In this document: positions 1-36,209 of the stretch, in pieces | How the letters are laid out: every line of letters begins with the position of its first letter | Numbering within the stretch: the stretch's first letter is position 1 | NCBI GenBank assembly: GCA_964364345.1 | Contig: CAYILQ010000002.1 | Location: 1-36,209 of the forward strand | DNA length: 36,209 bases | Reading direction: 5' to 3' | Source of the DNA: an uncultured Candidatus Saccharibacteria bacterium | GTDB lineage: Bacteria; Patescibacteriota; Minisyncoccia; 2-02-FULL-40-12; IGHO2-01-FULL-4-A | Notes under the pieces: generated by a model | Databases searched by the model: none | What the model was told of the DNA's origin: nothing | The model's input: only the letters and a program-made list of their open reading frames with translations | Position numbers and translations under genes: made by a program

Positions 1-112
1 GTCGCAGTCAAAAATCAGGAATTGCAGCAGAAAGGGGTTTTGGAACCATCTCAATCACATCAATCCGCATTTTTGGCATTATGTTGCCGTTTGTTTACAT
101 AATAGCCGCAAA

Positions 113-730
113 GTGCTAGATTTTCAAGAGATGGAGGTGTTGTTCAAAATCGTTGTGGTTTTGTATTCGGTGGTTTTGCACGAAGTTTCCCATGGGGCGG
201 TGGCGGCAAGTCTGGGCGATTCCACGGCCAAAGATTTGGGTCGCTTGACTCTCAACCCCTTTAAGCATTTGGACCTTTTCGGCTCGGTGCTTTTGCCGAT
301 ATTTACTTTGATGATCGGCGGTTTTGTCTTTGGCTATGCCAAGCCGGTGCCCTACAACCCCCTGAATCTGCGCGACCGCAAATACGGCCCGGCCAAAGTT
401 GCTTTTGCCGGTCCGGCCGTCAATCTGACCCTAGCGGTGCTATTTGGGCTCTTGTTAAGATTTCTGCCGACCGGTCTCCAGGCTACGACCCTGCCGGAAC
501 TTCTGGGGTTTATTGTTACCCTTAATCTAGTCTTGGCGGTCTTTAACTTGATGCCGATTCCGCCGCTTGACGGCCACTGGCTGCTCCTGACCTTTCTGCC
601 GGCCCGGTTCGCGGCCCTGAAATTTTTCGTGGTTCGCTACGGTATGATGTTGTTCCTAGTTTTTCTTTTTTTCATCTTCCCGATAATCTTTCCCTTGATT
701 AGTTTACTGTTTAGGATTATAGTGGGCTGA
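113..730 (+). CDS. Site-2 protease family (peptidase M50) membrane metalloprotease
   Basis: 205-aa ORF with an HEVSH (HExxH) zinc motif, a second NLMPIPPLDG motif and several hydrophobic helices. GTG start; alternative in-frame ATG at 131. Confidence 0.8.
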   Translation: MLDFQEMEVLFKIVVVLYSVVLHEVSHGAVAASLGDSTAKDLGRLTLNPFKHLDLFGSVLLPIFTLMIGGFVFGYAKPVPYNPLNLRDRKYGPAKVAFAGPAVNLTLAVLFGLLLRFLPTGLQATTLPELLGFIVTLNLVLAVFNLMPIPPLDGHWLLLTFLPARFAALKFFVVRYGMMLFLVFLFFIFPIIFPLISLLFRIIVG

Positions 731-794
731 AGATCGCCGATAATTTAGAGAATGCGGTTAACGCCGATTTTTTGTGCTCAAGAGTGAGCACAAA

Positions 795-925
795 TTTACG
801 AATAGTTACTTACACATAACGAATAGCGCACACGAATGAGTCTTAATTCGCATAGCCACATTCGTAGTGTGCTTTTCGTGTGTTATTTGTGGCATTCGCG
901 CGCATTTGTAGATTAGCATTACATT
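795..925. repeat. Array of ACGAAT / ATTCG motifs in both orientations upstream of rpsL
   Basis: TTACGAATAG, TAACGAATAG and CACGAATGAG are followed by the inverted AATTCGCATAG, CATTCGTAGTG, TTTCGTGTG and CATTCGCGCG. Ends with CATTTGTAGATTAGCATT (903-920), whose reverse complement matches 9654-9671 at 17/18. Confidence 0.6.
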
Positions 926-1339
926 ATGCCGACCTTTCGTCAATTACTGAAAAACCCCAGGAAGAAAGCCAAGGCGAAAACTCGATCGCCGGCTTTGGCG
1001 TTTGGTTTTAACACCCTCAAGAACAAACCCGTTTACTACCCGGCGCCATTCAAAAGGGGAGTGGCCGTTAAGGTAACTACCGTCACTCCCAAGAAACCCA
1101 ATTCGGCTTTGCGCAAGATCGCTAGAATTCGATTGACCAACGGCATGGAGGTAACCGCCTATATCCCCGGTGTCGGCCATAATTTGCAGGAGCACTCGGT
1201 GGTGACAATTAGGGGCGGCCGGGTTAAAGATTTACCGGGCGTCCAATATCATATTGTCCGCGGGCGGCTCGACGCCACTGGGGTGGAGAACCGAAAACAA
1301 GGCCGAAGCAGGTATGGAACCAAGGCCCCGAGAAATTAG
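926..1339 (+). CDS. rpsL: 30S ribosomal protein S12
   Basis: 137-aa translation has the canonical S12 core ([28 protein letters not shown]). Sits immediately upstream of rpsG-fusA. Confidence 0.97.
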
Positions 1340-1394
1340 TTGATAGTTGGTAGTTCTTAACTACTCACCCCGAAAAGCTTCGCAACGGGGCAGG

Positions 1395-1408
1395 CTACTC
1401 ACTACAAA
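1395..1408 (+). repeat. 14-mer CTACTCACTACAAA, also present twice in tandem inside CDS 14219..15478
   Basis: Exact 14-nt identity with 15059-15072 and 15073-15086. The neighbouring AACTACTCAC (about 1369) and its partial inverse TAGTTGGTAGTT are in the same rpsL-rpsG spacer. Confidence 0.7.
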
Positions 1409-1422
1409 TTGCCCACTAACTA

Positions 1423-1890
1423 ATGAGGCGTACCATTAAACGAAAAATTTTTGTTGAACCAGACCGCAAATACCAGTCACCGCTTGTGGCCAGTTTTATA
1501 AATAAGGTGATGGAAAGGGGCAAAAAGACCGTGGCGGAAAAAATTGTCTATGGCGCCCTGGAGACAGCAGAGAAAAAATTAGGCAAGCCGGCTCTGGAGA
1601 TTTTTGAGGCGGCGATCAACAACGCCGGTCCCCAACTGGAATTAAGATCGCGCCGGATCGGCGGCGCCAATTACCAAGTGCCGTTTGAAGTTAGAAGTGG
1701 TCGTCGGACCACTCTGGCTTTGCGCTGGATAATCAAGGCCGCTCGCGGCGTCAAAGGCAAACCAATGGTTCAGAAACTTACCGAAGAATTAATTAATGCC
1801 TTCAACAATACCGGCGCGGCGGTCAAGAAGAAACAAGATACCCACCGCATGGCCGAAGCCAACAAAGCGTTCGCTCATTTTGCCTGGTGA
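1423..1890 (+). CDS. rpsG: 30S ribosomal protein S7
   Basis: 155-aa translation with S7 hallmarks ([38 protein letters not shown]). str-operon position. Confidence 0.97.
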
Positions 1891-1944
1891 GTATTTGTCT
1901 GGACGCAGACGAGCAAGGCGAGTCGAGTACAGCAACAAATGCTC

Positions 1945-2107
1945 ATCCCCCACCACTTTTGCCGGTAACCGACGGCGCAGGCGGCCCGAATAGGGAATTC
2001 CGCCTCCGGCGGAACTGGCTGTTCGCCCCCGCCGCGCAGCTGGAATTAACGGTACTATCCTGATCAAACTTTAAGTATAACTTTCTTGAGCAAAAGTGGT
2101 GGGGGAT
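1945..2107. repeat. 163-bp palindromic element with perfect 18-bp termini in the rpsG-fusA spacer
   Basis: ATCCCCCACCACTTTTGC (1945-1962) is the exact reverse complement of GCAAAAGTGGTGGGGGAT (2090-2107). The interior is GC-rich with a CCGCC-TC-CGGCGG mini-hairpin. Spurious ORFs are open on both strands across it. Confidence 0.75.
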
Positions 2108-2135
2108 CTCATTTTGTTACCCAATCGCTTCGCTC

Positions 2136-4439
2136 TTGGACAAAATGGATTATCCCATCGAGAAAATCCGAAACATCGGCATCATCGCTCACATTGACGC
2201 TGGCAAGACAACCGTCACCGAGCGGGTTTTGTTTTACACCGGCGTTTCTCACAAGATTGGGGAGGTCCACGAGGGCGAGACCATCACCGACTGGATGGAG
2301 CAGGAACGGGAACGGGGGATTACCATTACGGCCGCGGCGGTTACCTGTTATTGGCGGCCTACTTATCAAGTAAATCAATCATCTGCCGAAGTTGCTTCTG
2401 CCGAGCTTTCGCAACCGTCAGCTCGTCCCGGTGCCGAAATTAAACCGGTCTTTGACGCCACGTCCCGGAAGTCCCGCCCCGACAATATCGGGGGCGGAGC
2501 GGCCAGAAGGCAAGGCAATATCGGCACGGGGACGGCTGCTCAACGCGTTGCGGTTCAACCTCGGCAGCGGGACGCCGAGCACCGAATAAACATCATCGAC
2601 ACCCCCGGCCACATCGATTTTACGGTCGAAGTCAAACGTTCGCTAAGAGTTCTTGACGGAGCAGTCGTGGTTTTTGACGGAGTGGCCGGGGTGGAGCCCC
2701 AATCGGAAACCAACTGGCGTTACGCCGACGAGTACGGCGTGCCCCGGATTTGTTTTATCAACAAACTTGATCGTTTGGGCGCTTCCTTTGAACGATCTTT
2801 CAGGTCAATTCTTGAGCGCTTGACCCCCTATGCCGTCAGGATGCAACTGCCCGATGGCGAGGAAGACAATTTCAAAGGCGTGGTTAATCTTTTGGAAATG
2901 AAATATTACGTCTTTGAAGGCGATCACGGCGAAAGGGTGGTGGAACAGCCGATTCTTTCAGCCCAACTGATGAAAGCTGCCGAAGTTGCCCGCCATGAAC
3001 TGGTTGAAAAAATTGTTGAGCACGACGACCAGGCAATGCACGACTACTTGGAGGGTAAAGAAATTCCCGTCCAACGTTTGCGGGAGATTTTGAGAAAAGC
3101 CGCCATCGCCAACAAACTGGTGCCGGTTTTCACCGGTTCGGCTTTGCGTAACAAGGGTGTTCAATTTGTTCTTGACGGAGTGATTGAATACTTGCCTTCC
3201 CCGATTGACAAGCCGGCAGTCAAAGGGGCTGAACCCAGAACCGGTCAGGAAATCACCCGCCAGCCCGATGAAAAAGAACCCTTCGCGGCTTTGGCTTTCA
3301 AAATCGCGACTGATGCCTATGTCGGTCAGCTGGCATTCTTCCGGGTTTATTCGGGCGTGCTCGCCGCCGGTTCTTATGTTCTAAACAGCGTTAGCGGTCA
3401 ACAGGAACGAATCGGCCGAGTCCTGCGCATGCGAGCTAACGACCGAGAAGAGATCGGAGAAGTCTATGCCGGCAATATTGCCGCCGCTGTCGGCCTCAAA
3501 GCCACCAGAACCGGCGATACTTTGTGCGACCCGGAGAACCCGATTATTTTGGAAAAGATAATTTTCCCCGAGCCGGTAATATCATTGCGCATTGAGCCCA
3601 AGACTAAAGCCGATCAGGAAAAGATGAGTTTGGCTTTGAAGAAACTGGCCGATGAAGACCCGACGTTTAGAATCAAGACCGATGAGGAAACCGCCGAAAT
3701 GATCATTTCGGGCATGGGCGAATTGCATCTGGAAATCATCGTTGAGCGGATGAAAAGAGAATTCAACGTCGGCGCCAATGTCGGCCGGCCCCAAGTGGCC
3801 TATAAAGAGACTATTAAACAAGAGGCCCAAGCCGAGGGCAAGTACATCCGCCAATCCGGCGGCCGAGGTCAGTACGGCCATGTTTGGCTGCGGGTTGAAC
3901 CCCAGCCGCGCGGCGGCGGTTTTGAGTTTATTGATGAGATCAAAAGCGGGGTCATCCCCAACGAGTTTATTCCGGCGATAGAGAAGGGGGCGCGCGAAGC
4001 CATAGACAAAGGCGTGGTCGCCGGCTTTCCCCTGGTGGACATGGCGGTGGCAGTTTATGATGGTTCCTACCACGAGGTTGACTCGTCGGAGATTGCCTTC
4101 AAAATCGCCGCTTCGGCGGCATTGCAGGAGGCGGTCAAGCGGGCCAAGCCGGTGATTCTTGAACCGATTATGAAAGTCGAGGTGATTGTGCCGGAGAAGT
4201 TTTTGGGCGAAGTCATGGGCGATCTTAATAGCCGACGCGGCCGAATTGAACAGACCAGCGACCGTTCGCCATTGAATCTCAAAGTTATTGACGCCAAGGT
4301 GCCCTTGTCAGAAATGTTTGGCTACGCCACCACCATCCGGTCACTGTCAGAAGGCCGCGGCTCTTACACCATGGAATTCAGCCGCTACGAGGAAGTGCCG
4401 GCTGGTATTGCAGAGTTGATCAAAGAAGGCAAGAAATAG
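2136..4439 (+). CDS. fusA: Elongation factor G carrying a 75-aa insertion in the G domain
   Basis: 767 aa with AHIDAGKTT (G1), DTPGHIDF (G3), NKLDR (G4) and full domains II-V ([27 protein letters not shown]). About 70 aa longer than typical EF-G because of the segment at 2355-2579. Confidence 0.95.
2355..2579. repeat. GC-rich imperfect palindromic element translated in frame inside fusA
   Basis: Arms 2383-2394/2556-2567 pair at 11/12 and 2423-2437/2521-2535 at 13/15, with a central GC hairpin near 2475-2496. Shares GTGCCGAAATT and GTTCAAnnTCGGCAGCGGGACG with 22925-23015. Confidence 0.65.
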
Positions 4440-4560
4440 CCGCTGGGTGGGAAAACTTTTTTTCCGTGTCCTGCGTCTAAAAATTAAAATATTTTGGCCC
4501 ACCTCGCAGTTTGTCAGGTTTTTATTTTCTGTCAGATCAATCGGGCCAAGGTGCGGCCGT

Positions 4561-4589
4561 TTGACTTGTGATTTTTGGTTTGCTATACT
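4561..4589 (+). promoter_or_regulatory. Sigma70-like promoter, TTGACT-17-TATACT
   Basis: -35 TTGACT at 4561-4566, 17-nt spacer, -10 TATACT at 4584-4589. About 225-240 nt upstream of the RRM-protein start. Confidence 0.5.
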
Positions 4590-4627
4590 GGCTGCAGCGT
4601 AGGTGTGTTCTCCTAGGTATAAGCCGG

Positions 4628-4733
4628 CTGTAGGGAAACCTAAGCATTGGCATCTGCCCCGACCCCGCCAGGGCGGGATCGAGGATCCACGATCCCGCCA
4701 TGGCGGGATCGGGAGAATAGGTCTTCCCTACAG
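4628..4733. repeat. 106-bp nested palindrome in the leader of the RRM-protein gene
   Basis: The outer stem pairs CTGTAGGGAAACCTA (4628-4642) with TAGGTCTTCCCTACAG (4718-4733). Inside are CCCGCC-AG-GGCGGG (4664-4677), GGGATCG/CGATCCC, and the perfect 20-bp palindrome GATCCCGCCATGGCGGGATC (4691-4710). Confidence 0.7.
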
Positions 4734-4815
4734 AAGTGAAAAGCGCGAAGCGAAAAGCGAAAAAGGCAAGGCAAAGAGGAATCATCTTTTGAGTTTTGCA
4801 CTCTAAGCTTTACGT

Positions 4816-5175
4816 TTGGCGGTAGCGAACGTGAGTAAAAAGTTATATGTTGGTGGTTTGCCTTACAGCGCCACCGATGATCAGTTGCGGCAGCACTTCT
4901 CCCAAGCCGGGAACGTGGAATCTGCCCAGGTGGTCATAGACAAGTTCTCGGGCCGCTCCCGAGGCTTCGGCTTTGTCGAAATGTCTTCCGATGAGGAAGC
5001 CAACAAAGCCATTGAGATGTTGAACGGCCAAGATTTTGGCGGCCGGAACATCACTGTCAATGAAGCCCGACCAATGGAGGCCAGAGCGCCTCGTCAAGGC
5101 GGCTTTAACCGCGGCGGCGGCGGCCGAGGCTTTGGCGGCCGAGGCGGCTACGGCGGCGGTTTGGACAGGTACTAA
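4816..5175 (+). CDS. RRM-type RNA-binding protein with a glycine/arginine-rich tail
   Basis: RNP-2 LYVGGL, RNP-1 RGFGFVEM, and a C-terminal RGGGGRGFGGRGGYGGG tail. The ORF opens at TTG 4816; in-frame GTG at 4831 (MSKKLYVGGL) is an equally plausible start. Confidence 0.9.
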   Translation: MAVANVSKKLYVGGLPYSATDDQLRQHFSQAGNVESAQVVIDKFSGRSRGFGFVEMSSDEEANKAIEMLNGQDFGGRNITVNEARPMEARAPRQGGFNRGGGGRGFGGRGGYGGGLDRY

Positions 5176-5200
5176 CCTGATCTGGCCGGCCAACTAACCC

Positions 5201-5236
5201 AACCCCGCCGCGTCAAACGCGGCGGGGTTTGTGTTT
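5201..5236 (+). terminator. Intrinsic terminator between convergent genes
   Basis: Perfect 13-bp stem AACCCCGCCGCGT / ACGCGGCGGGGTT with a 3-nt loop, followed by TGTGTTT. Confidence 0.7.
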
Positions 5237-5239
5237 CTG

Positions 5240-5698
5240 CTATCTGGTTGGTTGGCAAGTGCCAGCGGCAGTGGCTTGTGAGCTGTTCTGGTTTTGCTGG
5301 GCGGGCGTTAGATGATCGGCCGGGAACGGAGTTTTGTCTATCAAAGCGTCAATAATCCGGCCAACGGTTGAGCGAACAATCCCACCCAACCCAGCCCCAC
5401 TAGTATCGTTTGCTTGAGCGACCTGATTCAACAGATCTTTTGATTTGGCGATTAAACCCTGACTGTTTTTGATCTTGCTTTTAACGTCGGTTTGATTTTT
5501 GGCCGAGCCGGCCTCCTCAATGGCCGATTCAAGCAGAGCCAGGTTTTCTTTCAATTCACCGAGAATCCTGGCTTCTTTGACGGCGGGATTGATGACCTCA
5601 ATGACTTTCTGTTTGAAGCTGGGCAATTGGTTAATCAAAAAGCCCCCGCCAATAGCCACAATCAGGAAAAAAATGATAAACTTGACCAGAAACCCCAC
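5240..5698 (-). CDS. Hypothetical membrane-anchored protein
   Basis: 152 aa, GTG start. N-terminal TM helix (FLVKFIIFFLIVAIGGGFLI) followed by a helical/coiled region. No recognisable family. Confidence 0.55.
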   Translation of the reverse strand: MGFLVKFIIFFLIVAIGGGFLINQLPSFKQKVIEVINPAVKEARILGELKENLALLESAIEEAGSAKNQTDVKSKIKNSQGLIAKSKDLLNQVAQANDTSGAGLGGIVRSTVGRIIDALIDKTPFPADHLTPAQQNQNSSQATAAGTCQPTR

Positions 5699-5736
5699 GC
5701 TAATATCATATCATATTTTCTTGGATTTGACTGGTG

Positions 5737-5745
5737 TGCTATAAT
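5737..5745 (+). promoter_or_regulatory. Extended -10 promoter (TGcTATAAT) 7 nt upstream of ATG 5753
   Basis: TG at 5737-5738 and TATAAT at 5740-5745. The spacing implies a leaderless or near-leaderless transcript. Confidence 0.45.
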
Positions 5746-5752
5746 TAACTCA

Positions 5753-5986
5753 ATGCCAAAAGTAGAAATCTATACCACTCCCTATTGCGCCTATTGCAAA
5801 ATGGCCAAGGAGTATTTTACCAAAAACAATATCCAGTACACCGAATACGATGTGGCTGCTGACGTTGCCCGGCGCCAGGAAATGCTTGATAAAACCCACC
5901 AGTTCGGGGTGCCCGTCATAATAATTGATGGTAAAATTGTGATTGGCTTTGACCGGCCCAAGATTAACCAGTTGTTGGGGTTATAG
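5753..5986 (+). CDS. Glutaredoxin-like / NrdH-like small redoxin
   Basis: 77 aa starting MPKVEIYTTPYCAYCKMAKE with a CxxC motif, then a GVPVIIIDGK thioredoxin-fold signature. The longer ORF 5492..5986 overlaps the opposite-strand gene and was trimmed to this ATG. Confidence 0.85.
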   Translation: MPKVEIYTTPYCAYCKMAKEYFTKNNIQYTEYDVAADVARRQEMLDKTHQFGVPVIIIDGKIVIGFDRPKINQLLGL

Positions 5987-6162
5987 ACCTCACACTATGA
6001 AATTGCGTTTAGAAGCAACAAAAACAGATGAGACGCGCAGTTTTGGAGCGTGGCAAAATGTGAGCCGTACCCGGCGGTACGGTGAACATTTTTCCCGCGA
6101 AAAACAAGCGTATCGCTGTTTTTGTTGTCTTATTGAGTGCAATTTCATAGTGTGAGGTCTAT
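5983..6162. repeat. 180-bp long hairpin element with perfect 24-bp termini
   Basis: ATAGACCTCACACTATGAAATTGC (5983-6006) is the exact reverse complement of 6139-6162. There is a second 15-bp arm pair (AAGCAACAAAAACAG / CTGTTTTTGTTGTCTT) and a central CCGTACC-CGGC-GGTACGG hairpin. It overlaps the upstream stop codon and ends 9 nt before the SOD ATG. Confidence 0.85.
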
Positions 6163-6171
6163 AGGCTAAAC

Positions 6172-6831
6172 ATGGATTCTAAACCTCTGCCATTCAAAAA
6201 ACTCAACGGTATTTCCGAAAAAACTCTGGAGATCCACCACGACAAGCTTTATGTCGGCTATGTAAAGAAGGTTGATGAGATTGAGGAGAAGCTGGGAAAA
6301 CTAAGGGACGAGATTATAGCCGGTACGGCCCCGGGCGGGAATGCGACTTACAGCGAACTTCGGGCCTTAAAAGACGCCGAGACTTTTGCCGTCAACGGCG
6401 TCTATCTTCACGAGTGGTATTTTGATGTCTTAGGCGTCCCCGTGCCTGATATTGATACCGGCCTTGGGCGCGAAGGGACCGAGGGCGGCGCTTACTCAAA
6501 GGCCCCGGAATTGAGCAAAGCGATTTCTGAAAAATGGGGCTCGGTTGAAAATTTCATGAGATATTTTTCTGAATGCGGCATGGCTTCGCGCGGTTGGTCG
6601 CTTCTGGTTTGGGACACCAAGCGGGGAAGACTGATGCAGTACAACGGCGACGCCCACAATCAAGGCGGGGTCTGGGGCTGCCTCCCCATCATCGTCCTTG
6701 ACGTTTACGAACACGCCTATTTCATTGACTTCGGCTCCGACCGCAAGGCCTACATTGAAGCTTTCTGGCGGAATCTCAATTGGTCAGCGGCAGAGGCATT
6801 ATTTCTCACGGTTAGAAATGTTAAGTTATAA
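6172..6831 (+). CDS. Fe/Mn-family superoxide dismutase
   Basis: N-terminal LEIHHDKLYVGYV, mid LHEWYF, and C-terminal DVYEHAYFIDFGSDRKAYIEAFWRNLNW (the D-x-[WY]-E-H-A-Y signature). Has a short extra loop before the SEKWGS segment. Confidence 0.85.
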   Translation: MDSKPLPFKKLNGISEKTLEIHHDKLYVGYVKKVDEIEEKLGKLRDEIIAGTAPGGNATYSELRALKDAETFAVNGVYLHEWYFDVLGVPVPDIDTGLGREGTEGGAYSKAPELSKAISEKWGSVENFMRYFSECGMASRGWSLLVWDTKRGRLMQYNGDAHNQGGVWGCLPIIVLDVYEHAYFIDFGSDRKAYIEAFWRNLNWSAAEALFLTVRNVKL

Positions 6832-6862
6832 GAACCCATCTCAAAAATCCAATGAGTTGGGT

Positions 6863-6888
6863 TCAAATTAAAACCGCCGCCAGGCGGT
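6863..6888 (-). terminator. Intrinsic terminator for the small minus-strand gene
   Basis: On the minus strand ACCGCC-TGGC-GGCGGT is followed by TTTTAATTT. Confidence 0.55.
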
Positions 6889-6922
6889 CTTGGGAACATT
6901 GACGGGAAATTAGGCTTGCGCA

Positions 6923-7135
6923 TTATACACTCGGTTGTTCTTTTTTGCGACCTAATTCCTCAAAAGCCTCGGCCAATTCTCCGGCAACTATTGACAGCCG
7001 TCTGGCTGACCGTATGCGCTTTCCGTTGTTGGGTTGGCGCAACTGGATTGTAGCAAAAAGGCTTCTGGCCTCGGCAAAAAGAGAATCAATAAATCCTTTA
7101 ATGTCACCCTTCTTCTTTAACCTCTTCCTTCCCAT
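6923..7135 (-). CDS. Hypothetical small basic protein (70 aa)
   Basis: ATG is preceded by the strong SD GGGAGG at a 5-6 nt spacing, and a terminator lies downstream. No family recognised. Preferred over the overlapping plus-strand ORF 6945..7202. Confidence 0.55.
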   Translation of the reverse strand: MGRKRLKKKGDIKGFIDSLFAEARSLFATIQLRQPNNGKRIRSARRLSIVAGELAEAFEELGRKKEQPSV

Positions 7136-7248
7136 CAGTTACCTCCCGAAAAAAAAGAACTCGTTTTGCGATTGCGAGCAACTATTATGCGGCAACGAGT
7201 GATATACTAGCTCTGGTGATTACTTTGGTCAATAACCGAGGCTGTGGA

Positions 7249-8619
7249 TTATCTCCACGAGGGGAACCAAACCCTAGCGTTATAGGCCTTGTCAGTTAGG
7301 GGCAAACCGTAAGAAAGGGGAGCGAAGTAGATAAAGGTAATCAAACTGGCAACAATCAGGGCGGCGAAAACTGTTTTTCTTTTCGGTAATTTGTCAAGCA
7401 AATAGACCAGGATCAAGATCGCAAATATCAAGGCGGTTAAGTAGTGGTACAGAAACATGGCCCGTTTGATGCCGATGAAGGGTAAAAGATTGAAAAAATA
7501 CGCGCCGGCCAAAAGCCACAACGAACCGTCGGCCTTTAATTTCCTTAAGAGGACGCTTATCAGCAAATAGAAAACGGCTATGGTAGAAGCCCACCAAATA
7601 GCAGGATTACCAAGAAAGTAAATCCGAGAACCAGAGCTGGTAGCTGGTAGCTGATCGCTGGTGGTTGTGTCAGCCTGGTACCAGTAGTAGATTGGTCGGA
7701 CCATAAACGGCCAGCTGTACCAATGGCTGGAGTAAGGGTGGGTTGCTGTCAAAGTGGCGTTTGATTTGTACATTTGGAGGTTCAACTCGACGAACTTTTC
7801 GAATAAATTTAAGGGTTTAATCTCCGGGTGGGCTTGGTTTTGGTTACCCTTGAGGCTCTTTTGAAAAGCGATAGTCATGAAAGCGTCGCCCGGGCCGGAT
7901 TTGTTAAGGAGCCCAAGATGAATCGCAAAAATCGCAAAATATATCGCCAGAGGCAGTACCAGGAGATTAAATTTTTTAACAAGGAGCAAATTGACCCAGA
8001 TTTGCTCCTTGCTTCTTAGTACCCTAAGCGCTTCCATAATAATCGGAATCGCCAAGAAAGCGGCTCCGGTCCATTTGACCGACGCCGCCAAAGCGCCGAA
8101 AATCCCCGTCAGAATTAAAAGAGAGGTTCGGTTTATCCGGCGATACTTGAGGTAGAAAAAAAGCGATGAGAAACCGAAAAGCAGCAAAAAAGAATCTAAA
8201 AGGATAAAACGCGACTGGGTCAGCAGCGAATTTTCCAAAACCGCCAGAGCGCCGACAGCAAACGCCGCCAATCGAGACAAACCGACCTCCAGCGCTAAAT
8301 AGAAAATGACCAAAGGCAGCAAGATACCGGCGATTGTCGGCAGAAGTCTTAGCCACAAATAGGCGTTATCAGGAAATTTCTGGCCGATCTCGGCAAAACT
8401 AAAACCGGGCTGAAAGCCGTTCACATAGCCGACGGCCGAAATTAAGAGCTTGCCTAAGGGTGGGTGAATGTCGAAAAAATACTCGCCCGTAAAATAGCCG
8501 GAAATAAATTTGCCAAAATGGACTTCGTCAAAGACCGTCTCGTTAGGATGGCCGTAGAATAGGAAATGGACAATGACGCTCGCGGCCAGGATTATCAGAA
8601 CCGGCAAGTGTTTGCGCAT
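7249..8619 (-). CDS. GT39 (PMT-family) dolichyl/polyprenyl-phosphate-mannose protein mannosyltransferase
   Basis: 456-aa polytopic membrane protein with the loop-1 motif DEVHFGKF followed by DIHPPLGK, typical of the PMT/GT39 family. Confidence 0.85.
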   Translation of the reverse strand: MRKHLPVLIILAASVIVHFLFYGHPNETVFDEVHFGKFISGYFTGEYFFDIHPPLGKLLISAVGYVNGFQPGFSFAEIGQKFPDNAYLWLRLLPTIAGILLPLVIFYLALEVGLSRLAAFAVGALAVLENSLLTQSRFILLDSFLLLFGFSSLFFYLKYRRINRTSLLILTGIFGALAASVKWTGAAFLAIPIIMEALRVLRSKEQIWVNLLLVKKFNLLVLPLAIYFAIFAIHLGLLNKSGPGDAFMTIAFQKSLKGNQNQAHPEIKPLNLFEKFVELNLQMYKSNATLTATHPYSSHWYSWPFMVRPIYYWYQADTTTSDQLPATSSGSRIYFLGNPAIWWASTIAVFYLLISVLLRKLKADGSLWLLAGAYFFNLLPFIGIKRAMFLYHYLTALIFAILILVYLLDKLPKRKTVFAALIVASLITFIYFAPLSYGLPLTDKAYNARVWFPSWR

Positions 8620-8626
8620 AAAAATA

Positions 8627-8635
8627 TGATATAAT
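8627..8635 (+). promoter_or_regulatory. Extended -10 (TGaTATAAT) in the 29-nt divergent spacer before trxB
   Basis: TATAAT at 8630-8635 is preceded by TG. ATG 8649 lies 13 nt downstream, with AAGG in between. Confidence 0.4.
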
Positions 8636-8648
8636 AAGCCAAGGTTAT

Positions 8649-9623
8649 ATGCTATACGATCTGATAATTATAGGAGGGTCAGCGGCGGCGACTGCCGCGG
8701 GCATTTACGCTGCTCGGCGGAATTTGAATTTTAAGATCATTACCAAGGATTTTGGCGGCGAAGTGGCCACTTCGGGCGAGATCGGCAACTGGCCGGGCAT
8801 TACCCAAACTGACGGTGTAGCTTTGACTCAACAATTTAAGGAGCACCTTAGGTTTTACCATGTTGAGCCGGAAGAGGGAGTTTGGGTTGAGAAAATTACC
8901 CGTCAAGATGACGGCACTTTCTGCATAACCGCGACCAAAGACGGCCAACCAAAGATGGCAGTTGAGAAGCTCCCCGACGGCTCCCAGCCAGCCCGGCGCT
9001 GTGATTATGTAACTAAGACCTTAATCTTGGCCACCGGCGTTCATCCCCGGGAGCTTAACATCCCGGGCGAGAAAGAGTTCCGCAACAAAGGGGTGAGTTA
9101 CTGTTCCGTTTGTGATTTGCCTGTTTTTGCTGGAAAAATTGTAGCAACCGTCGGCGGCGGGAACTCGGCGCTGGAGTCGGCTCTAATGGGTACCGACATT
9201 GCTTCCAAAGTTTATGTCGTCAACAAAAACCCTCAATTCAAAGGCGACCAGATTTTGATTGATAATCTAACGCGGAAAAAAAACGTTGAAATAATCTACA
9301 GCGCCAAGACTACGCGAATTACTGGCAGTGAGTTTGTGAATGGCTTAAAATACACTGACAAGGACGGCAAAGAGCAGGAGCTGAAAGTTGACGGCATCTT
9401 TGTCCATATCGGCATGGTGCCGAACAGCGGTGTCGCGCCCGAAGGCACAGAGAAGAATCAATTCGGCGAGATCATAGTCAACAAAAACTGTGAGACCAAC
9501 ATCCCTGGTCTTTACGCCGCCGGCGATGTCACCGACGTGCCCCACAAGCAAATCGTCATCGCCGCCGGCCAAGGGACTTGCGCGGTGCTGTCAGCGGTCA
9601 ATTACTTGAACCGACTCAAATAA
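8649..9623 (+). CDS. trxB: Thioredoxin-disulfide reductase
   Basis: 324 aa with IIIGGSAAATAA (FAD), the CSVCD redox CxxC, GGGNSALESA (NADPH) and the AAGDVTD motif. Confidence 0.85.
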   Translation: MLYDLIIIGGSAAATAAGIYAARRNLNFKIITKDFGGEVATSGEIGNWPGITQTDGVALTQQFKEHLRFYHVEPEEGVWVEKITRQDDGTFCITATKDGQPKMAVEKLPDGSQPARRCDYVTKTLILATGVHPRELNIPGEKEFRNKGVSYCSVCDLPVFAGKIVATVGGGNSALESALMGTDIASKVYVVNKNPQFKGDQILIDNLTRKKNVEIIYSAKTTRITGSEFVNGLKYTDKDGKEQELKVDGIFVHIGMVPNSGVAPEGTEKNQFGEIIVNKNCETNIPGLYAAGDVTDVPHKQIVIAAGQGTCAVLSAVNYLNRLK

Positions 9624-9668
9624 GTGCAAATAAGCCGATGCCAATTTACGAATAATGCGAATCTACAA

Positions 9669-10220
9669 ATGAAAAATATGATTTATCTCGGCTCCGATCA
9701 CAGAGGATACGAGTTGAAGGAGAAAATCAAGAAGTGGCTTTTAGATTGGGGTTATCAGTCTGAAGACTGCGGCGCTTTTGAATATGACGAAAAAGACGAC
9801 TATCCGGACTTTGTTCATGGAGTCGCCCAAAAAGTTTCCGCAGACCCGGAAAATTCAAAAGCGATCATTCTGGGCGGTTCCGGACAGGGTGAGGCAATGG
9901 TGGCGAACCGGTATAAAGGTGTCAGAGCGGCGGTTTTTTACGGGCCCCCGTTTCAGTTTAAGATGATGTCGTGGTCTAAATGGCTTATCTTAGGCAGCGG
10001 GGGGCTTAATGTGGCCCAGAAGAGCGAATTTTCCGTTCTGCAAAAACTTGTTAAACTGTCTCGCGAACACAATGATGCCAATGTCTTGTCTCTGGGCGCT
10101 TCCTTCGTTGATGACGACGTGGCCCAAAAGATAATCAAACTCTGGCTGGAGACACCGTTTAGCGGCGAAGAGAGGCATATTAGGCGCCTTGGTAAAATAG
10201 AGGATTTGAAAAATGACTAG
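9669..10220 (+). CDS. rpiB: RpiB/LacA/LacB-family ribose-5-phosphate isomerase
   Basis: MKNMIYLGSDHRGYELKEKI..., SGQGEAMVANR, LSREHNDANVLSLGA and a C-terminal ERHIRR. The ORF opens at 9624 but ATG 9669 or 9678 fit the family N-terminus. About 22 extra residues precede LSREHND. Confidence 0.8.
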   Translation: MKNMIYLGSDHRGYELKEKIKKWLLDWGYQSEDCGAFEYDEKDDYPDFVHGVAQKVSADPENSKAIILGGSGQGEAMVANRYKGVRAAVFYGPPFQFKMMSWSKWLILGSGGLNVAQKSEFSVLQKLVKLSREHNDANVLSLGASFVDDDVAQKIIKLWLETPFSGEERHIRRLGKIEDLKND

Positions 10221-10461
10221 TCACAAGATTAATTTAATTGTTTCCGTTATTCTCGGCGTGATTGCGGGACTTTATGTTTCTTTGCAGCCTCCTCACATTT
10301 TCTGCTTTGACGATTGCCCGGTACCTATTTTAGAGAAAAGGGTTACCGTTGGTTTGGGAGTCTTCGCTTTCATATTTTTGATTGTCTTTATTTTTTTGGA
10401 ACTGGTAAGGTTCTTCAGAACTAAGCGGATCGTCGTAAAGAACCGCGGTACTGGAGATTGA
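10213..10461 (+). CDS. Hypothetical small membrane protein (two TM helices)
   Basis: 82 aa. The ATG overlaps the rpiB stop (ATGACTAG). Two hydrophobic helices and a basic tail. Confidence 0.5.
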   Translation: MTSHKINLIVSVILGVIAGLYVSLQPPHIFCFDDCPVPILEKRVTVGLGVFAFIFLIVFIFLELVRFFRTKRIVVKNRGTGD

Positions 10462-10463
10462 CT

Positions 10464-11204
10464 TGAGAGTACTCTCATGGTGACTTGAGGTGCGACCTCA
10501 AATAAATGAGAAAGGTAAAGTTTGTCAAAGGAGAGTTTTTCCATGTCTATAATCGTGGCGTGGATAAGCGCAATATTTTCCTGGATCAGGGGGATTATTT
10601 GAGGTTTTGCAAAGCGCTTAAATTTTTTAATTCCGAGAGTCCTTGCTGGATAGCAACGGTTAACAGAAAAGACCAAACTCCTTCCCCCGAAGATCAATTG
10701 GTGGATGTAATCTGCTTTTGTTTAATGCCTAATCATTATCATCTGCTTTTGCGGCCAATAACCGAAAATGGGGTGACCAAGTTCATGCGTAAACTAAACA
10801 CCGGCTATACTATTTATTTTAATATTAAGCATCAGAGAACCGGTAGATTGTTTGAAAATAAATTTAAAGCCATCCATGTTGATAACGACCTGTACCTTAA
10901 ACACCTTACTCGATATATCCACTTAAACCCGCTTGATCTGTATCAAGGTGAATGGCGGGAGGGCAAAGTAGGGAACGCCAAATCATCCTTGCGATACATA
11001 GAGGATTATCCGTGGTCAAGTTATTCCAGCTATGTTTCGAAATTTAAGCGCAATGATATAATTAACCCTAAACCGCTAATGGAAATCTTTGGAGGCGAAA
11101 ACTATGAAAACTTTGTTGCCTCTTGGACAGCACGTGATTTCGATACGGTCAGACCATTGACGCTGGAATAGTTTGTGTTTTGTTGAGGTCGCACCTCAAT
11201 AAAT
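10464..11204 (+). mobile_element. IS200/RAYT-like unit: Y1 (HUH) transposase bounded by terminal hairpins
   Basis: TTGAGGT-GCG-ACCTCAA (10485-10501) and TTGAGGT-CGC-ACCTCAA (11183-11199) have the same stem and complementary loops, and each is followed by (A)TAAAT. They lie 715 bp end to end, and a 14-bp palindrome TGAGAGTACTCTCA (10464-10477) sits just upstream. Confidence 0.7.
10506..11171 (+). CDS. IS200-like / REP-associated tyrosine (Y1, HUH) transposase
   Basis: 221 aa. HUH motif in CLMPNHYHLLLRP and a catalytic-Tyr motif RYIHLNP, as in the Y1_Tnp (PF01797-type) RAYT-like proteins. Confidence 0.85.
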   Translation: MRKVKFVKGEFFHVYNRGVDKRNIFLDQGDYLRFCKALKFFNSESPCWIATVNRKDQTPSPEDQLVDVICFCLMPNHYHLLLRPITENGVTKFMRKLNTGYTIYFNIKHQRTGRLFENKFKAIHVDNDLYLKHLTRYIHLNPLDLYQGEWREGKVGNAKSSLRYIEDYPWSSYSSYVSKFKRNDIINPKPLMEIFGGENYENFVASWTARDFDTVRPLTLE

Positions 11205-11207
11205 CTT

Positions 11208-12200
11208 ATGGCTGAAGTTTTTGTAACAAGACCTATCCCAAATCGAGGAATTGAAATTCTTAAGGCCGAAGGGTTTGATGTTGTCATAAACGAGATAGCC
11301 AGAGAGCGGGCGGCGACGAAGGAGGAGATGTTGGCTGCTCTGGGGCAAGCTCGAAATGAAGGAAAGCCCTTCAGTGCTTTGCTTTCGGTCTTGACTGAAG
11401 AAATTGACGCCGAAATTATGGATGCTGCCGGACCACAACTTAAAATTATCGCTAATTATGCGGTCGGTTTTGACAATATTGATCTGGCGGCGGCTAAACA
11501 ACGAAGGATCATGGTGACTAATACGCCGGAAGTGCTTACTAATACGGTGGCCGAACACACCTTTGCTTTAATGCTGGCCATTGCTCATCGGGTTTCTGAA
11601 GCCGATCGGTTCAGCCGCGCGGGATTATATAAAGCTTGGGGACCAGAACTGCTTTTGGGTACCGATGTTTCAGGCAAGACCTTGGGTGTAATTGGTCTTG
11701 GCCGGATTGGCTCGCGAGTGGCTCACCACGCTGTCAAGGGCTTTGGCATGAAAGTCATGTACACTGACCCCAAACCCAATCCAGACTTTGAGAGGGAATA
11801 TGGAGCAATTTACGCGGCCAGTGTTGATGAGCTTTTACCTCAAGGCGATTTTGTGTCAATCCACGCGCCGTTGTTGGATTCGACCCGGCACTTGATAAAT
11901 GAGGCCAGGCTCAAGATGATGAGACCGACCGCTTACTTGATAAACACTTCGCGCGGCCCGATAATTGATGAGAAGGCTCTGGCTGCAGCCTTGGTGCAGG
12001 GTTGGATCAAGGGCGCGGCCATTGATGTTTTTGAAAACGAGCCCGAGATTACTCCCGAGCTAAAAACGCTTGATAACATAATCTTGACCCCCCACATCGC
12101 CTCGGCGACCGCGGAAACCAGAAACAAGATGGCCGTTCTCGCCGCCGAAAACATTATTGAAGCTTTGGAAGGCAAAATCCCGCCCAATTTAGTTAAATAG
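11208..12200 (+). CDS. D-isomer-specific 2-hydroxyacid dehydrogenase (glyoxylate/hydroxypyruvate reductase-like)
   Basis: 330 aa with the GVIGLGRIGSRVA NAD-binding motif, INTSRGPIID and the LTPHIASAT catalytic His region. Confidence 0.9.
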   Translation: MAEVFVTRPIPNRGIEILKAEGFDVVINEIARERAATKEEMLAALGQARNEGKPFSALLSVLTEEIDAEIMDAAGPQLKIIANYAVGFDNIDLAAAKQRRIMVTNTPEVLTNTVAEHTFALMLAIAHRVSEADRFSRAGLYKAWGPELLLGTDVSGKTLGVIGLGRIGSRVAHHAVKGFGMKVMYTDPKPNPDFEREYGAIYAASVDELLPQGDFVSIHAPLLDSTRHLINEARLKMMRPTAYLINTSRGPIIDEKALAAALVQGWIKGAAIDVFENEPEITPELKTLDNIILTPHIASATAETRNKMAVLAAENIIEALEGKIPPNLVK

Positions 12201-12203
12201 CCA

Positions 12204-12255
12204 CTAGCCGCTAGCGACTAGCCACTGACACTAGTCGCTAAGGGCTAGTCGCTAG
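12204..12255. repeat. CTAG-rich palindromic spacer
   Basis: CTAGCGACTAG (12211-12221) is the reverse complement of CTAGTCGCTAG (12245-12255) and pairs over its first 10 nt with CTAGTCGCTA (12231-12240). Confidence 0.7.
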
Positions 12256-12263
12256 TTGCTTGT

Positions 12264-12908
12264 TTGGCAGAAATCATTCCGGCAATACTAGCCAAAAGCC
12301 GAGAAGAGCTAGTTGGTAAAATCATAATCGTTGAGCCGTACGTTGAGCGCGTCCATCTTGACATTGCCGATGGTATTGCCGTGCCCAATGTCACCATCAG
12401 CGGCCCCGAAGAAATTGAGACCGTTGAGACCCGGCTTGCCCTCGGTGTTCATCTGATGGTTTCCAAACCGGAGAATCATATCCATCGCTGGCTGGAGACC
12501 CAAGCCGACAAGTTTGTCTTTCACATTGAATACACCCAAACCCCCCAAATGATTATTGACGCGGTAAAAGAAGCGGAGCGCTCGGTGGGCATTGCTTTGA
12601 ATCCGGCGACACTGGCGGCCAAGATTGAACCATTTATTGACCAAATAGATTTTGTTCATTTCATGACTGTGGAACCCGGTTTTTATGGAGGTAAATTTGT
12701 GGAATCAGTCTTGGATAAAATTTCCGATTTTCACTATTTCTACCCCGATAAGCCAATTGAAGTTGATGGCGGCGTTACCCCCGAGACCGCGCCCCGATTG
12801 ATTGAGGCTGGAGTCAGCGGGCTGGTGGTGGGGAGTTATATTTTTCAAAACCACGATGTAGCTAAAGCAATTGAGAATTTGAAACTAGCAATAAGCAATA
12901 AGCAATAA
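12264..12908 (+). CDS. rpe: Ribulose-phosphate 3-epimerase
   Basis: 214 aa, TTG start. IIPAIL, HLDIADG, VHLMV, ALNP, MTVEPGF.G.KF, EVDGGV and VVGSYIF follow the RPE TIM-barrel pattern. Confidence 0.8.
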   Translation: MAEIIPAILAKSREELVGKIIIVEPYVERVHLDIADGIAVPNVTISGPEEIETVETRLALGVHLMVSKPENHIHRWLETQADKFVFHIEYTQTPQMIIDAVKEAERSVGIALNPATLAAKIEPFIDQIDFVHFMTVEPGFYGGKFVESVLDKISDFHYFYPDKPIEVDGGVTPETAPRLIEAGVSGLVVGSYIFQNHDVAKAIENLKLAISNKQ

Positions 12909-12963
12909 GCTGTGGGCTATAAGCGCCAGGAAGCCTTGCTCTTATTGCCTGTTAGCTTATTGC
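12888..12963. repeat. AATAAGC heptamer run with inverted GCTTATTGC copies, overlapping the rpe stop codon
   Basis: GCAATAAGCAATAAGCAATAAGC (12888-12910) faces CTTATTGC (12941-12948) and GCTTATTGC (12955-12963). Confidence 0.7.
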
Positions 12964-12975
12964 CTACCGCTTACT

Positions 12976-13983
12976 TTGTATGACGTTATCACCATAGGCT
13001 CGGCGACCCGCGATGTTTTTTTGATGGCCGAGGGGTTGGAAATTAGAAAGCACGCCGATTCGCTCACGGGCGTTGAGCAATGTTTTCCTTTGGGGACAAA
13101 AATTGAGGTTAAGGACATAGTTTTTGCCACCGGTGGCGGCGGGACTAACACGGCAGTGACTTTTGCCCGCCAGGGTTTTAAGACCGCCTGTCTGGGAGTA
13201 ATCGGCGATGACATCGTTGGCAAAGAAATACTGATTGAATTGGCCCACGAGGGGATTGAGACCAAATTTTTCCAGAAACACCGCGATGATTTCACGGCTT
13301 ACTCGGTGATTTTGGTCAACCCCTCGGCCGAGAGAACCATTTTGAGTTACAAAGGCGAGGGTCAGCATTTCGATATTAAAAAAGTTGCCTTTGATAAACT
13401 CCGGGCCAAATGGTTCTACCTTGATTCTCTGGGCGGCCATTACGACTTGCTTGAAGCCCTGGTTGGGCACGCCGTCAAAAACAAAATAAAAATTGCTTTT
13501 AACCCCGGCGGTAAAGAGCTGGCACACGGTTGGGACCGCCTAGCGCCGATTTTGAAAAATATTGATGTTTATATTACGAATAAGGAAGAGGGGAGCCAGC
13601 TCACCGGAGTTGAAGCCGGCGACCAAAAGATGATTCTGGACAAACTGCAGGCAGCGGTCAAGGAGATCGTAATTGTTAGCGATGGCCACAATGGGGTTAG
13701 AGTGAGAGACGGTCAGAGTGAGTACAGCGCCGGTGTGCCCGATTCACCGATTGTTGAACGCACCGGCGCCGGCGACGCTTTCGGTTCCGGGTTTGTCGCC
13801 GAGTATATTAGGAGTTCAGGGCTGGAGGCTGGAAGCCGGGAGCGGGAAGCTGCGATAGCAAAATCAATCCAATTTGCCACAGCCAACGCCTCCTCGGTGG
13901 TGACCCAATTTGGCGCCAAAGCCGGGATTTTGAAAAAAGGTGATTGGGGCCCGTGGCCATTGGTAGAAGTTAGGATGAGCTGA
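12976..13983 (+). CDS. PfkB-family carbohydrate kinase
   Basis: 335 aa, TTG start. N-terminal DVITIGSATRDVF, the GGGGTN di-Gly region, and C-terminal TGAGDAFGSGF (ATP/anion-hole motif). Confidence 0.85.
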   Translation: MYDVITIGSATRDVFLMAEGLEIRKHADSLTGVEQCFPLGTKIEVKDIVFATGGGGTNTAVTFARQGFKTACLGVIGDDIVGKEILIELAHEGIETKFFQKHRDDFTAYSVILVNPSAERTILSYKGEGQHFDIKKVAFDKLRAKWFYLDSLGGHYDLLEALVGHAVKNKIKIAFNPGGKELAHGWDRLAPILKNIDVYITNKEEGSQLTGVEAGDQKMILDKLQAAVKEIVIVSDGHNGVRVRDGQSEYSAGVPDSPIVERTGAGDAFGSGFVAEYIRSSGLEAGSREREAAIAKSIQFATANASSVVTQFGAKAGILKKGDWGPWPLVEVRMS

Positions 13984-14002
13984 CCCTTAGTTCCCGGCTG
14001 CG

Positions 14003-14165
14003 TTAATGGGCTTATTCGGATTAGGATTTATTCCGCCAGTCGGCGGACCAAAATTTGGGCTCCGCTTCGCTCCGGCATACCCCCTCGCCACATTTTAAGT
14101 ATCGGCCTCCGGCCGAGGCTAGACCCCAAATTTTGGACAAATCCTAATCCTCGGTAACCCCATTA
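14003..14165. repeat. 163-bp long hairpin element in the pfkB-downstream spacer
   Basis: Three nested perfect arm pairs: TTAATGGG/CCCATTAA (14003/14158), GGATTAGGATTT/AAATCCTAATCC (14018/14139) and CCAAAATTTGGG/CCCAAATTTTGG (14048/14125). Internal CCGCC-AGTC-GGCGG and TCGGCC-TCC-GGCCGA mini-hairpins. Confidence 0.8.
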
Positions 14166-14218
14166 AGCTTGCCTGCGAGGTCGTTCGAAGAGGGGTTAGC
14201 TCACCCAATTTTAAACAT

Positions 14219-15478
14219 ATGTCCGCTGCCCATGATAAATTGGCTAAGATGTTGAGGACTAAACCGGAGGTGGTTTTGGATTTGGAGAAAAAGCTGGAAA
14301 AAGTAACAGGCAAAACTGGGGTGGTGGAGGGGATTGCTGAACAAAATGATATGCTGATCAAGCATTCGTTTAGTGAACTGGGTATCGGCTCGCAAAACCG
14401 CGACGCTGAAACTGTTTATCAAGCCCTAATCGGCCAGCTTGAAAATTTTGACGAGCACCTGTACAACTATTTGGACAAACCGGATTTATCAAAAATGTCC
14501 GTGGTCTGCGGCAAGCTCTGTGAAACCGCTCTTACCCTTAACCAACCCCAGAAGGGGTTTTTCATTAAAAAAGATCGGGCCATCCAGATGCTTGAAAAAT
14601 TTCCGCCTCAAAATCTTCTTGACTACTTTGGCCATAGAACCGTGGCCGAATTAGTTGAAAAGCGGGGTTTTGCCTCGGTCTTTAGTTCGCTGCGTTTTGG
14701 CCAGAGCGGCCAGTGGATGCATAAATTTTTTGATGGGGCCTACAATGATCTAACGCCCAGTGATTTCGAGGAGCGGGAAGTCGAGCTCAAAGTTCTGGAA
14801 ACCATCTGGCTGGCCGTGGCTGAAAAATTCCTTGAGAAGAAATACCACAATGTCAGCCATCTCAAAGAATTGGGTGTCATTTTCGTGACCCCAATTAAAA
14901 TAGATACCCCCGGCGAGACGTTAAGGATGTTTACTCTGCTCCTTCATTATCTCAACGAAGTGCCGTTTTACTCAAAACTGTTCCGGAAGTTCTCGACTGA
15001 ACCAAATTTCAGCGACAAGTTAAAATCGCTCCTTCGGGGTGACGTCCCAGAAAACAAACTACTCACTACAAACTACTCACTACAAACTGTTTCTTTCAGG
15101 ATTGTTCAAAGATACCTGGCCAAAGATGACCCGGATGATTTTCGTTTGCTTGAACCTCACGTCAATCCCGAAGCCGAGCATTGGTACAAAGCCCGGAATG
15201 ATTTGAGAAAAATTGCCCTGCCCTCCGAAGTCTGGACAAAGGAAGGGCAGGACTTAGATTTTGTCGGAGACTTTTTCCCGTCAAGCTCGGGCGGCGAACA
15301 GCTTGTCAGTTTTGATCTGATAGATCTAGTGATGTCTTTGGTCAAAAAAGGCGAGATCAAATATCTATACCATCAGCAGGAAGCTCTGTGGAATAAGATT
15401 TTCATTGAATATCTGGGACGTGATAAGCTAGAGAAACTAGTTGAAGAAAATATTATTTCTGGTTTTATCAAACTATGA
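14219..15478 (+). CDS. Hypothetical protein (419 aa), translationally coupled to fba
   Basis: Long ORF with coding-like composition. Its stop overlaps the fba start (ATGA at 15475-15478). No family recognised by eye. Confidence 0.7.
   Translation: MSAAHDKLAKMLRTKPEVVLDLEKKLEKVTGKTGVVEGIAEQNDMLIKHSFSELGIGSQNRDAETVYQALIGQLENFDEHLYNYLDKPDLSKMSVVCGKLCETALTLNQPQKGFFIKKDRAIQMLEKFPPQNLLDYFGHRTVAELVEKRGFASVFSSLRFGQSGQWMHKFFDGAYNDLTPSDFEEREVELKVLETIWLAVAEKFLEKKYHNVSHLKELGVIFVTPIKIDTPGETLRMFTLLLHYLNEVPFYSKLFRKFSTEPNFSDKLKSLLRGDVPENKLLTTNYSLQTVSFRIVQRYLAKDDPDDFRLLEPHVNPEAEHWYKARNDLRKIALPSEVWTKEGQDLDFVGDFFPSSSGGEQLVSFDLIDLVMSLVKKGEIKYLYHQQEALWNKIFIEYLGRDKLEKLVEENIISGFIKL
15056..15088 (+). repeat. Tandem 14-nt repeat AAACTACTCACTAC x2.4 inside the CDS
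   Basis: Copies at 15056-15069 and 15070-15083 plus a partial AAACT. 33 nt = 11 codons, encoding KLLTTNYSLQT. The core is identical to 1395-1408. Confidence 0.85.
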
Positions 15479-16335
15479 GAACCTTGGCCGAATACTTCCA
15501 AGATGCTAAAGCTAATCGATGGGCGATTGGCCATTTTAATTTTTCCACGGCCGATCAGTTAAAAGCGATTGTGGAAACGGCGGCGGAGCTCAAGTCGCCG
15601 GTGATGGCGGGGACTTCGGAGGGCGAGGCCAAGTTTATCGGTTACGATCAAGCGGTGGCTTTGGCGCGGTCCTATCAAGAAGAGGGCCATGCCGTTTGGC
15701 TCAACGCCGACCATCACAAGAGTTTTGAATCTTGCAAGATGGCTATTGACGCTGGTTATGACACGGTTTTGATTGATGCCTCTAGATTGCCGCTGGCGGA
15801 AAACATTGCTTTGACAAAGAAAGTCGTTGATTATGCTAGCTCGATCAATGCCGAGATTGCCGTTGAAGGCGAACTTGGCTATTTAAGAGGGGAGTCGCAA
15901 GTTCAGGAAAAAGTTGAGATCAGCCCCAGCGATTACACCCAGCCCCAGGAGGCTTCAGATTTTGTCAGTCGTACCGGCGTCGGCCGACTGGCGATTGTTT
16001 TCGGCAATATCCATGGCATCGTTACCCAACAAGAGGAACATCTCGATGCCAACGCCCTCAAAGCGATCGCGGCAGCTGTGCCAAATGTTGCCTTAGTACT
16101 CCACGGCGCCTCGGGCCTGCCGGCTGCCGAAGTTGGAGAAGCGATAGCTAACGGTATCGCCAATATCCACATCAACACCGAGCTCCGGCTGGTTTATCAC
16201 GATAAATTGCACGAAGAGTTGGAAAAAGAGCCGGGACAAACTACGCCCTACAAATTCCTGACCCCATCTCTTGAAGCGATGAAGGAATTAATCAGCCAAA
16301 AACTCAAACTTTTCGGCTCGGAGAACAAGATCTAG
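15475..16335 (+). CDS. fba: Class II fructose-bisphosphate aldolase
   Basis: 286 aa with GHFNF, ADHHKS, VEGELG, GNIHG and LVLHGASG motifs of class II ketose-bisphosphate aldolases. Confidence 0.9.
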   Translation: MRTLAEYFQDAKANRWAIGHFNFSTADQLKAIVETAAELKSPVMAGTSEGEAKFIGYDQAVALARSYQEEGHAVWLNADHHKSFESCKMAIDAGYDTVLIDASRLPLAENIALTKKVVDYASSINAEIAVEGELGYLRGESQVQEKVEISPSDYTQPQEASDFVSRTGVGRLAIVFGNIHGIVTQQEEHLDANALKAIAAAVPNVALVLHGASGLPAAEVGEAIANGIANIHINTELRLVYHDKLHEELEKEPGQTTPYKFLTPSLEAMKELISQKLKLFGSENKI

Positions 16336-17291
16336 ATTTTTATTTCGACTACATCGCCGTCTTGGGCAATGTAATCGCGGCCGACGAGGTGGAGTTTGCC
16401 TTGCTGGCGGGCGGCGGACCAACTGCCGGTCTGAAGCAGATCGCGCCACTGGATGACCTCGGCGCGGATGAAGCGCTTTTCAAAATCGGTGTGAATCACT
16501 CGAGCGGCTTGGGGGATGAGAGTCCCTCTTTTTGTTGTCCAAGCTCGAGTTTCGTCTTCGCCGGTGGTCAAAAAAGTTATCAAACCCAAGGCGTCGTAGC
16601 ATTTCTTAATCAGAGAATCCAAGCCGCTTTCATTTAACCCTACTTCTGCCAAATATATTTTCTGCTCCTCGAGCGCGGCTTCCGAAAGCAGCAGCTCAAA
16701 AGGCGCCGAGAGAACAACATAATCATTATTTTCGGCAGGGTTTTCAAGATTTTCCGGAGTCCATTTTTCTTTCAGTTGTTTTTCTGACACGTTGAAAATG
16801 TAAATTATTTTTTTGCCTGTTAGTAAATCAAGCGGGGGCAAGTCGCACTCTCCTTTTTTAGTTTCTCTTTTTTCCTTGGTTTCTAAATCAGCCAGTTCCA
16901 GTTCGGTTTTAATTATTGCGATATCATCAGTCGGGTTAATTCTTTTGTGGACGTGGATGATGCTTTCGTCTTCAAAAACTCTGACCACTTCGGCAATAGC
17001 GTTAACTTCGCGGATGTGGGCTAAAAACTTGTTGCCCAAGCCCTCGCCCTGCGCCGCCCCCTTTACCAGTCCGGCGATGTCAATGAACTCAATCGCCGTG
17101 GGGATGATTTTGGCCGAATGCGACATTTTGGCCAATAACTCCAGCCGCTCATCCGGCACGGCCACCACCCCGACATTCGGGTCAATGGTAGTGAAGGGAT
17201 AGTTGGAAATATCCACCTGTTTTTTGGTTAGGGCCTGAAACAGAGTTGACTTGCCAACGTTTGGCAGGCCTACGATTCCGATTGAGAGCAT
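16332..17291 (-). CDS. ychF: Redox-regulated ATPase YchF (Obg-like)
   Basis: GIVGLPNVGKSTLFQALT P-loop, DIAGLVKGA, and a C-terminal TGS-like RAW...G and GDVVEI. 319 aa, shorter than typical. Confidence 0.9.
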   Translation of the reverse strand: MLSIGIVGLPNVGKSTLFQALTKKQVDISNYPFTTIDPNVGVVAVPDERLELLAKMSHSAKIIPTAIEFIDIAGLVKGAAQGEGLGNKFLAHIREVNAIAEVVRVFEDESIIHVHKRINPTDDIAIIKTELELADLETKEKRETKKGECDLPPLDLLTGKKIIYIFNVSEKQLKEKWTPENLENPAENNDYVVLSAPFELLLSEAALEEQKIYLAEVGLNESGLDSLIKKCYDALGLITFLTTGEDETRAWTTKRGTLIPQAARVIHTDFEKRFIRAEVIQWRDLLQTGSWSAARQQGKLHLVGRDYIAQDGDVVEIKI

Positions 17292-17314
17292 GGTAAAATC
17301 ACTATAACAACAAC

Positions 17315-18658
17315 ATGCGATTCAATCCAGAAATTTTCAGAGCCTATGATGTTAGGGGGGTTTATGATAAAGATCTTGATTGTGATTTTGCGGTTGGTCT
17401 TGGAACGGCGTTAGTCAGCTATCTCAAGGGTCCAAAGATCCTGGTGGCTCACGATGATCGCGATTCTTCAATTGCCCTCGCCCAGTCGCTGATGAATGGT
17501 GTGATGGCAGGCGGTAGCAAGGTAATTTACCTTGGCCTAGCGACGACACCTTTTTTTAATTTTGTTTTCGGCCAGCTTGGGGTTGCCGGTGGGGCAATGG
17601 TTACAGCTTCTCATAACCCCCCTCAATACGCCGGGTTCAAGATTTTTGGCAGGGGCGGCAATCCTCTTGGTCTTGATTCGGGCCTGGGGATTATAAAGGA
17701 GTTGGTTGAAAAGAATCAGTTTGATAAATTCAGAAAACAAGGCGACCTGATCAAGCCAGACCGTAAGAATTTGCTCGAGAAGTATGTAAAATTCGTTGCT
17801 GCCAAAGCGAAATCGAGGCCTGGAGAATTAAGGGATTTAAAAGTAAAGATTTCGGGGTCAGGGGTAGCAATGGAGGAAGCAGGGCTTCTGGCCAAAATCT
17901 GTGGCTTATCGGTTGACGACAATGGCGATATCCGTTTTCTGTTTGACGGTGATGCTGACCGGTTAGCCGTCATCAATGAAAATGGCGATCCCGTCCGTTC
18001 CGATCACCTCGTAGGTCTTTTGGCCAAGGATGCCGTTAAGTTTTTGTCTAAACCGAAGGTGGTTTACGATTCGCGATTTTCCAAAGGGGTGACCCAGAAG
18101 TTTGGCGAGTGGGGGGTCAAAGGCTTTCGGTCCCGGGTGGGTCGGGTTTTCGTTAGGGGTGAGATGATTAAACGCCAAGCGGATATCGGCGGTGAACTTT
18201 CCGGCCACGTTTATTTCAAAGAAGCCAATTACCACGAGCTGCCGCTTTTGGCGATGTTGAGACTTCTCAAAATATTGGCCCGAAGCAAAATGTCGATCGT
18301 GGAATTAGTTAAACCGTTCCAAACTTGGTATAACTCCGGCGAGATTAATTTTGAGATCGCGGATTTACCGAATCGGCCGGACTCCGGCTCGGAGCCTCCA
18401 AATAGACCACTATCATTTCACTACGATCGTGGTAAAATGATAGTGTGGGATTTGTTCGAGTTACTAAAACAAAAATTCAGCGACGGGGAATTTGATGACT
18501 TGGACGGCTTGACCATTGAATACCCGGATTGGTGGTTTAACATCCGGCCCTCAAACACCGAGCCGGTGCTGCGGCTTGTGGTTGAAGCAAAATCCCAAGA
18601 ACTGTTAGAGCAAAAGATATCAGAAGTTTCAGGGTTAATAAAAACCGCTCTGTTTTAG
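17315..18658 (+). CDS. Phosphomannomutase/phosphoglucomutase (alpha-D-phosphohexomutase)
   Basis: TASHNPPQYAGFK active-site Ser loop, DGDADR Mg loop, GGELSGH sugar loop and RPSNTEPVLR phosphate loop. About 30 extra residues precede the C-terminal domain. Confidence 0.9.
   Translation: MRFNPEIFRAYDVRGVYDKDLDCDFAVGLGTALVSYLKGPKILVAHDDRDSSIALAQSLMNGVMAGGSKVIYLGLATTPFFNFVFGQLGVAGGAMVTASHNPPQYAGFKIFGRGGNPLGLDSGLGIIKELVEKNQFDKFRKQGDLIKPDRKNLLEKYVKFVAAKAKSRPGELRDLKVKISGSGVAMEEAGLLAKICGLSVDDNGDIRFLFDGDADRLAVINENGDPVRSDHLVGLLAKDAVKFLSKPKVVYDSRFSKGVTQKFGEWGVKGFRSRVGRVFVRGEMIKRQADIGGELSGHVYFKEANYHELPLLAMLRLLKILARSKMSIVELVKPFQTWYNSGEINFEIADLPNRPDSGSEPPNRPLSFHYDRGKMIVWDLFELLKQKFSDGEFDDLDGLTIEYPDWWFNIRPSNTEPVLRLVVEAKSQELLEQKISEVSGLIKTALF
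18408..18445. repeat. 38-bp palindrome family, copy 1, inside the phosphohexomutase CDS
   Basis: CACTATCATTTCACTACGATCGTGGTAAAATGATAGTG matches the consensus CACTATCATTTTACCACGATCGTGGTAAAATGATAGTG at 36/38. Translated as LSFHYDRGKMIV. Confidence 0.85.
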
Positions 18659-19635
18659 TCAATGCCGATTTTTTGCTTGATTTCTTTCAGATTCGCCTTA
18701 GCTATTTTTTTAGCTTTTTCCTCGCTTTCCGTCAATATCCTTTCGACTAACCCCAAATCACCGGCAAACTGGCGATGCTTTTCCTGAAACGGTTTGAGGA
18801 AATCAGCAATCACCTCGGCCAGATCGTTTTTGAACTCAACGTAAGTCTTGCCGCCATATTGACCTTCAATCTCTGGGGTCGGCTTATTACTCAACAGCGA
18901 ATAGATGGCGAGCAAGTTAGAGATTGCCGGTTTCGCGTTTTCGTCAAACTTAATCTCGCTGCCGGAATCGGTGACGGCTTTTTTAATTTTGTTTCTGATT
19001 TCGTCGGGTGAGTCAGAAAGGGCAATGCCTTCGTCTCCGGTTTTGGACATCTTAGCCGTCGGCTCTTGCAGTGACATTATTTTCGCCCCCTCGGTGACGT
19101 AGGCCTTTACGCTCGGGAAGACCTCCCCGAACATGTGATTGAATTTTTTGCCGATTTCATTAGTCAAATCAATGTGCGGCAGTTGGTCTTGGCCAACCGG
19201 TACCAGGTTTGACTTGTAAATCAAAATATCAGCCGCCATCAGTACCGGATAATCCAAAAGTCCCATGTGATTGTATTTGGGTGATTTTGCTAACTGCTCT
19301 TTGTAAGTTGGCAGGCGATCGAGCCAGCTGACTGGCGTGATGGTATTAAAAATCCAAGCCAGTTCAGTATGCTCGGAGATTCTTGACTGGCGAATAAGCA
19401 GGGATTTTTCCGGATTGACTCCGGCGGCGAGAAAGTCCAAAACGGTATCTGCCACTTGCTGGTAGTAGGTTTTAGGATCAAACGGCGTGGTAATCCCGTG
19501 ATAATCAACCACGGCAAAAATCGCTTGTTCAGTTTGAGGGTCATCCTGCAAAGCAATCCAATTCTTAATCGCTCCGAGGTAATTCCCCAAATGCAATTTC
19601 CCCGACGGCCGGATCCCCGAGAAGACTTTACGCAT
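18655..19635 (-). CDS. trpS: Tryptophan--tRNA ligase
   Basis: Starts MRKVFSGIRPSGKLHLGNYLGA (HIGH-type motif) and contains KMSKT (KMSKS). The ORF extends to 19740, but that N-terminal extension crosses a terminator-like hairpin and was trimmed to ATG 19635. Confidence 0.9.
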   Translation of the reverse strand: MRKVFSGIRPSGKLHLGNYLGAIKNWIALQDDPQTEQAIFAVVDYHGITTPFDPKTYYQQVADTVLDFLAAGVNPEKSLLIRQSRISEHTELAWIFNTITPVSWLDRLPTYKEQLAKSPKYNHMGLLDYPVLMAADILIYKSNLVPVGQDQLPHIDLTNEIGKKFNHMFGEVFPSVKAYVTEGAKIMSLQEPTAKMSKTGDEGIALSDSPDEIRNKIKKAVTDSGSEIKFDENAKPAISNLLAIYSLLSNKPTPEIEGQYGGKTYVEFKNDLAEVIADFLKPFQEKHRQFAGDLGLVERILTESEEKAKKIAKANLKEIKQKIGID

Positions 19636-19664
19636 AAATCCAGAATAACAGATACGTAGAGACG

Positions 19665-19731
19665 AAAAAAGGGGAGACCCCCGGCTTGCAATCTTACATG
19701 GGCGCCTTGTACACGAACAAGGCGCCCATGT
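19665..19731 (-). terminator. Perfect 15-bp hairpin plus short GC hairpin/T-run between rnj and trpS
   Basis: On the minus strand ACATGGGCGCCTTGT-TCGTGT-ACAAGGCGCCCATGT (19696-19731) is followed by GGGG-GTCT-CCCC-TTTTTT (19665-19682). Confidence 0.6.
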
Positions 19732-19740
19732 AATTGCCAT

Positions 19741-21672
19741 TTAGACCTCAATCACCACTGGCAAGACCATCGGGCGGCGTTCGGTTCTTTGAAACAGGAA
19801 CATGCCGATCTCCTCGCGCAGGATCTCTTTGAGATCGGCCGGGTTGATCGGGTGAGTGGCTCTTTTCTCAATCAGAAATTTGATCTTTCGGCGAACTTGA
19901 GCCAAAAGCTCTTTGTTTTCTTTAAGATAAACGAAGCCCCGGGAAATAATATCCGGACTGCCCCGAACCTTGCCGGTTCGGGGATCCACCAGAGTGATTA
20001 ACACGAACATGCCATCTTCGGCCAGGACTTGGCGGTCGCGCAAGACCACATTGCCGATATCGCCAATGCCCAAACCATCCACCATGACGTTGTCCGAGGG
20101 CACGGTTTTTTTGTCAAACCACCAAGCGCCGGCTGTTCGATTGACGGGATCGGGATCGTCAATATGAATAACCGAACCGTTATCGGCGACAATGACATTT
20201 TCTTCGGGAATGCCCTCGGCCTGACCCAGAAGACCATGACTGACCATCATTGAGTAATAGCCGTGAATCGGCATTAAAAATTTCGGTCTAATTAGACTAA
20301 TCATCTTACGCAACTCTTCCTGGTGAGCATGGCCCGAAGCGTGGATGTCCATCAGACCAGAATGATAAACTCTGGCCCCCATGCGGTAAAGCAGATCCTT
20401 GAGACGCTGGACCGTTCGCTCGTTGCCCGGAATAACCGAGGATGAAAACACAATTGAATCGCTTTTTCTAAGTCTAATCTGGCGGTGCTCGCCCGAGGCG
20501 ATCCGCATCAAAACCGCCCGTTCCTCGCCTTGAGCGCCGGTGCCGATGACAGTGACATTGCGATCGGGGTAATCATCAATTTGATCAATGGCGATTTGAG
20601 TGCCCTTTTTGATGTGGAGGTGGCCGGATTCTTTGGCGAATTCAACATTGCTTTTGAGACTGAAGCCGTCAAAAGCCACTTTGCGGTTGTAATTTTCGGA
20701 AAGATATATCAACTGCTGGATTCGGTTCATCAACGAGGAAAAAGTAGCCGTGATAATCCTGCCCTTGGCTTCTTTGAAAATTATCTCAAGGTTTTCTTGG
20801 ATGGTTTTTTCCGAAGGCGTAACCCCTTCTTTTTCGGCGCCGGTTGAGTCCGACATCAGCATGGTGATACCCCGGTCGCCAATGCTTTTGATAAATTCCA
20901 GATCAGCCGGCGGCTCATTAAGGGGTGTCGGGTCAAGCTTGAAATCAGCCGTATGGACAATTCGGCCGGCCGGAGTGGTGATAATCAAAGCCGTGTCGTC
21001 GGGTATATTGTGATTGACATGGAAGAATTCAATCTCAATCTCGCCAAATTGGACCTTGTCTCCGTCCTGGACCAAATTGATATCCAGTTCCGGCAAGTGG
21101 GGGAACTCCTGATGACGCTTAAGCACTATACCCCGGGTCATGTTCATGGTGTAGATTGGGGGGTTGCCCAAGCGGTTAATGAGATAGGGCACACCGCCGA
21201 CATGGTCCATATGGCCGTGAGTCAAGATTATAGCCCGAATTCGGTTTTGTTTACCGTCAAGATAGCTGGGGTTGGGCAAGACGTAATCAATGCCCAGCAT
21301 GTCTTCTTCCGGAAAACCAAAGCCAACGTCAATGACGATAATGTCATTTTTGTACTCAATCAAACACATATTGCGGCCGACTTCGCCCAGGCCCCCAAGG
21401 GCGATAATCTTCAGGGTGTTATCGGCTTCGCCGTTGCCCTCTTTGATCGGGCGGGTGTTGACCGGTAAAAGGCGCCGGGTTCTTGGCCTTTCCCGGCCGT
21501 CTTTGTAGCGCGGCGCCCGGCGCCGGCCGCCGGGGCTCCCCGGTCCGCCCGCCCCCCCCCCCCCCCCGGGGCGCCGCGGAGTTGGTCCCTGGCCACGGTC
21601 ATCGCCGCGGCCGTTATCGGGAGCGTTGATTGAAGCTAAATGAGTTTTGAGTTCTTTGAGAATGTTATCCAT
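19741..21672 (-). CDS. rnj: Ribonuclease J with an R/G/P-rich N-terminal extension
   Basis: 643 aa. Metallo-beta-lactamase HGHMDHVGG, beta-CASP and C-terminal domains. About 95 extra N-terminal residues (GRGDDRGQGPTPRRPGGGGGAGGPGSPGGRRR...). Confidence 0.92.
   Translation of the reverse strand: MDNILKELKTHLASINAPDNGRGDDRGQGPTPRRPGGGGGAGGPGSPGGRRRAPRYKDGRERPRTRRLLPVNTRPIKEGNGEADNTLKIIALGGLGEVGRNMCLIEYKNDIIVIDVGFGFPEEDMLGIDYVLPNPSYLDGKQNRIRAIILTHGHMDHVGGVPYLINRLGNPPIYTMNMTRGIVLKRHQEFPHLPELDINLVQDGDKVQFGEIEIEFFHVNHNIPDDTALIITTPAGRIVHTADFKLDPTPLNEPPADLEFIKSIGDRGITMLMSDSTGAEKEGVTPSEKTIQENLEIIFKEAKGRIITATFSSLMNRIQQLIYLSENYNRKVAFDGFSLKSNVEFAKESGHLHIKKGTQIAIDQIDDYPDRNVTVIGTGAQGEERAVLMRIASGEHRQIRLRKSDSIVFSSSVIPGNERTVQRLKDLLYRMGARVYHSGLMDIHASGHAHQEELRKMISLIRPKFLMPIHGYYSMMVSHGLLGQAEGIPEENVIVADNGSVIHIDDPDPVNRTAGAWWFDKKTVPSDNVMVDGLGIGDIGNVVLRDRQVLAEDGMFVLITLVDPRTGKVRGSPDIISRGFVYLKENKELLAQVRRKIKFLIEKRATHPINPADLKEILREEIGMFLFQRTERRPMVLPVVIEV
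21552..21567. repeat. 16-nt C/G homopolymer inside the rnj N-terminal extension
   Basis: Sixteen consecutive C on the plus strand (poly-G on the coding strand, encoding the GGGGG run). Confidence 0.95.
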
Positions 21673-21740
21673 TAGTCACTACGAAGTACGAATTCCTACG
21701 AGTATGCGGATGCTATCGGAATCTTTTTACGGTTTTTACG

Positions 21741-22118
21741 TTAGCTGGTCTTTTTCAAATTTTTCATCAGTTGCTCAAAAAGTTCCAAGTAATCGCGAAA
21801 GCGTTTAGAAATTTCTTCGGCCAGCTCCTCATTGTAAGTATGAACAGTTAAATTTCGATCATCAATCATTTTTAGCCACTTCTCATTGTCCTGCATTAAC
21901 TCAAACTTGAAACCTTCCTGAAAACACTCTTTGGGCGAGCGGCAAACAATCCCTTGGACTCTAAGTGATTTTTGAATATTTTTCCAAGCCAGCTCAAAAG
22001 TGAACTCGAATCTTTTTATCGAAGCGTCGCGATTTTCCACGCTTTTTTCCTTAGCTAAAACCTCCCGGAATCTTTCCAGGGAGTTTTCAAATGATTCTAA
22101 TAACTCTTGGTCGGTCAT
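21741..22118 (-). CDS. HEPN-type nucleotidyltransferase substrate-binding protein (HI0074-like toxin)
   Basis: 125 aa with RFEFTFELAWKNIQKSL, typical of the NTase_sub_bind/HEPN family. Lies immediately downstream of an MNT gene. Confidence 0.8.
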   Translation of the reverse strand: MTDQELLESFENSLERFREVLAKEKSVENRDASIKRFEFTFELAWKNIQKSLRVQGIVCRSPKECFQEGFKFELMQDNEKWLKMIDDRNLTVHTYNEELAEEISKRFRDYLELFEQLMKNLKKTS

Positions 22119-22123
22119 AGAGT

Positions 22124-22429
22124 TTATAATGGTTTGGCGTGCTCAAGAGCGGCATGCCTGAATTTTTCGCCCACCAAATTGAGATCTACAACATCAATTT
22201 TTCGAAGAGTGGGAATTTGCTCCACTTCTTGTCGGATCTTGAACATTAAATTATCCGGCACCTTTTCCTTGCCCAGAATACCGATGTCAATGTCAGAAGT
22301 CTTTGACGCGGTACCCTTGGCCCACGAACCAAAAAGCATAATTTGATAGTCGGAGGGCAAATATTCCTTGGTTATTTTTTGCACTTCTTTAACAATTTTT
22401 TCTTGTTCCATGTACTCGTATTTTAGCAC
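22124..22429 (-). CDS. Minimal nucleotidyltransferase (MNT, HI0073-like antitoxin)
   Basis: 101 aa with the LFGSWAKGTASKTSDIDIGIL (GS-x9-SDxD) polymerase-beta-type NTase motif. Confidence 0.85.
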   Translation of the reverse strand: MLKYEYMEQEKIVKEVQKITKEYLPSDYQIMLFGSWAKGTASKTSDIDIGILGKEKVPDNLMFKIRQEVEQIPTLRKIDVVDLNLVGEKFRHAALEHAKPL

Positions 22430-22535
22430 TTATGAAGTCAGGAGGTCAATTTCAAGTTTTTCTTTGGCGGCAATTAAAATTCTTTGGTAACTTTCACTGA
22501 CCCAATCGGGCGGGAGGCAAGCGAGCCGAAATAAC

Positions 22536-22620
22536 TGGTGCCGATGGAGGGAGTTGAACCCTCAAGCCTTGCGGCACACGCTCCTGAAGCGTGCGTGTTT
22601 GCCAATTTCACCACATCGGC
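22536..22620 (-). tRNA. tRNA-Leu (anticodon CAG), CCA encoded
   Basis: Hand-folded cloverleaf: acceptor GCCGATG/CATCGGC, anticodon stem CACGC/GCGTG with loop TTCAGGA, long variable arm, T arm GAGGG-TTCAACT-CCCTC, then A-CCA. Its 5' end is 1 nt from the pgi stop. Confidence 0.9.
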
Positions 22621-22621
22621 C

Positions 22622-23707
22622 TTAAGACCGCGATTTCTTAAAGGTTTCTATGGCGGATGCGTCAAGAGGATCAACCCCTAAATGGCGAGCTAAATCAAAG
22701 GAAGTCGAGACCGCCAGGTTGTAGTTGCCAAGAATTTTTTCAAGTCTGCCGCCGCCCGTCAGTTTGATGACTTCGTGATCAATACCCATAGCCGCCAGAA
22801 ACGAGGCGAACTTTTCCAGTATGTCTTTGTCGGCTTTGTCTTCGTCAGGGTCGGCTAGGATTATCGGAAAAGGTTTAAGTGTTCCAACGGCATTGCCAAT
22901 GAACTGCCGACCTTGCTCGCCCTCGTGCCGAAATTGAGCTTGCCTTTGGCACGAAGGGACGGAAGGACAAAAGGGACTTGCTGGCAAAGCCAAGTTCAAT
23001 TTCGGCAGCGGGACGGTCAATGTCGGCGCCGGGACGCTCGGCGCCGGGACGGCGAAGCCGGCCAATTCATTGTGGGCCGCTTCGGGAAAGTAGTTTGAGA
23101 ACGAATGAATCTTGCAATCCTCATTAAAATTAGTCTTCCAGAACTTGGCCAGATAACGCCATTGGTAGGACGAGTAAATCAGAGGTGTTTTGAAACCGAT
23201 CCGACTGGAGAACCTAGGGCCAACAACAGGTTTGGTCTGGATATTGGTTGGCAGCTTGAAATCAATGATAGCAGAATTGTTAAGCAGTGTCAACAAAGAG
23301 GCCAGCATATAGCCAACTCCGAGTCTTGGTGGTACTGGATCGTCAGGTAGTTTGATTAAAAGTGCGTCATGTTCTCGGGCAGTCTTGGCCAACTCACCAC
23401 CCTTAGTTATAGCTGCTGTGGGGATTCCCAATTCTTGGGCCGCCTTAAAAGATGAAATTGTCTCTTCGGTATTGCCCGACCAGGAAGTGCAAATGATCAG
23501 GTGCTCACGACCGGCCCAATGGGGGAGACCAAAACCCCGCTGGATGTAACAATTGAAGCCGTCAAGCCAGAGCGTTGAGATTATCTCTCCCGGAATCGCC
23601 GAACCGCCCAGGCCGCAGAAAATTACCCGGCTAAAATCACCGGAAACCTTGACATTTTTGGCCGCTTTAGCCCCTTCGGCTAGCTGCCTGGGAAAGTTAA
23701 TGGTCAT
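22622..23707 (-). CDS. Bifunctional phosphoglucose/phosphomannose isomerase (SIS domain) with a ~57-aa insertion
   Basis: 361 aa. SIS motifs (FCGLGGSAIPG, ICTSWSGNTEET) and PEAAHNE in the C-terminal half. A proline-rich low-complexity block (aa ~219-275) interrupts it. Confidence 0.8.
   Translation of the reverse strand: MTINFPRQLAEGAKAAKNVKVSGDFSRVIFCGLGGSAIPGEIISTLWLDGFNCYIQRGFGLPHWAGREHLIICTSWSGNTEETISSFKAAQELGIPTAAITKGGELAKTAREHDALLIKLPDDPVPPRLGVGYMLASLLTLLNNSAIIDFKLPTNIQTKPVVGPRFSSRIGFKTPLIYSSYQWRYLAKFWKTNFNEDCKIHSFSNYFPEAAHNELAGFAVPAPSVPAPTLTVPLPKLNLALPASPFCPSVPSCQRQAQFRHEGEQGRQFIGNAVGTLKPFPIILADPDEDKADKDILEKFASFLAAMGIDHEVIKLTGGGRLEKILGNYNLAVSTSFDLARHLGVDPLDASAIETFKKSRS
22904..23062. 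repeat. GC-rich palindromic element (same family as 2355-2579) translated in frame inside pgi
   Basis: Arms 22925-22942 / 22991-23008 pair at 16/18. TCGGC(A/G)(G/C)CGGGACG occurs three times (23002, 23023, 23038). Shares an 11/11 and a 20/22 core with the fusA element in the same plus-strand orientation, although the host gene is on the minus strand. Confidence 0.65.
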
Positions 23708-23754
23708 TGGGTCGTTGGAAATTGATTGGAAATTGAAAATTAAAAATTGAAAAA

Positions 23755-25632
23755 TTACTTTCTGAACGTTCTCTTTGTCTCAATAAACCACTTGTGTATG
23801 GTGTCAAAGCGGTCAGACGGCACGGCGATGATCTTGGCGCCGTTGGCTTTTATCTTTGTCGGTTGAGCGTAAAGATAATCGGGGCTGTAAAGAAATACCA
23901 CCGGCGCGTCGCTTACAACGATTCTTTGAAAATCGGCGTATTTAGCCAAGCGAGTAGGCCGATCCAGAGTTTGCCGAGTCTCCTCCAAAATTTTGTCGGC
24001 GTCCTTGTTGTCATAAAGGGCCAAATTCAGACCGGGGTCTTTCTTTTGGGACGAGTGCCAAAAGCTGAAAGGGTCGGGATCAAGACCCAGCACCTCGCCA
24101 AAAAGCAAGGCCTCATACTCGCGATCTTTAATGGCTTGCTGAAGTTCCGGCAAGGCCAGAGGCTCAACAAATACTTTGACGCCGACCGCTTGCCATTGGG
24201 TTTTTAATTGGTTGGCGACCGAGACCAGTTCGGGCCAGTTAGAGGTGGTAATCCGAATTTCAAGTTTGGTCGGCCCCGGCGGCGGCGCTTGAGTTTTAGA
24301 GACAGCGCTCTTTTTAGCCGGCCCCGGCGGCGCTTTTTCCCTGACTCTTTCTTGGTTCTGCGTTTCCGCGGCGTATTTCCAACCGTTGTCTTCAAGAATA
24401 CGATTGGCTTTTTCGAGGTTGAACTCGTACCTAACTGAAGGATTGGCTACATCAATTATACCCGGCAGCATCGGCGAGTCAACGGCCGAACCGCTGCCGC
24501 CGAGAATTTTATCAAGGATTGCTTTTTTATCGGTGGCGTAGTTAAGAGCCAGACGGACGTTTTTGTCGGACAAGGATTTGCTGCGGTTTTGATTGAAAAA
24601 TACGGCAAAATAACGCGGCAGTCTCAAGTCTTTGATATTCAATTTGCCCAAGAACCGGACCGAGTTTTTCTTTTGAGGCGAGATAAAGCTAAAGCCGTCA
24701 ATCTCGTTTTGATTGAAAGCGCCGACCATCTTGTCTTCAGAGGAATAAAATTGAAAAGTTATCTTTGAAATATAGGGTTTGCCCTCATGGTAGTTTTCAA
24801 AAGTTCTGAACTCCATCGCTGAAACATTGCCCTCCACGCCCCGCCTGATCTTGTAAAACTTATACGGCCCAGCCCCTATTGGTTTAATGTTTAACTCGGA
24901 AAGGCCGAAGCTGGCCGGCTTGATGTTTTCCCAAAGATGTTTGGGCAAAATGCCCAGGGTGGCGTTGCTTAAGAATTGAGCGTATTTGTTTTTGAGCTTG
25001 AAACTGACGGTTTGATCGTTGACTTGGTCAACTTCAACTCCCTGCCAGTTAATTCGCTGGAAACTGCCGTAGTCGGAGTTCTGGGCGGTAAGGATCGTAA
25101 AAACAACGTCAGCGGCCGTCAGCGGCCGGCCGTCATGCCATTTGAGTCCGTCGCCCAATTTGAAAATGTAGGTTAGACCGTCGCTGGAAATTTCGTAGGA
25201 TTGGGCCAAGTCATTGGTTAGGCGGCCATCCGAGTCGAACTTCATCAAGCCGGCATAAACGATCTTGGAAAGATCGCGATCAACGTCGCTGGTTTGGGCC
25301 AGGAGGGGATTGATGGTCTTGGGCGCGCCCACCATGCCCTCAACGAATGATCCCCCGAAATCGGGCCCGGGAATCGTGAAATGGAAATAAGCGCCGACGG
25401 GAATGGTTGTCAAAGCGACTAAAGCCGCCGCCGCCAGCGCCAAAATCAAATAGCGTTCCCGAACTGATAAAAGTTTGGGCAGGTGGCGCAATTGATCTTT
25501 GGTCGGTAAAAACCTCGCCAACCAAGCTCTAATCTCCAACTTCACCTTTCGCCGCAACTGTCGTTTGCGCTTGGGCGCTGCTTTCCTGGCTGGCATGAAA
25601 AAATTATCTAGTTGGTTGGGATCGTAATTCAA
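23755..25632 (-). CDS. ABC transporter substrate-binding protein, family 5 (peptide/nickel, OppA/DppA-like), membrane-anchored
   Basis: 625 aa. Basic N-terminus plus a TM anchor, then the family-5 SBP pattern (KWHDG.PLTA.DV.F, NP.Y, LEPDPF-type segments). Confidence 0.85.
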   Translation of the reverse strand: MNYDPNQLDNFFMPARKAAPKRKRQLRRKVKLEIRAWLARFLPTKDQLRHLPKLLSVRERYLILALAAAALVALTTIPVGAYFHFTIPGPDFGGSFVEGMVGAPKTINPLLAQTSDVDRDLSKIVYAGLMKFDSDGRLTNDLAQSYEISSDGLTYIFKLGDGLKWHDGRPLTAADVVFTILTAQNSDYGSFQRINWQGVEVDQVNDQTVSFKLKNKYAQFLSNATLGILPKHLWENIKPASFGLSELNIKPIGAGPYKFYKIRRGVEGNVSAMEFRTFENYHEGKPYISKITFQFYSSEDKMVGAFNQNEIDGFSFISPQKKNSVRFLGKLNIKDLRLPRYFAVFFNQNRSKSLSDKNVRLALNYATDKKAILDKILGGSGSAVDSPMLPGIIDVANPSVRYEFNLEKANRILEDNGWKYAAETQNQERVREKAPPGPAKKSAVSKTQAPPPGPTKLEIRITTSNWPELVSVANQLKTQWQAVGVKVFVEPLALPELQQAIKDREYEALLFGEVLGLDPDPFSFWHSSQKKDPGLNLALYDNKDADKILEETRQTLDRPTRLAKYADFQRIVVSDAPVVFLYSPDYLYAQPTKIKANGAKIIAVPSDRFDTIHKWFIETKRTFRK

Positions 25633-25886
25633 AATAAAATTCTTGCCAACGAAATTCCGAAAAACAGAATGGCGATTGCAATCGTGGCAATGAAAATAAA
25701 CTTTTCGGCGCCGCGGCGGGTGGCGTAAGCGCTGCTCTCGCCGCCAAAAATACCCGAAAGCCCCGAACCCCGCTGCTGGATAAGAATGGCGGCGATCAAA
25801 AACACGGCTAAAATTGTTTGAATTATAGTCAAAATTAAAACCTTGACGACAAGATATTGACGGCAGTAAGAATAACGGTTGCCCAA
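25629..25886 (-). CDS. secG: Preprotein translocase subunit SecG
   Basis: LTIIQTILAVFLIAAILIQQRGSGLSGIFGG is the SecG signature. TTG 25886 overlaps the upstream gene by 52 nt. An in-frame TTG at 25832 (67 aa) sits just after the upstream stop and is a plausible true start. Confidence 0.8.
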   Translation of the reverse strand: MGNRYSYCRQYLVVKVLILTIIQTILAVFLIAAILIQQRGSGLSGIFGGESSAYATRRGAEKFIFIATIAIAILFFGISLARILF

Positions 25887-26167
25887 AGAAGGGCCCCTAG
25901 ATTATCAATCACAATATAGCCGGTAAACTGACTGGCCAGCCACAAAATCAGAGCATTGATAACTAAACCGAAGAGGCCCAAAGACAGGATAAGCAGAGGC
26001 AAGGTTACTAACTTCAAGACTGGTTTAACCAAAAGATTCAGCAGGACCAAAACAATGCCGGCAATCACGTAGCCCTTCCAACCGCCGTTGACGGCAAAAC
26101 CCGCTGCCAGATTATTGGCCAGCCAGAGGCCTAGGAGATTTAATAAAAACCTTAGAATAAGACGCAT
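25835..26167 (-). CDS. Phage-holin-family (4-TM, YvlD-like) membrane protein
   Basis: 110 aa, four hydrophobic helices. Starts LLNLLGLWLA... with VKPVLKLVTLPL..LSLGLFGLVINALILWLAS, typical of holin superfamily IV proteins. Confidence 0.75.
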   Translation of the reverse strand: MRLILRFLLNLLGLWLANNLAAGFAVNGGWKGYVIAGIVLVLLNLLVKPVLKLVTLPLLILSLGLFGLVINALILWLASQFTGYIVIDNLGALLWATVILTAVNILSSRF

Positions 26168-26199
26168 TTTGCTTGACTTTTAGAATTATAGCAGAAGTT

Positions 26200-27477
26200 C
26201 TAAGGCGCCACAACCAGTCTGTGGATTTTTCGATAGTAACTAATGGCGAAGCGATGGGCTTCGCCATCAATTTGAAGAATCAGATTTTTGACGCCCTCGG
26301 GCAATCGCTTAAGGGGCAGCGGCTTTTTCTTGGCGTTGCTATAAATGTGCTTGCCCAGGTGGCGCTCGTCTTTGGTGAGACTGATAACCGGGATTCTCAA
26401 ACGCCTGGCGCTAAGAACCAACCGAGCGGCGTTGATTTGTCCCTTGCCGCCATCAATCAAAATCAGGTCAGGATATTGCCATTCGAGATGGTTGAGACGT
26501 CGCCCCAAGACTTCTTTTAACATCAAAGTATCATTAGCCTCGCCGCTGACTTTTATTTTAAACTTTCGGTACTCGTTTCGGTCGGGGTTGCCGTCCGCGA
26601 AAACTACCATCGCCCCGGCGGCAAATTCACCCTGGATGTTTGAAATATCATAACCCTCAATCCGTTCCGGCGGCCCGTACAGCCCCAGCGCTCGGGCCAT
26701 TTGAGCCAGGACATCGGTTTTCTTCGAAATTTCCTTGATGATTCTAGCGTTTTCAAAAACGTTCCTTAATTTTTCGGCTTTGTCGCGCAGGCCGATGGCC
26801 GTCTCAAAATCTCCCTCGTTGGCGGCCAGTTTCATATCCTTTTCCATTTGTGACGCCAGAACTCGGCGATTACCGGCTAAGAGCTCCTTGATTGCCTTGA
26901 TATTTTCTTTGTATTCCTGATCCTGTTCGTCGGTGATGGTGGGATTTTTCAAACAACAAAAACCCGGACAATTGCCGAGGTGATAATTCAAACAGTAATT
27001 ATGGTGGGGCCGCCGGCAAGTGCAGTAAGGGAATATCCGGCGGAGGATTTTCAGGGTGGCCCGCAAGGCAGAGCTGTCCACAAACGGTCCGAAAACCTGA
27101 CTTGCCGATTCCTGGATTAGCTGATCGATCTGGTGGGTGGTGTGAATTCTGGGGAAGGCGTCATCGGTTATAACCACATACGAGTAACGTTTGTCATCAC
27201 GAAGGGCGATATTGTACGCTGGCTGATTTTCTTTGATCATTTCGGCTTCAGTCAAAAAGGCCTCGATTTCCGATTCGGTCTCTTGCCAGTTAACACTAGC
27301 TGCCTCTTGGAGCATTTTGTTGATTCGCGGGTCTTTCTGTTGTTTGCCGAAGTACGAGCCTAAGCGGCTTTTAAGATTCGTCGCCTTGCCAATGTAAAGT
27401 ATTCTCCCCTTGGCGTCCTTAAAAAAATACACCCCCGGGCTTTGGGGAATTTTTTTGGGTCTGGTCGCGATCATCAT
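26200..27477 (-). CDS. uvrC: Excinuclease ABC subunit C, short form
   Basis: GIY-YIG (GVYFFKD..ILYIGKATNLKSRL), Cys-rich segment, UVR motif and the RNase-H-like endonuclease domain (IEGYDISNIQG, DGGKGQ, EAHRFAI). Ends at 425 aa with no (HhH)2 tail. Confidence 0.85.
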   Translation of the reverse strand: MMIATRPKKIPQSPGVYFFKDAKGRILYIGKATNLKSRLGSYFGKQQKDPRINKMLQEAASVNWQETESEIEAFLTEAEMIKENQPAYNIALRDDKRYSYVVITDDAFPRIHTTHQIDQLIQESASQVFGPFVDSSALRATLKILRRIFPYCTCRRPHHNYCLNYHLGNCPGFCCLKNPTITDEQDQEYKENIKAIKELLAGNRRVLASQMEKDMKLAANEGDFETAIGLRDKAEKLRNVFENARIIKEISKKTDVLAQMARALGLYGPPERIEGYDISNIQGEFAAGAMVVFADGNPDRNEYRKFKIKVSGEANDTLMLKEVLGRRLNHLEWQYPDLILIDGGKGQINAARLVLSARRLRIPVISLTKDERHLGKHIYSNAKKKPLPLKRLPEGVKNLILQIDGEAHRFAISYYRKIHRLVVAP

Positions 27478-27528
27478 TGTTACGCTACCACATTTGATGT
27501 ATTAGTAAATTGAGACCATCTCATATAT

Positions 27529-28563
27529 ATGCGAGATAACGTTTTGGCAACTTTGGCCTATTATGATGTTTTGGACTTTCCGCTCAAAGCCGAGGAGGTT
27601 TTGAAGTGCCTGATTAGACTTGATCCAAGATCACTATCATTTTACCACGCCCGCCAAAATTTTTGGCCTAGCGCCTCTGGCGCGGATCATGAAAACGGAT
27701 CCAAAAACTTAGGCGGGCACGATCGTGGTAATTTGATAGTGACCATTGCTGATATTAAAAAAATTCTTGACCAGTTGATCCTGGAAAAATTGGCCGATTT
27801 TAATCAGGGTTACTATTTCTTACCTGGTCGCGATTACCTCGCACCTCTGCGGCTTAAACGTGAAAAAATTTCCCGAAAAAAATGGGCCAAAGCCCGGCAA
27901 GCCATCTGGTGGCTGAAGTTTATTCCTTACGTTGAAGCGGTTTTTGCTTCGGGCTCACTAGCCCTCAACAATTGCGACGAGTTAAGCGACCTGGACGTTT
28001 TGGTGGTTACCAAACATGGCCGGATTTGGCTGACCAGGTTTTGGATTACCGCCTGGCTTTCCGTCATCGGTGCCCGCCGTAAGCCGTTTGACAAAATCGC
28101 CCCCGACAAAATCTGCCTCAACCACTATATCACCGATAAGTCGCTGCGAATTCCTTTTGAAAGCATGTACAACGCCCAGAATTATGTCAATCTAAAGCCG
28201 GTGTTGATCAGAAATTGGAAGATCGTTGAAAAATTTAGGGAGGAGAATAATTGGATTAGTAAGTTCGTGATTGGAGATTGGGCGATTAGCAATGATCCGG
28301 AAAAACTTATCAGAATCAACCGACTGGCGAGACTGGTTTCCGGGATTGGCAAAACGACCCTCAATACAAAATTGGGGGATTGGTTGGAAAAAATTGCCAG
28401 AAGATATCAAATAAAACGGATCGAAGCTAACCCTTTGACCAAAAGTCCAACCGGCCATGTCGTTTACTCTGACGAACAACTGGCCTTTCACCCTGATTCC
28501 CCGGAGTCTTCGGTCTTGGAAAGATTTGATCAGAAGCTTGCCGAATTGAAAATAGTTGTCTGA
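27529..28563 (+). CDS. Hypothetical protein with a polymerase-beta-type nucleotidyltransferase motif
   Basis: 344 aa. ASGSLALNNCDELSDLDVLVV (GS-x-SDxD). The N-terminal region is interrupted by a translated repeat element. Confidence 0.65.
   Translation: MRDNVLATLAYYDVLDFPLKAEEVLKCLIRLDPRSLSFYHARQNFWPSASGADHENGSKNLGGHDRGNLIVTIADIKKILDQLILEKLADFNQGYYFLPGRDYLAPLRLKREKISRKKWAKARQAIWWLKFIPYVEAVFASGSLALNNCDELSDLDVLVVTKHGRIWLTRFWITAWLSVIGARRKPFDKIAPDKICLNHYITDKSLRIPFESMYNAQNYVNLKPVLIRNWKIVEKFREENNWISKFVIGDWAISNDPEKLIRINRLARLVSGIGKTTLNTKLGDWLEKIARRYQIKRIEANPLTKSPTGHVVYSDEQLAFHPDSPESSVLERFDQKLAELKIVV
27632..27741. repeat. Composite element: 38-bp palindrome (copy 2) split by a 68-bp inner palindrome
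   Basis: The outer halves are CACTATCATTTTACCACG (27632-27649) and CACGATCGTGGTAATTTGATAGTG (27718-27741). The inner CCCGCCAAAATTTTTGG...CCAAAAACTTAGGCGGG (27650-27717) is flanked by a direct CACG duplication. Confidence 0.8.
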
Positions 28564-28567
28564 AGGG

Positions 28568-28595
28568 TTGACAATGTTTTTGGCTTAGCTAATAT
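28568..28595 (+). promoter_or_regulatory. Sigma70-like promoter of groES-groEL, TTGACA-16-TAATAT
   Basis: -35 at 28568-28573 and -10 at 28590-28595. Confidence 0.6.
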
Positions 28596-28602
28596 ATGAC
28601 TA

Positions 28603-28629
28603 TTGGCACTCTGGGGTTGGGAATGCCAA
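28603..28629 (+). promoter_or_regulatory. CIRCE-like inverted repeat (putative HrcA operator)
   Basis: TTGGCACTC-N9-GAATGCCAA compared with the CIRCE consensus TTAGCACTC-N9-GAGTGCTAA. Positioned just after the -10, upstream of groES. Confidence 0.7.
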
Positions 28630-28713
28630 TAACATAATGCCAATACGCGAATTGATCCGAATATCACGAATTATTCGGAGTATTCGGATAAATTCGTAGT
28701 TTGGGACTATTTT

Positions 28714-30895
<2,182 letters not shown>

Positions 30896-30909
<14 letters not shown>

Positions 30910-31102
30910 AAGTCGGTGGGTATTTTCTTATGGCTTTCTGATAGGCCTGTTTTATTTGTTTTGGGTTAGAGTAACCATTCAAATCTTCTTGGGGGAGCAG
31001 AAGTTTGATTTCCTCTCTTAATAAACGAAGTTCTTCCAAAATTGACTTCAGGACTTTAGAGAAAGTTACTTCTTTTGTGGTTGCTTGCAGTGATTGGGTC
31101 AT
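30896..31102 (-). CDS. Putative cognate antitoxin (68 aa)
   Basis: Small gene overlapping the toxin start with the promoter immediately upstream. No family recognised. Confidence 0.55.
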
Positions 31103-31111
31103 GTTAACAAC

Positions 31112-31140
31112 ACTGTAGCAAAAATTACTTTTAGAAGCAA
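31112..31140 (-). promoter_or_regulatory. Promoter of the antitoxin-toxin operon, TTGCTT-17-TACAGT
   Basis: On the minus strand, -35 at 31135-31140 and -10 at 31112-31117, 9 nt before the ATG. The palindrome CCCTGT-CAGT-ACAGGG (31150-31165) just upstream is a possible operator. Confidence 0.5.
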
Positions 31141-31195
31141 GGTGATGTACCCTGTCAGTACAGGGCCTGCACTCATACGTTCTTTTTATACTTTA

Positions 31196-31230
31196 CCCCG
31201 CGACGCAAGCGTCGAGGGGCTTCTTTTTTT
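31196..31230 (+). terminator. Orphan plus-strand intrinsic terminator
   Basis: The stem CCCCGCGACGC-AA-GCGTCGAGGGG has one mismatch and is followed by CTTCTTTTTTT. No plus-strand gene lies upstream. Confidence 0.65.
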
Positions 31231-31281
31231 CAGCGTCCTTACCTCTGGTCTTGTTATTTCCAATCTGCTATCATTAAACTC

Positions 31282-31545
31282 ATGGGAAAATCGAACGGTA
31301 AAATAACACTCGAGAAGTTAGCAGCGGCTGTGGCCGGGGGTTTTGAGCATGTGGATAAGAGATTTGACCAGGTCGATGCAAAGTTTGAACACCTTGGGGA
31401 TCGTCTGGACGCGATAGAGAACAAAGTCGAGGAACTCCAGTTTCACCTCCTTGAACTTCAGGGTGGGGGCGTGGCCGCCGAAAAAGAAATACGTTTGCTA
31501 AGAAAAAGAATCGCTTTGCTTGAGAAGCGAGTCATATATAAATGA
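31282..31545 (+). CDS. Hypothetical coiled-coil protein (87 aa)
   Basis: Heptad-like helical sequence (FDQVDAKFEHLGDRLDAIENKVEELQ...LLRKRIALLEKR). Immediately upstream of lemA. Confidence 0.6.
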   Translation: MGKSNGKITLEKLAAAVAGGFEHVDKRFDQVDAKFEHLGDRLDAIENKVEELQFHLLELQGGGVAAEKEIRLLRKRIALLEKRVIYK

Positions 31546-31548
31546 TTC

Positions 31549-32103
31549 ATGTCAAATTCTTTAATTTTCACAATCGCAGCTGCAATTGCTATCCTCTGGT
31601 TGATTGGGGTTTTTAATTCTTTGGTCAGGGCGAGAAATCGGGTCAAGGAGGCCTGGTCGGATATAGACGTCCAACTCAAGCGACGGTATGATTTGATTCC
31701 GAATCTGATGGAAACGGTCAAGGGTTATGCCGCTCATGAGAAGGGGACTTTTGAAAAAGTGATCCAAGCTCGAGCGGCAGCCATGAGTGCCCAAACTGTG
31801 GCCGAGCACGGCCAAGCCGAAAATATGTTGACTGGCGCTCTCAAGAGTTTGTTTGCTCTGGCCGAAGCCTATCCGACCCTGCGAGCTTCGGAAAATTTTG
31901 CCAAGCTCCAGGATGAACTCGCCGACACTGAAAACAAAATCCAGGCCGCCCGACGATTCTTCAATACTAATGTTTTGGAGCTCAACAACAAAGTTGAGCA
32001 GTTTCCGACCAATATCTTTGCCTCAATGTTCAGCTTTAAGAAAGAGACCTTCTTCGAATTAGTCTCGCTAGTTGAACGTGAGCCGGTCAAGGTGAGTTTT
32101 TAG
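31549..32103 (+). CDS. lemA: LemA family protein
   Basis: 184 aa. N-terminal TM then [35 protein letters not shown], the canonical LemA sequence. Confidence 0.9.
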
Positions 32104-32241
32104 GAGGGAATTGGCAGCATTATCTTTTCAGGACGTCAATTTCCCCAGCGAGGAAATTGGCTCCCTCATTTCTGTGGATTTTGCTCGCAGTGTGCTGCCG
32201 CACTGCATTATACTGCTCGCAAACCATGCAATCACACAGAA

Positions 32242-33180
32242 ATGAGGGCCTTCAAAGACAACGCTGCCAATTCCCACTGGCCAAACCTGACCAACCTCTA
32301 CACCCACAAAGACTCAAATATCCGCAAGACCTGGTTGCTGATAACCATGTCTTTAATCTTGGTCATCGCCTTGGGCTGGCTTTTTAGTCTTTATCTAGGC
32401 GAGCCGAGAGTGCTTTATGGCTTTGTGGTCTTGAGCATCTTTATAAATCTGGTCGCCTACTGGCAGTCGGACAAGATTGCCCTAGCCATCTCGGGGGCCA
32501 AGCCGATTAAGCGCGAACAGAACCCCTATCTTTACCGAATTATTGAGAACCTGGCCATCACCGCGGGACTCCCTTTGCCGCGGATATATTTAATTGAATC
32601 AGGCCAAATCAACGCCTTTGCCACCGGCCGCGATCCCAAACACGCCGCCGTGGCCGTGACCAGCGGCGCTCTGGCCAAGCTTCAGAATGAAGAACTTGAA
32701 GGAGTTTTAGCCCACGAGCTGTCTCACATCGGCAACCGCGACATTTTGGTTTCAACAATTGTGGTCGTTCTGGCCGGCCTGATCTCGATCATGGCCGATT
32801 GGTTCTTGCGGATGACTTTTTGGGGCGGCAGCCGGGATGACAACCGCGGCAACGCCATTGTGACAGTCTTAGCGCTGATCGCCGCAATCCTTGCTCCACT
32901 GGCGGCGATGCTGATTCAACTTGCCGTTTCGCGCAAACGGGAATTCCTGGCTGACGCCTCGGGGGCTCTTTTGACCCGCTACCCCGACGGCCTGGCCAAC
33001 GCCCTGGAAAAAATTGCCCGTGATCAATCGCCCATGCCCCACGCCCACACCGCCACGGCCCATCTCTTCTTAGCCAACCCTTTCAAAGGCAAGGCCAGTC
33101 ACAGTTGGTTCACAAAACTATTTATGACTCACCCCCCAATTGATGAGCGGATTAAAATTTTGCGGGGGATGAAAATTTAA
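32242..33180 (+). CDS. htpX: Zinc metalloprotease HtpX (peptidase M48)
   Basis: HELSHIGNRD zinc motif, four TM helices, and C-terminal F.THPP..ERI..L. Confidence 0.9.
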   Translation: MRAFKDNAANSHWPNLTNLYTHKDSNIRKTWLLITMSLILVIALGWLFSLYLGEPRVLYGFVVLSIFINLVAYWQSDKIALAISGAKPIKREQNPYLYRIIENLAITAGLPLPRIYLIESGQINAFATGRDPKHAAVAVTSGALAKLQNEELEGVLAHELSHIGNRDILVSTIVVVLAGLISIMADWFLRMTFWGGSRDDNRGNAIVTVLALIAAILAPLAAMLIQLAVSRKREFLADASGALLTRYPDGLANALEKIARDQSPMPHAHTATAHLFLANPFKGKASHSWFTKLFMTHPPIDERIKILRGMKI

Positions 33181-33201
33181 CTTGGTTGTCATCTAGAGGC
33201 A

Positions 33202-33229
33202 GGAAGTGTTTTCTGGAGAAAACACTTCC
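33202..33229 (+). terminator. Perfect 12-bp hairpin downstream of htpX
   Basis: GGAAGTGTTTTC-TGGA-GAAAACACTTCC followed by GTTGATT (weak U-tract). Nested within a 9-bp pair, TAGAGGCAG (33194) / CTGCCTCTA (33302). Confidence 0.5.
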
Positions 33230-33316
33230 GTTGATTATCACCCAGCCATCCAAAGTGACGATAGTTTGAATTATCAGACATCAGCGCAAAACAAGCTCTG
33301 ACTGCCTCTAACGGGA

Positions 33317-33345
33317 TTGAAATAATCAGCCGAAAAAGCTATCAT
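33317..33345 (+). promoter_or_regulatory. Candidate tRNA-Ser promoter, TTGAAA-17-TATCAT
   Basis: -35 at 33317-33322 and -10 at 33340-33345, 16 nt upstream of the mature tRNA 5' end. Confidence 0.45.
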
Positions 33346-33361
33346 AATTTCAGTTCGCATT

Positions 33362-33448
33362 GGAAGGGTGGCCGAGTGGTTTAAGGCGCACGCTTGGAGA
33401 GCGTGTGGGAGTAATCCCTCGTGGGTTCAAATCCCACCCCTTCCGCCA
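33362..33448 (+). tRNA. tRNA-Ser (anticodon GGA), CCA encoded
   Basis: Hand-folded: acceptor GGAAGGG/CCCTTCC, anticodon stem CACGC/GCGTG with loop TTGGAGA, long variable arm (GGGA..TCCC), T arm GTGGG-TTCAAAT-CCCAC, then G-CCA. Confidence 0.9.
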
Positions 33449-33523
33449 AGTTTGACTTTTTAATGGCCCAATGATATCTTTGGGCAGTTTTTGTTCTTAG
33501 AAAATTAGTCATGGGAGGTCCTG

Positions 33524-34315
33524 ATGCAGAAAGTTTTGGCGAGGATTTTGATTTTTTCCATTCTTTGGCCTTCGTATGTGGTGGGCCAACAAAAAACTGC
33601 CGATCCTCATCGTGTTTTTAGGTTTACTGACCTGCCATCGCCGGATTATTACTGGCGTGAGTTCAAACTCCAAATCGTTAGACCGGTTAAGGATATCACC
33701 AGTATTGATTCGGATCTGGTAATCCGTAATAACCCTCAAAGTGATAGGGGATTCCTATCTCGCTGGTTGCAACAGGGCCAAGATTTTGGGATTGTTGAAG
33801 AACCAACGCCAGTTACAATGATTGGCGGTTCTGGTGAACCAGTAAAAGTTATTCTTAACTCGGGTGAAATCGTTGTTCTCGATGTTCGGAACGATAACAA
33901 GCCGGAAAAGGAAATCCTGGTTGTGATCAGATGTGCCAATAAGGTAATTGATGGCGCTATCAAAATTGAAGCTCCCGAGACGCGGATGGTGCCCGGGCCT
34001 CAAGGTCCAGCCGGTCTCCGGGGTGAGAAAGGCGAGCCGGGCTCACCGGGCCCTGCCGGTCCTCAAGGGCCGCCAGGCCCAGCAGGTTCAGCCCCGACTG
34101 TTTCTCAAGACAATCGGATTCTCATAATCTTTCCGCGTCCGCCGCCGTATCATGAGGAGAGAAAACCCGGCTGGTGGAGCCGGAACGGTTGGTGGGTGAT
34201 AACTCTGGGAGGTCTTATCAGCGCGGGTGCGGCCATAGGGCTGGTCAAGGATCGAAAGCCGGCGCCGCCGACACAGCCCAGCAAAACATGGACTCCGCCA
34301 AATCCGCCCCAGTGA
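33524..34315 (+). CDS. Collagen-like-repeat protein with signal peptide and C-terminal TM anchor
   Basis: The GGGAGG SD lies 5 nt upstream. The protein has an N-terminal signal-like helix, ten consecutive G-X-Y triplets (GPQGPAGLRGEKGEPGSPGPAGPQGPPGPAG, 33995-34087), a TM helix (WWVITLGGLISAGAAIGLV) and a Pro-rich tail. Confidence 0.8.
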   Translation: MQKVLARILIFSILWPSYVVGQQKTADPHRVFRFTDLPSPDYYWREFKLQIVRPVKDITSIDSDLVIRNNPQSDRGFLSRWLQQGQDFGIVEEPTPVTMIGGSGEPVKVILNSGEIVVLDVRNDNKPEKEILVVIRCANKVIDGAIKIEAPETRMVPGPQGPAGLRGEKGEPGSPGPAGPQGPPGPAGSAPTVSQDNRILIIFPRPPPYHEERKPGWWSRNGWWVITLGGLISAGAAIGLVKDRKPAPPTQPSKTWTPPNPPQ

Positions 34316-34429
34316 TTTTTCCGCGGTTAGAGTTAGACTTACGGGTGTTGAGTTGCGGAAACTCGGCACCCGTTTTATTATAAACCCTCGCTATTATGGG
34401 TTCTCGATTATGAGTTCTCGGAAAAACGT

Positions 34430-34503
34430 CACTATCATTTTACCACGATCGTGAGAATCTGATAGTACTATTATTTTACCACGATCGTGGTAAAATGATA
34501 GCG
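34430..34503. repeat. 38-bp palindrome family, copies 3 and 4 in tandem (intergenic)
   Basis: 34430-34467 matches the consensus at 33/38 and 34466-34503 at 35/38. Preceded by the 14-nt tandem ATTATG(G/A)GTTCTCG x2 (34394-34421). Confidence 0.85.
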
Positions 34504-34576
34504 CGGGATTCGTAACCCCTCACACCCTCAAGTACTCGTTAAAGAAATTTGATTGATATCTCTGCCGAGATTCAGT

Positions 34577-34605
34577 TTGACAAAACACGGATATGGATAT
34601 ATAAT
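34577..34605 (+). promoter_or_regulatory. Consensus sigma70 promoter, TTGACA-17-TATAAT
   Basis: -35 at 34577-34582 and -10 at 34600-34605. ATG 34614 lies 8 nt after the -10, so the mRNA is predicted to be leaderless. Confidence 0.7.
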
Positions 34606-34613
34606 ATTCAAAC

Positions 34614-36209
34614 ATGAAAAACCTTGTTTCTCGGGTCATTTCCAAGCTTAATTTGAAGATTGGAGTGAAATCTGTTATCGCCGGGGCGGCAGTGCTGGCG
34701 GTTTTGCCTTTTTTGGTTAATTTCGGCGACATGACTGCCGGCGCTGTTGAGTGTTCCGGAGCGCCGACGACGGCAACGGTTAACCCCTTCCCAATCACCT
34801 TCACCGGCGAGCCCTGCAAGGATTATCCGCCCATTGACGCCCGAGTGATCAATGAGGGCAGCTATTCCCAGGACATGAATGACTGGCTGGACGGCGTCAG
34901 CGCCGGAGCCGGCGACGAACTCTATGTCAGAATCTATGTTCACAACGGCGCCGCCGAAAATCTCGACCCGGCTCAAACCACGGCCCGCAATGTCCAAGCT
35001 TACACAACAGTTGATTCCGCCTATCAAGCCGAACATTCAATTGCGACGACCTTTTGGGGTTCAAACACCAATACCGTCAACGGCAGCATTGCCATTCACA
35101 CCGGACCCAATGACAAGTTGGTACCAATTGCCGCAAGCGGCGAGCTTTACGATTGGAACGGCAATTTAATCAGAAGCGGTCTTAACATCGCCGATACAAA
35201 TTATTACCTCGGCGATATGCTGGCCTGTTTTCAATACAGCGTTTTTCTCCGTTTCAAAGTCCAGGTAGTGAGTCAGCCAACGCCGACACCAACTCCTACA
35301 CCTACTCCCACTCCGACCCCGACGCCTACTCAAACACCTGCCCCAACGCCAACGCCACTTTGCAGTCTAACTTGGTCTTATCCGACATATTCGAATGGCG
35401 CCGGAGCGCGGCGTGTAGGGGAGTACTCAAATGTCTGGATTGACCTTTGGAATTTCACCCCTTCGAGCTCGGTGGTGATGCGCAACACTAATCTCGATGA
35501 CAGCCGCGCCCGCTCGGTCACTTTGGCCGTTGACCAATCCGGCGGTTTTCACAAATACGATTCAACTCTTATTGAAGCGTCTCAATACACCGCTGGCAGC
35601 TACAAGACCGAAATTTATGATAACTACGGGCGGTATTTAACTTATTGTTATCCAAGTTTTGTTATTTTGGCCCCAACACCGACGCCCACTCCTCCAACTC
35701 CTACGCCAACGCCCACACCTACGCCTACACCTATCCCAATAGTCAACGATACTCTTTGTCTTGGCATCAATTCACCGTCAACCGTAGTCACGGGTCAGAG
35801 CTTTAACGCCTCGGTGACTATGTACAATAGCGGCACTAAAGTCTGGACGAGAGACTCCACTCCTCATCGCCTTGGTTCCCAAAGTCCCCAAGACAATACT
35901 CGATGGGTAGTTAGCCGAGTAGAGTTGCCTTATTCGCCGGTCAACCCAGGTCAGACAGCCGTTTTTAGTTTTGCCGCTACTGCTCCGGCAACTGCCGGCA
36001 CTTATGCTTTTGATTGGAAGATGCTTGAAGAGTCCATTGAATGGTTTGGCCAAACCTGCCAGAAGACAATTACCGTCATTTCGCCAACTCCGACTCCTAC
36101 CCCGACCCCTACACCAACCCCAACTCCGACACCGACTCCTACGCCCACCCCCACTCCCACGCCTAGCCCAACTCCAAGCCCAACGCCGCTTACTCAACTT
36201 TTCTGCAGC
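34614..36209 (+). CDS. Secreted multidomain surface protein with Pro-Thr linkers (partial, runs off the window end)
   Basis: My own translation from ATG 34614 is open for 532 codons to the window end; it is absent from the ORF track because it has no stop. It has an N-terminal signal/TM helix and three globular modules separated by (PT)n linkers. The last module (GQSFNASVTMYNSGTKVW...GTYAFDWKMLEE..WFG) resembles NBR1-type Ig-like (FW) domains. Confidence 0.8.
   Translation, partial: MKNLVSRVISKLNLKIGVKSVIAGAAVLAVLPFLVNFGDMTAGAVECSGAPTTATVNPFPITFTGEPCKDYPPIDARVINEGSYSQDMNDWLDGVSAGAGDELYVRIYVHNGAAENLDPAQTTARNVQAYTTVDSAYQAEHSIATTFWGSNTNTVNGSIAIHTGPNDKLVPIAASGELYDWNGNLIRSGLNIADTNYYLGDMLACFQYSVFLRFKVQVVSQPTPTPTPTPTPTPTPTPTQTPAPTPTPLCSLTWSYPTYSNGAGARRVGEYSNVWIDLWNFTPSSSVVMRNTNLDDSRARSVTLAVDQSGGFHKYDSTLIEASQYTAGSYKTEIYDNYGRYLTYCYPSFVILAPTPTPTPPTPTPTPTPTPTPIPIVNDTLCLGINSPSTVVTGQSFNASVTMYNSGTKVWTRDSTPHRLGSQSPQDNTRWVVSRVELPYSPVNPGQTAVFSFAATAPATAGTYAFDWKMLEESIEWFGQTCQKTITVISPTPTPTPTPTPTPTPTPTPTPTPTPTPSPTPSPTPLTQLFCS
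35277..35357 (+). repeat. Pro-Thr linker-coding tandem repeat 1
   Basis: Encodes PTPTPTPTPTPTPTPTPTQTPAPTPTP. Confidence 0.9.
35670..35738 (+). repeat. Pro-Thr linker-coding tandem repeat 2
   Basis: Encodes APTPTPTPPTPTPTPTPTPTPIP. Confidence 0.9.
36081..36188 (+). repeat. Pro-Thr linker-coding tandem repeat 3
   Basis: Encodes SPTPTPTPTPTPTPTPTPTPTPTPTPSPTPSPTP. Confidence 0.9.

Follow-up and report, generated by a model that had tools for sequence, protein, structure and literature searches.

A nested, probably selfish palindromic repeat lies in frame within an EF-G gene of Patescibacteria

The fusA gene in the DNA analysed here (a stretch of 36,209 nucleotides, referred to below as the window) carries, in the region encoding the GTPase domain of EF-G, an extra in-frame segment that is very probably a selfish palindromic repeat of a family widespread in Patescibacteria, and not a domain of EF-G. 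An initial annotation, made from the letters of the sequence, had taken the segment for a dispersed palindromic repeat that had entered an essential gene and left its frame intact, and this is borne out by copies recognisable at the DNA level and by the open frames that those copies maintain. The gene and the segment are placed as follows.

2136-4439, plus strand: fusA (EF-G) ORF, 767 aa from TTG 2136, with Pfam GTP_EFTU and EFG_II to EFG_C
2358-2576, plus strand: EF-G insert, 73 codons, query residues 75-147, unmatched in T. thermophilus EF-G

The database protein for this gene (P0001) uses the ATG at 2145 and has 764 aa. In the alignment, K75 and D76 of the Thermus protein are adjacent at the point where the query has its 73 extra codons, and the insert is bordered by strand beta2 (..TCYW) on one side and by G3 on the other. 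Comparison with EF-G orthologues, which the initial annotation had suggested as a check, showed the insert to be specific to this lineage, as it is absent from all of the ~120 nearest EF-Gs (Yanofskybacteria-like Patescibacteria) and from EF-G in the DNA of two close relatives, L096 and L097, whose scanned 39 kb held no copy of the element. While the extra segment thus stands, the statement that 2-10 residues are normal at this position and that 75 are extra does not, because the beta2-beta3 loop of the nearest Patescibacteria EF-Gs is hypervariable and already measures roughly 11-36 residues, leaving a net gain of ~55-65 residues. The hypervariability of the host loop also makes the insertion boundaries approximate, and the first ~8 insert codons (RPTYQVNQ) are similar to the native loop of relatives. 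The segment is richer in GC than its flanks, as had been observed, with 64% in the insert, 53% in the remainder of fusA and 49% in the window. Both of the additional ORFs reported at this locus, 2392-2589 on the plus strand and 2418-2612 on the minus strand, are present; over 2382-2576, two plus frames are free of stops and every minus frame has 1-2. In the AF2 model of EF-G, residues 82-144 have pLDDT values below 50 and are flanked by confident strands at residues 68-73 and 149-155.

The three arm pairs described for the segment, including a central GC hairpin, were all recovered, at 2383-2394/2556-2567 (12 nt, 92%), 2424-2441/2517-2534 (18 nt, 89%) and 2472-2482/2488-2498 (11 nt, 82%), together with an additional inverted repeat at 2424-2447/2551-2574 (24 nt, 83%). 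The 225-nt stretch folds at -98.6 kcal/mol with z = -4.35, a stability equalled by 0 of 200 shuffles and consistent with the long imperfect hairpin that had been claimed. The insert is a nested pair, in which a complete 111-nt copy lies within an older, decayed copy; this division into two copies had previously gone unmentioned.

2424-2534, plus strand: inner complete element, 111 nt, 37 codons
2424-2442: left terminal unit of the inner element, CGTCCCGGTGCCGAAATTA
2516-2534: right terminal unit of the inner element, CAATATCGGCACGGGGACG
2472-2498, plus strand: central GC hairpin of the inner element, TCCCGCCCCGA / TCGGGGGCGGA
2383-2423, plus strand: left half of the outer element, older and decayed, CGTCCC tag lost, with partial units CTGCCGAAGTTG (2383-2394) and CTGCCGAGCTT (2398-2408)
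2535-2574, plus strand: right half of the outer element, with a CTCAACGCG module and the terminal unit GTTCAACCTCGGCAGCGGGACG (2553-2574)

The cores of the fusA insert recur, as first reported, in the minus-strand ORF of a PGI-like gene, and further copies or candidate copies lie elsewhere in the window.

22622-23707, minus strand: PGI-like gene, bifunctional PGI/PMI type with a bact-PGI_C SIS domain, host of the second copy
22906-23051, plus strand: second element, in frame in the PGI-like gene, z = -3.6
22918-23015: core of the second element, 98 nt, CGCCCTCGTGCCGAAATTGA...CAATTTCGGCAGCGGGACG
22906-22916, 23015-23036 and 23037-23051: extras of the second element, namely a partial left unit and two tandem right-end units
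6433-6485, plus strand: third copy, consisting of half an element, read in frame within the Fe/Mn superoxide dismutase (SOD) ORF 6172-6831, E = 1.3e-6
9948-10043, plus strand: possible fourth copy, strongly decayed, in a 32-residue RpiB insert, low confidence

The PGI-like protein reads the second element as VPLPKLNLALPASPF...AQFRHEGEQG, and its Pfam domain takes 186 residues for 135 model positions, or ~51 extra. The half copy in SOD, which was not part of the initial annotation, reads VPVPDIDTGLGREGTEGG and adds ~12 residues beyond the Aquifex SOD 1coj. The RpiB insert is absent from the syntenic orthologue, and its DNA is weakly unit-like (TAGGCAGCGGGGGG). A further match to the unit profile, at 15846 inside a class-II aldolase (SINAEIAVEGE), was rejected as chance. 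It is conceivable that the EF-G segment is an ordinary loop expansion, produced by slippage or local duplication, and that its similarity to the PGI-like gene stems from composition and chance; the varying length of the loop among relatives, the low complexity of the peptide and the tandem partial units at the borders would all fit such an origin. The 22-nt cores, however, are 91% identical between the two genes while lying on opposite coding strands and in different frames, the termini and inner modules are common to ~70 unrelated loci, rRNA genes included, and shuffled controls gave 0 matches to the two-part patterns. Furthermore, all six occurrences of TCGGCAGCGGGACG in the window at up to 2 mismatches fall within the fusA and PGI-like loci, and at up to 3 mismatches there are 13 matches where 2.9 are expected. 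Loop expansion is accordingly regarded as highly improbable. An artefact of assembly or binning, with chimeric reads joined inside fusA, might be suspected of a MAG contig whose GC content jumps within the insert, but three inserts in one contig all preserve the frame and are free of stops, the nested architecture is internally coherent, and the same type of element turns up in dozens of assemblies made independently by different projects, so that an artefact is scarcely credible.

The ends of the family, CGTCCCnnTGCCGAnATTG ... CAATnTCGGCAnnGGGACG, have the consensus CGTCCC.../...GGGACG and carry a 19-nt terminal motif on both sides; conservation starts sharply at CGTCCC, and nothing outside it is conserved. 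An exact pattern scan of public metagenome contigs yielded 78 loci against a handful expected, of which about 70 are real and about 8, high in GC, look like chance; the Hainich groundwater wells contributed many of the loci. With the three loci of the window, these provide the nucleotide-level copies beyond chance that the initial annotation had called for. The non-redundant set numbers 73 elements, with 31 in frame within genes, 16 in 16S or 23S rRNA genes and 26 elsewhere. Taken across these loci, most of which are assigned taxonomically by their GC, the origin of the sample and named relatives of GyrB, the family would be phylum-wide; neither this breadth nor the presence in rRNA genes was part of the initial annotation. 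Host genes beyond the window include those for GyrB, NusA, DnaG, a class-I aaRS, UvrC, a XerC/D-like protein and TsaC. Split genes were considered for the elements that lie elsewhere and were rejected, as four of the five tested with Pfam are located between complete, different genes, and the fifth, L113, could be a spacer or a split gene. No frame-breaking coding copy was seen among the 31 coding copies and the 5 of 26 'elsewhere' copies tested, a count to be read with the knowledge that the 'inside a gene' class demanded an open frame across the element and is biased against finding such copies.

A profile of the 24-nt unit gave 258 matches in 536 kb, typically arranged as plus/minus pairs 75-115 nt apart and densely packed on some contigs (11 units in 3 kb of L163; 14 units in L160). 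The resemblance between copies extends across contexts, the inner part of a copy in 23S rRNA (L111) being 75% identical to that of a copy in the UvrC coding sequence (L131), 75% to L112 and 81% to L157, with L157 and L112 sharing 84%. Among GTDB representatives the tandem pattern TCGGCRSSGGGACGN{1,30}TCGGCRSSGGGACG, whose R/S/S restriction left out the commonest end variants (ACT, ATT, ATC), gave 95 single matches, with no Patescibacterium among the 80 listed; these were mostly in high-GC genomes and look like chance. Viral contigs gave 0 matches.

The 31 coding copies use three frames, which read the terminal unit as RPxAEI in 23 instances, VPxPKL in 6 and SxCRNC in 2. Within the window, the left arm is RPGAEIK in EF-G and VPLPKLN/VPVPDID in PGI and SOD. 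The terminal unit, when read in the RPxAEI frame, is fixed at most third-codon positions (CGT, CCC, nnT, GCC, ATT), while residue 3 is free at codon positions 1-2. The variable positions of the two arms show no covariation (p > 0.4), and a compensated RNA stem was rejected on finding that these positions vary independently in the two terminal units. With three frames in use, fixed synonymous positions and arms that do not covary, conservation acts on the DNA and not on the peptide. Similarly, since the same arm is read in different frames and occurs in rRNA genes and spacers, the element is a DNA repeat and not a peptide domain. The bias towards RPxAEI, which is the hydrophilic frame (p = 4e-6), suggests that selection acts on the peptide after insertion.

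These observations bear directly on whether a functional peptide module (RPxAEI...NxGxGT) could have spread for its usefulness, for example in an interaction or as a flexible linker. Such a module would account for the single frame shared by 23 of the 31 coding copies and for the retention of the GyrB copy as a linker throughout a clade, and large fibre-like proteins have a GNVGIGT motif that is encoded by the same DNA word as the terminus. It is nonetheless very unlikely, given the use of three frames (that of PGI and SOD differing from that of EF-G within a single window), the copies in rRNA genes and spacers, and the conservation of synonymous positions alongside a free residue 3. AF2 provides no confident structure for the insert, Pfam has no domain over it in EF-G or in ten other host proteins, and profiles of 16 insert peptides found nothing at E <= 10 among 5.8 billion proteins, the motifs being too short.

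The selfish DNA repeat must also be weighed against an element that acts at the RNA level, such as an intervening sequence, an intron-like RNA or a protein-binding RNA, for which the open frame would be incidental. Taken whole, the elements give much more stable folds than shuffles do (mean z = -5.0, with 94% below -2), copies reside in 16S and 23S rRNA genes, and the inner palindrome is best kept in those rRNA copies, where z falls to -10. In many coding copies, by contrast, including those of the window, the inner part has decayed to z near 0, and all 31 gene-internal copies are open and free of stops in the host frame, a constraint that splicing would not impose. The hydrophilic-frame bias further implies that selection sees the peptide, the arms lack covariation, and four of the five non-genic cases tested are true spacers, none being shown as a split gene. 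Rfam searches, at gathering thresholds and at E <= 10, returned tRNAs and sub-threshold noise (CRISPR-DR23, 17.7 bits) and no family for the element. An RNA-level element is thus considered unlikely. An intein or self-splicing intron was rejected for the absence of a Pfam domain over the insert and of an Rfam match at E <= 10. Accumulation in the manner of DNA uptake sequences is likewise unlikely, as these arise by point change and create no 100-nt insertions.

On the reading as a selfish DNA repeat, a palindromic repeat of ~95-120 nt would have entered the GTPase domain of EF-G at the beta2-beta3 loop, which tolerates differences in length, and a second copy would later have inserted within the first. 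At 195 nt, the two copies together add a whole number of codons and bring no stop into the fusA frame, so that they would be transcribed and translated as a surface loop of 65 residues, probably disordered and tolerated by the protein as a more or less neutral addition; retention of the segment in both mRNA and protein is thus predicted from frame and stop statistics. Selection would remove frame-breaking copies, and as these would be lost from gene-dense genomes, the family would survive mainly in frame in permissive protein loops, in helix extensions of 16S and 23S rRNA and in short intergenic spacers. Over time, coding copies would lose the palindromic core and the ends and come to resemble ordinary low-complexity linkers. 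A series of this kind is seen in GyrB, where the ends are intact in three copies (L106, L142, L101) and decaying in two others (L178, L176), and where a same-length acidic linker occupies the site in 97 of the 100 relatives that have both sequence anchors.

How the element moves may be approached through its junctions and through a transposase gene that lies 8 kb from the EF-G insert and had escaped mention in the initial annotation.

10506-11171: Y1_Tnp (IS200/RayT-like) gene, a candidate mobilising enzyme, with HUH motif NHYHLLL and tyrosine motif RYIHLNP
10485-11199, plus strand: Y1_Tnp region with flanks, bounded by inverted 17-nt hairpins TTGAGGTGCGACCTCAA at 10485-10501 and 11183-11199

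Of 61 elements inspected for target-site duplications, 40 have none, 16 a 1-nt repeat, 4 a 2-nt repeat and 1 a 3-nt repeat, the 1-nt repeats being chance matches. Transposition of hairpin DNA by Y1 enzymes leaves no target duplication. Because such duplications are lacking, the element is built as a hairpin and its ends carry CGTC, we propose, as a tentative guess that we hold to be doubtful, that it is moved in trans by a single-strand transposase of the HUH/Y1 type (RayT-like). The Y1 protein of the window scores 36 bits against the Pfam Y1_Tnp cut-off of 23, and its gene is absent from the syntenic relative L097. Y1-type genes occur in 3 of ~80 loci. A search of the loci for RayT-like genes yielded a homologue in L133, at 39% identity, and a fragment in L101, a number too small for an association to be judged; the L133 homologue is flanked and interrupted by a perfect hairpin that starts CGTC (or TGTC). 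The flanking hairpin TTGAGGTGCGACCTCAA is present only at the two Y1 flanks and is unlike the termini of the element. No polymorphic site with empty and filled states was seen, and the unit pairs in 536 kb included no autonomous insertion sequence that shares these ends, in a search that covered short contigs and short-gap patterns. A wider conjecture, more doubtful still, is that the family is an undescribed, phylum-wide class of coding palindromes that remains mobile through a RayT-like Y1 enzyme, prefers to insert in older copies, and is a major source of lineage-specific insertions in CPR housekeeping proteins and of short expansion segments in the 16S and 23S rRNA of CPR. Were the RayT link true, CGTC-type repeats, some rickettsial RPEs among them, would gain the transposase that they have so far lacked.

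To our knowledge, Rickettsia has been considered peculiar in having selfish DNA in frame within essential genes. The present family would be a second, independent case, from an unrelated lineage with small, gene-dense genomes, and it spans many genera and many core genes, which suggests that in-frame inserts may be a general outcome of mobile DNA where non-coding space is almost nil. The inserts inflate and distort the marker-protein and rRNA alignments used for placing CPR lineages, and the family would account for some odd loops of low complexity in CPR proteins. The inserts also form a natural catalogue of sites that tolerate insertion, the GyrB series shows such DNA turning into ordinary linker sequence, and the terminal CGTC with nearby Y1 transposases offers a testable lead on the movement of CGTC-type repeats.

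Among known repeats, the initial annotation had likened the segment to the Rickettsia palindromic elements (RPEs) and knew of no description in an organism of this kind; a search of full-text literature likewise found no description of the family in Patescibacteria. RPEs, as relayed in two later papers, are palindromic repeats of ~100-150 nt in a small, gene-dense genome, placed in frame in unrelated housekeeping genes, and the passages on RPEs in those papers give them no known transposase (Ogata et al. 2000, 2002, via PMC10969869 and PMC3733652). RPE-1-decorated proteins of R. conorii are reported as expressed in vivo (PMC3733652), and a 2024 review of MITEs singles out RPEs as unusually frequent (PMC10969869). 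The likeness holds, in that the present elements are multi-copy, palindromic, dispersed and inserted in frame without stops in functional, unrelated housekeeping genes, to whose products they add a peptide. Like RPE-4 and RPE-6, which have CGTC ends (PMC3733652), they end in CGTC, the only sequence resemblance noted in a comparison that took RPEs by description. Unlike RPEs, which belong to Alphaproteobacteria, the family is hosted by an unrelated phylum, spans many genera and is frequent in 16S and 23S rRNA genes, and its copies nest, carry tandem partial ends and form decay series into ordinary linkers.

Bacterial MITEs, including Correia/NEMIS, ERIC, Nezha and QMITE (reviewed in PMC10969869), share with the element its size, terminal inverted repeats of ~19 nt, the lack of coding capacity of its own and in-frame fusions with host ORFs, which are occasional in MITEs. 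A classic cut-and-paste MITE was rejected, as 40 of the 61 elements have no target-site duplication and the rest no consistent one; furthermore, no insertion sequence that shares the ends and could be the parent came to light, and a far larger share of copies lies inside genes and rRNA than is usual for MITEs. As in REPtrons, in which a RAYT (a REP-associated tyrosine transposase of the IS200/IS605 Y1 family) goes with its REPs, the window has a Y1_Tnp gene between inverted hairpins, but these are not the termini of the dispersed element and scores on the NCBIfam RAYT model are 36-40 bits, below its cut-off of 80; the link is putative.

Members of the CGTC-tagged REP superfamily end in CGTC, and their units come in oppositely oriented pairs around spacers of 20-100 bp in which complementary ends or small stem-loops are found; some copies lie within genes for replication, repair and aaRSs, to whose products they contribute 20-80 residues, and no dedicated transposase is identified for the superfamily (Di Nocera et al. 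2013, PMC3733652). Terminal CGTC, inverted unit pairs and intragenic copies are all features of the present element, for which no dedicated transposase was identified either. Each REP unit is a stem-loop in its own right, with a stem of 8-9 bp, a loop of 4-5 nt and a CCA tail (PMC3733652), and a unit of this type was rejected here, since half an element does not fold alone: the terminal 40 nt have a mean z of -0.5, with 16% below -2, no better than shuffles, and the 19-nt terminal motif has no self-complementarity. The five phyla listed for the superfamily in that paper do not mention Patescibacteria, and no earlier description of the family was found; the family fits best as a new member of the kind formed by RPEs and CGTC-tagged repeats.

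The fusA ORF (2136..4439, forward strand) encodes a complete EF-G in which each of the five Pfam domains is present. Aligned with the EF-G of T. thermophilus, it matches in two blocks separated by a clean break, query residues 3-74 on Thermus 4-75 and 148-764 on Thermus 76-689. The residues in between, 75-147 (nt 2358-2576), are thus extra, as Thermus has nothing at this position. The initial annotation had put the excess at 75 residues; the extra segment stands but its size does not, because relatives have a hypervariable loop of some 11-36 residues between ..YW and xHRINIID. Since the first residues of that loop in the window, RPTYQVNQ, are similar to TPTYKRQ of another database EF-G (P0007), the true insert covers about 2382-2576, or ~65 codons. 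The segment is GC-rich, as had been claimed (64% GC, versus 53% for the remainder of fusA and 49% for the window as a whole), is predicted to fold as a hairpin (225 nt, -98.6 kcal/mol, z = -4.35), and contains every inverted repeat proposed for it as well as a longer one, 2424-2447/2551-2574. Two forward frames are free of stops over 2382-2576. In an AF2 model the insert lies between two strands, 68-73 and 149-155, and its residues 82-144 have pLDDT values under 50.

The closest EF-Gs, from Candidatus Yanofskybacteria and other Paceibacteria/Parcubacteria (73-85% identity), are 697-724 residues long, with the single exception of P0006 (736), and among them the segment is found only in the window's own protein, P0001, in line with the proposed lineage specificity. 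Nothing comparable occupies the fusA site in the DNA of two relatives, and a search of 39 kb of their DNA for the repeat returned 0 copies. One of these relatives, L097, is syntenic with the window through S12, S7, fusA, RRM, glutaredoxin, PMT and onward. Being unique to the window's MAG, the insert is comparatively young. L097, the closest syntenic relative, also carries a DGR-like pair at 3886-5275, in which a reverse transcriptase (RVT_1) gene adjoins a bAvd gene.

The fusA insert comprises the following parts:
2424-2534, complete element of 111 nt (37 codons)
2383-2394 and 2398-2408, partial units to the left of the complete element
CTCAACGCG module and full right-end unit (2553-2574), flanking the complete element

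The partial units, the CTCAACGCG module and the right-end unit pair together, and so represent an older copy, now lacking the CGTCCC on its left side; because the complete element lies within it, the insert records two events at the same site. Throughout the family, partial ends are often nested or arranged in tandem, which hints at insertion into or beside earlier copies.

Both fusA cores recur, as the initial annotation had noticed, in a PGI-like gene of the opposite strand. All six window occurrences of the 14-mer TCGGCAGCGGGACG (<=2 mismatches) fall within these two loci, and a sensitive local search located a third copy, a half copy at 6433-6485 in the Fe/Mn SOD gene, which reads VPVPDIDTGLGREGTEGG and adds ~12 residues relative to Aquifex SOD. 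Alignment of the arms gave the half-consensus CGTCCCnnTGCCGAAATTGAnCTTGcCTTTGGC, a profile of which matches only the fusA, PGI-like and SOD loci in the window. The left arm is read as R-P-G-A-E-I-K in EF-G but as V-P-L-P-K-L-N in PGI and V-P-V-P-D-I-D in SOD, and the homology is therefore in DNA, not peptide. RpiB has a 32-residue insert, PFQFKMMSWSKWLILGSGGLNVAQKSEFSVLQ (9948-10043), missing from the L097 orthologue; from the weak similarity of its DNA to the element end, it may be a decayed copy.

Metagenomes were scanned with a two-part exact pattern, GCCGANATTN{55,85}AATNTCGGCRNNGGGAC, which had 0 matches in the shuffled window and matched 78 metagenome contigs, bearing out the suggestion of a dispersed repeat. 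The matched contigs are mostly of 35-55% GC, many from groundwater size fractions; eight high-GC matches were taken as chance since they lacked the rest of the motif. Element ends are uniform, with conservation ending sharply outside CGTCCC, and three inner modules recur: GTTGAG..CTCAAC, CCTTTGGC..GCCAAAGG, and a GTCCC-N4-GGGAC hairpin in the centre. Within elements, GTCCC/GGGAC words show an eight-fold enrichment. A profile of the terminal unit gave 258 matches over 536 kb, certain contigs being densely packed. Inner regions are 75-84% identical across contexts (for instance, the 23S rRNA gene of contig L111 versus the UvrC coding sequence of L131), and hence whole elements, not merely a short word, have been dispersed. 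No Rfam or Pfam family covers the element, and no description of it was found in the full-text literature searched. In two loci that differ in GC content, the GNVGIGT motifs of large surface proteins of fibre-like type are encoded by GGCAACGTCGGCATCGGGACG, a DNA word practically identical to the terminal unit (for example L158 1408, 1888, 2158, 2395; L160 7158, 7410, 7680).

Location was counted over 73 non-redundant elements. Long ORFs hold 31, all in frame and stop-free, 16 lie within rRNA genes, 16S or 23S, with as many as four in one 23S gene, and 26 lie elsewhere. Coding hosts include GyrB, NusA, DnaG, UvrC, Sua5/TsaC, a 1235-residue class-I aaRS, a XerC/D-type recombinase, an O-antigen-ligase-like protein, a CAP-domain protein, and fibre proteins that bear inteins, one of which has five copies of the element. 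Of five elements tested from the last class, four (the fifth being L113) occupy spacers separating complete, different genes (ClpP and RNase Y, ABC-3 and a response regulator, ParA and ParB, SecF and a sigma-like gene), and no flanking pair among the five was seen to be a split gene. The element-bearing 23S rRNA genes of L111, L128, L141, L157 and L159 also contain one to three group I introns.

One Paceibacteria clade has the element at the same GyrB site, in differing states:
L106, L142 and L101, element ends intact
L178, slightly decayed
L176, clearly decayed, with a 6-nt deletion at the right end
L177, only an acidic linker

Among 100 related GyrB C-termini in which both sequence anchors are present, 97 have such a linker (GKGADVSEIQEAEG...KKSNK), at equal length and position. 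The decay series and the clade-wide linker argue that the family is old and that coding copies fade into ordinary-looking linkers. GyrB is divided in L176 (1-2076) and L177 (1552-3663) between two neighbouring ORFs with 27-150 nt between them, HATPase_c and DNA_gyraseB in the N-terminal one, Toprim and GyrB_C in the C-terminal one; in databases, several C-terminal GyrB proteins about 190-220 aa in length come from long contigs.

All three reading frames occur among the 31 coding copies (RPxAEI..NxGxGT in 23, VPxPKL in 6, SxCRNC in 2), with a strong bias to the hydrophilic frame (p = 4e-6) that fits post-insertion selection on a translated peptide. In the RPxAEI frame, the terminal unit is fixed at most third-codon positions and free at positions 1-2 of its third codon. 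Variable positions of the two arms showed no covariation and are statistically independent, so that the ends act like two copies of a sequence motif and unlike a compensated RNA stem. Copies in rRNA genes strongly preserve the inner palindrome (z as low as -10); for many coding copies, both of those from the window among them, its z is close to 0.

The window has further repeats. An unrelated ~36-nt near-perfect palindrome, ACTATCATTTTACCACGATCGTGGTAAAATGATAGT, which could serve as terminator or operator or form a REP-like family, occurs in at least four apparently intergenic places:
18409-18445
27631-27660
27718-27743
34430-34501

A 34-nt inverted repeat (88%) lies directly upstream of the SOD gene (5973-6172; SOD 6172-6831); no SOD gene was called at the matching position in L097, and it may therefore be a recent acquisition. 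At the contig end (35265-36189), 12-nt-period runs of CCnACnCCnACn form three blocks ~360 nt apart that, if in frame, would encode Thr/Pro-rich repeats.

With respect to mobility, no consistent target-site duplication flanks the elements, making a classic DDE cut-and-paste MITE unlikely. The window does encode a Y1_Tnp protein:
10506-11171, Y1_Tnp (IS200/RayT-like) gene, with 17-nt hairpins TTGAGGTGCGACCTCAA in inverted orientation on its two sides (10485-11199)

The gene separates rpiB from a gene for a 2-hydroxyacid dehydrogenase; L097 lacks it and has those two genes side by side. The hairpins on its flanks differ from the element ends. A homologue in locus L133 (39% identical) has a perfect hairpin starting CGTC (or TGTC) on its flanks and also, in frame, inside it:
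274-300, 489-517 and 1031-1054 of L133, hairpin of ~27 nt, (C/T)GTCACCAAGGCC-N-GGCCTTGGTGAC(G/A)

Together with the missing duplication, these observations make it an attractive guess, on sequence grounds, that the elements would have moved by a single-strand HUH mechanism.

The CGTC-tagged REPs defined by Di Nocera et al., which include rickettsial RPE-4 and RPE-6, show inverted pairing with structured spacers, insert in replication, repair and aaRS genes, and have no known transposase (PMC3733652). The present family shares their terminal CGTC and general behaviour; unlike theirs, its terminal unit folds into no stem-loop alone, and it thus falls outside their definition. The L133 layout is REPtron-like, with a CGTC-tagged repeat. 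Translation of the element, its neutrality and its transposition mechanism are what we infer. The likeness to Rickettsia palindromic elements drawn in the initial annotation gains from the dispersed, in-frame, palindromic copies in an unrelated phylum, and the sequence comparisons support reading the fusA segment as a presumably translated nested pair of RPE-like palindromic-repeat copies in a phylum unrelated to Rickettsia.

Follow-up and report, generated by a model that had tools for sequence, protein, structure and literature searches.

The window, i.e., the whole stretch of DNA that was analysed (36.2 kb), contains a hairpin-gene-hairpin unit of 715 bp (10485-11199) in which the gene of a predicted HUH-Y1 protein of the RAYT/TIRYT class is bracketed by two small hairpins. 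The gene (10506-11171, forward strand), delimited from the list of open reading frames (ORF) and assigned by Pfam, motifs and a structural model, encodes 221 aa. The left hairpin, TTGAGGTGCGACCTCAA (10485-10501, forward strand), is composed of a 7-bp stem and a 3-nt loop (GCG) and lies 4 nt 5' of the ATG, the gap being 10502-10505. The right hairpin, TTGAGGTCGCACCTCAA (11183-11199, forward strand), with the loop CGC, begins 11 nt past the stop codon (gap 11172-11182) and ends 8 nt ahead of the ATG of a dehydrogenase gene. The two hairpins are exact reverse complements of each other and thus also constitute a perfect 17-bp terminal inverted repeat (TIR). Either strand folds as a hairpin at both sites, with energies of -5.2 to -6.8 kcal/mol and z-scores of -3.2 to -5.3 (DNA parameters). 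The 5' arm of the left hairpin contains GAGGT, which is similar to a Shine-Dalgarno (SD) sequence, and the 4-5 nt ahead of the ATG leave no room for another SD. A previous sequence-only reading of this DNA had given the same hairpin positions, spacings and unit length, all of which agree with the sequence. It had also described (A)TAAAT after each hairpin; the motif is present in the window but is kept in none of six related lineages, so that it probably does not belong to the element.

The cassette is surrounded by genes that all share its orientation. Upstream, on the forward strand, there are a thioredoxin-reductase-like gene (TrxR, 8649-9623), rpiB (9624/9678-10220) and an ORF of 82 aa without any Pfam match (10213-10461), which the earlier reading took for a small membrane gene; the whole group (8649-10461) is co-directional with the Y1 gene. 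Downstream, also co-directional, are the genes of a 2-hydroxyacid dehydrogenase, rpe and pfkB (11208-13983, forward strand). The Pfam search that identified these genes agreed with the neighbours named before (rpiB, the small ORF, the dehydrogenase, rpe and pfkB). No promoter-like or terminator-like site adjoins the cassette, neither hairpin is followed by a T-run, and no Rfam match at E ≤ 1 is found in 10000-11600; the possibility that the hairpins are intrinsic terminators or a known RNA was rejected for lack of a terminator-like site and of an Rfam match. Just left of the left hairpin, a 14-nt perfect palindrome can be read from the sequence, TGAGAGTACTCTCA (10464-10477, to which no strand applies). 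A 9-nt direct duplication, TGACTTGAG (10459-10467 and 10481-10489), encloses this palindrome; it covers the left foot of the left hairpin as well as the stop codon with which the upstream ORF ends. Comparable tandem half-hairpin repeats are present outside the right hairpin in two relatives, L088 and L002. Palindrome and duplication are possibly the scar of an earlier event. By its appearance, TGAGAGTACTCTCA is like a degenerate version of the hairpin with no loop.

The HUH and Tyr motifs from which the protein had been recognised (NHYH and RYIHLNP) are both present. The former corresponds to H77-Y-H79 and the latter contains the catalytic tyrosine, Y137; H77, H79 and Y137 are invariant in 74 aligned homologues, and the motif Y137-I-H-L-N141-P142 is almost invariant. 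The profile PF01797 (Y1_Tnp) matches the window protein with 36 bits (cut-off 23) and all 74 homologues above the cut-off, which places the protein inside the HUH-Y1 family, as had been proposed. The protein carries LFEN at the place where most homologues have FQ, and a C-terminal extension of about 80 aa that includes WSS at 170-172 and the conserved residues Y168, W170, S171 and S172. Besides Y1_Tnp, no Pfam domain was found in the 74 members, an HTH or DnaA_C C-terminal domain being detected in 0/74. The C-terminal region is helical in the AF2 model (pLDDT 89).

With respect to named families and structures, the sole NCBIfam match is REP_Tyr_transpos (NF047646), with 36.4 bits against a cut-off of 80. 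A sequence-only profile search of the PDB was marginal (E 0.03-0.08, with 0.08 for 4ER8), so that a fold comparison was needed. The best fold match found with Foldseek is 4ER8, the E. coli RAYT with its REP hairpin (E 9.6e-6, TMt 0.69, about 13% identity); other matches are 2XO6, 2A6O and 2F4F, and the TnpA proteins of IS608 and ISDra2 appear at about 1e-3. Profile, motifs and model support that the ORF encodes a HUH-Y1 enzyme, predicted to act as a single-strand DNA endonuclease/transferase. Judged by its motifs and its best fold match, the protein is a member of the RAYT/TIRYT class (class 2), outside IS200.

Seven lineages (49-79% pairwise protein identity) share the cassette in a neighbourhood formed by PMT, TrxR, rpiB and the dehydrogenase gene. 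The common gene order is PMT(-)/TrxR/rpiB/.../dehydrogenase, within which the cassette is located in three intergenic slots that lie within about 2 kb. Slot A, between TrxR and rpiB, is occupied in L088-90 and L091; slot B, after rpiB, in L002 and L003-7; and slot C, directly before the dehydrogenase gene, in the window (L001), L092 and L213. Every slot was found on independent contigs, and in two well-supported sister pairs of the NJ tree the two sisters differ in slot. The identical architecture in the three slots supports that hairpins and gene behave as one unit. In addition, L219, L217 and L218 show the same neighbourhood without the cassette, i.e., empty slots. The idea that the unit interrupts an otherwise contiguous gene block is therefore right in that cassette-free relatives exist, but the cassette is a very long resident of this block. 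Y1 identity ranks as that of the host TrxR: 87% (TrxR) and 68% (Y1) for L002, 81% and 56% for L088, and 67% and 49% for L003. On this evidence the cassette is old, vertically inherited and co-diverged with its host neighbourhood to 49% identity.

Comparison of the 82-aa ORF with the small ORF that follows the L003 cassette (BLASTP E = 0.039) is only suggestive of homology; by eye, the C-terminal tails of the small ORFs of L003, L092 and L213 are alike. The distinction between slots B and C is independent of this homology, since what defines slot C is that the cassette directly adjoins the dehydrogenase gene. Deep synteny with rpiB outside the clade was also considered and set aside, as rpiB, rpe or pfkB is found within 6 kb at only 4-5 of 80 distant loci, which is at most a slight enrichment.

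The hairpins appear to be under selection. Third-codon identity among the seven lineages is 33-61% (mean 45%), with synonymous sites near saturation, and both 17-mers are at least 16/17 identical in all 21 lineage pairs. In the six related lineages, the left hairpin is found at -21/-22 from the ATG, with 16-17 of its 17 positions kept, and the right one at +9 to +13 past the stop codon, its loop always being the reverse complement of the left loop. The sole variable base changes on both sides (left GCG and right CGC, or left GCA and right TGC). The NJ tree requires at least two independent double changes of this kind, the window (GCG) and L002 (GCA) being sisters with a bootstrap of 100. Similarity between the outer flanks varies from 6/8 in L088 and 4/8 in L002 to about 0/8 in the window, and a target-site duplication was dropped as a candidate for being too inconsistent among the three. 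As to expression, the upstream host ORF runs through the left hairpin in five of the seven lineages, and in all four lineages in which its stop codon was seen (L002, L003, L088 and L213) this ORF and the start of the Y1 gene overlap by 11-14 nt, in a geometry that suggests translational coupling.

The Y1 gene is single-copy in all the sequence seen, and the window contains no second copy. A search of the window for TTGAGGTSSSACCTCAA yields two matches, which are the flanking hairpins, even when up to 2 mismatches are allowed; the number expected from 100 shuffles is 0. The same holds for the 20 kb of L003, where only the two flanking copies are present. Hence, there is no sign of current activity in this lineage.

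The association between gene and hairpins extends to the family as a whole, which comprises 1,986 clusters at 50% identity (E ≤ 1e-30), mostly from Patescibacteria. Matched flanking hairpins, defined by identity of the apical 6 bp and equal loop length, are present in 39 of 79 loci and in none of 1580 random control intervals. The apical stem follows the consensus G-A-R-G-T (GARGT) with a 3-nt loop, the family consensus being YCGARGT-N3. Loop orientation is not fixed: it is inverted in 20 of the 39 loci, identical in 14 and of another kind in 5. Long-range mRNA pairing of the two 17-mers, considered as a cause of the loop covariation, is unlikely because in those 14 loci the loops are identical and not complementary. 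Every gene of the family has its own cognate type of hairpin at its flanks, and proteins that share the apical 5-mer of the hairpin are more alike than others (50% versus 40% identity, permutation p < 0.001).

Cognate hairpins are also found away from the two flanks. Nine of the 39 loci have further copies nearby (19 copies, 0.02 expected), and other family members carry them as solo units or doublets in intergenic DNA as well as in frame in coding DNA. In 19 of the 39 loci the Y1 gene itself contains a third cognate hairpin, in frame, at aa ~53-65 (before HUH) or ~150-165 (after Tyr); the Y1 gene of the window has no internal hairpin. Host ORFs, such as TrxR, rpiB, the small ORF and PMT, carry hairpin-encoded peptides, for instance ..EVQPQ.. 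and ..RGSTS... The tetranucleotide GT[AG]G at the hairpin foot is absent in the window and occurs in 3 of 78 family hairpins.

Regarding the many palindromes of the window, the protein had been put forward as their obvious candidate enzyme. This suggestion does not hold, as the genes pair with their own hairpin type and none of the other palindromes in the 36.2 kb fits the family consensus. The accompanying remark that the flanking hairpins are unlike those other palindrome families is confirmed, since the latter are unrelated. A metagenome scan for TTGAGGTGCRACCTCAA returned at least 120 stretches; nearly all of the 80 examined came from unrelated sources, the only relevant one being L108, on the same contig as L089. 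The main match is an abundant marine coding sequence (MAKKAKAE..VEVAPQ..) that contains the 17-mer by chance.

We propose that a class-2 Y1 enzyme and its cognate 17-nt hairpins form a REPtron/TIRtron-like cassette that is inherited vertically, kept in single copy and only rarely relocates itself, a reading to which we would give a probability of about 65%. The enzyme would bind small hairpins extruded from single-stranded DNA, presumably at the replication fork, and would cut and rejoin the strand at the hairpin or close to it. Its cognate sites would be the two 17-nt hairpins, placed in inverted orientation around the gene. The cassette would be transcribed together with the sugar-phosphate operon of the host. 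In rare cases, the enzyme may act on its own two ends, so that the whole unit moves to a nearby site. The proposal builds on the observed family membership and fold, on the conservation and concerted change of the hairpins, on the change of slot and on the family-wide association of gene and hairpins; that the Y1 protein binds and cleaves the hairpins and causes the relocations is what we infer from them. Other recombination processes might, in principle, also explain the relocations. The weak similarity to characterised RAYTs, the absence of GT[AG]G, the variable loop orientation across the family and the restriction to the two flanking copies in the window and in the 20 kb of L003 count against the proposal.

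Of the other explanations, the one that survives best, although we hold it to be improbable, is that of a domesticated, immobile gene whose hairpins function only at the RNA level. The left one would hide the SD-like sequence GAGGT and thereby curb translation, the right one would be a stabiliser or boundary of the 3' end of the mRNA, and the different slots would result from ordinary gene-order change. The SD-like GAGGT without an alternative ahead of the ATG and the upstream ORFs that overlap the start codon, as in coupled translation, would fit such a role, as would the presence of only two copies in the window lineage; REP hairpins are known to be mRNA stabilisers (PMC3733652). However, the same hairpin type is found elsewhere away from the gene, in doublets and in frame, where a role in Y1 expression is impossible, and the hairpins accompany the gene into three slots. 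Moreover, the unpaired loops change together, which an RNA stem-loop model does not predict, and a T-run is missing after both hairpins.

Less probable still is that something else moves the unit, either recombination or template switching at palindromes or a different recombinase for which the 17-bp inverted repeats serve as conventional double-stranded TIRs, with the Y1 protein having a different job. The ends do form a perfect 17-bp TIR, and the hints of outer-flank similarity at some loci, together with the tandem half-site repeats, point in this direction; no target duplications are known for Y1 enzymes (IS200/IS605). The flank similarity, however, is inconsistent from L088 to the window, and the cassette contains no other transposase. 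The link between gene and hairpins in 39 of 79 diverse loci and the covariation of protein and hairpin argue that both are functionally tied.

The weakest alternative, which we regard as very improbable, is the IS200 side of the 'IS200/RAYT-like unit' of the sequence-only reading, i.e., an autonomous IS200/IS605 insertion sequence recently inserted in the operon and moving by peel-and-paste with same-strand subterminal hairpins: although the size is near that of IS200, a HUH-Y1 protein has hairpins near both ends, and the position varies among relatives with empty sites, the Tyr motif is YIHLNP and not Y-x-x-x-Q, the 221 aa include a conserved C-terminal extension that the core-only IS200 TnpA (~150 aa) lacks, the best fold match is a RAYT rather than IS608 or ISDra2, there is one copy per locus, co-diverging with host genes in the same neighbourhood, the opposite of the multicopy pattern of IS200, and the loops are reverse complements, so that the ends are inverted and not same-strand.

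The cassette reading can be extended into a more detailed picture, which is offered tentatively and is rather unlikely to hold in all its parts. A class-2 HUH-Y1 lineage, mostly of Patescibacteria (CPR) and in a subclass reported to be REP-less, would have kept a distinct mini-hairpin system (apical GARGT, 3-nt loop) that brackets the gene. The hairpins would be recopied from one another, their loops changing in concert and flipping between inverted and direct orientation like flip/flop termini, and would colonise coding sequences in frame, among them the gene of the enzyme itself and host genes at their 3' tails. The cassette would hop locally within one operon, where its left hairpin becomes fused to the upstream ORF, and would be expressed by translational coupling.

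Work on RAYTs, or 'domesticated transposases', and on the palindromes that go with them has been almost confined to Proteobacteria and Cyanobacteria. The family described here is very large and is mainly found in the ultra-small genomes of Patescibacteria, where repeated or selfish DNA is unexpected. It represents a compact system, with a 17-nt site whose recognition-relevant part is apparently conserved family-wide and with ends that evolve in concert. Movement of the cassette between adjacent operon slots and the in-frame hairpins would make it a tractable system for hairpin recognition and movement by class-2 Y1 enzymes, and it bears on whether the largest, 'REP-less' subclass is truly without DNA partners. 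For genome annotation, the case is a warning against taking 'IS200-like transposase' calls in CPR genomes for insertion sequences, which most of them are not.

Class 2 enzymes carry the Tyr motif Y-x-x-x-N-P and IS200 enzymes Y-x-x-x-Q, and IS200 occurs in near-identical multiple copies (99.4% intragenomic identity; PMC6006769, Table 1). The cassette shares with the IS200/IS605 elements (IS608, ISDra2 and IS200) the HUH-Y1 fold, small hairpins beside both ends, a similar unit size and, plausibly, a single-strand cut-and-paste chemistry. It differs from them in that they have Y-x-x-x-Q, no C-terminal extension, near-identical multiple copies, same-strand hairpins and no long-term synteny.

The in-frame hairpins in 19 of the 39 family Y1 genes and in host ORFs recall two other systems. 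Rickettsia RPEs are in-frame palindromic elements. REP insertions inside tnpA_REP genes have been described for subclass 2.4 (Quentin et al. 2018, PMC6006769). Here, both the protein subclass and the hairpin type are others, and the insertion sites are not between HUH and Tyr.

The likeness to RAYTs is closer. It comprises the Y-x-x-x-N-P HUH-Y1 core, the best fold match, a single-copy gene with inverted cognate hairpins, vertical inheritance in a conserved neighbourhood and, in other family members, dispersed single or doublet hairpins. The E. coli YafM/RayT belongs to subclass 2.2 (Quentin et al. 2018, PMC6006769), equivalent to group 2 (Bertels et al. 2017, PMC5581495). In contrast to RAYTs, the window protein is below the NCBIfam cut-off (36 versus 80) and has ~13% identity to 4ER8; its hairpins lack the GT[AG]G foot, are far smaller, with a stem of 7 bp and a loop of 3 nt, and have a conserved apical stem rather than a conserved foot. 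Furthermore, no dispersed copies are found in the window, and it is the whole cassette that has changed position.

The TIRYTs, or 'TIRtrons' (PMC3733652), correspond to subclass 2.1 (PMC6006769) and to RAYT group 1 (Bertels et al. 2017, PMC5581495). The motif set of subclass 2.1 is constituted by NH[YF]H or NHVH, FQ or W[EQ], Y[IV]HLNP or YIELNP and an SS tail, in proteins of ~238 aa (PMC6006769). The family shares with it NH[YF]H, FQ/FE, Y[IV]HLNP, an SS-containing tail, a length of ~220-240 aa and a low copy number; this assignment to subclass 2.1 is one by motif comparison with Table 1 of PMC6006769, not by a search with the HMMs of its authors. As in TIRYTs, terminal inverted repeats lie on both sides of the gene; here they are perfect over 17 bp and self-complementary. 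Most published TIRs share GGGGWSAS, some of the published set being self-complementary (Di Nocera et al. 2013, PMC3733652), whereas the window TIR, TTGAGGTGCGACCTCAA, is without this motif. The TIRYT examples of subclass 2.1 all have a C-terminal HTH or Bac_DnaA_C-like domain, which was detected in none of the 74 members analysed here. Subclass 2.1 genes have been reported to have no REP-like hairpins around them (Quentin et al. 2018, PMC6006769), and hairpins flank 39 of 79 loci in the present family. Taken on these comparisons, the cassette is best seen as a variant among REPtrons/TIRtrons rather than an IS200 copy.

The Y1 gene (221 aa, 10506-11171, + strand) is enclosed by the only two matches to TTGAGGTSSSACCTCAA that a pattern search tolerating two mismatches detects in the window, where none is expected by chance. 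The left hairpin (loop GCG) occupies 10485-10501, 4 nt ahead of the ORF, and the right hairpin (loop CGC) 11183-11199, 11 nt behind it, the cassette measuring 715 bp end to end; gaps and length agree with the sequence-only reading. Each 17-mer consists of a 7-bp stem and a 3-nt loop and can fold on either strand. Reverse-complementing the left 17-mer gives the right one exactly, so the two also form a perfect terminal inverted repeat of 17 bp. Directly left of the left hairpin there is a perfect palindrome of 14 nt (10464-10477), within a 9-nt duplication, TGACTTGAG. All neighbours share the strand of the Y1 gene: upstream, a TrxR-like gene, then rpiB and an ORF of 82 aa without Pfam match; downstream, a 2-hydroxyacid dehydrogenase gene, rpe and pfkB. 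No promoter-like or terminator-like sites were found at the cassette and the sole SD-like sequence for the Y1 gene is the GAGGT of the hairpin arm; expression therefore probably depends on the host operon, through this GAGGT or by coupling to the upstream ORF. The window contains no second Y1 gene and, beyond the flanking pair, no further hairpins of the Y1-family type.

The encoded protein scores 36 bits against Pfam Y1_Tnp (cut-off 23), which confirms the HUH-Y1 membership proposed for it, and no other Pfam domain, HTH and DnaA_C included, was found in any of 74 family members. Its single NCBIfam match is the RAYT model, at 36.4 bits well under the cut-off of 80. Alignments of 18 and of 74 homologues show no variation at H77 and H79 (HUH motif), Y137, I138, H139 and N141, and almost none at P142; in the likewise conserved C-terminal motif Y168-x-W170-S171-S172, Y168 and S171 do not vary, and W170 and S172 hardly do. 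With Y-x-x-x-N-P, the Tyr motif has the signature of class 2 (RAYT-like) enzymes, IS200 having Y-x-x-x-Q (Quentin et al. 2018, PMC6006769). Judged by its motifs (NH[YF]H, FQ/FE, Y[IV]HLNP and the SS tail), combined with a length in the range of ~220-240 aa, the protein matches subclass 2.1 of these authors, equivalent to group 1 of Bertels et al. and probably also to what Di Nocera et al. 2013 (PMC3733652) named "TIRYT" proteins. The AlphaFold model is confident (pLDDT 89) and its best structural match is 4ER8, a complex of the E. coli RAYT with a REP hairpin (E 9.6e-6, TM 0.69 on the target), followed by the IS608, ISDra2 and IS200 transposases (~1e-3 to 1e-2). Thus, of the IS200/RAYT-like unit first described, the Y1 gene with its own hairpins does behave as a unit, but it is of the RAYT/TIRYT kind and not an IS200. 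The family comprises at least 3,759 clusters at 90% identity and 1,986 at 50% identity (E <= 1e-30); where source records name the organism, the hosts are mostly Patescibacteria, with some Omnitrophota and others. The enzyme is an intact, conserved class-2 HUH-Y1 protein.

Six further lineages, from independent assemblies, carry a protein 49-68% identical to that of the window together with both hairpins, at -21/-22 relative to the ATG (left) and +9 to +13 past the stop (right). The third-codon identity of the Y1 gene between lineages is 33-61% (mean 45%), near saturation, yet both 17-mers are at least 16/17 identical in 21/21 lineage pairs, so that on this sequence comparison the hairpins are under strong constraint. 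The (A)TAAAT noted behind each hairpin is present in the window but is not conserved in these relatives. The 17-mers have a single variable position, located in the loop, and its changes always affect both sides: the window, L088 and L091 combine left GCG with right CGC, and L002, L003, L092 and L213 combine left GCA with right TGC. The sister pairs supported by neighbour-joining bootstraps, (window, L002) 100, (L088, L091) 94 and (L003, L092) 100, require at least two independent double loop changes. The host ORF ahead of the cassette runs on through the left hairpin in five lineages, which gives it tails such as ..LEVRPQKDEKN or ..IEVQPQ..; in the four lineages in which its stop is seen, it extends 11-14 nt into the Y1 gene, a geometry of translational coupling.

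In 7/7 lineages the cassette is located, co-directionally, within the PMT(-)/TrxR/rpiB/.../dehydrogenase/rpe/pfkB neighbourhood, PMT being a glycosyltransferase gene. Three slots are occupied, each represented by contigs of different samples: slot A, between TrxR and rpiB (L088-L090, L091); slot B, directly behind rpiB (L002, L003-L007); and slot C, directly ahead of the dehydrogenase (window/L001, L092, L213). The slot differs within two well-supported sister pairs (window C and L002 B; L003 B and L092 C), hairpin, gene and hairpin moving together. The identities to the window for TrxR and Y1 are 87% and 68% in L002, 81% and 56% in L088, and 67% and 49% in L003; the rank order of Y1 identity is that of host-protein identity, which fits vertical descent of a faster-evolving Y1 gene. 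Slots A and B are empty in the relative L219 (rpiB 75% identical), and L217 and L218 (rpiB 70%) keep the synteny without a Y1 gene. The shared neighbourhood, the three slots, the identity ranking and the empty sites therefore indicate that the cassette is neither a recent IS insertion nor a fixed gene, but an old, vertically inherited resident with rare local relocation and a few losses.

Other differences were observed in this neighbourhood. In the cassette-free relatives, a FAD-linked oxidase (PF01565/PF02913) replaces the dehydrogenase behind rpiB (L217 6750-8459, L218 6760-8454). Two small overlapping ORFs of 69 aa and 95 aa, conserved as a pair, arranged like a toxin-antitoxin system and absent from the window, lie between rpiB/cassette and the dehydrogenase in L002 (2155-2648, after the cassette) and L219 (3402-3727).

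The association between gene and hairpins was surveyed in 80 further loci from species-representative genomes, whose gene flanks were searched for perfect hairpins. In 39 of the 79 testable loci, upstream and downstream hairpins share the same apical 6 bp and loop length, against 0/1580 random same-length intervals of the same loci. Of these 39 loop pairs, 20 are reverse-complementary, 14 are identical and 5 differ. Stem length ranges from 6 to 23 bp with species-specific basal parts, the apical consensus being (Y)CGARGT plus a 3-nt loop; GT[AG]G and conserved flanks are lacking. Sharing of the apical 5-mer goes with greater similarity of the proteins (50% vs 40% identity, permutation p < 0.001). 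A third cognate hairpin is present in frame inside the Y1 gene in 19/39 loci, in a variable loop ahead of the HUH motif or behind the Tyr motif, and extra copies occur within 6 kb in 9/39 loci, often as doublets with complementary loops (19 copies vs 0.02 expected). Two Y1 paralogues within a few kb were observed in L072 (446-1225 and 5998-6687), L013, L036, L039 and L083; in L072, family-type GAGGT hairpins surround one paralogue only, the other having a different upstream hairpin.

Counting perfect hairpins with a stem of 8 bp or more gives 16 in the window and 3.6 in shuffled sequence; among the former are 5201-5229 (13-bp stem, 3-nt loop), 19694-19733 (stem of 17 bp) and 33202-33229 (stem of 13 bp). 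One palindrome family, 36-38 bp long, ACTATCATTTTACCACGATCGTGGTAAAATGATAGT, is present at about 18.4, 27.7 and 34.4 kb (18409-18455, 27631-27741 and 34431-34513), one copy being single, one split in halves ~60 nt apart and one a tandem pair; no cognate enzyme for it was found in the window. The sequence-only reading had proposed the Y1 enzyme as the candidate mobiliser of these palindromes. However, they have nothing in common with the TTGAGGT hairpins or the family consensus, and under the rule that gene and hairpins are cognate, which is observed in this family and has been described for RAYTs (Quentin et al. 2018, PMC6006769), the Y1 enzyme is not a good candidate.

Other repeats deserve mention. 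The PMT gene of the window has an in-frame palindrome, CAAGGAGCAAAT-N8-ATTTGCTCCTTG (..RSKEQIWVNLLLVK..), at 7980-8011 (- strand), and that of L003 a doublet of family-type hairpins, TACGAGGTTCAACCTCGTA + TACGAGGTTGAACCTCGTA (..RGSTSYTRLNLVRG..), at 7905-7942; both are in frame at the same protein position and unrelated in sequence, which suggests that this position is an insertion hot spot for palindromes or that a palindrome is being kept within a coding loop. Three blocks of 12-nt-periodic CC[AT]AC[TG]CC-type repeats, ~360 nt apart (35265-36189), look like Pro/Thr-rich linker repeats of a large coding region at the window's end. The 17-mer TTGAGGTGCAACCTCAA also occurs, on the opposite strand, within an abundant conserved marine coding sequence (N-terminus MAKKAKAE..VEVAPQ..; metagenome matches L093-L172), which is unrelated to the Y1 system and a trap for pattern searches.

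The structures and biochemistry of IS608, ISDra2 and the E. coli RAYT provide a basis for proposing a mechanism. By analogy, the Y1 enzyme would bind its two cognate, inverted hairpins when extruded from single-stranded DNA, and would cut and rejoin beside them; occasional excision and nearby reinsertion of the cassette would follow, and in other lineages the same activity would seed solo hairpins. Just outside the right hairpin, L088 and L002 show tandem repeats of the hairpin 3' half plus 5-6 nt of flank (ACC(C)TCAATAATAC x3, L088 2012-2062; ACCTCAATGCTCAC x2, L002 2049-2076; approximate coordinates), possible footprints of repeated cleavage and joining, or of slippage. The empty target sites resemble hairpin half-sites. 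One reading of the concerted loop changes, the family's mix of inverted and direct loops, the half-hairpin repeats, the duplication left of the window's cassette and the half-site-like targets is that one end may be copied from the other.

No paper tying RAYT, REP or TIRYT to CPR bacteria was found in the literature searched. As in REP/RAYT systems, cognate hairpins flank the gene and dispersed and in-gene copies exist in this family, the latter comparable to the REPs inserted in subclass 2.4 tnpA_REP genes (Quentin et al. 2018). However, while subclass 2.1 genes were described as having no REP-like sequences around them (Quentin et al. 2018, PMC6006769), flanking hairpins are present here in 39/79 loci.

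What the first reader, a model, noticed from the sequence alone, without database searches (positions are those of the whole stretch)
18408..18445. A 38-bp near-perfect palindrome lies inside the phosphohexomutase coding sequence
CACTATCATTTCACTACGATCGTGGTAAAATGATAGTG differs at 2 positions from a perfect palindrome consensus that occurs three more times in this window: 27632-27741, 34430-34467 and 34466-34503.

Here it is read through in frame as LSFHYDRGKMIV. It sits in a ~30-aa extra segment between the EINFEI strand and the C-terminal domain of the enzyme. A GC mini-hairpin, GCCGGACTCCGGC (18376-18388), lies next to it.

A REP/MITE-sized palindrome inside an enzyme gene is unusual and links this gene to the other insertion events in the window.
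Basis: seen in the sequence. Interest (0 to 1): 0.75.

Follow-up and report, generated by a model that had tools for sequence, protein, structure and literature searches.

The report
In-frame 36-bp palindromic repeat element
The palindrome inside the sugar-phosphate mutase gene is one copy of a tiny 12-codon repeat scattered through two related groundwater ultra-small (CPR) bacteria, which sits between genes and also inside essential genes, where it is read through as 12 extra amino acids, much like the "selfish DNA" known from Rickettsia genes.

Summary
CACTATCATTTCACTACGATCGTGGTAAAATGATAGTG lies at 18408-18445 inside a PMM/PGM gene and is read as LSFHYDRGKMIV. Three more copies are in the window. 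About 30 more, many perfect, are in a related genome from the same aquifer.

The repeating unit is 36 nt, or 12 codons. Only one of its three frames is open. Eight copies lie in genes: PMM, a nucleotidyltransferase-like ORF, SecA (in both genomes), YchF, MnmA, RNase HII and MPG. Seven use the open frame, and the eighth has lost its stop codon.

The window's own YchF is an empty site, exactly 12 aa shorter than the filled orthologue. PMM orthologues lack about 24 aa at the site. AlphaFold places most of the insert in a disordered surface loop.

The arms also cap a recurrent 113-nt form, so they behave as the termini of a non-autonomous mobile element. No target-site duplication is seen. An IS200/RAYT-like Y1 transposase gene lies at 10506-11171, but its flanking hairpins differ from the palindrome, so the mobiliser is unproven.

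One result is unexplained. The SecA copies in the two genomes match 36/36 while their flanks are only 50-65% identical.

Verdict: a new, very small variant of Rickettsia palindromic element (RPE)/REP-like selfish DNA in CPR bacteria.

The parts
18408..18445 (.). The palindromic element copy in question. The 36-nt unit is 18409-18444. It differs at 2 left-arm positions from the consensus CACTATCATTTTACCACGATCGTGGTAAAATGATAGTG and is translated as LSFHYDRGKMIV (PMM residues 366-377).
17315..18658 (+). Host gene: phosphomannomutase/phosphoglucomutase (Pfam PGM_PMM_I, III and IV). The fold is predicted intact, with mean pLDDT 89.
18362..18445 (+). Lineage-specific extra loop, residues 350-377 (DLPNRPDSGSEPPNRPLSFHYDRGKMIV). 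It is about 24 aa longer than in the 23 aligned homologues. pLDDT is below 50 for residues 350-370. Only the last 12 aa come from the palindrome.
18376..18388 (.). GC mini-hairpin GCCGGACTCCGGC next to the palindrome. It is unique in the window and is not a recognisable copy of the element.
27632..27741 (.). Composite copy. The left arm is 27632-27649 and the right arm is 27722-27741. They are split at the centre by a unique 68-nt structured core (27650-27717) that is flanked by a 4-nt direct duplication CACG (27646-27649 and 27718-27721). The whole 110 nt is read in the same open frame as SLSFYH...DRGNLIV.
27529..28563 (+). Host ORF of the composite copy, with a weak nucleotidyltransferase-domain match. 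Its orthologue in the relative (L008 4502-5497) lacks the segment.
34430..34503 (.). Two abutting intergenic copies, with 36-nt units at 34431-34466 and 34467-34502. The first carries the variant right arm CGTGAGAATCTGATAGT, which is also found in the MnmA copy of the related genome.
16726..16755 (-). Empty site in the window's ychF (16332-17291). The orthologue in the related genome (L021 5763-6872) carries the element here and is exactly 12 aa (36 nt) longer at this point.
10485..11199 (+). Candidate trans-acting mobiliser; the link is inferred, not shown. It is an IS200/RAYT-like Y1 (HUH) transposase gene at 10506-11171, bracketed by the 17-nt hairpins TTGAGGTGCGACCTCAA (10485-10501) and its reverse complement (11183-11199). 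The unit is 715 bp and is absent from the syntenic site of the relative.

Best explanation
The 38-mer is one copy of a short, non-autonomous, mobile or formerly mobile palindromic repeat family. The family is carried by two related CPR (Patescibacteria) lineages from the Hainich aquifer.

The unit is 36 nt, or 12 codons. It adds no detectable target-site duplication, so an insertion never shifts the reading frame. Only one of its three frames lacks stop codons. Because the sequence is a palindrome, the open frame is the same in both orientations. Insertions into genes therefore survive only when they land in that frame and in a tolerant surface region. There they are transcribed and translated as roughly L-S-F-Y-H-D-R-G-K-M-I-V.

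That is what happened in PMM. The element sits in a variable loop at the start of domain 4 and leaves the enzyme fold intact.

The two 18-nt arms are the recognition ends of the element. The same arms cap a 113-nt form in the relative and a different 110-nt form in the window.

My favoured mechanism is inferred, not shown. I propose mobilisation in trans as a single-stranded hairpin by an HUH/Y1 (IS200/RAYT-type) transposase, a class that makes no target duplication. One such gene lies 7 kb upstream in the window.

Shown: the family, the in-frame coding copies, a filled/empty pair, the shared termini and the loop location.
Inferred: translation of the insert, the mode of transposition and the identity of the enzyme.
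For: Family and non-randomness:
- There are four copies in the window against 0 expected.
- A genome-wide scan gave 14 loci in one MAG, while all other hits were single-arm singletons.
- A census found 28 unique copies with their flanks.

The 36-nt unit and absence of a target duplication:
- The filled YchF is exactly 12 aa longer than the empty window orthologue.
- The tandem copies start 36 nt apart.
- The outermost bases vary independently.

Frame filter:
- The consensus translates as HYHFTTIVVK**, TIILPRSW*NDS or LSFYHDRGKMIV.
- PMM, the NTase-like ORF, SecA (twice), YchF, MnmA and RNase HII all use the open frame.
- The MPG copy is in frame 2 with its stop mutated away.

Insertion rather than native sequence:
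- The 23 aligned PMM homologues lack about 24 aa at the site.
- MnmA is 15 aa longer than E. coli MnmA exactly at the element.

Tolerated location: AF2 gives mean pLDDT 89, with residues 350-370 below 50, between strand 339-347 and helix 367-387.

Termini behaviour:
- The 75-nt core occurs only between the arms, in both orientations.
- The window has a different core at the same centre.

Subfamily structure typical of replicating elements: the same asymmetric arm variant occurs in the window (34430) and in MnmA of the relative.

Genuine sequence: the gene and palindrome are identical in replicate assemblies.

Y1 transposase in the window: Pfam Y1_Tnp at 36 bits against a cut-off of 23, with the HUH motif NHYHLLL and the motif YIHLNP.
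Against: - No autonomous element with these termini was found in about 300 kb of held sequence from the two genomes.
- The Y1 gene in the window is flanked by a different hairpin, TTGAGGTGCGACCTCAA, which does not occur next to any palindrome copy.
- That gene scores below the NCBIfam RAYT cut-off (36 against 80).
- No homologue of it is seen in the held part of the relative, which has the most copies and the most perfect ones.
- A perfect, symmetric palindrome is unlike the asymmetric, imperfect hairpins of IS200/IS605 ends and of REPs.
- In SecA the element causes no net length change relative to other CPR SecA proteins. In MPG there is none relative to human AAG. So simple insertion is not the whole story.
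- The SecA copies of the two genomes match 36/36 while their flanks are 50-65% identical. Passive decay of an old selfish insertion does not predict this.
- Translation of the insert is inferred from frame usage only. There are no proteomic or transcript data.
Confidence: 0.72

Rival explanations
1. It is a classical MITE, with the 18-19-nt arms acting as terminal inverted repeats bound by a DDE transposase. The 38-mer would be a minimal 'two TIRs only' deletion derivative of the 113-nt form, mobilised by cut-and-paste or copy-paste from an IS elsewhere in the genome.
For: - The same termini occur on short and long forms with unrelated cores.
- Copies lie preferentially in AT-rich intergenic spacers.
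- The 68-nt core inside the window's composite copy has its own inverted ends and a 4-nt direct duplication, CACG, a textbook MITE insertion.
- Some copies are flanked TA...TA.
Against: - The palindrome itself has no consistent direct target duplication.
- Most perfect copies are flanked C...G, and the two end bases vary independently.
- The net gain in YchF is exactly the 36-nt unit.
- No IS with these TIRs was found; no + and - arm pair lies 0.6-3 kb apart around an ORF.
Confidence: 0.18
2. The palindrome is, or has become, a functional DNA or RNA motif. Examples would be a binding site for a dimeric host protein (chromosome organisation, in the manner of parS, Noc or matS sites) or a structural hairpin. 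Its sequence would be kept by selection or by gene conversion rather than by transposition alone.
For: - The orthologous SecA copies in two genomes match 36/36, including all 12 third-codon positions, while the flanks are 50-65% identical.
- Both genomes keep the same consensus and hold perfect copies.
- Some variants change both arms symmetrically: GTC/GAC, GCC/GGC and TATT/AATA. Four pairs changed on both sides, and 15-30 of 500 shuffles reach this level.
- The flanks are symmetric (TC|GA, with an A-rich left side and a T-rich right side), and 4 of 28 copies carry 5-9-nt perfect flanking inverted repeats.
Against: - Sites of this kind normally arise by point mutation and are 16 bp or shorter. 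Here whole 12-codon blocks are added to genes.
- Copies occur in tandem and nested.
- Several copies are clearly decaying: PMM has 2 changes, MnmA and window 34430 have 4-5, and MPG has lost half.
- The covariation support is only modest.
- No candidate binding protein is known.
Confidence: 0.08
3. It is an artefact: an assembly chimera at a repeat, an adapter or MDA-type inverted chimera, or simply native PMM sequence that happens to be palindromic.
For: - The source is a low-coverage metagenome, at about 3.5-6x.
- Contigs of the relative often break inside the 113-nt form.
Against: - Replicate samples R2 and R3, assembled independently, carry the identical PMM gene and palindrome; the contigs are 99.8% and 99.0% identical to the window over 3.8 and 7.4 kb.
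- The reading frame is kept through every coding copy.
- Copies differ by point mutations and fall into subfamilies.
- Both flanks of each copy belong to the same genome by G+C content and synteny.
- Chance expectation for a copy is 0.
Confidence: 0.02

Closest known systems
Rickettsia palindromic elements (RPE; Ogata et al. 2000, as summarised in PMC10969869)
   Same: - A dispersed palindromic repeat found between genes and inside unrelated housekeeping genes.
- Always compatible with the host reading frame.
- Encodes a conserved peptide placed where the protein tolerates it.
- No transposase is known.
- The host is a small, reduced genome.
   Different: - RPEs are about 100-150 bp; this unit is 36 bp, a perfect palindrome of 12 codons.
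- The phylum is different (CPR/Patescibacteria rather than Alphaproteobacteria).
- No sequence relationship has been shown.
- Here an orthologous copy (SecA) is identical across diverged genomes. From my own knowledge, shared RPE sites diverge with the host gene.
REP / REPIN elements with RAYT (Y1 HUH) transposases (PMC3116915, PMC3337134, PMC3733652)
   Same: - A 20-40-bp palindromic repeat that forms hairpins in single strands.
- Tens of copies per genome, with a quasi-species-like master sequence and variants.
- A single-copy Y1 transposase-like gene bracketed by inverted hairpins exists in the same window.
   Different: - REPs are imperfect palindromes, essentially extragenic, and tagged by GTAG or CGTC at one end.
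- This element is a perfect palindrome without such a tag, and about a fifth of its copies are inside genes.
- The hairpins that flank the Y1 gene are a different sequence.
Bacterial MITEs that can fuse in frame (ERIC, Correia/NEMIS, BOX, Coxiella QMITE; PMC10969869)
   Same: - Conserved terminal inverted repeats around variable cores.
- Strongly folded transcripts.
- A preference for intergenic, AT-rich DNA.
- Occasional in-frame intragenic copies.
   Different: - Those elements are 100-500 bp with target-site duplications (TA for Correia).
- Here the commonest form is just the two termini (36-38 bp), and no target duplication is seen.
PARCELs, palindromic amphipathic repeat coding elements (PMC2996958, seen; details from my own knowledge)
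   Same: Palindromic DNA that is coding in both orientations and is found inside ORFs of reduced-genome bacteria.
   Different: PARCELs are longer tandem intragenic repeats in surface proteins. This element is a single short unit dispersed in enzymes and in intergenic DNA.
HIP1, the highly iterated palindrome GCGATCGC of cyanobacteria (from my own knowledge)
   Same: It shares the central CGATCG core and is abundant within coding sequence.
   Different: HIP1 is 8 bp and spreads by point substitution, not by inserting codons. There is no evidence of a relationship.

Membership tests
RPE-like in-frame selfish palindromic elements (functional class) | The same repeat lies inside several unrelated protein-coding genes without breaking the frame | tested here: met
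   PMM, the NTase-like ORF, SecA (twice), YchF, MnmA, RNase HII and MPG
RPE-like in-frame selfish palindromic elements (functional class) | Orthologues lack the segment, so it is an insertion rather than native sequence | tested here: met
   - YchF gains exactly 12 aa.
- PMM gains about 24 aa.
- MnmA gains 15 aa.
- Exception: SecA shows no net length change.
RPE-like in-frame selfish palindromic elements (functional class) | The insert lies in a surface or tolerant part of the protein | tested here: met
   The AF2 model of PMM has mean pLDDT 89, with residues 350-370 below 50, between a strand and a helix of domain 4. The loop is variable among orthologues.
Rickettsia RPE families proper | Length of about 100-150 bp and sequence similarity to an RPE consensus | tested here: not met
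   The unit is 36 nt. There is no Rfam hit. No RPE consensus library was available for a direct comparison.
REP/REPIN-RAYT system | A short (20-40 bp) hairpin-forming repeat in many copies | tested here: met
   The palindrome is 36-38 nt, with RNA folding energy down to -24 kcal/mol, and 28 unique copies were found in the held sequence
REP/REPIN-RAYT system | A GTAG or CGTC tetranucleotide tag at one end (PMC3733652) | tested here: not met
   The consensus CACTATC...GATAGTG contains neither tag at its ends (read directly)
REP/REPIN-RAYT system | The RAYT gene is flanked by REPs of the same family | tested here: not met
   The Y1 gene at 10506-11171 is flanked by TTGAGGTGCGACCTCAA hairpins, not by the palindrome
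REP/REPIN-RAYT system | A Y1 HUH transposase is present in the genome | tested here: inconclusive
   It is present in the window lineage: Pfam Y1_Tnp at 36 bits against a cut-off of 23, and NCBIfam REP_Tyr_transpos at 36 bits against a cut-off of 80. It was not found in the held part of the relative. Neither genome is complete here.
MITE (DDE-transposase dependent) | Conserved terminal inverted repeats | tested here: met
   The same 18-19-nt arms occur on the 38-nt, 113-nt and 110-nt forms
MITE (DDE-transposase dependent) | A direct target-site duplication flanks the element | tested here: not met
   The flanks are not direct repeats. They tend to be inverted (TC|GA; 4 of 28 copies have 5-9-nt flanking inverted repeats), and the net gain equals the 36-nt unit.
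MITE (DDE-transposase dependent) | A parent IS with the same ends | tested here: inconclusive
   None was found in the held loci. Complete genomes are not available.
IS200/IS605-derived PATE | Asymmetric ends with imperfect subterminal hairpins, inserted 3' of a fixed tetra- or pentanucleotide | tested here: not met
   The element is a symmetric perfect palindrome, and its flank preference is symmetric

The most novel reading that the evidence does not exclude
The 36-mer may be more than decaying selfish DNA. It could be an actively homogenised or selected 12-codon palindromic cassette that CPR genomes carry inside essential genes (SecA, YchF, MnmA, PMM). In this reading its DNA sequence is held identical at an orthologous site across lineages whose flanks have diverged by 35-50%. 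It would insert at the centres of palindromes: the flanks are inverted repeats, and the cores sit exactly at the centre of the element. That would imply either a new hairpin- or cruciform-targeting mobilisation mechanism, or a host function for the motif, such as a protein-binding or chromosome-organising site embedded in coding sequence.
Probability: 0.2. Interest if true: 0.85.

Novelty: new variant of a known kind. Interest (0 to 1): 0.62.

Why it matters
CPR/Patescibacteria proteins and rRNAs are known for unexplained insertions. This case gives a concrete source for some of the protein ones. A 12-codon palindromic repeat adds the same peptide to unrelated essential enzymes, and a second, GC-rich element family in the same genome does likewise (EF-G, a PGI-like protein and the SecA C-terminus).

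[quoted passage not shown] It also extends it to the smallest size yet, showing that a mobile unit can consist of little more than its two termini.

There are practical consequences:
- Such elements break metagenome assemblies.
- They inflate apparent protein novelty.
- They can mislead alignment-based annotation of CPR genes.

The identical SecA copies and the inverted-repeat flanks are testable hints of an unusual insertion or homogenisation mechanism.

Tried and rejected
- **Long-form peptides.** The 113-nt form translated in both orientations found no protein. The window's 37-aa composite peptide found nothing among 1.84 billion representatives. So long forms are not known inside called proteins, and the window's core is unique.
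- **Upstream half of the PMM loop as a decayed second copy.** Rejected. The local alignment score of 12 is matched by 65% of background windows.
- **GC hairpin at 18376-18388 as a repeat.** It is unique.
- **The 68-nt core of 27650-27717 as a repeat.** No other copy exists in the window or in any locus.
- **Known RNA families.** None match on the window or on the long form.
- **Phage or plasmid origin.** No match. The viral contig hits are single-arm singletons consistent with chance.
- **Metagenome and genome hits outside Hainich.** All are single arms, so chance.
- **Presence/absence polymorphism.** The MAG and the replicate contigs of the relative show none.
- **Close orthologues of SecA for an empty site.** The nearest is 69% identical and is itself filled.
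- **Solved-structure relatives of the Y1 protein.** None by sequence.
- **TA-duplicating (IS630/mariner-like) model.** Rejected, because the perfect copies are flanked C...G rather than TA...TA.
- **RNA-level excision of the insert.** Judged unlikely, because coding copies obey the stop-free frame.
Full report
**Observation**

The sequence CACTATCATTTCACTACGATCGTGGTAAAATGATAGTG is at 18408-18445. None of 100 dinucleotide-preserving shuffles of the window gave a match with up to 3 mismatches. It is a 19+19 palindrome with two non-complementary positions.

The repeat finder and a local-alignment sweep recover the other copies and no more:
- 27632-27741, where both arms are split by 72 nt.
- 34430-34467 and 34466-34503, two abutting copies.

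The consensus is CACTATCATTTTACCACGATCGTGGTAAAATGATAGTG. The PMM copy differs from it at two left-arm positions. This turns F-Y-H into F-H-Y and weakens the RNA hairpin from -24.1 to -17.7 kcal/mol.

The host ORF 17315-18658 is a phosphomannomutase/phosphoglucomutase with Pfam domains I, III and IV. The element is read as LSFHYDRGKMIV. GCCGGACTCCGGC is at 18376-18388 as stated, but it is unique in the window.

**Source and reality of the sequence**

The PMM protein is found on contigs from two replicate samples of the Hainich aquifer, well H51, 0.1-um fraction. These independently assembled contigs are 99.8% and 99.0% identical to the window over 3.8 and 7.4 kb, and they carry the identical palindrome. 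An assembly chimera is therefore very unlikely.

The best named homologues of PMM and SecA are Patescibacteria/Paceibacteria-type CPR bacteria.

**It is an insertion in PMM**

The 23 homologues I aligned (about 40-55% identical to the window protein; the closest in the search is 53%) have a short loop between the SGEINxx strand and the following helix. The window protein has 24 more residues there. Against solved Xanthomonas PGM, 39 query residues stand where the structure has 15.

An AlphaFold2 model built on that alignment is confident overall (mean pLDDT 89, pTM 0.87). The exception is residues 350-370, with pLDDT below 50. This stretch lies between strand 339-347 and helix 367-387. The end of the palindrome peptide is modelled as an N-terminal extension of that helix.

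Only the last 12 of the extra residues come from the palindrome. The preceding PNRPDSGSEPPN stretch, which includes the GC hairpin, shows no similarity to the element. Its alignment score of 12 is reached by 65% of background windows. This loop is also variable in other orthologues.

**The family**

A scan of one genome per species found the 18-mer ATYATTTTACCACGATCG at 14 loci of a single MAG, CAYIXQ01, whose record is labelled Candidatus Saccharibacteria. It was found only once each in 21 unrelated genomes, about the chance number. Only the CAYIXQ loci have both arms.

That MAG is a relative of the window organism. It shows 65-76% nucleotide identity with conserved gene order over window 11.2-17.3 kb and 24-33 kb.

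A metagenome scan recovered the same population in Hainich replicate R1. It also recovered lower-coverage, higher-G+C contigs that match the window lineage. All non-Hainich hits were single arms.

After removing duplicates there are 28 copies with both flanks: 21 short and 7 long. Many in the relative are perfect. The window lineage also has perfect copies (L053, and SecA on L114) besides the decayed ones in the window.

**The unit is 36 nt and frame-neutral**

The window's own ychF (16332-17291) is an empty site. The orthologue in the relative, 74% identical, carries the element and is exactly 12 residues longer at that point. The two abutting copies in the window start 36 nt apart. The first and last bases of the '38-mer' vary independently, as C/T and G/A.

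So the unit is ACTATC...GATAGT, 36 nt or 12 codons, with no sign of a duplicated target.

The consensus translates as HYHFTTIVVK**, TIILPRSW*NDS or LSFYHDRGKMIV. Only one frame is open. Because the sequence is a palindrome, this holds in either orientation.

**Coding copies**

- In the window: PMM and the nucleotidyltransferase-like ORF 27529-28563.
- In the relative: SecA, YchF, MnmA and RNase HII.
- In the window lineage elsewhere: SecA (L114) and methylpurine glycosylase MPG (L091).

Seven of the eight use the open frame. The MPG copy is in frame 2, and its TAA has been mutated away along with much of that arm. MnmA is 15 residues longer than E. coli MnmA exactly at the element.

This is the pattern expected if insertions are random with respect to frame and only stop-free ones survive. 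It also argues that the insert is translated rather than removed from the mRNA.

Most copies are intergenic, often in short spacers inside operons. Examples are rplJ-rplL, groES-groEL, and sites downstream of mltG and metG. This is despite the high coding density.

**The arms are element termini**

In the relative the same arms enclose a 75-nt, strongly folded core. This gives a 113-nt form found at six or more complete sites, in both orientations. Many contigs break inside it. The core never occurs without the arms.

The 113-nt form is open in the same frame in both orientations. Even so, none of the held copies lies in an ORF of 120 aa or more, and no database protein contains its peptide.

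The window's copy at 27632-27741 has a different, unique 68-nt core at the same centre. That core has its own inverted ends and a 4-nt direct duplication, CACG. It looks like a separate small element that inserted into the palindrome while keeping the frame (72 nt).

One asymmetric arm variant, CGTGAGAATCTGATAGT, is shared by window 34430 and by the MnmA copy of the relative. This shows subfamilies that propagate as units.

**Flanks**

The flanks are weakly symmetric:
- T at -2 and C at -1; G at +1 and A at +2.
- A-rich at -9 to -5 and T-rich at +6 to +8.

Four of 28 copies have perfect flanking inverted repeats of 5-9 nt beyond the unit, which is far above chance.

Either the element prefers the centre of pre-existing palindromes, as the cores do within the element itself, or palindromes get extended by templated repair. 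I could not decide between these.

**Candidate mobiliser**

Pfam annotation of the whole window found one transposase-like gene, 10506-11171.
- It matches Y1_Tnp (IS200-like) at 36 bits against a cut-off of 23.
- Its best NCBIfam hit is REP-associated tyrosine transposase, at 36 bits and below the equivalog cut-off of 80.
- It has an HUH motif (NHYHLLL) and a YIHLNP motif.
- It is bracketed by the 17-nt hairpin TTGAGGTGCGACCTCAA and its reverse complement, forming a 715-bp unit.
- It is absent from the syntenic rpiB/2-hydroxyacid-dehydrogenase junction of the relative.

Y1/HUH enzymes act on single-stranded hairpins and leave no target duplication, which fits the 36-nt gain. Against the link:
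- The hairpins flanking the gene are unrelated to the palindrome.
- Those hairpins occur nowhere else in the held data.
- No homologue was seen in the held part of the relative.

The link is therefore a hypothesis.

**Unexplained: SecA**

The SecA genes of the two lineages are about 69% identical in protein and about 72% in DNA. They carry the element at the same site. The 36-mer matches 36/36, whereas the 60-300 nt on either side are 50-65% identical.

Compared with seven other CPR SecA proteins there is no length difference. The element peptide replaces a native YxxREKxLG segment, with Y, R and K aligned.

A single old event followed by neutral decay does not predict identity at all 12 third-codon positions. 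Homogenisation by gene conversion from other copies, recent recombination between the co-resident lineages, re-insertion at a preferred site, and selection on the DNA itself all remain possible.

Symmetric two-arm variants exist (GTC/GAC, GCC/GGC, TATT/AATA). The statistical support for pairing-preserving change is only modest: four pairs changed on both sides, and 15-30 of 500 shuffles do as well.

**Comparison with known systems**

The closest analogue is the Rickettsia palindromic element, a palindromic repeat inserted in frame into many unrelated genes of a reduced genome (PMC10969869). This element is about four times shorter, is a perfect palindrome, and occurs in a different phylum.

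It resembles REP/REPIN elements in size, hairpin form and the presence of a RAYT-like gene. It fails three REP criteria:
- The extragenic location.
- The GTAG/CGTC tag.
- RAYT flanking by the same repeat (PMC3733652 and PMC3116915).

It resembles MITEs in having conserved termini around variable cores, but it lacks a target duplication and a known parent IS.

No Rfam family, phage or plasmid sequence matches. Full-text searches found no description of such elements in CPR or Patescibacteria.

**Verdict**

It is a new, minimal variant of a known kind of element: in-frame selfish palindromic repeats. Two features deserve follow-up, namely the palindrome-centre architecture and the invariant SecA copy.

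I am about 0.7 confident in the element-and-frame-filter explanation. I am much less confident, about 0.35, in the specific HUH/hairpin mechanism.

Noticed in passing
window 10485-11199: An IS200/RAYT-like Y1 (HUH) transposase gene (10506-11171, 221 aa, with motifs NHYHLLL and YIHLNP) is bracketed by the 17-nt hairpin TTGAGGTGCGACCTCAA and its reverse complement. Together with the small ORF 10213-10461, it is absent from the syntenic rpiB/2-hydroxyacid-dehydrogenase junction of the related genome (L021).
   Followed up: partly
window 2358-2582 (fusA), 22906-23036 (PGI-like gene, - strand); L114 1772-1897 (SecA C-terminus): This is a second, GC-rich, partly palindromic repeat family, also in frame inside essential genes. 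EF-G has about 73 extra residues between CYW and INIIDTPGH in its G domain relative to solved EF-G structures. Related DNA lies in the PGI-like gene and, at 80% identity, in the SecA C-terminal region of the same lineage.
   Followed up: partly
L059 5469-5581, L064 12666-12778, L040 13172-13284, L077 2045-2157, L042 1734-1843 and 2421-2530, L011 8-120: A 113-nt long form of the element occurs in the related genome. It has the same arms around a 75-nt highly structured core (DNA fold z-score -6.9). It occurs in both orientations, is always intergenic, and many contigs end inside it. It has no Rfam match.
   Followed up: yes
window 16332-17291 vs L021 5763-6872: The window's YchF lacks about 35 residues of the central helical domain that the related genome's YchF retains (alignment A2). 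This deletion is independent of the palindrome site.
   Followed up: no
window 27650-27721: A unique 68-nt structured element with inverted ends (CCCGCC...GGCGGG) and a 4-nt direct duplication (CACG) is inserted exactly at the centre of a palindrome copy. It keeps the host ORF in frame by adding 24 codons. No other copy was found anywhere in the held data or among protein representatives.
   Followed up: yes
window 5973-6172: A 34-nt inverted repeat pair (88% complementary) encloses 132 nt immediately upstream of the superoxide dismutase gene (6172-6831). It may be another MITE-like element.
   Followed up: no
window 35265-36199: Long arrays of 12-nt periodic CCNACNCC repeats, coding for Thr/Pro-rich peptides, occur in three blocks. 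A similar low-complexity region is present in the relative (L006 4657-5097).
   Followed up: no
window 4658-4713, 12195-12257 and 28629-28715: Other strong intergenic palindromes lie downstream of fusA, downstream of the 2-hydroxyacid dehydrogenase gene and just upstream of groES (I11, I17 and I4). They are unrelated in sequence to the element studied.
   Followed up: no
L058 9229-9924 (= L022 1926-2621): In the related genome, two short copies bracket a single 188-aa gene (9296-9862, - strand) with a Cas2/PaaX-like C-terminal motif (WRMVLFDIPE...). I recognised this motif from memory and did not test it.
   Followed up: no
window 1-55; L035 5795-5980, L028 7144-7314, L058 9952-10128: A repeat of about 175 nt is shared among several contigs of the related genome (90-100% identity). 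It matches the first 55 nt of the window at 83-87%. Its nature was not determined.
   Followed up: no

Follow-up and report, generated by a model that had tools for sequence, protein, structure and literature searches.

Why does an isomerase of core metabolism carry some 57 residues that most of its relatives do without? The question is raised by a bifunctional phosphoglucose/phosphomannose isomerase (SIS, bact-PGI_C; hereafter PGI) of 361 aa, which is encoded on the minus strand at 22622..23707 of the window, the 36,209-nt stretch of DNA analyzed here and the single 36-kb contig by which the host genome is sampled. The open reading frame matches Pfam PF10432 with 73.3 bits (cutoff 24.5), and its homologues (n=90) are mostly about 305 aa long. 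An earlier note, made from the sequence alone, had described the ~57-aa block and proposed that it is a translated member of a palindromic element family with a second member in fusA, the gene for EF-G. The block is indeed present in the form of the peptide AVPAPSVPAPTLTVPLPKLNLALPASPFCPSVPSCQRQAQFRHEGEQGRQ, flanked by AHNELAGF and FPIIL, and most orthologues in the protein alignment measure ~305 aa and are without it. We consider it highly probable that the underlying DNA (22904-23051) is a somewhat decayed composite copy of a short, non-autonomous RPE/MITE-like repeat that is tolerated when translated.

The repeat unit is an element of about 95 nt that ends in inverted repeats of 19 nt (CGTCCCaGTGCCGAAATTG ... 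CAATTTCGGCAGCGGGACG). In pgi, a full element core of 98 nt occupies 22918..23015 on the plus strand and consists of the L arm CGCCCTCGTGCCGAAATTG (22918-22936), an inner part that includes a small GGCAAAGCC hairpin, and the R arm CAATTTCGGCAGCGGGACG (22997-23015). Compared with the arms of the family, CGTCCCnGTGCCGAAATTG and CAATTTCGGCAGCGGGACG, the R arm agrees throughout and the L arm at 16/19 positions; the core can be aligned end to end with the family, and its DNA hairpin has a z-score of -4.2. To the left of the core lies a partial extra L-arm-like repeat, CTGCCGACCTTGCT (22904..22917, plus strand), recorded as direct repeat D4 and as inverted repeat I4 with 22997-23008. To the right, two extra R-arm repeats, GTCAATGTCGGCGCCGGGACG and then CTCGGCGCCGGGACG, fill 23016..23051 (plus strand) and form the 15-nt tandem coding for VPAPS/VPAPT to which the earlier note had drawn attention: TCGGCGCCGGGACG occurs exactly at 23023 and 23038 (spacing 15), and a third copy, of 86%, starts at 23002. 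The hairpin arms noticed previously (22925-22942/22991-23008, pairing at 16/18) were found again inside longer inverted arms, 22906-22956 and 22977-23027, which a repeat search delimited at 51 nt with 76% complementarity. On the mRNA-sense strand the pgi hairpin reaches -71.5 kcal/mol (z = -4.9), and none of 200 shuffled sequences folded as well.

The insertion in fusA is likewise a composite of one full element and additional arm repeats. Its core of 111 nt (2424..2534) contains both family arms, each with one or two changes. Upstream, the core is preceded by two partial L-arm-like repeats, CTGCCGAAGTTG and CTGCCGAGCTT (2383..2411, plus strand), which form the inverted repeats I3 and I4 with 2556-2567, and an extra half element (2535..2574, plus strand) comprises a GCTCAACGC hairpin and the R arm CAACCTCGGCAGCGGGACG. 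The fusA hairpin has a folding energy of -96 kcal/mol (z = -3.7). It is this half element that holds the 20/22 match to pgi, which was recovered together with the 11/11 match (GTGCCGAAATT), both as reported before; overall, the two inserts resemble each other in both orientations (blastn E ~1e-6). Allowing at most one mismatch, the motif TCGGCNNCGGGACG occurs six times in the 36 kb, every time within one of the two inserts. With two mismatches there are 12 matches against 3.3 expected, a count that 0/100 shuffles reached, so that a chance origin of the shared motif, for which the earlier note had asked for a shuffled-sequence control, is not supported.

Membership in a family was assessed with a covariance model, R1, made from 14 external copies, all from unrelated metagenomes and none from the window; the R arm in this model was fixed by the search used to collect the copies. 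Within the 36-kb window R1 matches the pgi core at 22918-23015 (plus strand, 52.4 bits, E 4.4e-12, model positions 1-94) and the fusA core at 2424-2534 (minus strand, 46.6 bits, E 1.6e-10), and nothing else has an E below 0.05; in the fusA half element there is a partial match at 2546-2574. The central claim of the earlier note, that members of one palindromic DNA family, mobile or recombinogenic, lie in frame in pgi and fusA and are read as different peptides, is thereby supported from outside the window. The accompanying claim, that both copies have the same plus-strand orientation, holds for the shared 22-mer (the R arm), which lies on the plus strand in both genes and is therefore read in opposite senses. 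For the cores, both of them near-palindromic, the orientation is unclear: the pgi core scores 45.7 bits on the minus strand, so that R1 prefers plus, and the fusA core scores 36.7 bits on the plus strand, so that R1 prefers minus. A weak R1 match at 16117-16191 is a native conserved stretch of a class II aldolase and not an element. Furthermore, a stretch of the superoxide dismutase gene (6432..6485, plus strand), which reads VPVPDIDTGLGREG, bears a faint blastn resemblance to the pgi insert (76% across 51 nt, E 1.2e-4) and may possibly be a decayed half element; R1 has no match there.

At the protein level, the variable block comprises residues 219-279 of PGI (22871..23053, minus strand), as defined by the protein alignment, an empty/filled DNA alignment, and pLDDT. 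It takes the place of a loop of ~8 residues in the orthologues, which corresponds to a net gain of ~55 aa; in the DNA alignment, the locus L218 represents the empty site and L001 the filled site. The AF2 model of PGI has a mean pLDDT of 84.8, with values mostly above 90 outside the insert. In this model helix 212-219 is followed by the insert, which is coil without secondary structure (pLDDT <50 at residues 224-227 and 229-274), and then by strand 279-285. Residues 224-274 are accordingly predicted to be a disordered loop upon a confident SIS fold, and the AF2 prediction places the insert in a surface loop with the fold left intact. The fusA block was found in 0/119 other best EF-G homologues; the best EF-G matches belong to Candidatus Yanofskybacteria, and the host is a Patescibacterium. 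Orthologues without the block, with which a comparison had been suggested, thus exist for both genes, and a search of 31 kb of orthologous regions on contigs of other PGI and EF-G homologues turned up no element. The closest PGI orthologue (L001, 58% identity) carries a homologous, co-linear copy at the same site, from which the VPAPS/VPAPT tandem (23016-23051) is missing. As this site is shared, the window's pgi copy is probably no independent recent insertion, and from the earlier statement of two independent in-frame copies the in-frame part remains. The two orthologous copies are 67% identical in nucleotide sequence, similar to the 63-71% of the flanking gene, which exceeds what a neutral passenger should keep and hints at constraint or at gene conversion by other copies.

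Outside the window, a scan for the exact 19-mer retrieved 85 stretches of metagenome DNA, 73 of them with a low GC content, and 72 of these 73 contain a profile-supported element. Groundwater wells at Hainich were the source of many of the matches. The element was also found in GTDB metagenome-assembled genomes (MAGs) labelled Paceibacterota, Sungiibacteriota, Saccharibacteria, and Patescibacteria; among the matches listed by the GTDB scan, in which 16 bases were specified, most were chance matches in high-GC genomes, and nine Patescibacteria loci were useful. Three matches in viral contigs were judged to be due to chance, as all are high in GC and without element context. The arms are conserved in 26 non-identical full copies, and the element typically has a length of ~95 nt (range 81-141). 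Structurally, the terminal inverted repeats of the family measure 19 nt and have a conserved mismatch of 2 nt, and there is an inner GTCCC..GGGAC hairpin; a small hairpin of variable stem adjoins the R arm and keeps its pairing with differing stems (mean -4.2 kcal/mol vs -3.3 in shuffles, p = 2e-4). Arm positions pair in 94.6% of cases across 117 aligned rows, to which one copy can supply both strands. These rows show almost no covariation beyond sequence conservation, for which arms so highly conserved would leave little room.

The family occurs in open reading frames, in rRNA genes, and in spacers. In a census of 116 non-identical copies, a tally that the earlier note had recommended, 49 are in long open reading frames (defined as a reading frame open for >=60 aa to either side of the copy), 29 are intergenic or at a gene edge, and 38 are ambiguous. 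Further conserved enzymes contain copies in frame, such as a Zn-alcohol dehydrogenase at locus L112. The 23S rRNA gene of another locus (L183) contains six copies; at 3618 nt it is longer than the 2925-nt model, and the 692 nt contributed by the element make up the difference. The whole 7.2-kb stretch of this locus has up to about 10 copies. It had been suggested for pgi and fusA that one element is read in both orientations to give different peptides, and family-wide both orientations and several frames are indeed used. A single arm sequence gives the readings VPLPKL, RPGAEI, NIGTGT, and QPRQRD, and what is repeated is therefore the DNA rather than the peptide. Genic copies are always open, and 21/26 begin at codon position 1. 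The proposal that the repeat was selected to be stop-free is borne out in part: the element is stop-poor but not stop-free, as 65% of the frames of genic copies are without stops, compared with 50% for intergenic copies and 32% for shuffled sequences, and survivorship within genes accounts for part of the excess in genic copies.

Among near-identical contigs the copies vary by arm duplication or by one whole additional copy; for example, two loci with 100% identical flanks (L130 and L200) differ by an arm duplication like that in pgi. An empty/filled pair for a whole first insertion was not found among these contigs, and transposition itself has hence not been observed. The sequences next to 26 copies revealed no target-site duplication and no target motif, the pgi and fusA inserts showed none at their borders either when set against empty sites, and no autonomous parent or IS with the same arms and a transposase was found in 0.5 Mb of loci. 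Rfam searches of the window and 14 element-bearing loci gave only tRNAs, rRNAs, and one T-box, the element matching no family. A resemblance of the R arm to a tRNA T-arm was dropped, as neither ARAGORN nor Rfam lent it support.

In the preferred explanation, a copy of the repeat would have entered, or have been inherited in, a surface loop of PGI between helix 212-219 and strand 279-285. With the frame kept and no stop codon present, it would then be translated, not removed, as a disordered loop of ~55 aa, rich in Pro and Ala, which the enzyme tolerates. The second copy may have taken the same course in the GTPase domain of EF-G, within a loop that varies naturally. The insert is probably neutral or selfish, not adaptive; its spread may depend on a protein that recognizes the conserved arms, for which there is a candidate only, and slippage together with unequal exchange between arms could have generated the tandem arm repeats.

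Several alternatives have to be weighed against this reading. The PGI block could be a home-grown low-complexity linker that arose from replication slippage in GC-rich DNA, its likeness to fusA being compositional chance. Slippage does happen at the insert, as seen from the 15-nt tandem and the repeated arm fragments, and short, unrelated inserts are found in different loops of other CPR PGIs, among them another 22-nt repeat in the same loop (L003). R1, though trained on other organisms, matches all 98 nt of the pgi core and the fusA core as well, the motif count exceeds that of all 100 shuffles, and the same conserved 19-nt arms bound copies in unrelated metagenomes and MAGs of Patescibacteria, on more than 70 contigs in all. 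The last observation supports the earlier suggestion of a mobile or recombinogenic repeat, and the R1 matches refute slippage as a complete explanation; it remains as a source of the extra arm repeats, while the linker hypothesis as such is hardly credible. Even closer to impossible is an assembly artefact, in which a palindrome was spliced into the contig through misassembly: the contig does come from a MAG, and palindromic repeats assemble poorly, but both inserts are in frame within highly conserved genes, the homologous pgi insert occupies the corresponding site in an assembly made independently from a different sample (L001), and the family is present in contigs of many projects and assemblers. 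More serious, if still improbable, is the idea that the hairpin is a functional RNA or DNA structure under selection in these mRNAs (serving, for example, translational pausing, RNase III cleavage, or protein binding), or that the insert is removed or bypassed so that the peptide is never made. The very stable folds of both inserts, the recognizable arms retained in the 58%-identical PGI orthologue, and the preserved pairing of the small R-arm hairpin speak for a function, and the element inside the 23S rRNA resembles intervening sequences (IVSs) excised by RNase III. The highly conserved arms, however, show next to no covariation, and the places at which copies are found, in unrelated genes, spacers, and rRNA, are arbitrary; were the insert removed or bypassed, the openness of genic copies and their phase bias (21/26) would be needless. 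To our knowledge, no mechanism exists in bacteria by which an mRNA is religated after hairpin excision.

The remaining alternatives concern the way in which the repeat was moved. It could be a REP/REPIN-type element mobilized by a RAYT (a Y1 HUH transposase), and the window itself encodes a Y1_Tnp/REP-associated tyrosine transposase-like protein at 10506-11171; in addition, the element resembles REPINs in that a ~19-nt unit is present as an inverted doublet, a mismatch is conserved, and a target-site duplication is missing. The window's Y1 gene, however, is flanked not by the element but by its own unrelated 17-nt hairpins, TTGAGGTSSSACCTCAA, and the Y1 genes at four other loci have private hairpins, all different and none matching the element. 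Y1 homologues were found by tblastn at only three motif-selected loci, two of these being duplicates, and nearly half of the copies are intragenic, in contrast to REPs. A REP/REPIN-RAYT origin is thus very unlikely, and Y1/RAYT was rejected as mobilizer because each Y1 gene has private hairpins foreign to the element. A possible, if rather unlikely, partner is a ~400-aa nuclease that combines an IS1/IS1595-type zinc ribbon (NCBIfam NF050000, 35 bits, cutoff 28) with a RecB/Cas4-like PD-(D/E)XK domain (Pfam PDDEXK_1, 30 bits, cutoff 22). It would recognize the arms and propagate the non-autonomous element by cut-and-repair or homing-like copying, a preference for action in cis leaving its own gene peppered with copies; this possibility refines the preferred explanation and does not replace it. 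The nuclease is encoded within a few kb at 13/55 non-redundant motif-selected loci (24%), element-derived peptides occur in 40/120 of its homologues compared with 2/90 PGIs and 1/120 EF-Gs, and its gene has inserts at at least four different sites. Moreover, its identity across named Kaiserbacteria, Sungiibacteriota, Nomurabacteria, and Taylorbacteria amounts to 63-97% compared with about 50% among PGI homologues, which suggests horizontal spread. On the other hand, a homologue is absent from the 36-kb window, two of four loci picked by nuclease rather than by motif are without an element within 20 kb, and arms oriented as at the ends of an IS do not enclose the gene. Its chromosomal neighborhood (a giant S74 protein, the nuclease gene, and a four-helix-bundle gene) is conserved and thus fits a resident gene in a permissive region, and part of the association may be due to ascertainment, because an old N-terminal copy contains the exact 19-mer of the scan. 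The AF2 model of the nuclease is poor (pLDDT 56), and Foldseek matches to AddA/RecB/Cas4 nuclease domains are weak (E >= 4e-3); they agree with the Pfam assignment without deciding it, and a sequence search against the PDB returned nothing.

Among known systems the preferred repeat comes closest to the Rickettsia palindromic elements (RPEs; Ogata et al. 2000, Science 290:347), in the account given by PMC10969869. Both are palindromes of ~100-150 bp in a reduced-genome bacterium, have a large share of copies in frame in unrelated housekeeping genes, and are read as additional residues with which the fold is compatible, with no transposase identified. The pgi copy falls within such an RPE-like class, being a palindrome of this size in a conserved open reading frame that is left unbroken and has orthologues without it, and lies outside the Rickettsia families proper (RPE-1 to RPE-10), the host being a Patescibacterium. 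By comparison of descriptions, RPEs belong to one genus of Alphaproteobacteria and encode one conserved peptide per family, whereas the present family is found in several phylum-level CPR lineages of the Patescibacteria and is read in several frames and both orientations. In addition, it is often composite, with tandem arm repeats, and has multiple copies in one 23S rRNA gene. In-frame insertions are also known of bacterial MITEs, such as QMITE1/2 of Coxiella (PMC5896051) and intragenic ERIC and BOX (PMC10969869). Like these, the element is short, non-coding, bounded by terminal inverted repeats, present in many copies, and occasionally fused in frame to an open reading frame; it differs by a far higher intragenic fraction, and here neither a target-site duplication nor a parent IS with matching ends was found. 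With REP/REPINs it shares the inverted doublet forming an imperfect hairpin with a conserved mismatch, the missing target-site duplication, and one particular gene surrounded or invaded by repeats, but that gene is the zinc-ribbon/PD-(D/E)XK nuclease instead of a Y1 HUH enzyme, and the Y1 hairpins differ. Short uncharacterized insertions in CPR rRNA genes have been proposed to be IVS-like (PMC11270868); these are ORF-less stem-loops of <200 bp, as are the element copies in the 23S rRNA gene of L183, although they were not connected there with any repeat family whose copies are found in protein-coding genes as well. A stem-loop inside a 23S rRNA gene, as is typical of an IVS, is thus found in the family and not in the window copy. 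A description of the present family was not found in the searchable literature (full-text search for the motif; CPR with MITE or palindromic insertions).

The survival of selfish palindromic DNA in essential protein genes has hitherto been treated mainly as a Rickettsia peculiarity. An unrelated family in Patescibacteria, which also have tiny genomes, points to a recurrent outcome where compact genomes offer few neutral landing sites; those used here include EF-G, a glycolytic isomerase, a dehydrogenase, and, six times, one 23S rRNA. Such inserts inflate or distort CPR protein alignments and rRNA models and can be mistaken for lineage-specific "domains." The covariance model in turn provides a handle to trace horizontal exchange between CPR lineages, and the family is a concrete candidate for the unexplained short ORF-less rRNA insertions (PMC11270868). 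A more far-reaching proposal, which is doubtful at present, is that of a new CPR-wide system in which the ~95-nt palindrome is moved by the conserved zinc-ribbon/PD-(D/E)XK nuclease, an enzyme of neither the DDE nor the HUH type, and colonizes open reading frames in frame, rRNA genes, and spacers. If true, it would explain many of the short uncharacterized insertions of CPR rRNA genes and part of the lineage-specific loops in EF-G, PGI, and similar core proteins of CPR; were the nuclease the mobilizer, it would represent a new class of transposition or homing enzyme. Candidate insert or junction peptides are LNLALPASPFCPSVPSCQR for PGI and PVFDATSR for EF-G.

The feature shared by pgi and fusA is probably an in-frame palindromic selfish repeat of a kind that is already known. 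The earlier note's observation of a palindromic element lying in frame inside both genes is confirmed, and its interpretation is borne out in substance by matches to an independent covariance model, by copies outside the window, and by orthologues that do not contain the block. The pgi host gene (22622-23707, - strand) encodes a 361-aa protein with a bacterial PGI C-terminal SIS domain (73 bits). The quoted block lies in its translation between AHNELAGF and FPIIL, where an alignment of 22 homologues reveals ~55 additional residues; the 90 PGI homologues found are mostly ~305 aa long. The insert contains inverted arms of 51 nt (22906-22956 and 22977-23027; 76% complementary) and folds in the mRNA sense at -71.5 kcal/mol (z = -4.9). 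The 15-nt tandem repeat is also present, as TCGGCGCCGGGACG occurs exactly at 23023 and 23038 (period 15 nt), with a third copy (86%) at 23002. AlphaFold2, supplied with the orthologue alignment, gave a confident SIS fold (mean pLDDT 84.8; 253 residues at ≥90), in which residues 224-274, flanked by a helix (212-219) and a strand (279-285), have a pLDDT below 50 and no secondary structure; the model thus predicts a disordered surface loop for the insert. A tRNA-Leu gene (22536-22620) abuts the pgi stop codon, and between it and an RNase J gene lies a nucleotidyltransferase and NTase-substrate-binding (HEPN-like) gene pair (21741-22429) in an arrangement typical of toxin-antitoxin systems.

The canonical element, defined from copies put in register, is ~95 nt long (range 81-141) and consists of an L arm (CGTCCC(A/C)GTGCCGAAATTG), the segment CGTTGAGC or its complement, a GTCCC-loop-GGGAC hairpin, a small hairpin with varying stems, and an R arm (CAATTTCGGCAGCGGGACG), the two arms pairing save for a conserved 2-nt mismatch. 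A covariance model (R1) was built from 14 copies, none from the window and none from pgi genes. Applied to the 36-kb window, it returned exactly two significant sites, one in pgi (22918-23015; 52.4 bits, E 4.4e-12, aligned over the full length of the model) and one in fusA (2424-2534; 46.6 bits, E 1.6e-10); its next-best match (E = 0.07) is a native aldolase motif and was rejected as an element. Both similarities reported between the pgi insert and fusA (2355-2580), 11/11 and 20/22, are present, and blastn aligns the inserts at E ~1e-6 in either orientation. The 14-nt core TCGGCNNCGGGACG occurs six times in the 36 kb with at most one mismatch, every time within these inserts, and 12 times at two mismatches (3.3 expected), which none of 100 shuffles reached. 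Both inserts are composites of a full element and arm repeats: in pgi a partial L arm (22904-22917), the full element (22918-23015), and two additional R-arm repeats (23016-23051); in fusA the full element (2424-2534), preceded by two partial L arms (2383-2411) and followed by a half element (2535-2574). The fusA insert folds at -96 kcal/mol (z = -3.7). The element matched no Rfam family, either in the window or in 14 element-bearing loci. The superoxide dismutase gene (6172-6831) encodes ~15 additional residues, VPVPDIDTGLGREGTEGG, at 6432-6485, where the DNA looks like the element's L arm and inner part (blastn E 1e-4); R1 did not detect this site, which may be a decayed half copy.

Outside the window, a scan of GTDB with the arm motif delivered at least nine Patescibacteria (CPR) loci, most other matches being chance occurrences in high-GC genomes. 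Metagenomes were scanned with the exact 19-mer CAATTTCGGCAGCGGGACG, yielding 85 stretches, 73 of them low in GC, and in 72 of these 73 the element is supported by the profile; three viral matches were dismissed as chance at high GC. Arm copies can be dense, with nine in one 5-kb stretch (L111). When ~0.55 Mb of low-GC loci were scanned with the profile, 116 non-identical element matches came up: 49 lie in open frames extending 60 aa or more to either side, 29 lie between genes or at their edges, and 38 are ambiguous. The host genes include a Zn-dependent dehydrogenase (L112), a CAP-domain protein (L051), and membrane proteins. In another stretch (L183), the 23S rRNA gene (1948-5565) measures 3618 nt against a 2925-nt model and contains six copies, whose 692 nt explain essentially all of the surplus; further copies occur upstream of the 23S gene, between 23S and 5S, and after 5S (1461-5932). 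A recent survey describes numerous insertions in CPR rRNA genes that are short (<200 bp), have no ORF, are distinct from introns, and are still uncharacterised (PMC11270868). For some of these, the element family offers a concrete candidate.

The arm is read as VPLPKL in pgi and as RPGAEI, NIGTGT, and QPRQRD in fusA. Since the frame differs from place to place, the repeat is conserved at the level of DNA and not as a peptide module. The proposal that both copies lie on the same strand holds for the shared R-arm 22-mer, which both genes carry on the + strand and which they read in opposite senses, whereas the near-palindromic cores are ambiguous (R1 favours + for pgi and - for fusA). Among 26 full genic copies, 16 are antisense and 10 sense, and 21 start at codon position 1. 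The suggestion that the repeat was selected to be stop-free needs softening: the share of stop-free frames was 65% in genic copies, 50% in intergenic copies, and ~32% in composition-matched shuffles, so that the element is not strictly stop-free but intrinsically stop-poor, with selection on insertions adding to this.

The two window copies differ in their history. The fusA block, located in a variable loop after TCYW, is a lineage-specific gain, being absent from all of the best 119 EF-G homologues (697-736 aa, at most 85% identical, several named Candidatus Yanofskybacteria). In the closest PGI orthologue (L001, 58% identical at the aa level), a homologous, co-linear element copy occupies the corresponding site and is oriented the same way with respect to the gene; it does not have the 36 nt that form the tandem arm repeats of the window. 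As the insert has about the same nucleotide identity (67%) as the flanking gene (63-71%), the insertion is probably ancestral to both genes, the copy being either constrained or refreshed by conversion from other copies. In the 22-homologue alignment the other orthologues have no element copy at this site, and several carry unrelated short inserts in the same loop or elsewhere; R1 gave no element match across 31 kb of orthologous sequence taken from five further contigs with PGI/EF-G homologues. In L003, a different 22-nt repeat (GGCGAGCCTCGTCTkGGACGGG, peptide GEPRLGR) occurs twice in frame within the pgi orthologue P0022 (10088-10109 and 10727-10748), and because one of these copies occupies the post-AGF loop of the window's insert, this loop is a permissive hotspot. 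Further unrelated inserts occur in the CPR PGIs P0007, P0019, P0023, and P0046.

Copy number has changed recently, as near-identical contigs (flanks 85-100% identical) differ by a 16-nt arm duplication (L130 136-230 and L200 1489-1600) or by one whole abutting element (L111 1099-1363 and L160 977-1106), the latter with R arm joined to L arm through a common CG. Neither a target-site duplication nor a target motif was seen in the copy flanks or at the pgi and fusA junctions. Arm pairing (94.6%, versus 94.0% in shuffles) indicates that the arms are conserved as sequence, essentially without covariation, consistent with a protein that recognises them. The small hairpin beside the R arm still pairs although its stem varies (mean -4.2 versus -3.3 kcal/mol in shuffles, p = 2e-4). 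The closest analogue in behaviour is the Rickettsia palindromic element, which is palindromic, ~100-150 bp long, without a known transposase, and often in frame within unrelated housekeeping genes (Ogata et al. 2000, cited through PMC10969869). MITEs with in-frame fusions, for example in Coxiella (PMC5896051), also have inverted termini, but MITEs come with target-site duplications and parent ISs, neither of which was found for the CPR element. REPINs resemble it in the doublet hairpin and the missing duplication, but their extragenic position and their association with RAYTs do not hold for the CPR element. Searches of open-access full text turned up no paper with the motif and none describing such a CPR family. 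The element is of added interest because it has spread across CPR phyla, has invaded 23S rRNA, and may have a non-canonical nuclease as its partner.

With regard to mobilisers, the Y1_Tnp/REP-associated tyrosine transposase-like gene of the window (10506-11171, +) was rejected: it is bracketed (10485-11199) by its own 17-nt hairpins (TTGAGGTGCGACCTCAA at 10485 and TTGAGGTCGCACCTCAA at 11183; identical stem, inverted loop), which occur nowhere else in the window and have no relation to the element, and the Y1 genes of other loci have private hairpins that differ again. The candidate nuclease partner is a ~400-aa protein with an IS1/IS1595-type zinc ribbon and a PD-(D/E)XK domain, from a family of at least 1470 members that are 63-97% identical across several CPR phyla. 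It is encoded in 13 of 55 non-redundant motif-selected loci, its gene bears element inserts at four or more different sites, and element-derived peptides occur in 40/120 of its homologues, compared with 2/90 PGIs and 1/120 EF-Gs. A causal link is unlikely: the element is absent within 20 kb in two of four protein-selected loci, the gene is not bounded by element arms as an IS would be, it has a conserved neighbourhood, the 36-kb window holds no copy of it, and its structure could be modelled only poorly. A Hint/intein domain is present in one homologue.

The conserved neighbourhood, seen in Parcubacteria (L194 4400-6133; L148 3704-5485; L111 671-3371; L212-L215), comprises a giant Peptidase_S74 protein (2350 to >5200 aa), the nuclease, and a ~155-aa protein without a Pfam match that by eye resembles four-helix-bundle proteins; MazF or NYN genes are often nearby. 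Giant proteins (L148 6059-8815; L194 786-3696; L167) also bear GNVGIGTT repeats, whose DNA (AATGTCGGCATCGGGACG) differs from the R arm at 3 of 19 positions, a likeness that could be fortuitous or could hint at where the arm came from.

Follow-up and report, generated by a model that had tools for sequence, protein, structure and literature searches.

Small, non-autonomous, hairpin-forming mobile repeats, one nested within the other, probably account for a 110-nt block inside a nucleotidyltransferase (NTase) gene of an uncultured Candidatus Saccharibacteria bacterium, an ultra-small CPR host from groundwater. The gene lies in contig CAYILQ010000002.1, and the whole stretch of 36,209 nt that was analyzed is referred to here as the window. 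The block is a 38-bp palindromic repeat split by a 68-nt inner repeat (27650-27717), and the tetranucleotide CACG is present at 27646-27649 and again at 27718-27721, on either side of the inner 68 nt, as the first-pass annotation had reported. Both components are independent repeats, and the closest NTase homologues as well as the syntenic orthologue lack the block, in keeping with the earlier proposal that one repeat sits inside another. By analogy, the elements would be selfish DNA that behaves like the Rickettsia palindromic elements (RPEs).

STRUCTURE OF THE COMPOSITE BLOCK

The outer repeat is divided into a left part, CACTATCATTTTACCACG (27632-27649), and a right part, CACGATCGTGGTAATTTGATAGTG (27718-27741). 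Taking out 27650-27721 (the 68 nt plus one CACG) leaves a 38-mer with two differences from the consensus, CACTATCATTTTACCACGATCGTGGTAAAATGATAGTG, which is itself a perfect palindrome. The insertion point follows position 18 of the 38-mer, in which the tip loop comprises positions 18-21, and the inner 68 nt are laid out as CCCGCCAAAATTTTTGG-CCTA-GCGCCTCTGGCGC-GGATCATGAAAACGGAT-CCAAAAACTTAGGCGGG. The description of a 38-bp palindrome split around a 68-nt element is thus correct in all of its sequence statements, and the features of the gene and block are as follows.

27529-28563, plus strand: NTase-domain protein of 344 aa (open reading frame; weak PF01909 match)
27632-27649: left part of the outer 38-mer (positions 1-18), 0 mismatches to the left-half consensus, core from 27633
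27646-27649: left copy of CACG (38-mer positions 15-18, beside the hairpin tip), read from the sequence
27650-27717, plus strand: inner 68-nt repeat, unique in the window, with two further family members; folds
27650-27666, plus strand: left inverted repeat of the inner repeat, CCCGCCAAAATTTTTGG
27671-27683, plus strand: hairpin 1 of the inner repeat, GCGCC-TCT-GGCGC (fold)
27684-27702, plus strand: hairpin 2 of the inner repeat, GGATC...GATCC (fold)
27701-27717, plus strand: right inverted repeat of the inner repeat, CCAAAAACTTAGGCGGG
27718-27721: right copy of CACG, read from the sequence
27718-27741: right part of the outer 38-mer (positions 15-38), 2 mismatches to the right-half consensus, core to 27740

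A 124-nt segment containing the composite folds at −31.7 kcal/mol as DNA (z = −7.0 versus shuffles) and at −51.7 kcal/mol as RNA (z = −7.25 versus shuffles). A kinship of the inner element with the palindrome cluster at 4658-4713 (earlier given as 4664-4710) had also been suggested, but we discarded this link, as the two share only hexamers that are common in the 49% GC window (14 occurrences of CCCGCC, 17 of GGCGGG, and 4 of GGATCC).

It is extremely improbable that the block is an artefact of assembly or binning, such as a chimeric join at a repeat. Repeats do break assemblies, and contigs of a second genome carrying the outer repeat (CAYIXQ, below) end inside composites. However, a separate ENA assembly (Hainich H51, 0.1 µm fraction) includes a 2348-bp contig with 100% identity to the window over 1397 nt, composite included, and although this independent contig has only ∼3x coverage, going by its record name, its identity across the block makes a one-off assembly artefact unlikely. 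The open reading frame is also unbroken, and the conserved domains that flank the block are in frame.

THE BLOCK IN THE NTase PROTEIN

The open reading frame at 27529-28563 reads through the block as ...RSLSFYHARQNFWPSASGADHENGSKNLGGHDRGNLIVT..., and the conserved N- and C-terminal parts of the protein lie in one frame, in agreement with the earlier statement that the composite is read through in an NTase-domain protein. From this frame continuity, the block is likely to be translated. The peptides that it would yield include QNFWPSASGADHENGSK, LSFYHDR, and NLGGHDR.

The insert is flanked by conserved residues 1-30 and 72-344. Among 703 homologues (alignment A1), the closest (67%, 65%, and 57% identity; 311 to 313 aa) have a 31-column gap at the block, most others are likewise gapped there, and the syntenic orthologue in CAYIXQ also lacks it; this is the presence-or-absence comparison that the first-pass annotation had recommended. 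The position of the block corresponds to a length-variable linker between the first 30 residues, which are conserved, and the rest of the protein. The family-invariant residues are all retained in the window protein. In an AlphaFold2 model built on the homologue alignment (mean pLDDT 86.7, pTM 0.85), residues 43-67 have pLDDT values below 50, and blocks within residues 31-70 have mean pLDDT values of 38 to 58; the insert is thus predicted to be a disordered surface loop. The 72 nt (24 codons) contributed by the inner insertion keep the frame, and with the 12 codons of the outer core the two elements would add 36 residues to the linker. The protein would tolerate these residues because they fall in a variable, disordered stretch of the surface.

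Could the block instead be removed before or after translation (as a mini-intron, a stem excised by RNase III, or an intein-like element) or be bypassed, leaving a protein without the 36 residues? CPR genomes are known for intervening sequences in their rRNA genes, and the transcript stem is very stable (−51.7 kcal/mol, z = −7.25), both of which would be compatible with such a process. Nonetheless, we consider it very improbable, because removal would make needless both the added lengths, which are multiples of three, and the constant use of the sole stop-free frame. There are no intron or ribozyme matches, and 110 nt is far below the size of group I or group II introns or of an intein.

THE OUTER REPEAT FAMILY

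The window contains three intact 38-mers (18408-18445, 34430-34467, and 34466-34503) in addition to the split copy, and the intact copies are arranged as follows.

18408-18445: intact 38-mer in a phosphomannomutase/phosphoglucomutase open reading frame (17315-18658), read as LSFHYDRGKMIV
34430-34503: two intergenic 38-mers with directly abutting 36-nt cores (C, core, core, G), found by repeat search

The intact copies were recovered by a repeat search; the 38-mer rebuilt from the split copy returned 0 matches when used as a query with up to 3 mismatches. A 21-nt pattern, scanned against one genome per species (185,579 species representatives), matched a single genome, CAYIXQ01, labelled Ca. 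Saccharibacteria, which has at least 13 intact 38-mers (most with 0 to 2 mismatches) and at least two that are interrupted. Uninterrupted 38-mers, which the first-pass annotation had proposed to look for, are therefore present both in the window (three) and in CAYIXQ01 (at least 13), and the copy number of the outer repeat is ∼15 to 20 per genome. This number is too low for the 38-mer to be a DNA uptake sequence, an idea that we set aside. A scan of viral contigs for the 38-mer gave no match, and Rfam, searched at the gathering threshold and at E values up to 10, yielded nothing beyond two tRNAs and a chance match to a snoRNA.

The 38-mer folds at −24.1 kcal/mol (z = −9.7), and the core that is conserved, ACTATCATTTTACCACGATCGTGGTAAAATGATAGT, is perfectly palindromic over its 36 nt, equivalent to 12 codons. 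In CAYIXQ, the terminal positions of the 38-mer (1 and 38; C/T and G/A) vary at 10 of 26 sites, compared with 8 of 468 for the 36 internal positions (Fisher p = 8e-10). The only constant flanks that bound the core are a left-hand pyrimidine and a right-hand purine, the left flanks share no fixed 4- to 5-mer, and no direct repeats were seen flanking the intact 38-mers of the window or CAYIXQ. This pattern of variability, rather than a before-and-after comparison, suggests that the mobile unit of the outer family is probably 36 nt and that its target is a pyrimidine/purine junction; we infer both in this way because exact empty sites were found for none of the copies (the nearest homologues are at most 67% identical, and intergenic DNA is unalignable). 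Re-insertion at one and the same pyrimidine/purine junction could explain the tandem pair at 34430-34503.

With a length of 36 nt, or 12 codons, an outer insertion never shifts the reading frame. Of the palindrome's three frames, frame 3 alone is free of stops, giving LSFYHDRGKMIV, and the element survives in genes solely in this frame because the others carry stop codons. The LSFYHDRGKMIV peptide is found within four unrelated proteins: SecA (...KEKSLSFYHDRGKMIVPENF...) and RNase HII (...SATLSFYHDRGKMIVSKK...) of CAYIXQ, and the phosphomannomutase (...PLSFHYDRGKMIVW...) and NTase of the window. Solved RNase HII structures have ∼21 fewer residues in the loop that bears the element, and phosphomannomutase homologues lack ∼22 residues at the 38-mer site. 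Ordinary indels in neighboring genes, compared with the L028 orthologues as a control, do not fold as hairpins. Two of the four window copies and at least 2 of the 13 intact CAYIXQ copies are intragenic, and the others are intergenic; several lie at gene ends or starts, some of these being followed by T runs (as in locus L003). We also note a third palindromic family, present in frame in EF-G and in a PGI-like gene.

The window is syntenic with CAYIXQ010000004.1 at ∼67 to 76% nucleotide identity, and the two have in common the order SBP_bac_5 solute-binding protein, holin-like protein, NTase, GroES, GroEL, LemA, and M48 peptidase. The CAYIXQ NTase gene is without the block, and a 38-mer is present between groES and groEL in CAYIXQ but not in the window; between the two genomes, the intergenic DNA of the groES-groEL junction and of the region downstream of the M48 peptidase gene is too diverged to align. 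As we read these sequences, finding a near-identical element at sites that are not orthologous, in two genomes that have diverged, is a signature of mobility, and the nested NTase block is part of a wider habit of the lineage.

We also considered whether the palindromes are selected cis elements, such as sites for a dimeric protein, terminators or attenuators, or RNA-processing sites. Their sequence is near identical in two genomes, although the genes themselves share only ∼70 to 76% identity, several copies are at gene ends or starts with some preceding T runs (L003), and the two inner-family copies outside of the window (loci L012 and L013, below) directly follow stop codons. The copies in the middle of the SecA, RNase HII, phosphomannomutase, and NTase coding sequences are at odds with such a role, as are the different positions in two syntenic genomes, the lack of any match to an Rfam family, and the low copy number (∼15 to 20 per genome), and we regard a cis-acting role as quite unlikely.

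THE INNER REPEAT FAMILY AND OTHER INTERRUPTED COPIES

The 68-mer has no second copy in the window, but the inner family has three members of 64 to 68 nt, the two others being located as follows.

L012:1116-1182: inner-family member directly after the greA stop codon (scan of JGI metagenomes)
L013:115-178, minus strand: inner-family member directly after a stop codon in an IMG/VR contig (viral-contig scan)

These two contigs are unrelated, and neither inner copy sits within a 38-mer. The 17-nt ends are alike in all three copies except for one base at the left end in L013, and similarity among the copies starts and stops exactly at CCCGCC...GGCGGG, corresponding to 27650 and 27717 (alignment A5). 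Of the 17 positions of the terminal inverted repeats, CCCGCCAAAATTTTTGG and CCAAAAACTTAGGCGGG, 15 are complementary, and the repeats are kept in the three copies. Two copies have GCGCC-TCT-GGCGC as hairpin 1 and the third has GCGCT-TTA-AGCGC, a difference that is compensatory; the sequence of hairpin 2 differs between copies. In a looser viral-contig scan with a degenerate left end, 11 of 12 loci lacked the partner end and were rejected as chance matches.

The window copy is flanked by CACG/CACG (4 nt) and the L013 copy by CAA/CAA (3 nt); in L012, an inverted fragment of the same end adjoins 3 nt past the element and, together with the right end of the element, makes up a terminator-like hairpin. 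The flanking duplication of L012 cannot be scored because this repeat fragment abuts the element. The first-pass annotation had suggested a search of the genome for further copies of the inner element with 4-bp duplications; the two that were found lie in unrelated contigs, and the scorable one, L013, has a 3-nt duplication. Flank identity at fixed boundaries has a chance probability of 1/256 for CACG and 1/64 for CAA, and since these are improbable by chance it is plausible, on two copies, that the inner element made a short target duplication. The proposal that CACG is a target-site duplication is upheld to this degree; the unequal lengths (4 and 3 nt) also fit microhomology-mediated capture.

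Interrupted 38-mers are not unique to the NTase gene. At two CAYIXQ loci (L006:8-120 and the start of L001), 38-mer arms surround a different 75-nt palindromic center, placed in the exact middle, and the two composites have different right flanks. Neither has a CACG duplication, so the CACG-flanked interruptions anticipated at other 38-mers did not materialize, and the centers of the window and CAYIXQ long forms are unrelated. The added lengths (36, 72, and 75 nt) are all multiples of three. Because the CAYIXQ composite exists at several loci, a composite probably moves as a unit via its outer ends, and at the NTase site the inner element may have nested in place or the composite may have arrived ready-made.

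These composites also bear on whether there are two families or one, with the 110-nt block as a long form, the 38-mer as its deletion derivative, and CACG as microhomology. The CAYIXQ long form with its 75-nt center recurs, with different flanks, at two or more loci, which indicates that long forms propagate as units. Variation in duplication length (4 and 3 nt), with none evident in L012 where a repeat fragment abuts, also fits a single family. Set against this, the 68-mer is present alone, without 38-mer arms, in two unrelated contigs, with similarity ending at its inverted repeats, the two long forms have unrelated centers, intact 38-mers far outnumber long forms, and deletion of 72 nt gives back the consensus palindrome with 2 mismatches. 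A single family is therefore unlikely, and two nested elements remain our preferred reading.

PROPOSED MECHANISM AND A CANDIDATE ENZYME

For such a nested pair, we propose that the outer 36-nt palindrome would enter a gene without target duplication and be kept there only in its single stop-free frame (LSFYHDRGKMIV). The inner element would then enter the outer one beside the hairpin tip, duplicating CACG and adding 72 nt, and the two would add 36 residues to a variable, disordered linker of a protein that tolerates them. Movement could be as single-stranded hairpins or via a transposase supplied in trans, and the arrival of the inner element could be due either to a DDE-type enzyme or to microhomology-mediated capture. 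None of the loci examined contains a transposase or a parent insertion sequence with the inner-element ends.

A single transposase-like gene is present in the window.

10485-11199, plus strand: RAYT-like Y1/HUH transposase gene (10506-11171) with its hairpins (PF01797, 36 bits)

The predicted protein of 221 aa has HYH and YIHLNP motifs and matches PF01797 at 36 bits (cut-off 23); its match to the RAYT equivalog NF047646, also 36 bits, is below the cut-off of 80. On either side of the gene lie 17-nt hairpins in inverted orientation, TTGAGGTGCGACCTCAA and TTGAGGTCGCACCTCAA, and hairpins of this TTGAGGTnnnACCTCAA type are found only at the RAYT-like gene, in the window as in relatives, and are unrelated to either repeat. 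Relatives (49 to 68% identity) have the same gene order (RpiB, Y1, 2-hydroxyacid dehydrogenase) and the same hairpins, and because this synteny and the hairpins are kept the gene looks domesticated and vertically inherited. The 88 kb of CAYIXQ DNA that were examined contain no RAYT-like homologue, and the gene is a weak candidate for the enzyme that moves the outer element.

A more ambitious reading is that these are codon-phased elements, each with a single stop-free frame and with lengths in multiples of three (36, 72, and 75 nt) having evolved rather than having passed a survivorship filter, which spread as single-stranded hairpins, prefer hairpin tips, and are mobile as composites, perhaps driven by the domesticated RAYT-like Y1 protein. 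We think this rather unlikely, but if it is true then surface loops of essential proteins, among them SecA, EF-G, RNase HII, and phosphomannomutase, would be continually remodelled.

IMPLICATIONS FOR CPR GENOMES

In-frame palindromic selfish DNA in housekeeping genes is known mainly from Rickettsia, and its probable presence here extends it to the streamlined genomes of CPR/Patescibacteria, in which mobile DNA is usually said to be scarce. Among the papers searched, there was no report of palindromic repeats inside CPR genes and none that pairs RAYT/REPIN terms with CPR terms. Elements of this kind would lengthen and diversify CPR proteins, and so affect annotation, orthology, and length statistics; they also break MAG assemblies and could serve as presence/absence markers at the strain level. 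A nested copy with a footprint, together with composites at multiple loci, offers a testable system for hairpin movement and tip targeting.

COMPARISON WITH KNOWN SYSTEMS

Intragenic, ORF-compatible MITEs are known (PMC2759123, PMC3184786, PMC10969869), and the inner family is similar to MITEs such as ERIC/RU, Correia, and BOX in having terminal inverted repeats (15 of 17 positions complementary, in three copies) and short flanking repeats (4 and 3 nt, in two copies), in lacking coding capacity, and in the placement of its copies at gene ends or inside a gene. However, it is at the extreme small end of the size range, its duplication length varies, no parent insertion sequence was found in the loci examined, and one copy sits in the hairpin tip of another repeat. 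Palindrome-associated elements derived from IS200/IS605 have subterminal hairpins, lack terminal inverted repeats, and insert on the 3' side of a fixed tetra- or pentanucleotide without making a duplication; the outer element shows no duplication, but the whole of it is a single palindrome and its left flanks have no fixed 4- to 5-mer in common.

The outer repeat also has features of the REP/REPIN-RAYT systems, being a short (20- to 40-nt) palindromic repeat without target duplication in a window with an apparently single-copy, vertically inherited Y1/HUH-like gene that has inverted hairpins, although nothing was found to link this gene to the 38-mer. REPs are extragenic by definition, whereas the outer repeat is often intragenic, is present at only ∼15 to 20 copies per genome rather than as an abundant extragenic palindrome, and has no GTAG-type 5' tetranucleotide. 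In RAYT systems, the REP beside the RAYT gene is also the one scattered through the genome, in contrast to the TTGAGGTnnnACCTCAA hairpins, which are not dispersed and are unrelated to the 38-mer. Perfect coding palindromes of up to 284 bp are described from mitochondrial genes of Nematomorpha (PMC6649704), and these are likewise perfect inverted repeats in coding sequence with both arms translated (here as judged from the open reading frame), but they are long, gene specific, and confined to animal mitochondria, whereas those described here are short, dispersed, and bacterial.

RPEs are hairpin repeats that are located in frame within unrelated genes at fold-compatible sites (PMC10969869). The elements described here similarly include a stable, dispersed hairpin repeat (four or more copies in the window, 15 or more in CAYIXQ) that encodes no enzyme and is present both intergenically and in frame in unrelated housekeeping genes, at fold-compatible sites in SecA, RNase HII, phosphomannomutase, and NTase. 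They differ in that RPEs are ∼100 to 150 bp and restricted to Rickettsia, as opposed to a 36-nt core in a CPR host, and in having a second family nested at the hairpin tip and fewer copies (∼15 to 20 per genome). On grounds of size and host, the outer repeat is not a member of RPE-1 to RPE-10. In their behavior, the elements nonetheless appear to be closest to the Rickettsia palindromic elements.

Insertions in the NTase and PMM genes

Other nucleotidyltransferase (NTase) homologues carry unrelated insertions of their own (alignment A1, rows P0008, P0005, and P0015). In P0008, ∼25 extra amino acids lie at the same linker as the insert in the window NTase, while P0005 and P0015 have PPAGEAG/LPASEAG further along. 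The NTase linker seems to be a recurrent landing site for insertions. The insert in the phosphomannomutase/phosphoglucomutase (PMM) gene exceeds its 38-mer alone, since the extra residues PNRPDSGSEPPNRP are encoded just upstream of that repeat (18366-18400) by small palindromes in series (CCGGACTCCGG, GGCTCGGAGCC).

Two more genes in the window contain, in frame, a third palindromic repeat family:
2358-2582, repeat in EF-G (ORF 2136-4439)
22906-23027, repeat in a PGI-like gene (ORF 22622-23707, minus strand)

Compared with all solved EF-G structures, the EF-G insert is ∼75 amino acids long (residues 75-149), and its site is bounded on one side by the conserved ...TCYW and on the other by a second conserved segment. 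The inverted repeats composing it are related to the 122-nt palindrome within the PGI-like gene.

Composite and tandem repeats

A second type of composite, with 38-mer arms around a 75-nt palindromic center, is located at contig starts of the related, syntenic genome CAYIXQ01:
L006:8-120
L001:1-64

It is free of stops in the LSFYH frame (the sole stop-free frame of the 38-mer), is present at at least two loci, and breaks the assembly, as both contigs start within it. An intergenic pair of 38-mers in the window (34430-34503) has its 36-nt cores directly adjoining (C, core, core, G), consistent with re-insertion at an element boundary.

The inner family has a further copy in metagenome contig L012. 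Downstream of greA, a terminator-like hairpin (L012:1166-1200) is formed by the right end of this copy and a solo fragment of the same end, inverted and 3 nt distant; a small GIY-YIG gene starts at L012:1198, 16 nt past the element. At 4630-4735, upstream of an RRM-domain gene (4816-5175), the inverted repeat ctgtagggaa...ttccctacag has nested within it a 56-nt palindrome consisting of two CCCGCCnnnGGCGGG mini-hairpins around GGATCC. The first-pass annotation had this cluster sharing modules with the inner 68-mer; no kinship between the two is demonstrable.

Other repeats and the RAYT-like gene

The window also includes:
5973-6006/6139-6172, 1934-1962/2090-2118, 32106-32141/32240-32275, and 12195-12257, further long inverted repeats
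35265-36189, Pro/Thr-coding repeats with a period of 12 nt (CCNACNCCNACN), arranged in three blocks

The inverted repeats are mostly intergenic, with arms of 27 to 36 nt that are 81 to 88% complementary and enclose 9 to 132 nt. The Pro/Thr blocks are spaced ∼400 nt apart in an ORF extending beyond the window end, and the neighboring ORF (33524-34315) has a collagen-repeat match.

Inverted 17-nt hairpins (TTGAGGTnnnACCTCAA) closely bracket a RAYT-like Y1/HUH transposase gene, here and in relatives:
10485-11199, window (hairpins included)
L027:1333-2048, relative
L028:9980-10692, relative

The gene occupies a slot between RpiB and a 2-hydroxyacid dehydrogenase whose synteny is kept in relatives at 49 to 68% identity, and its family has >3700 members, mostly from CPR and Omnitrophota.
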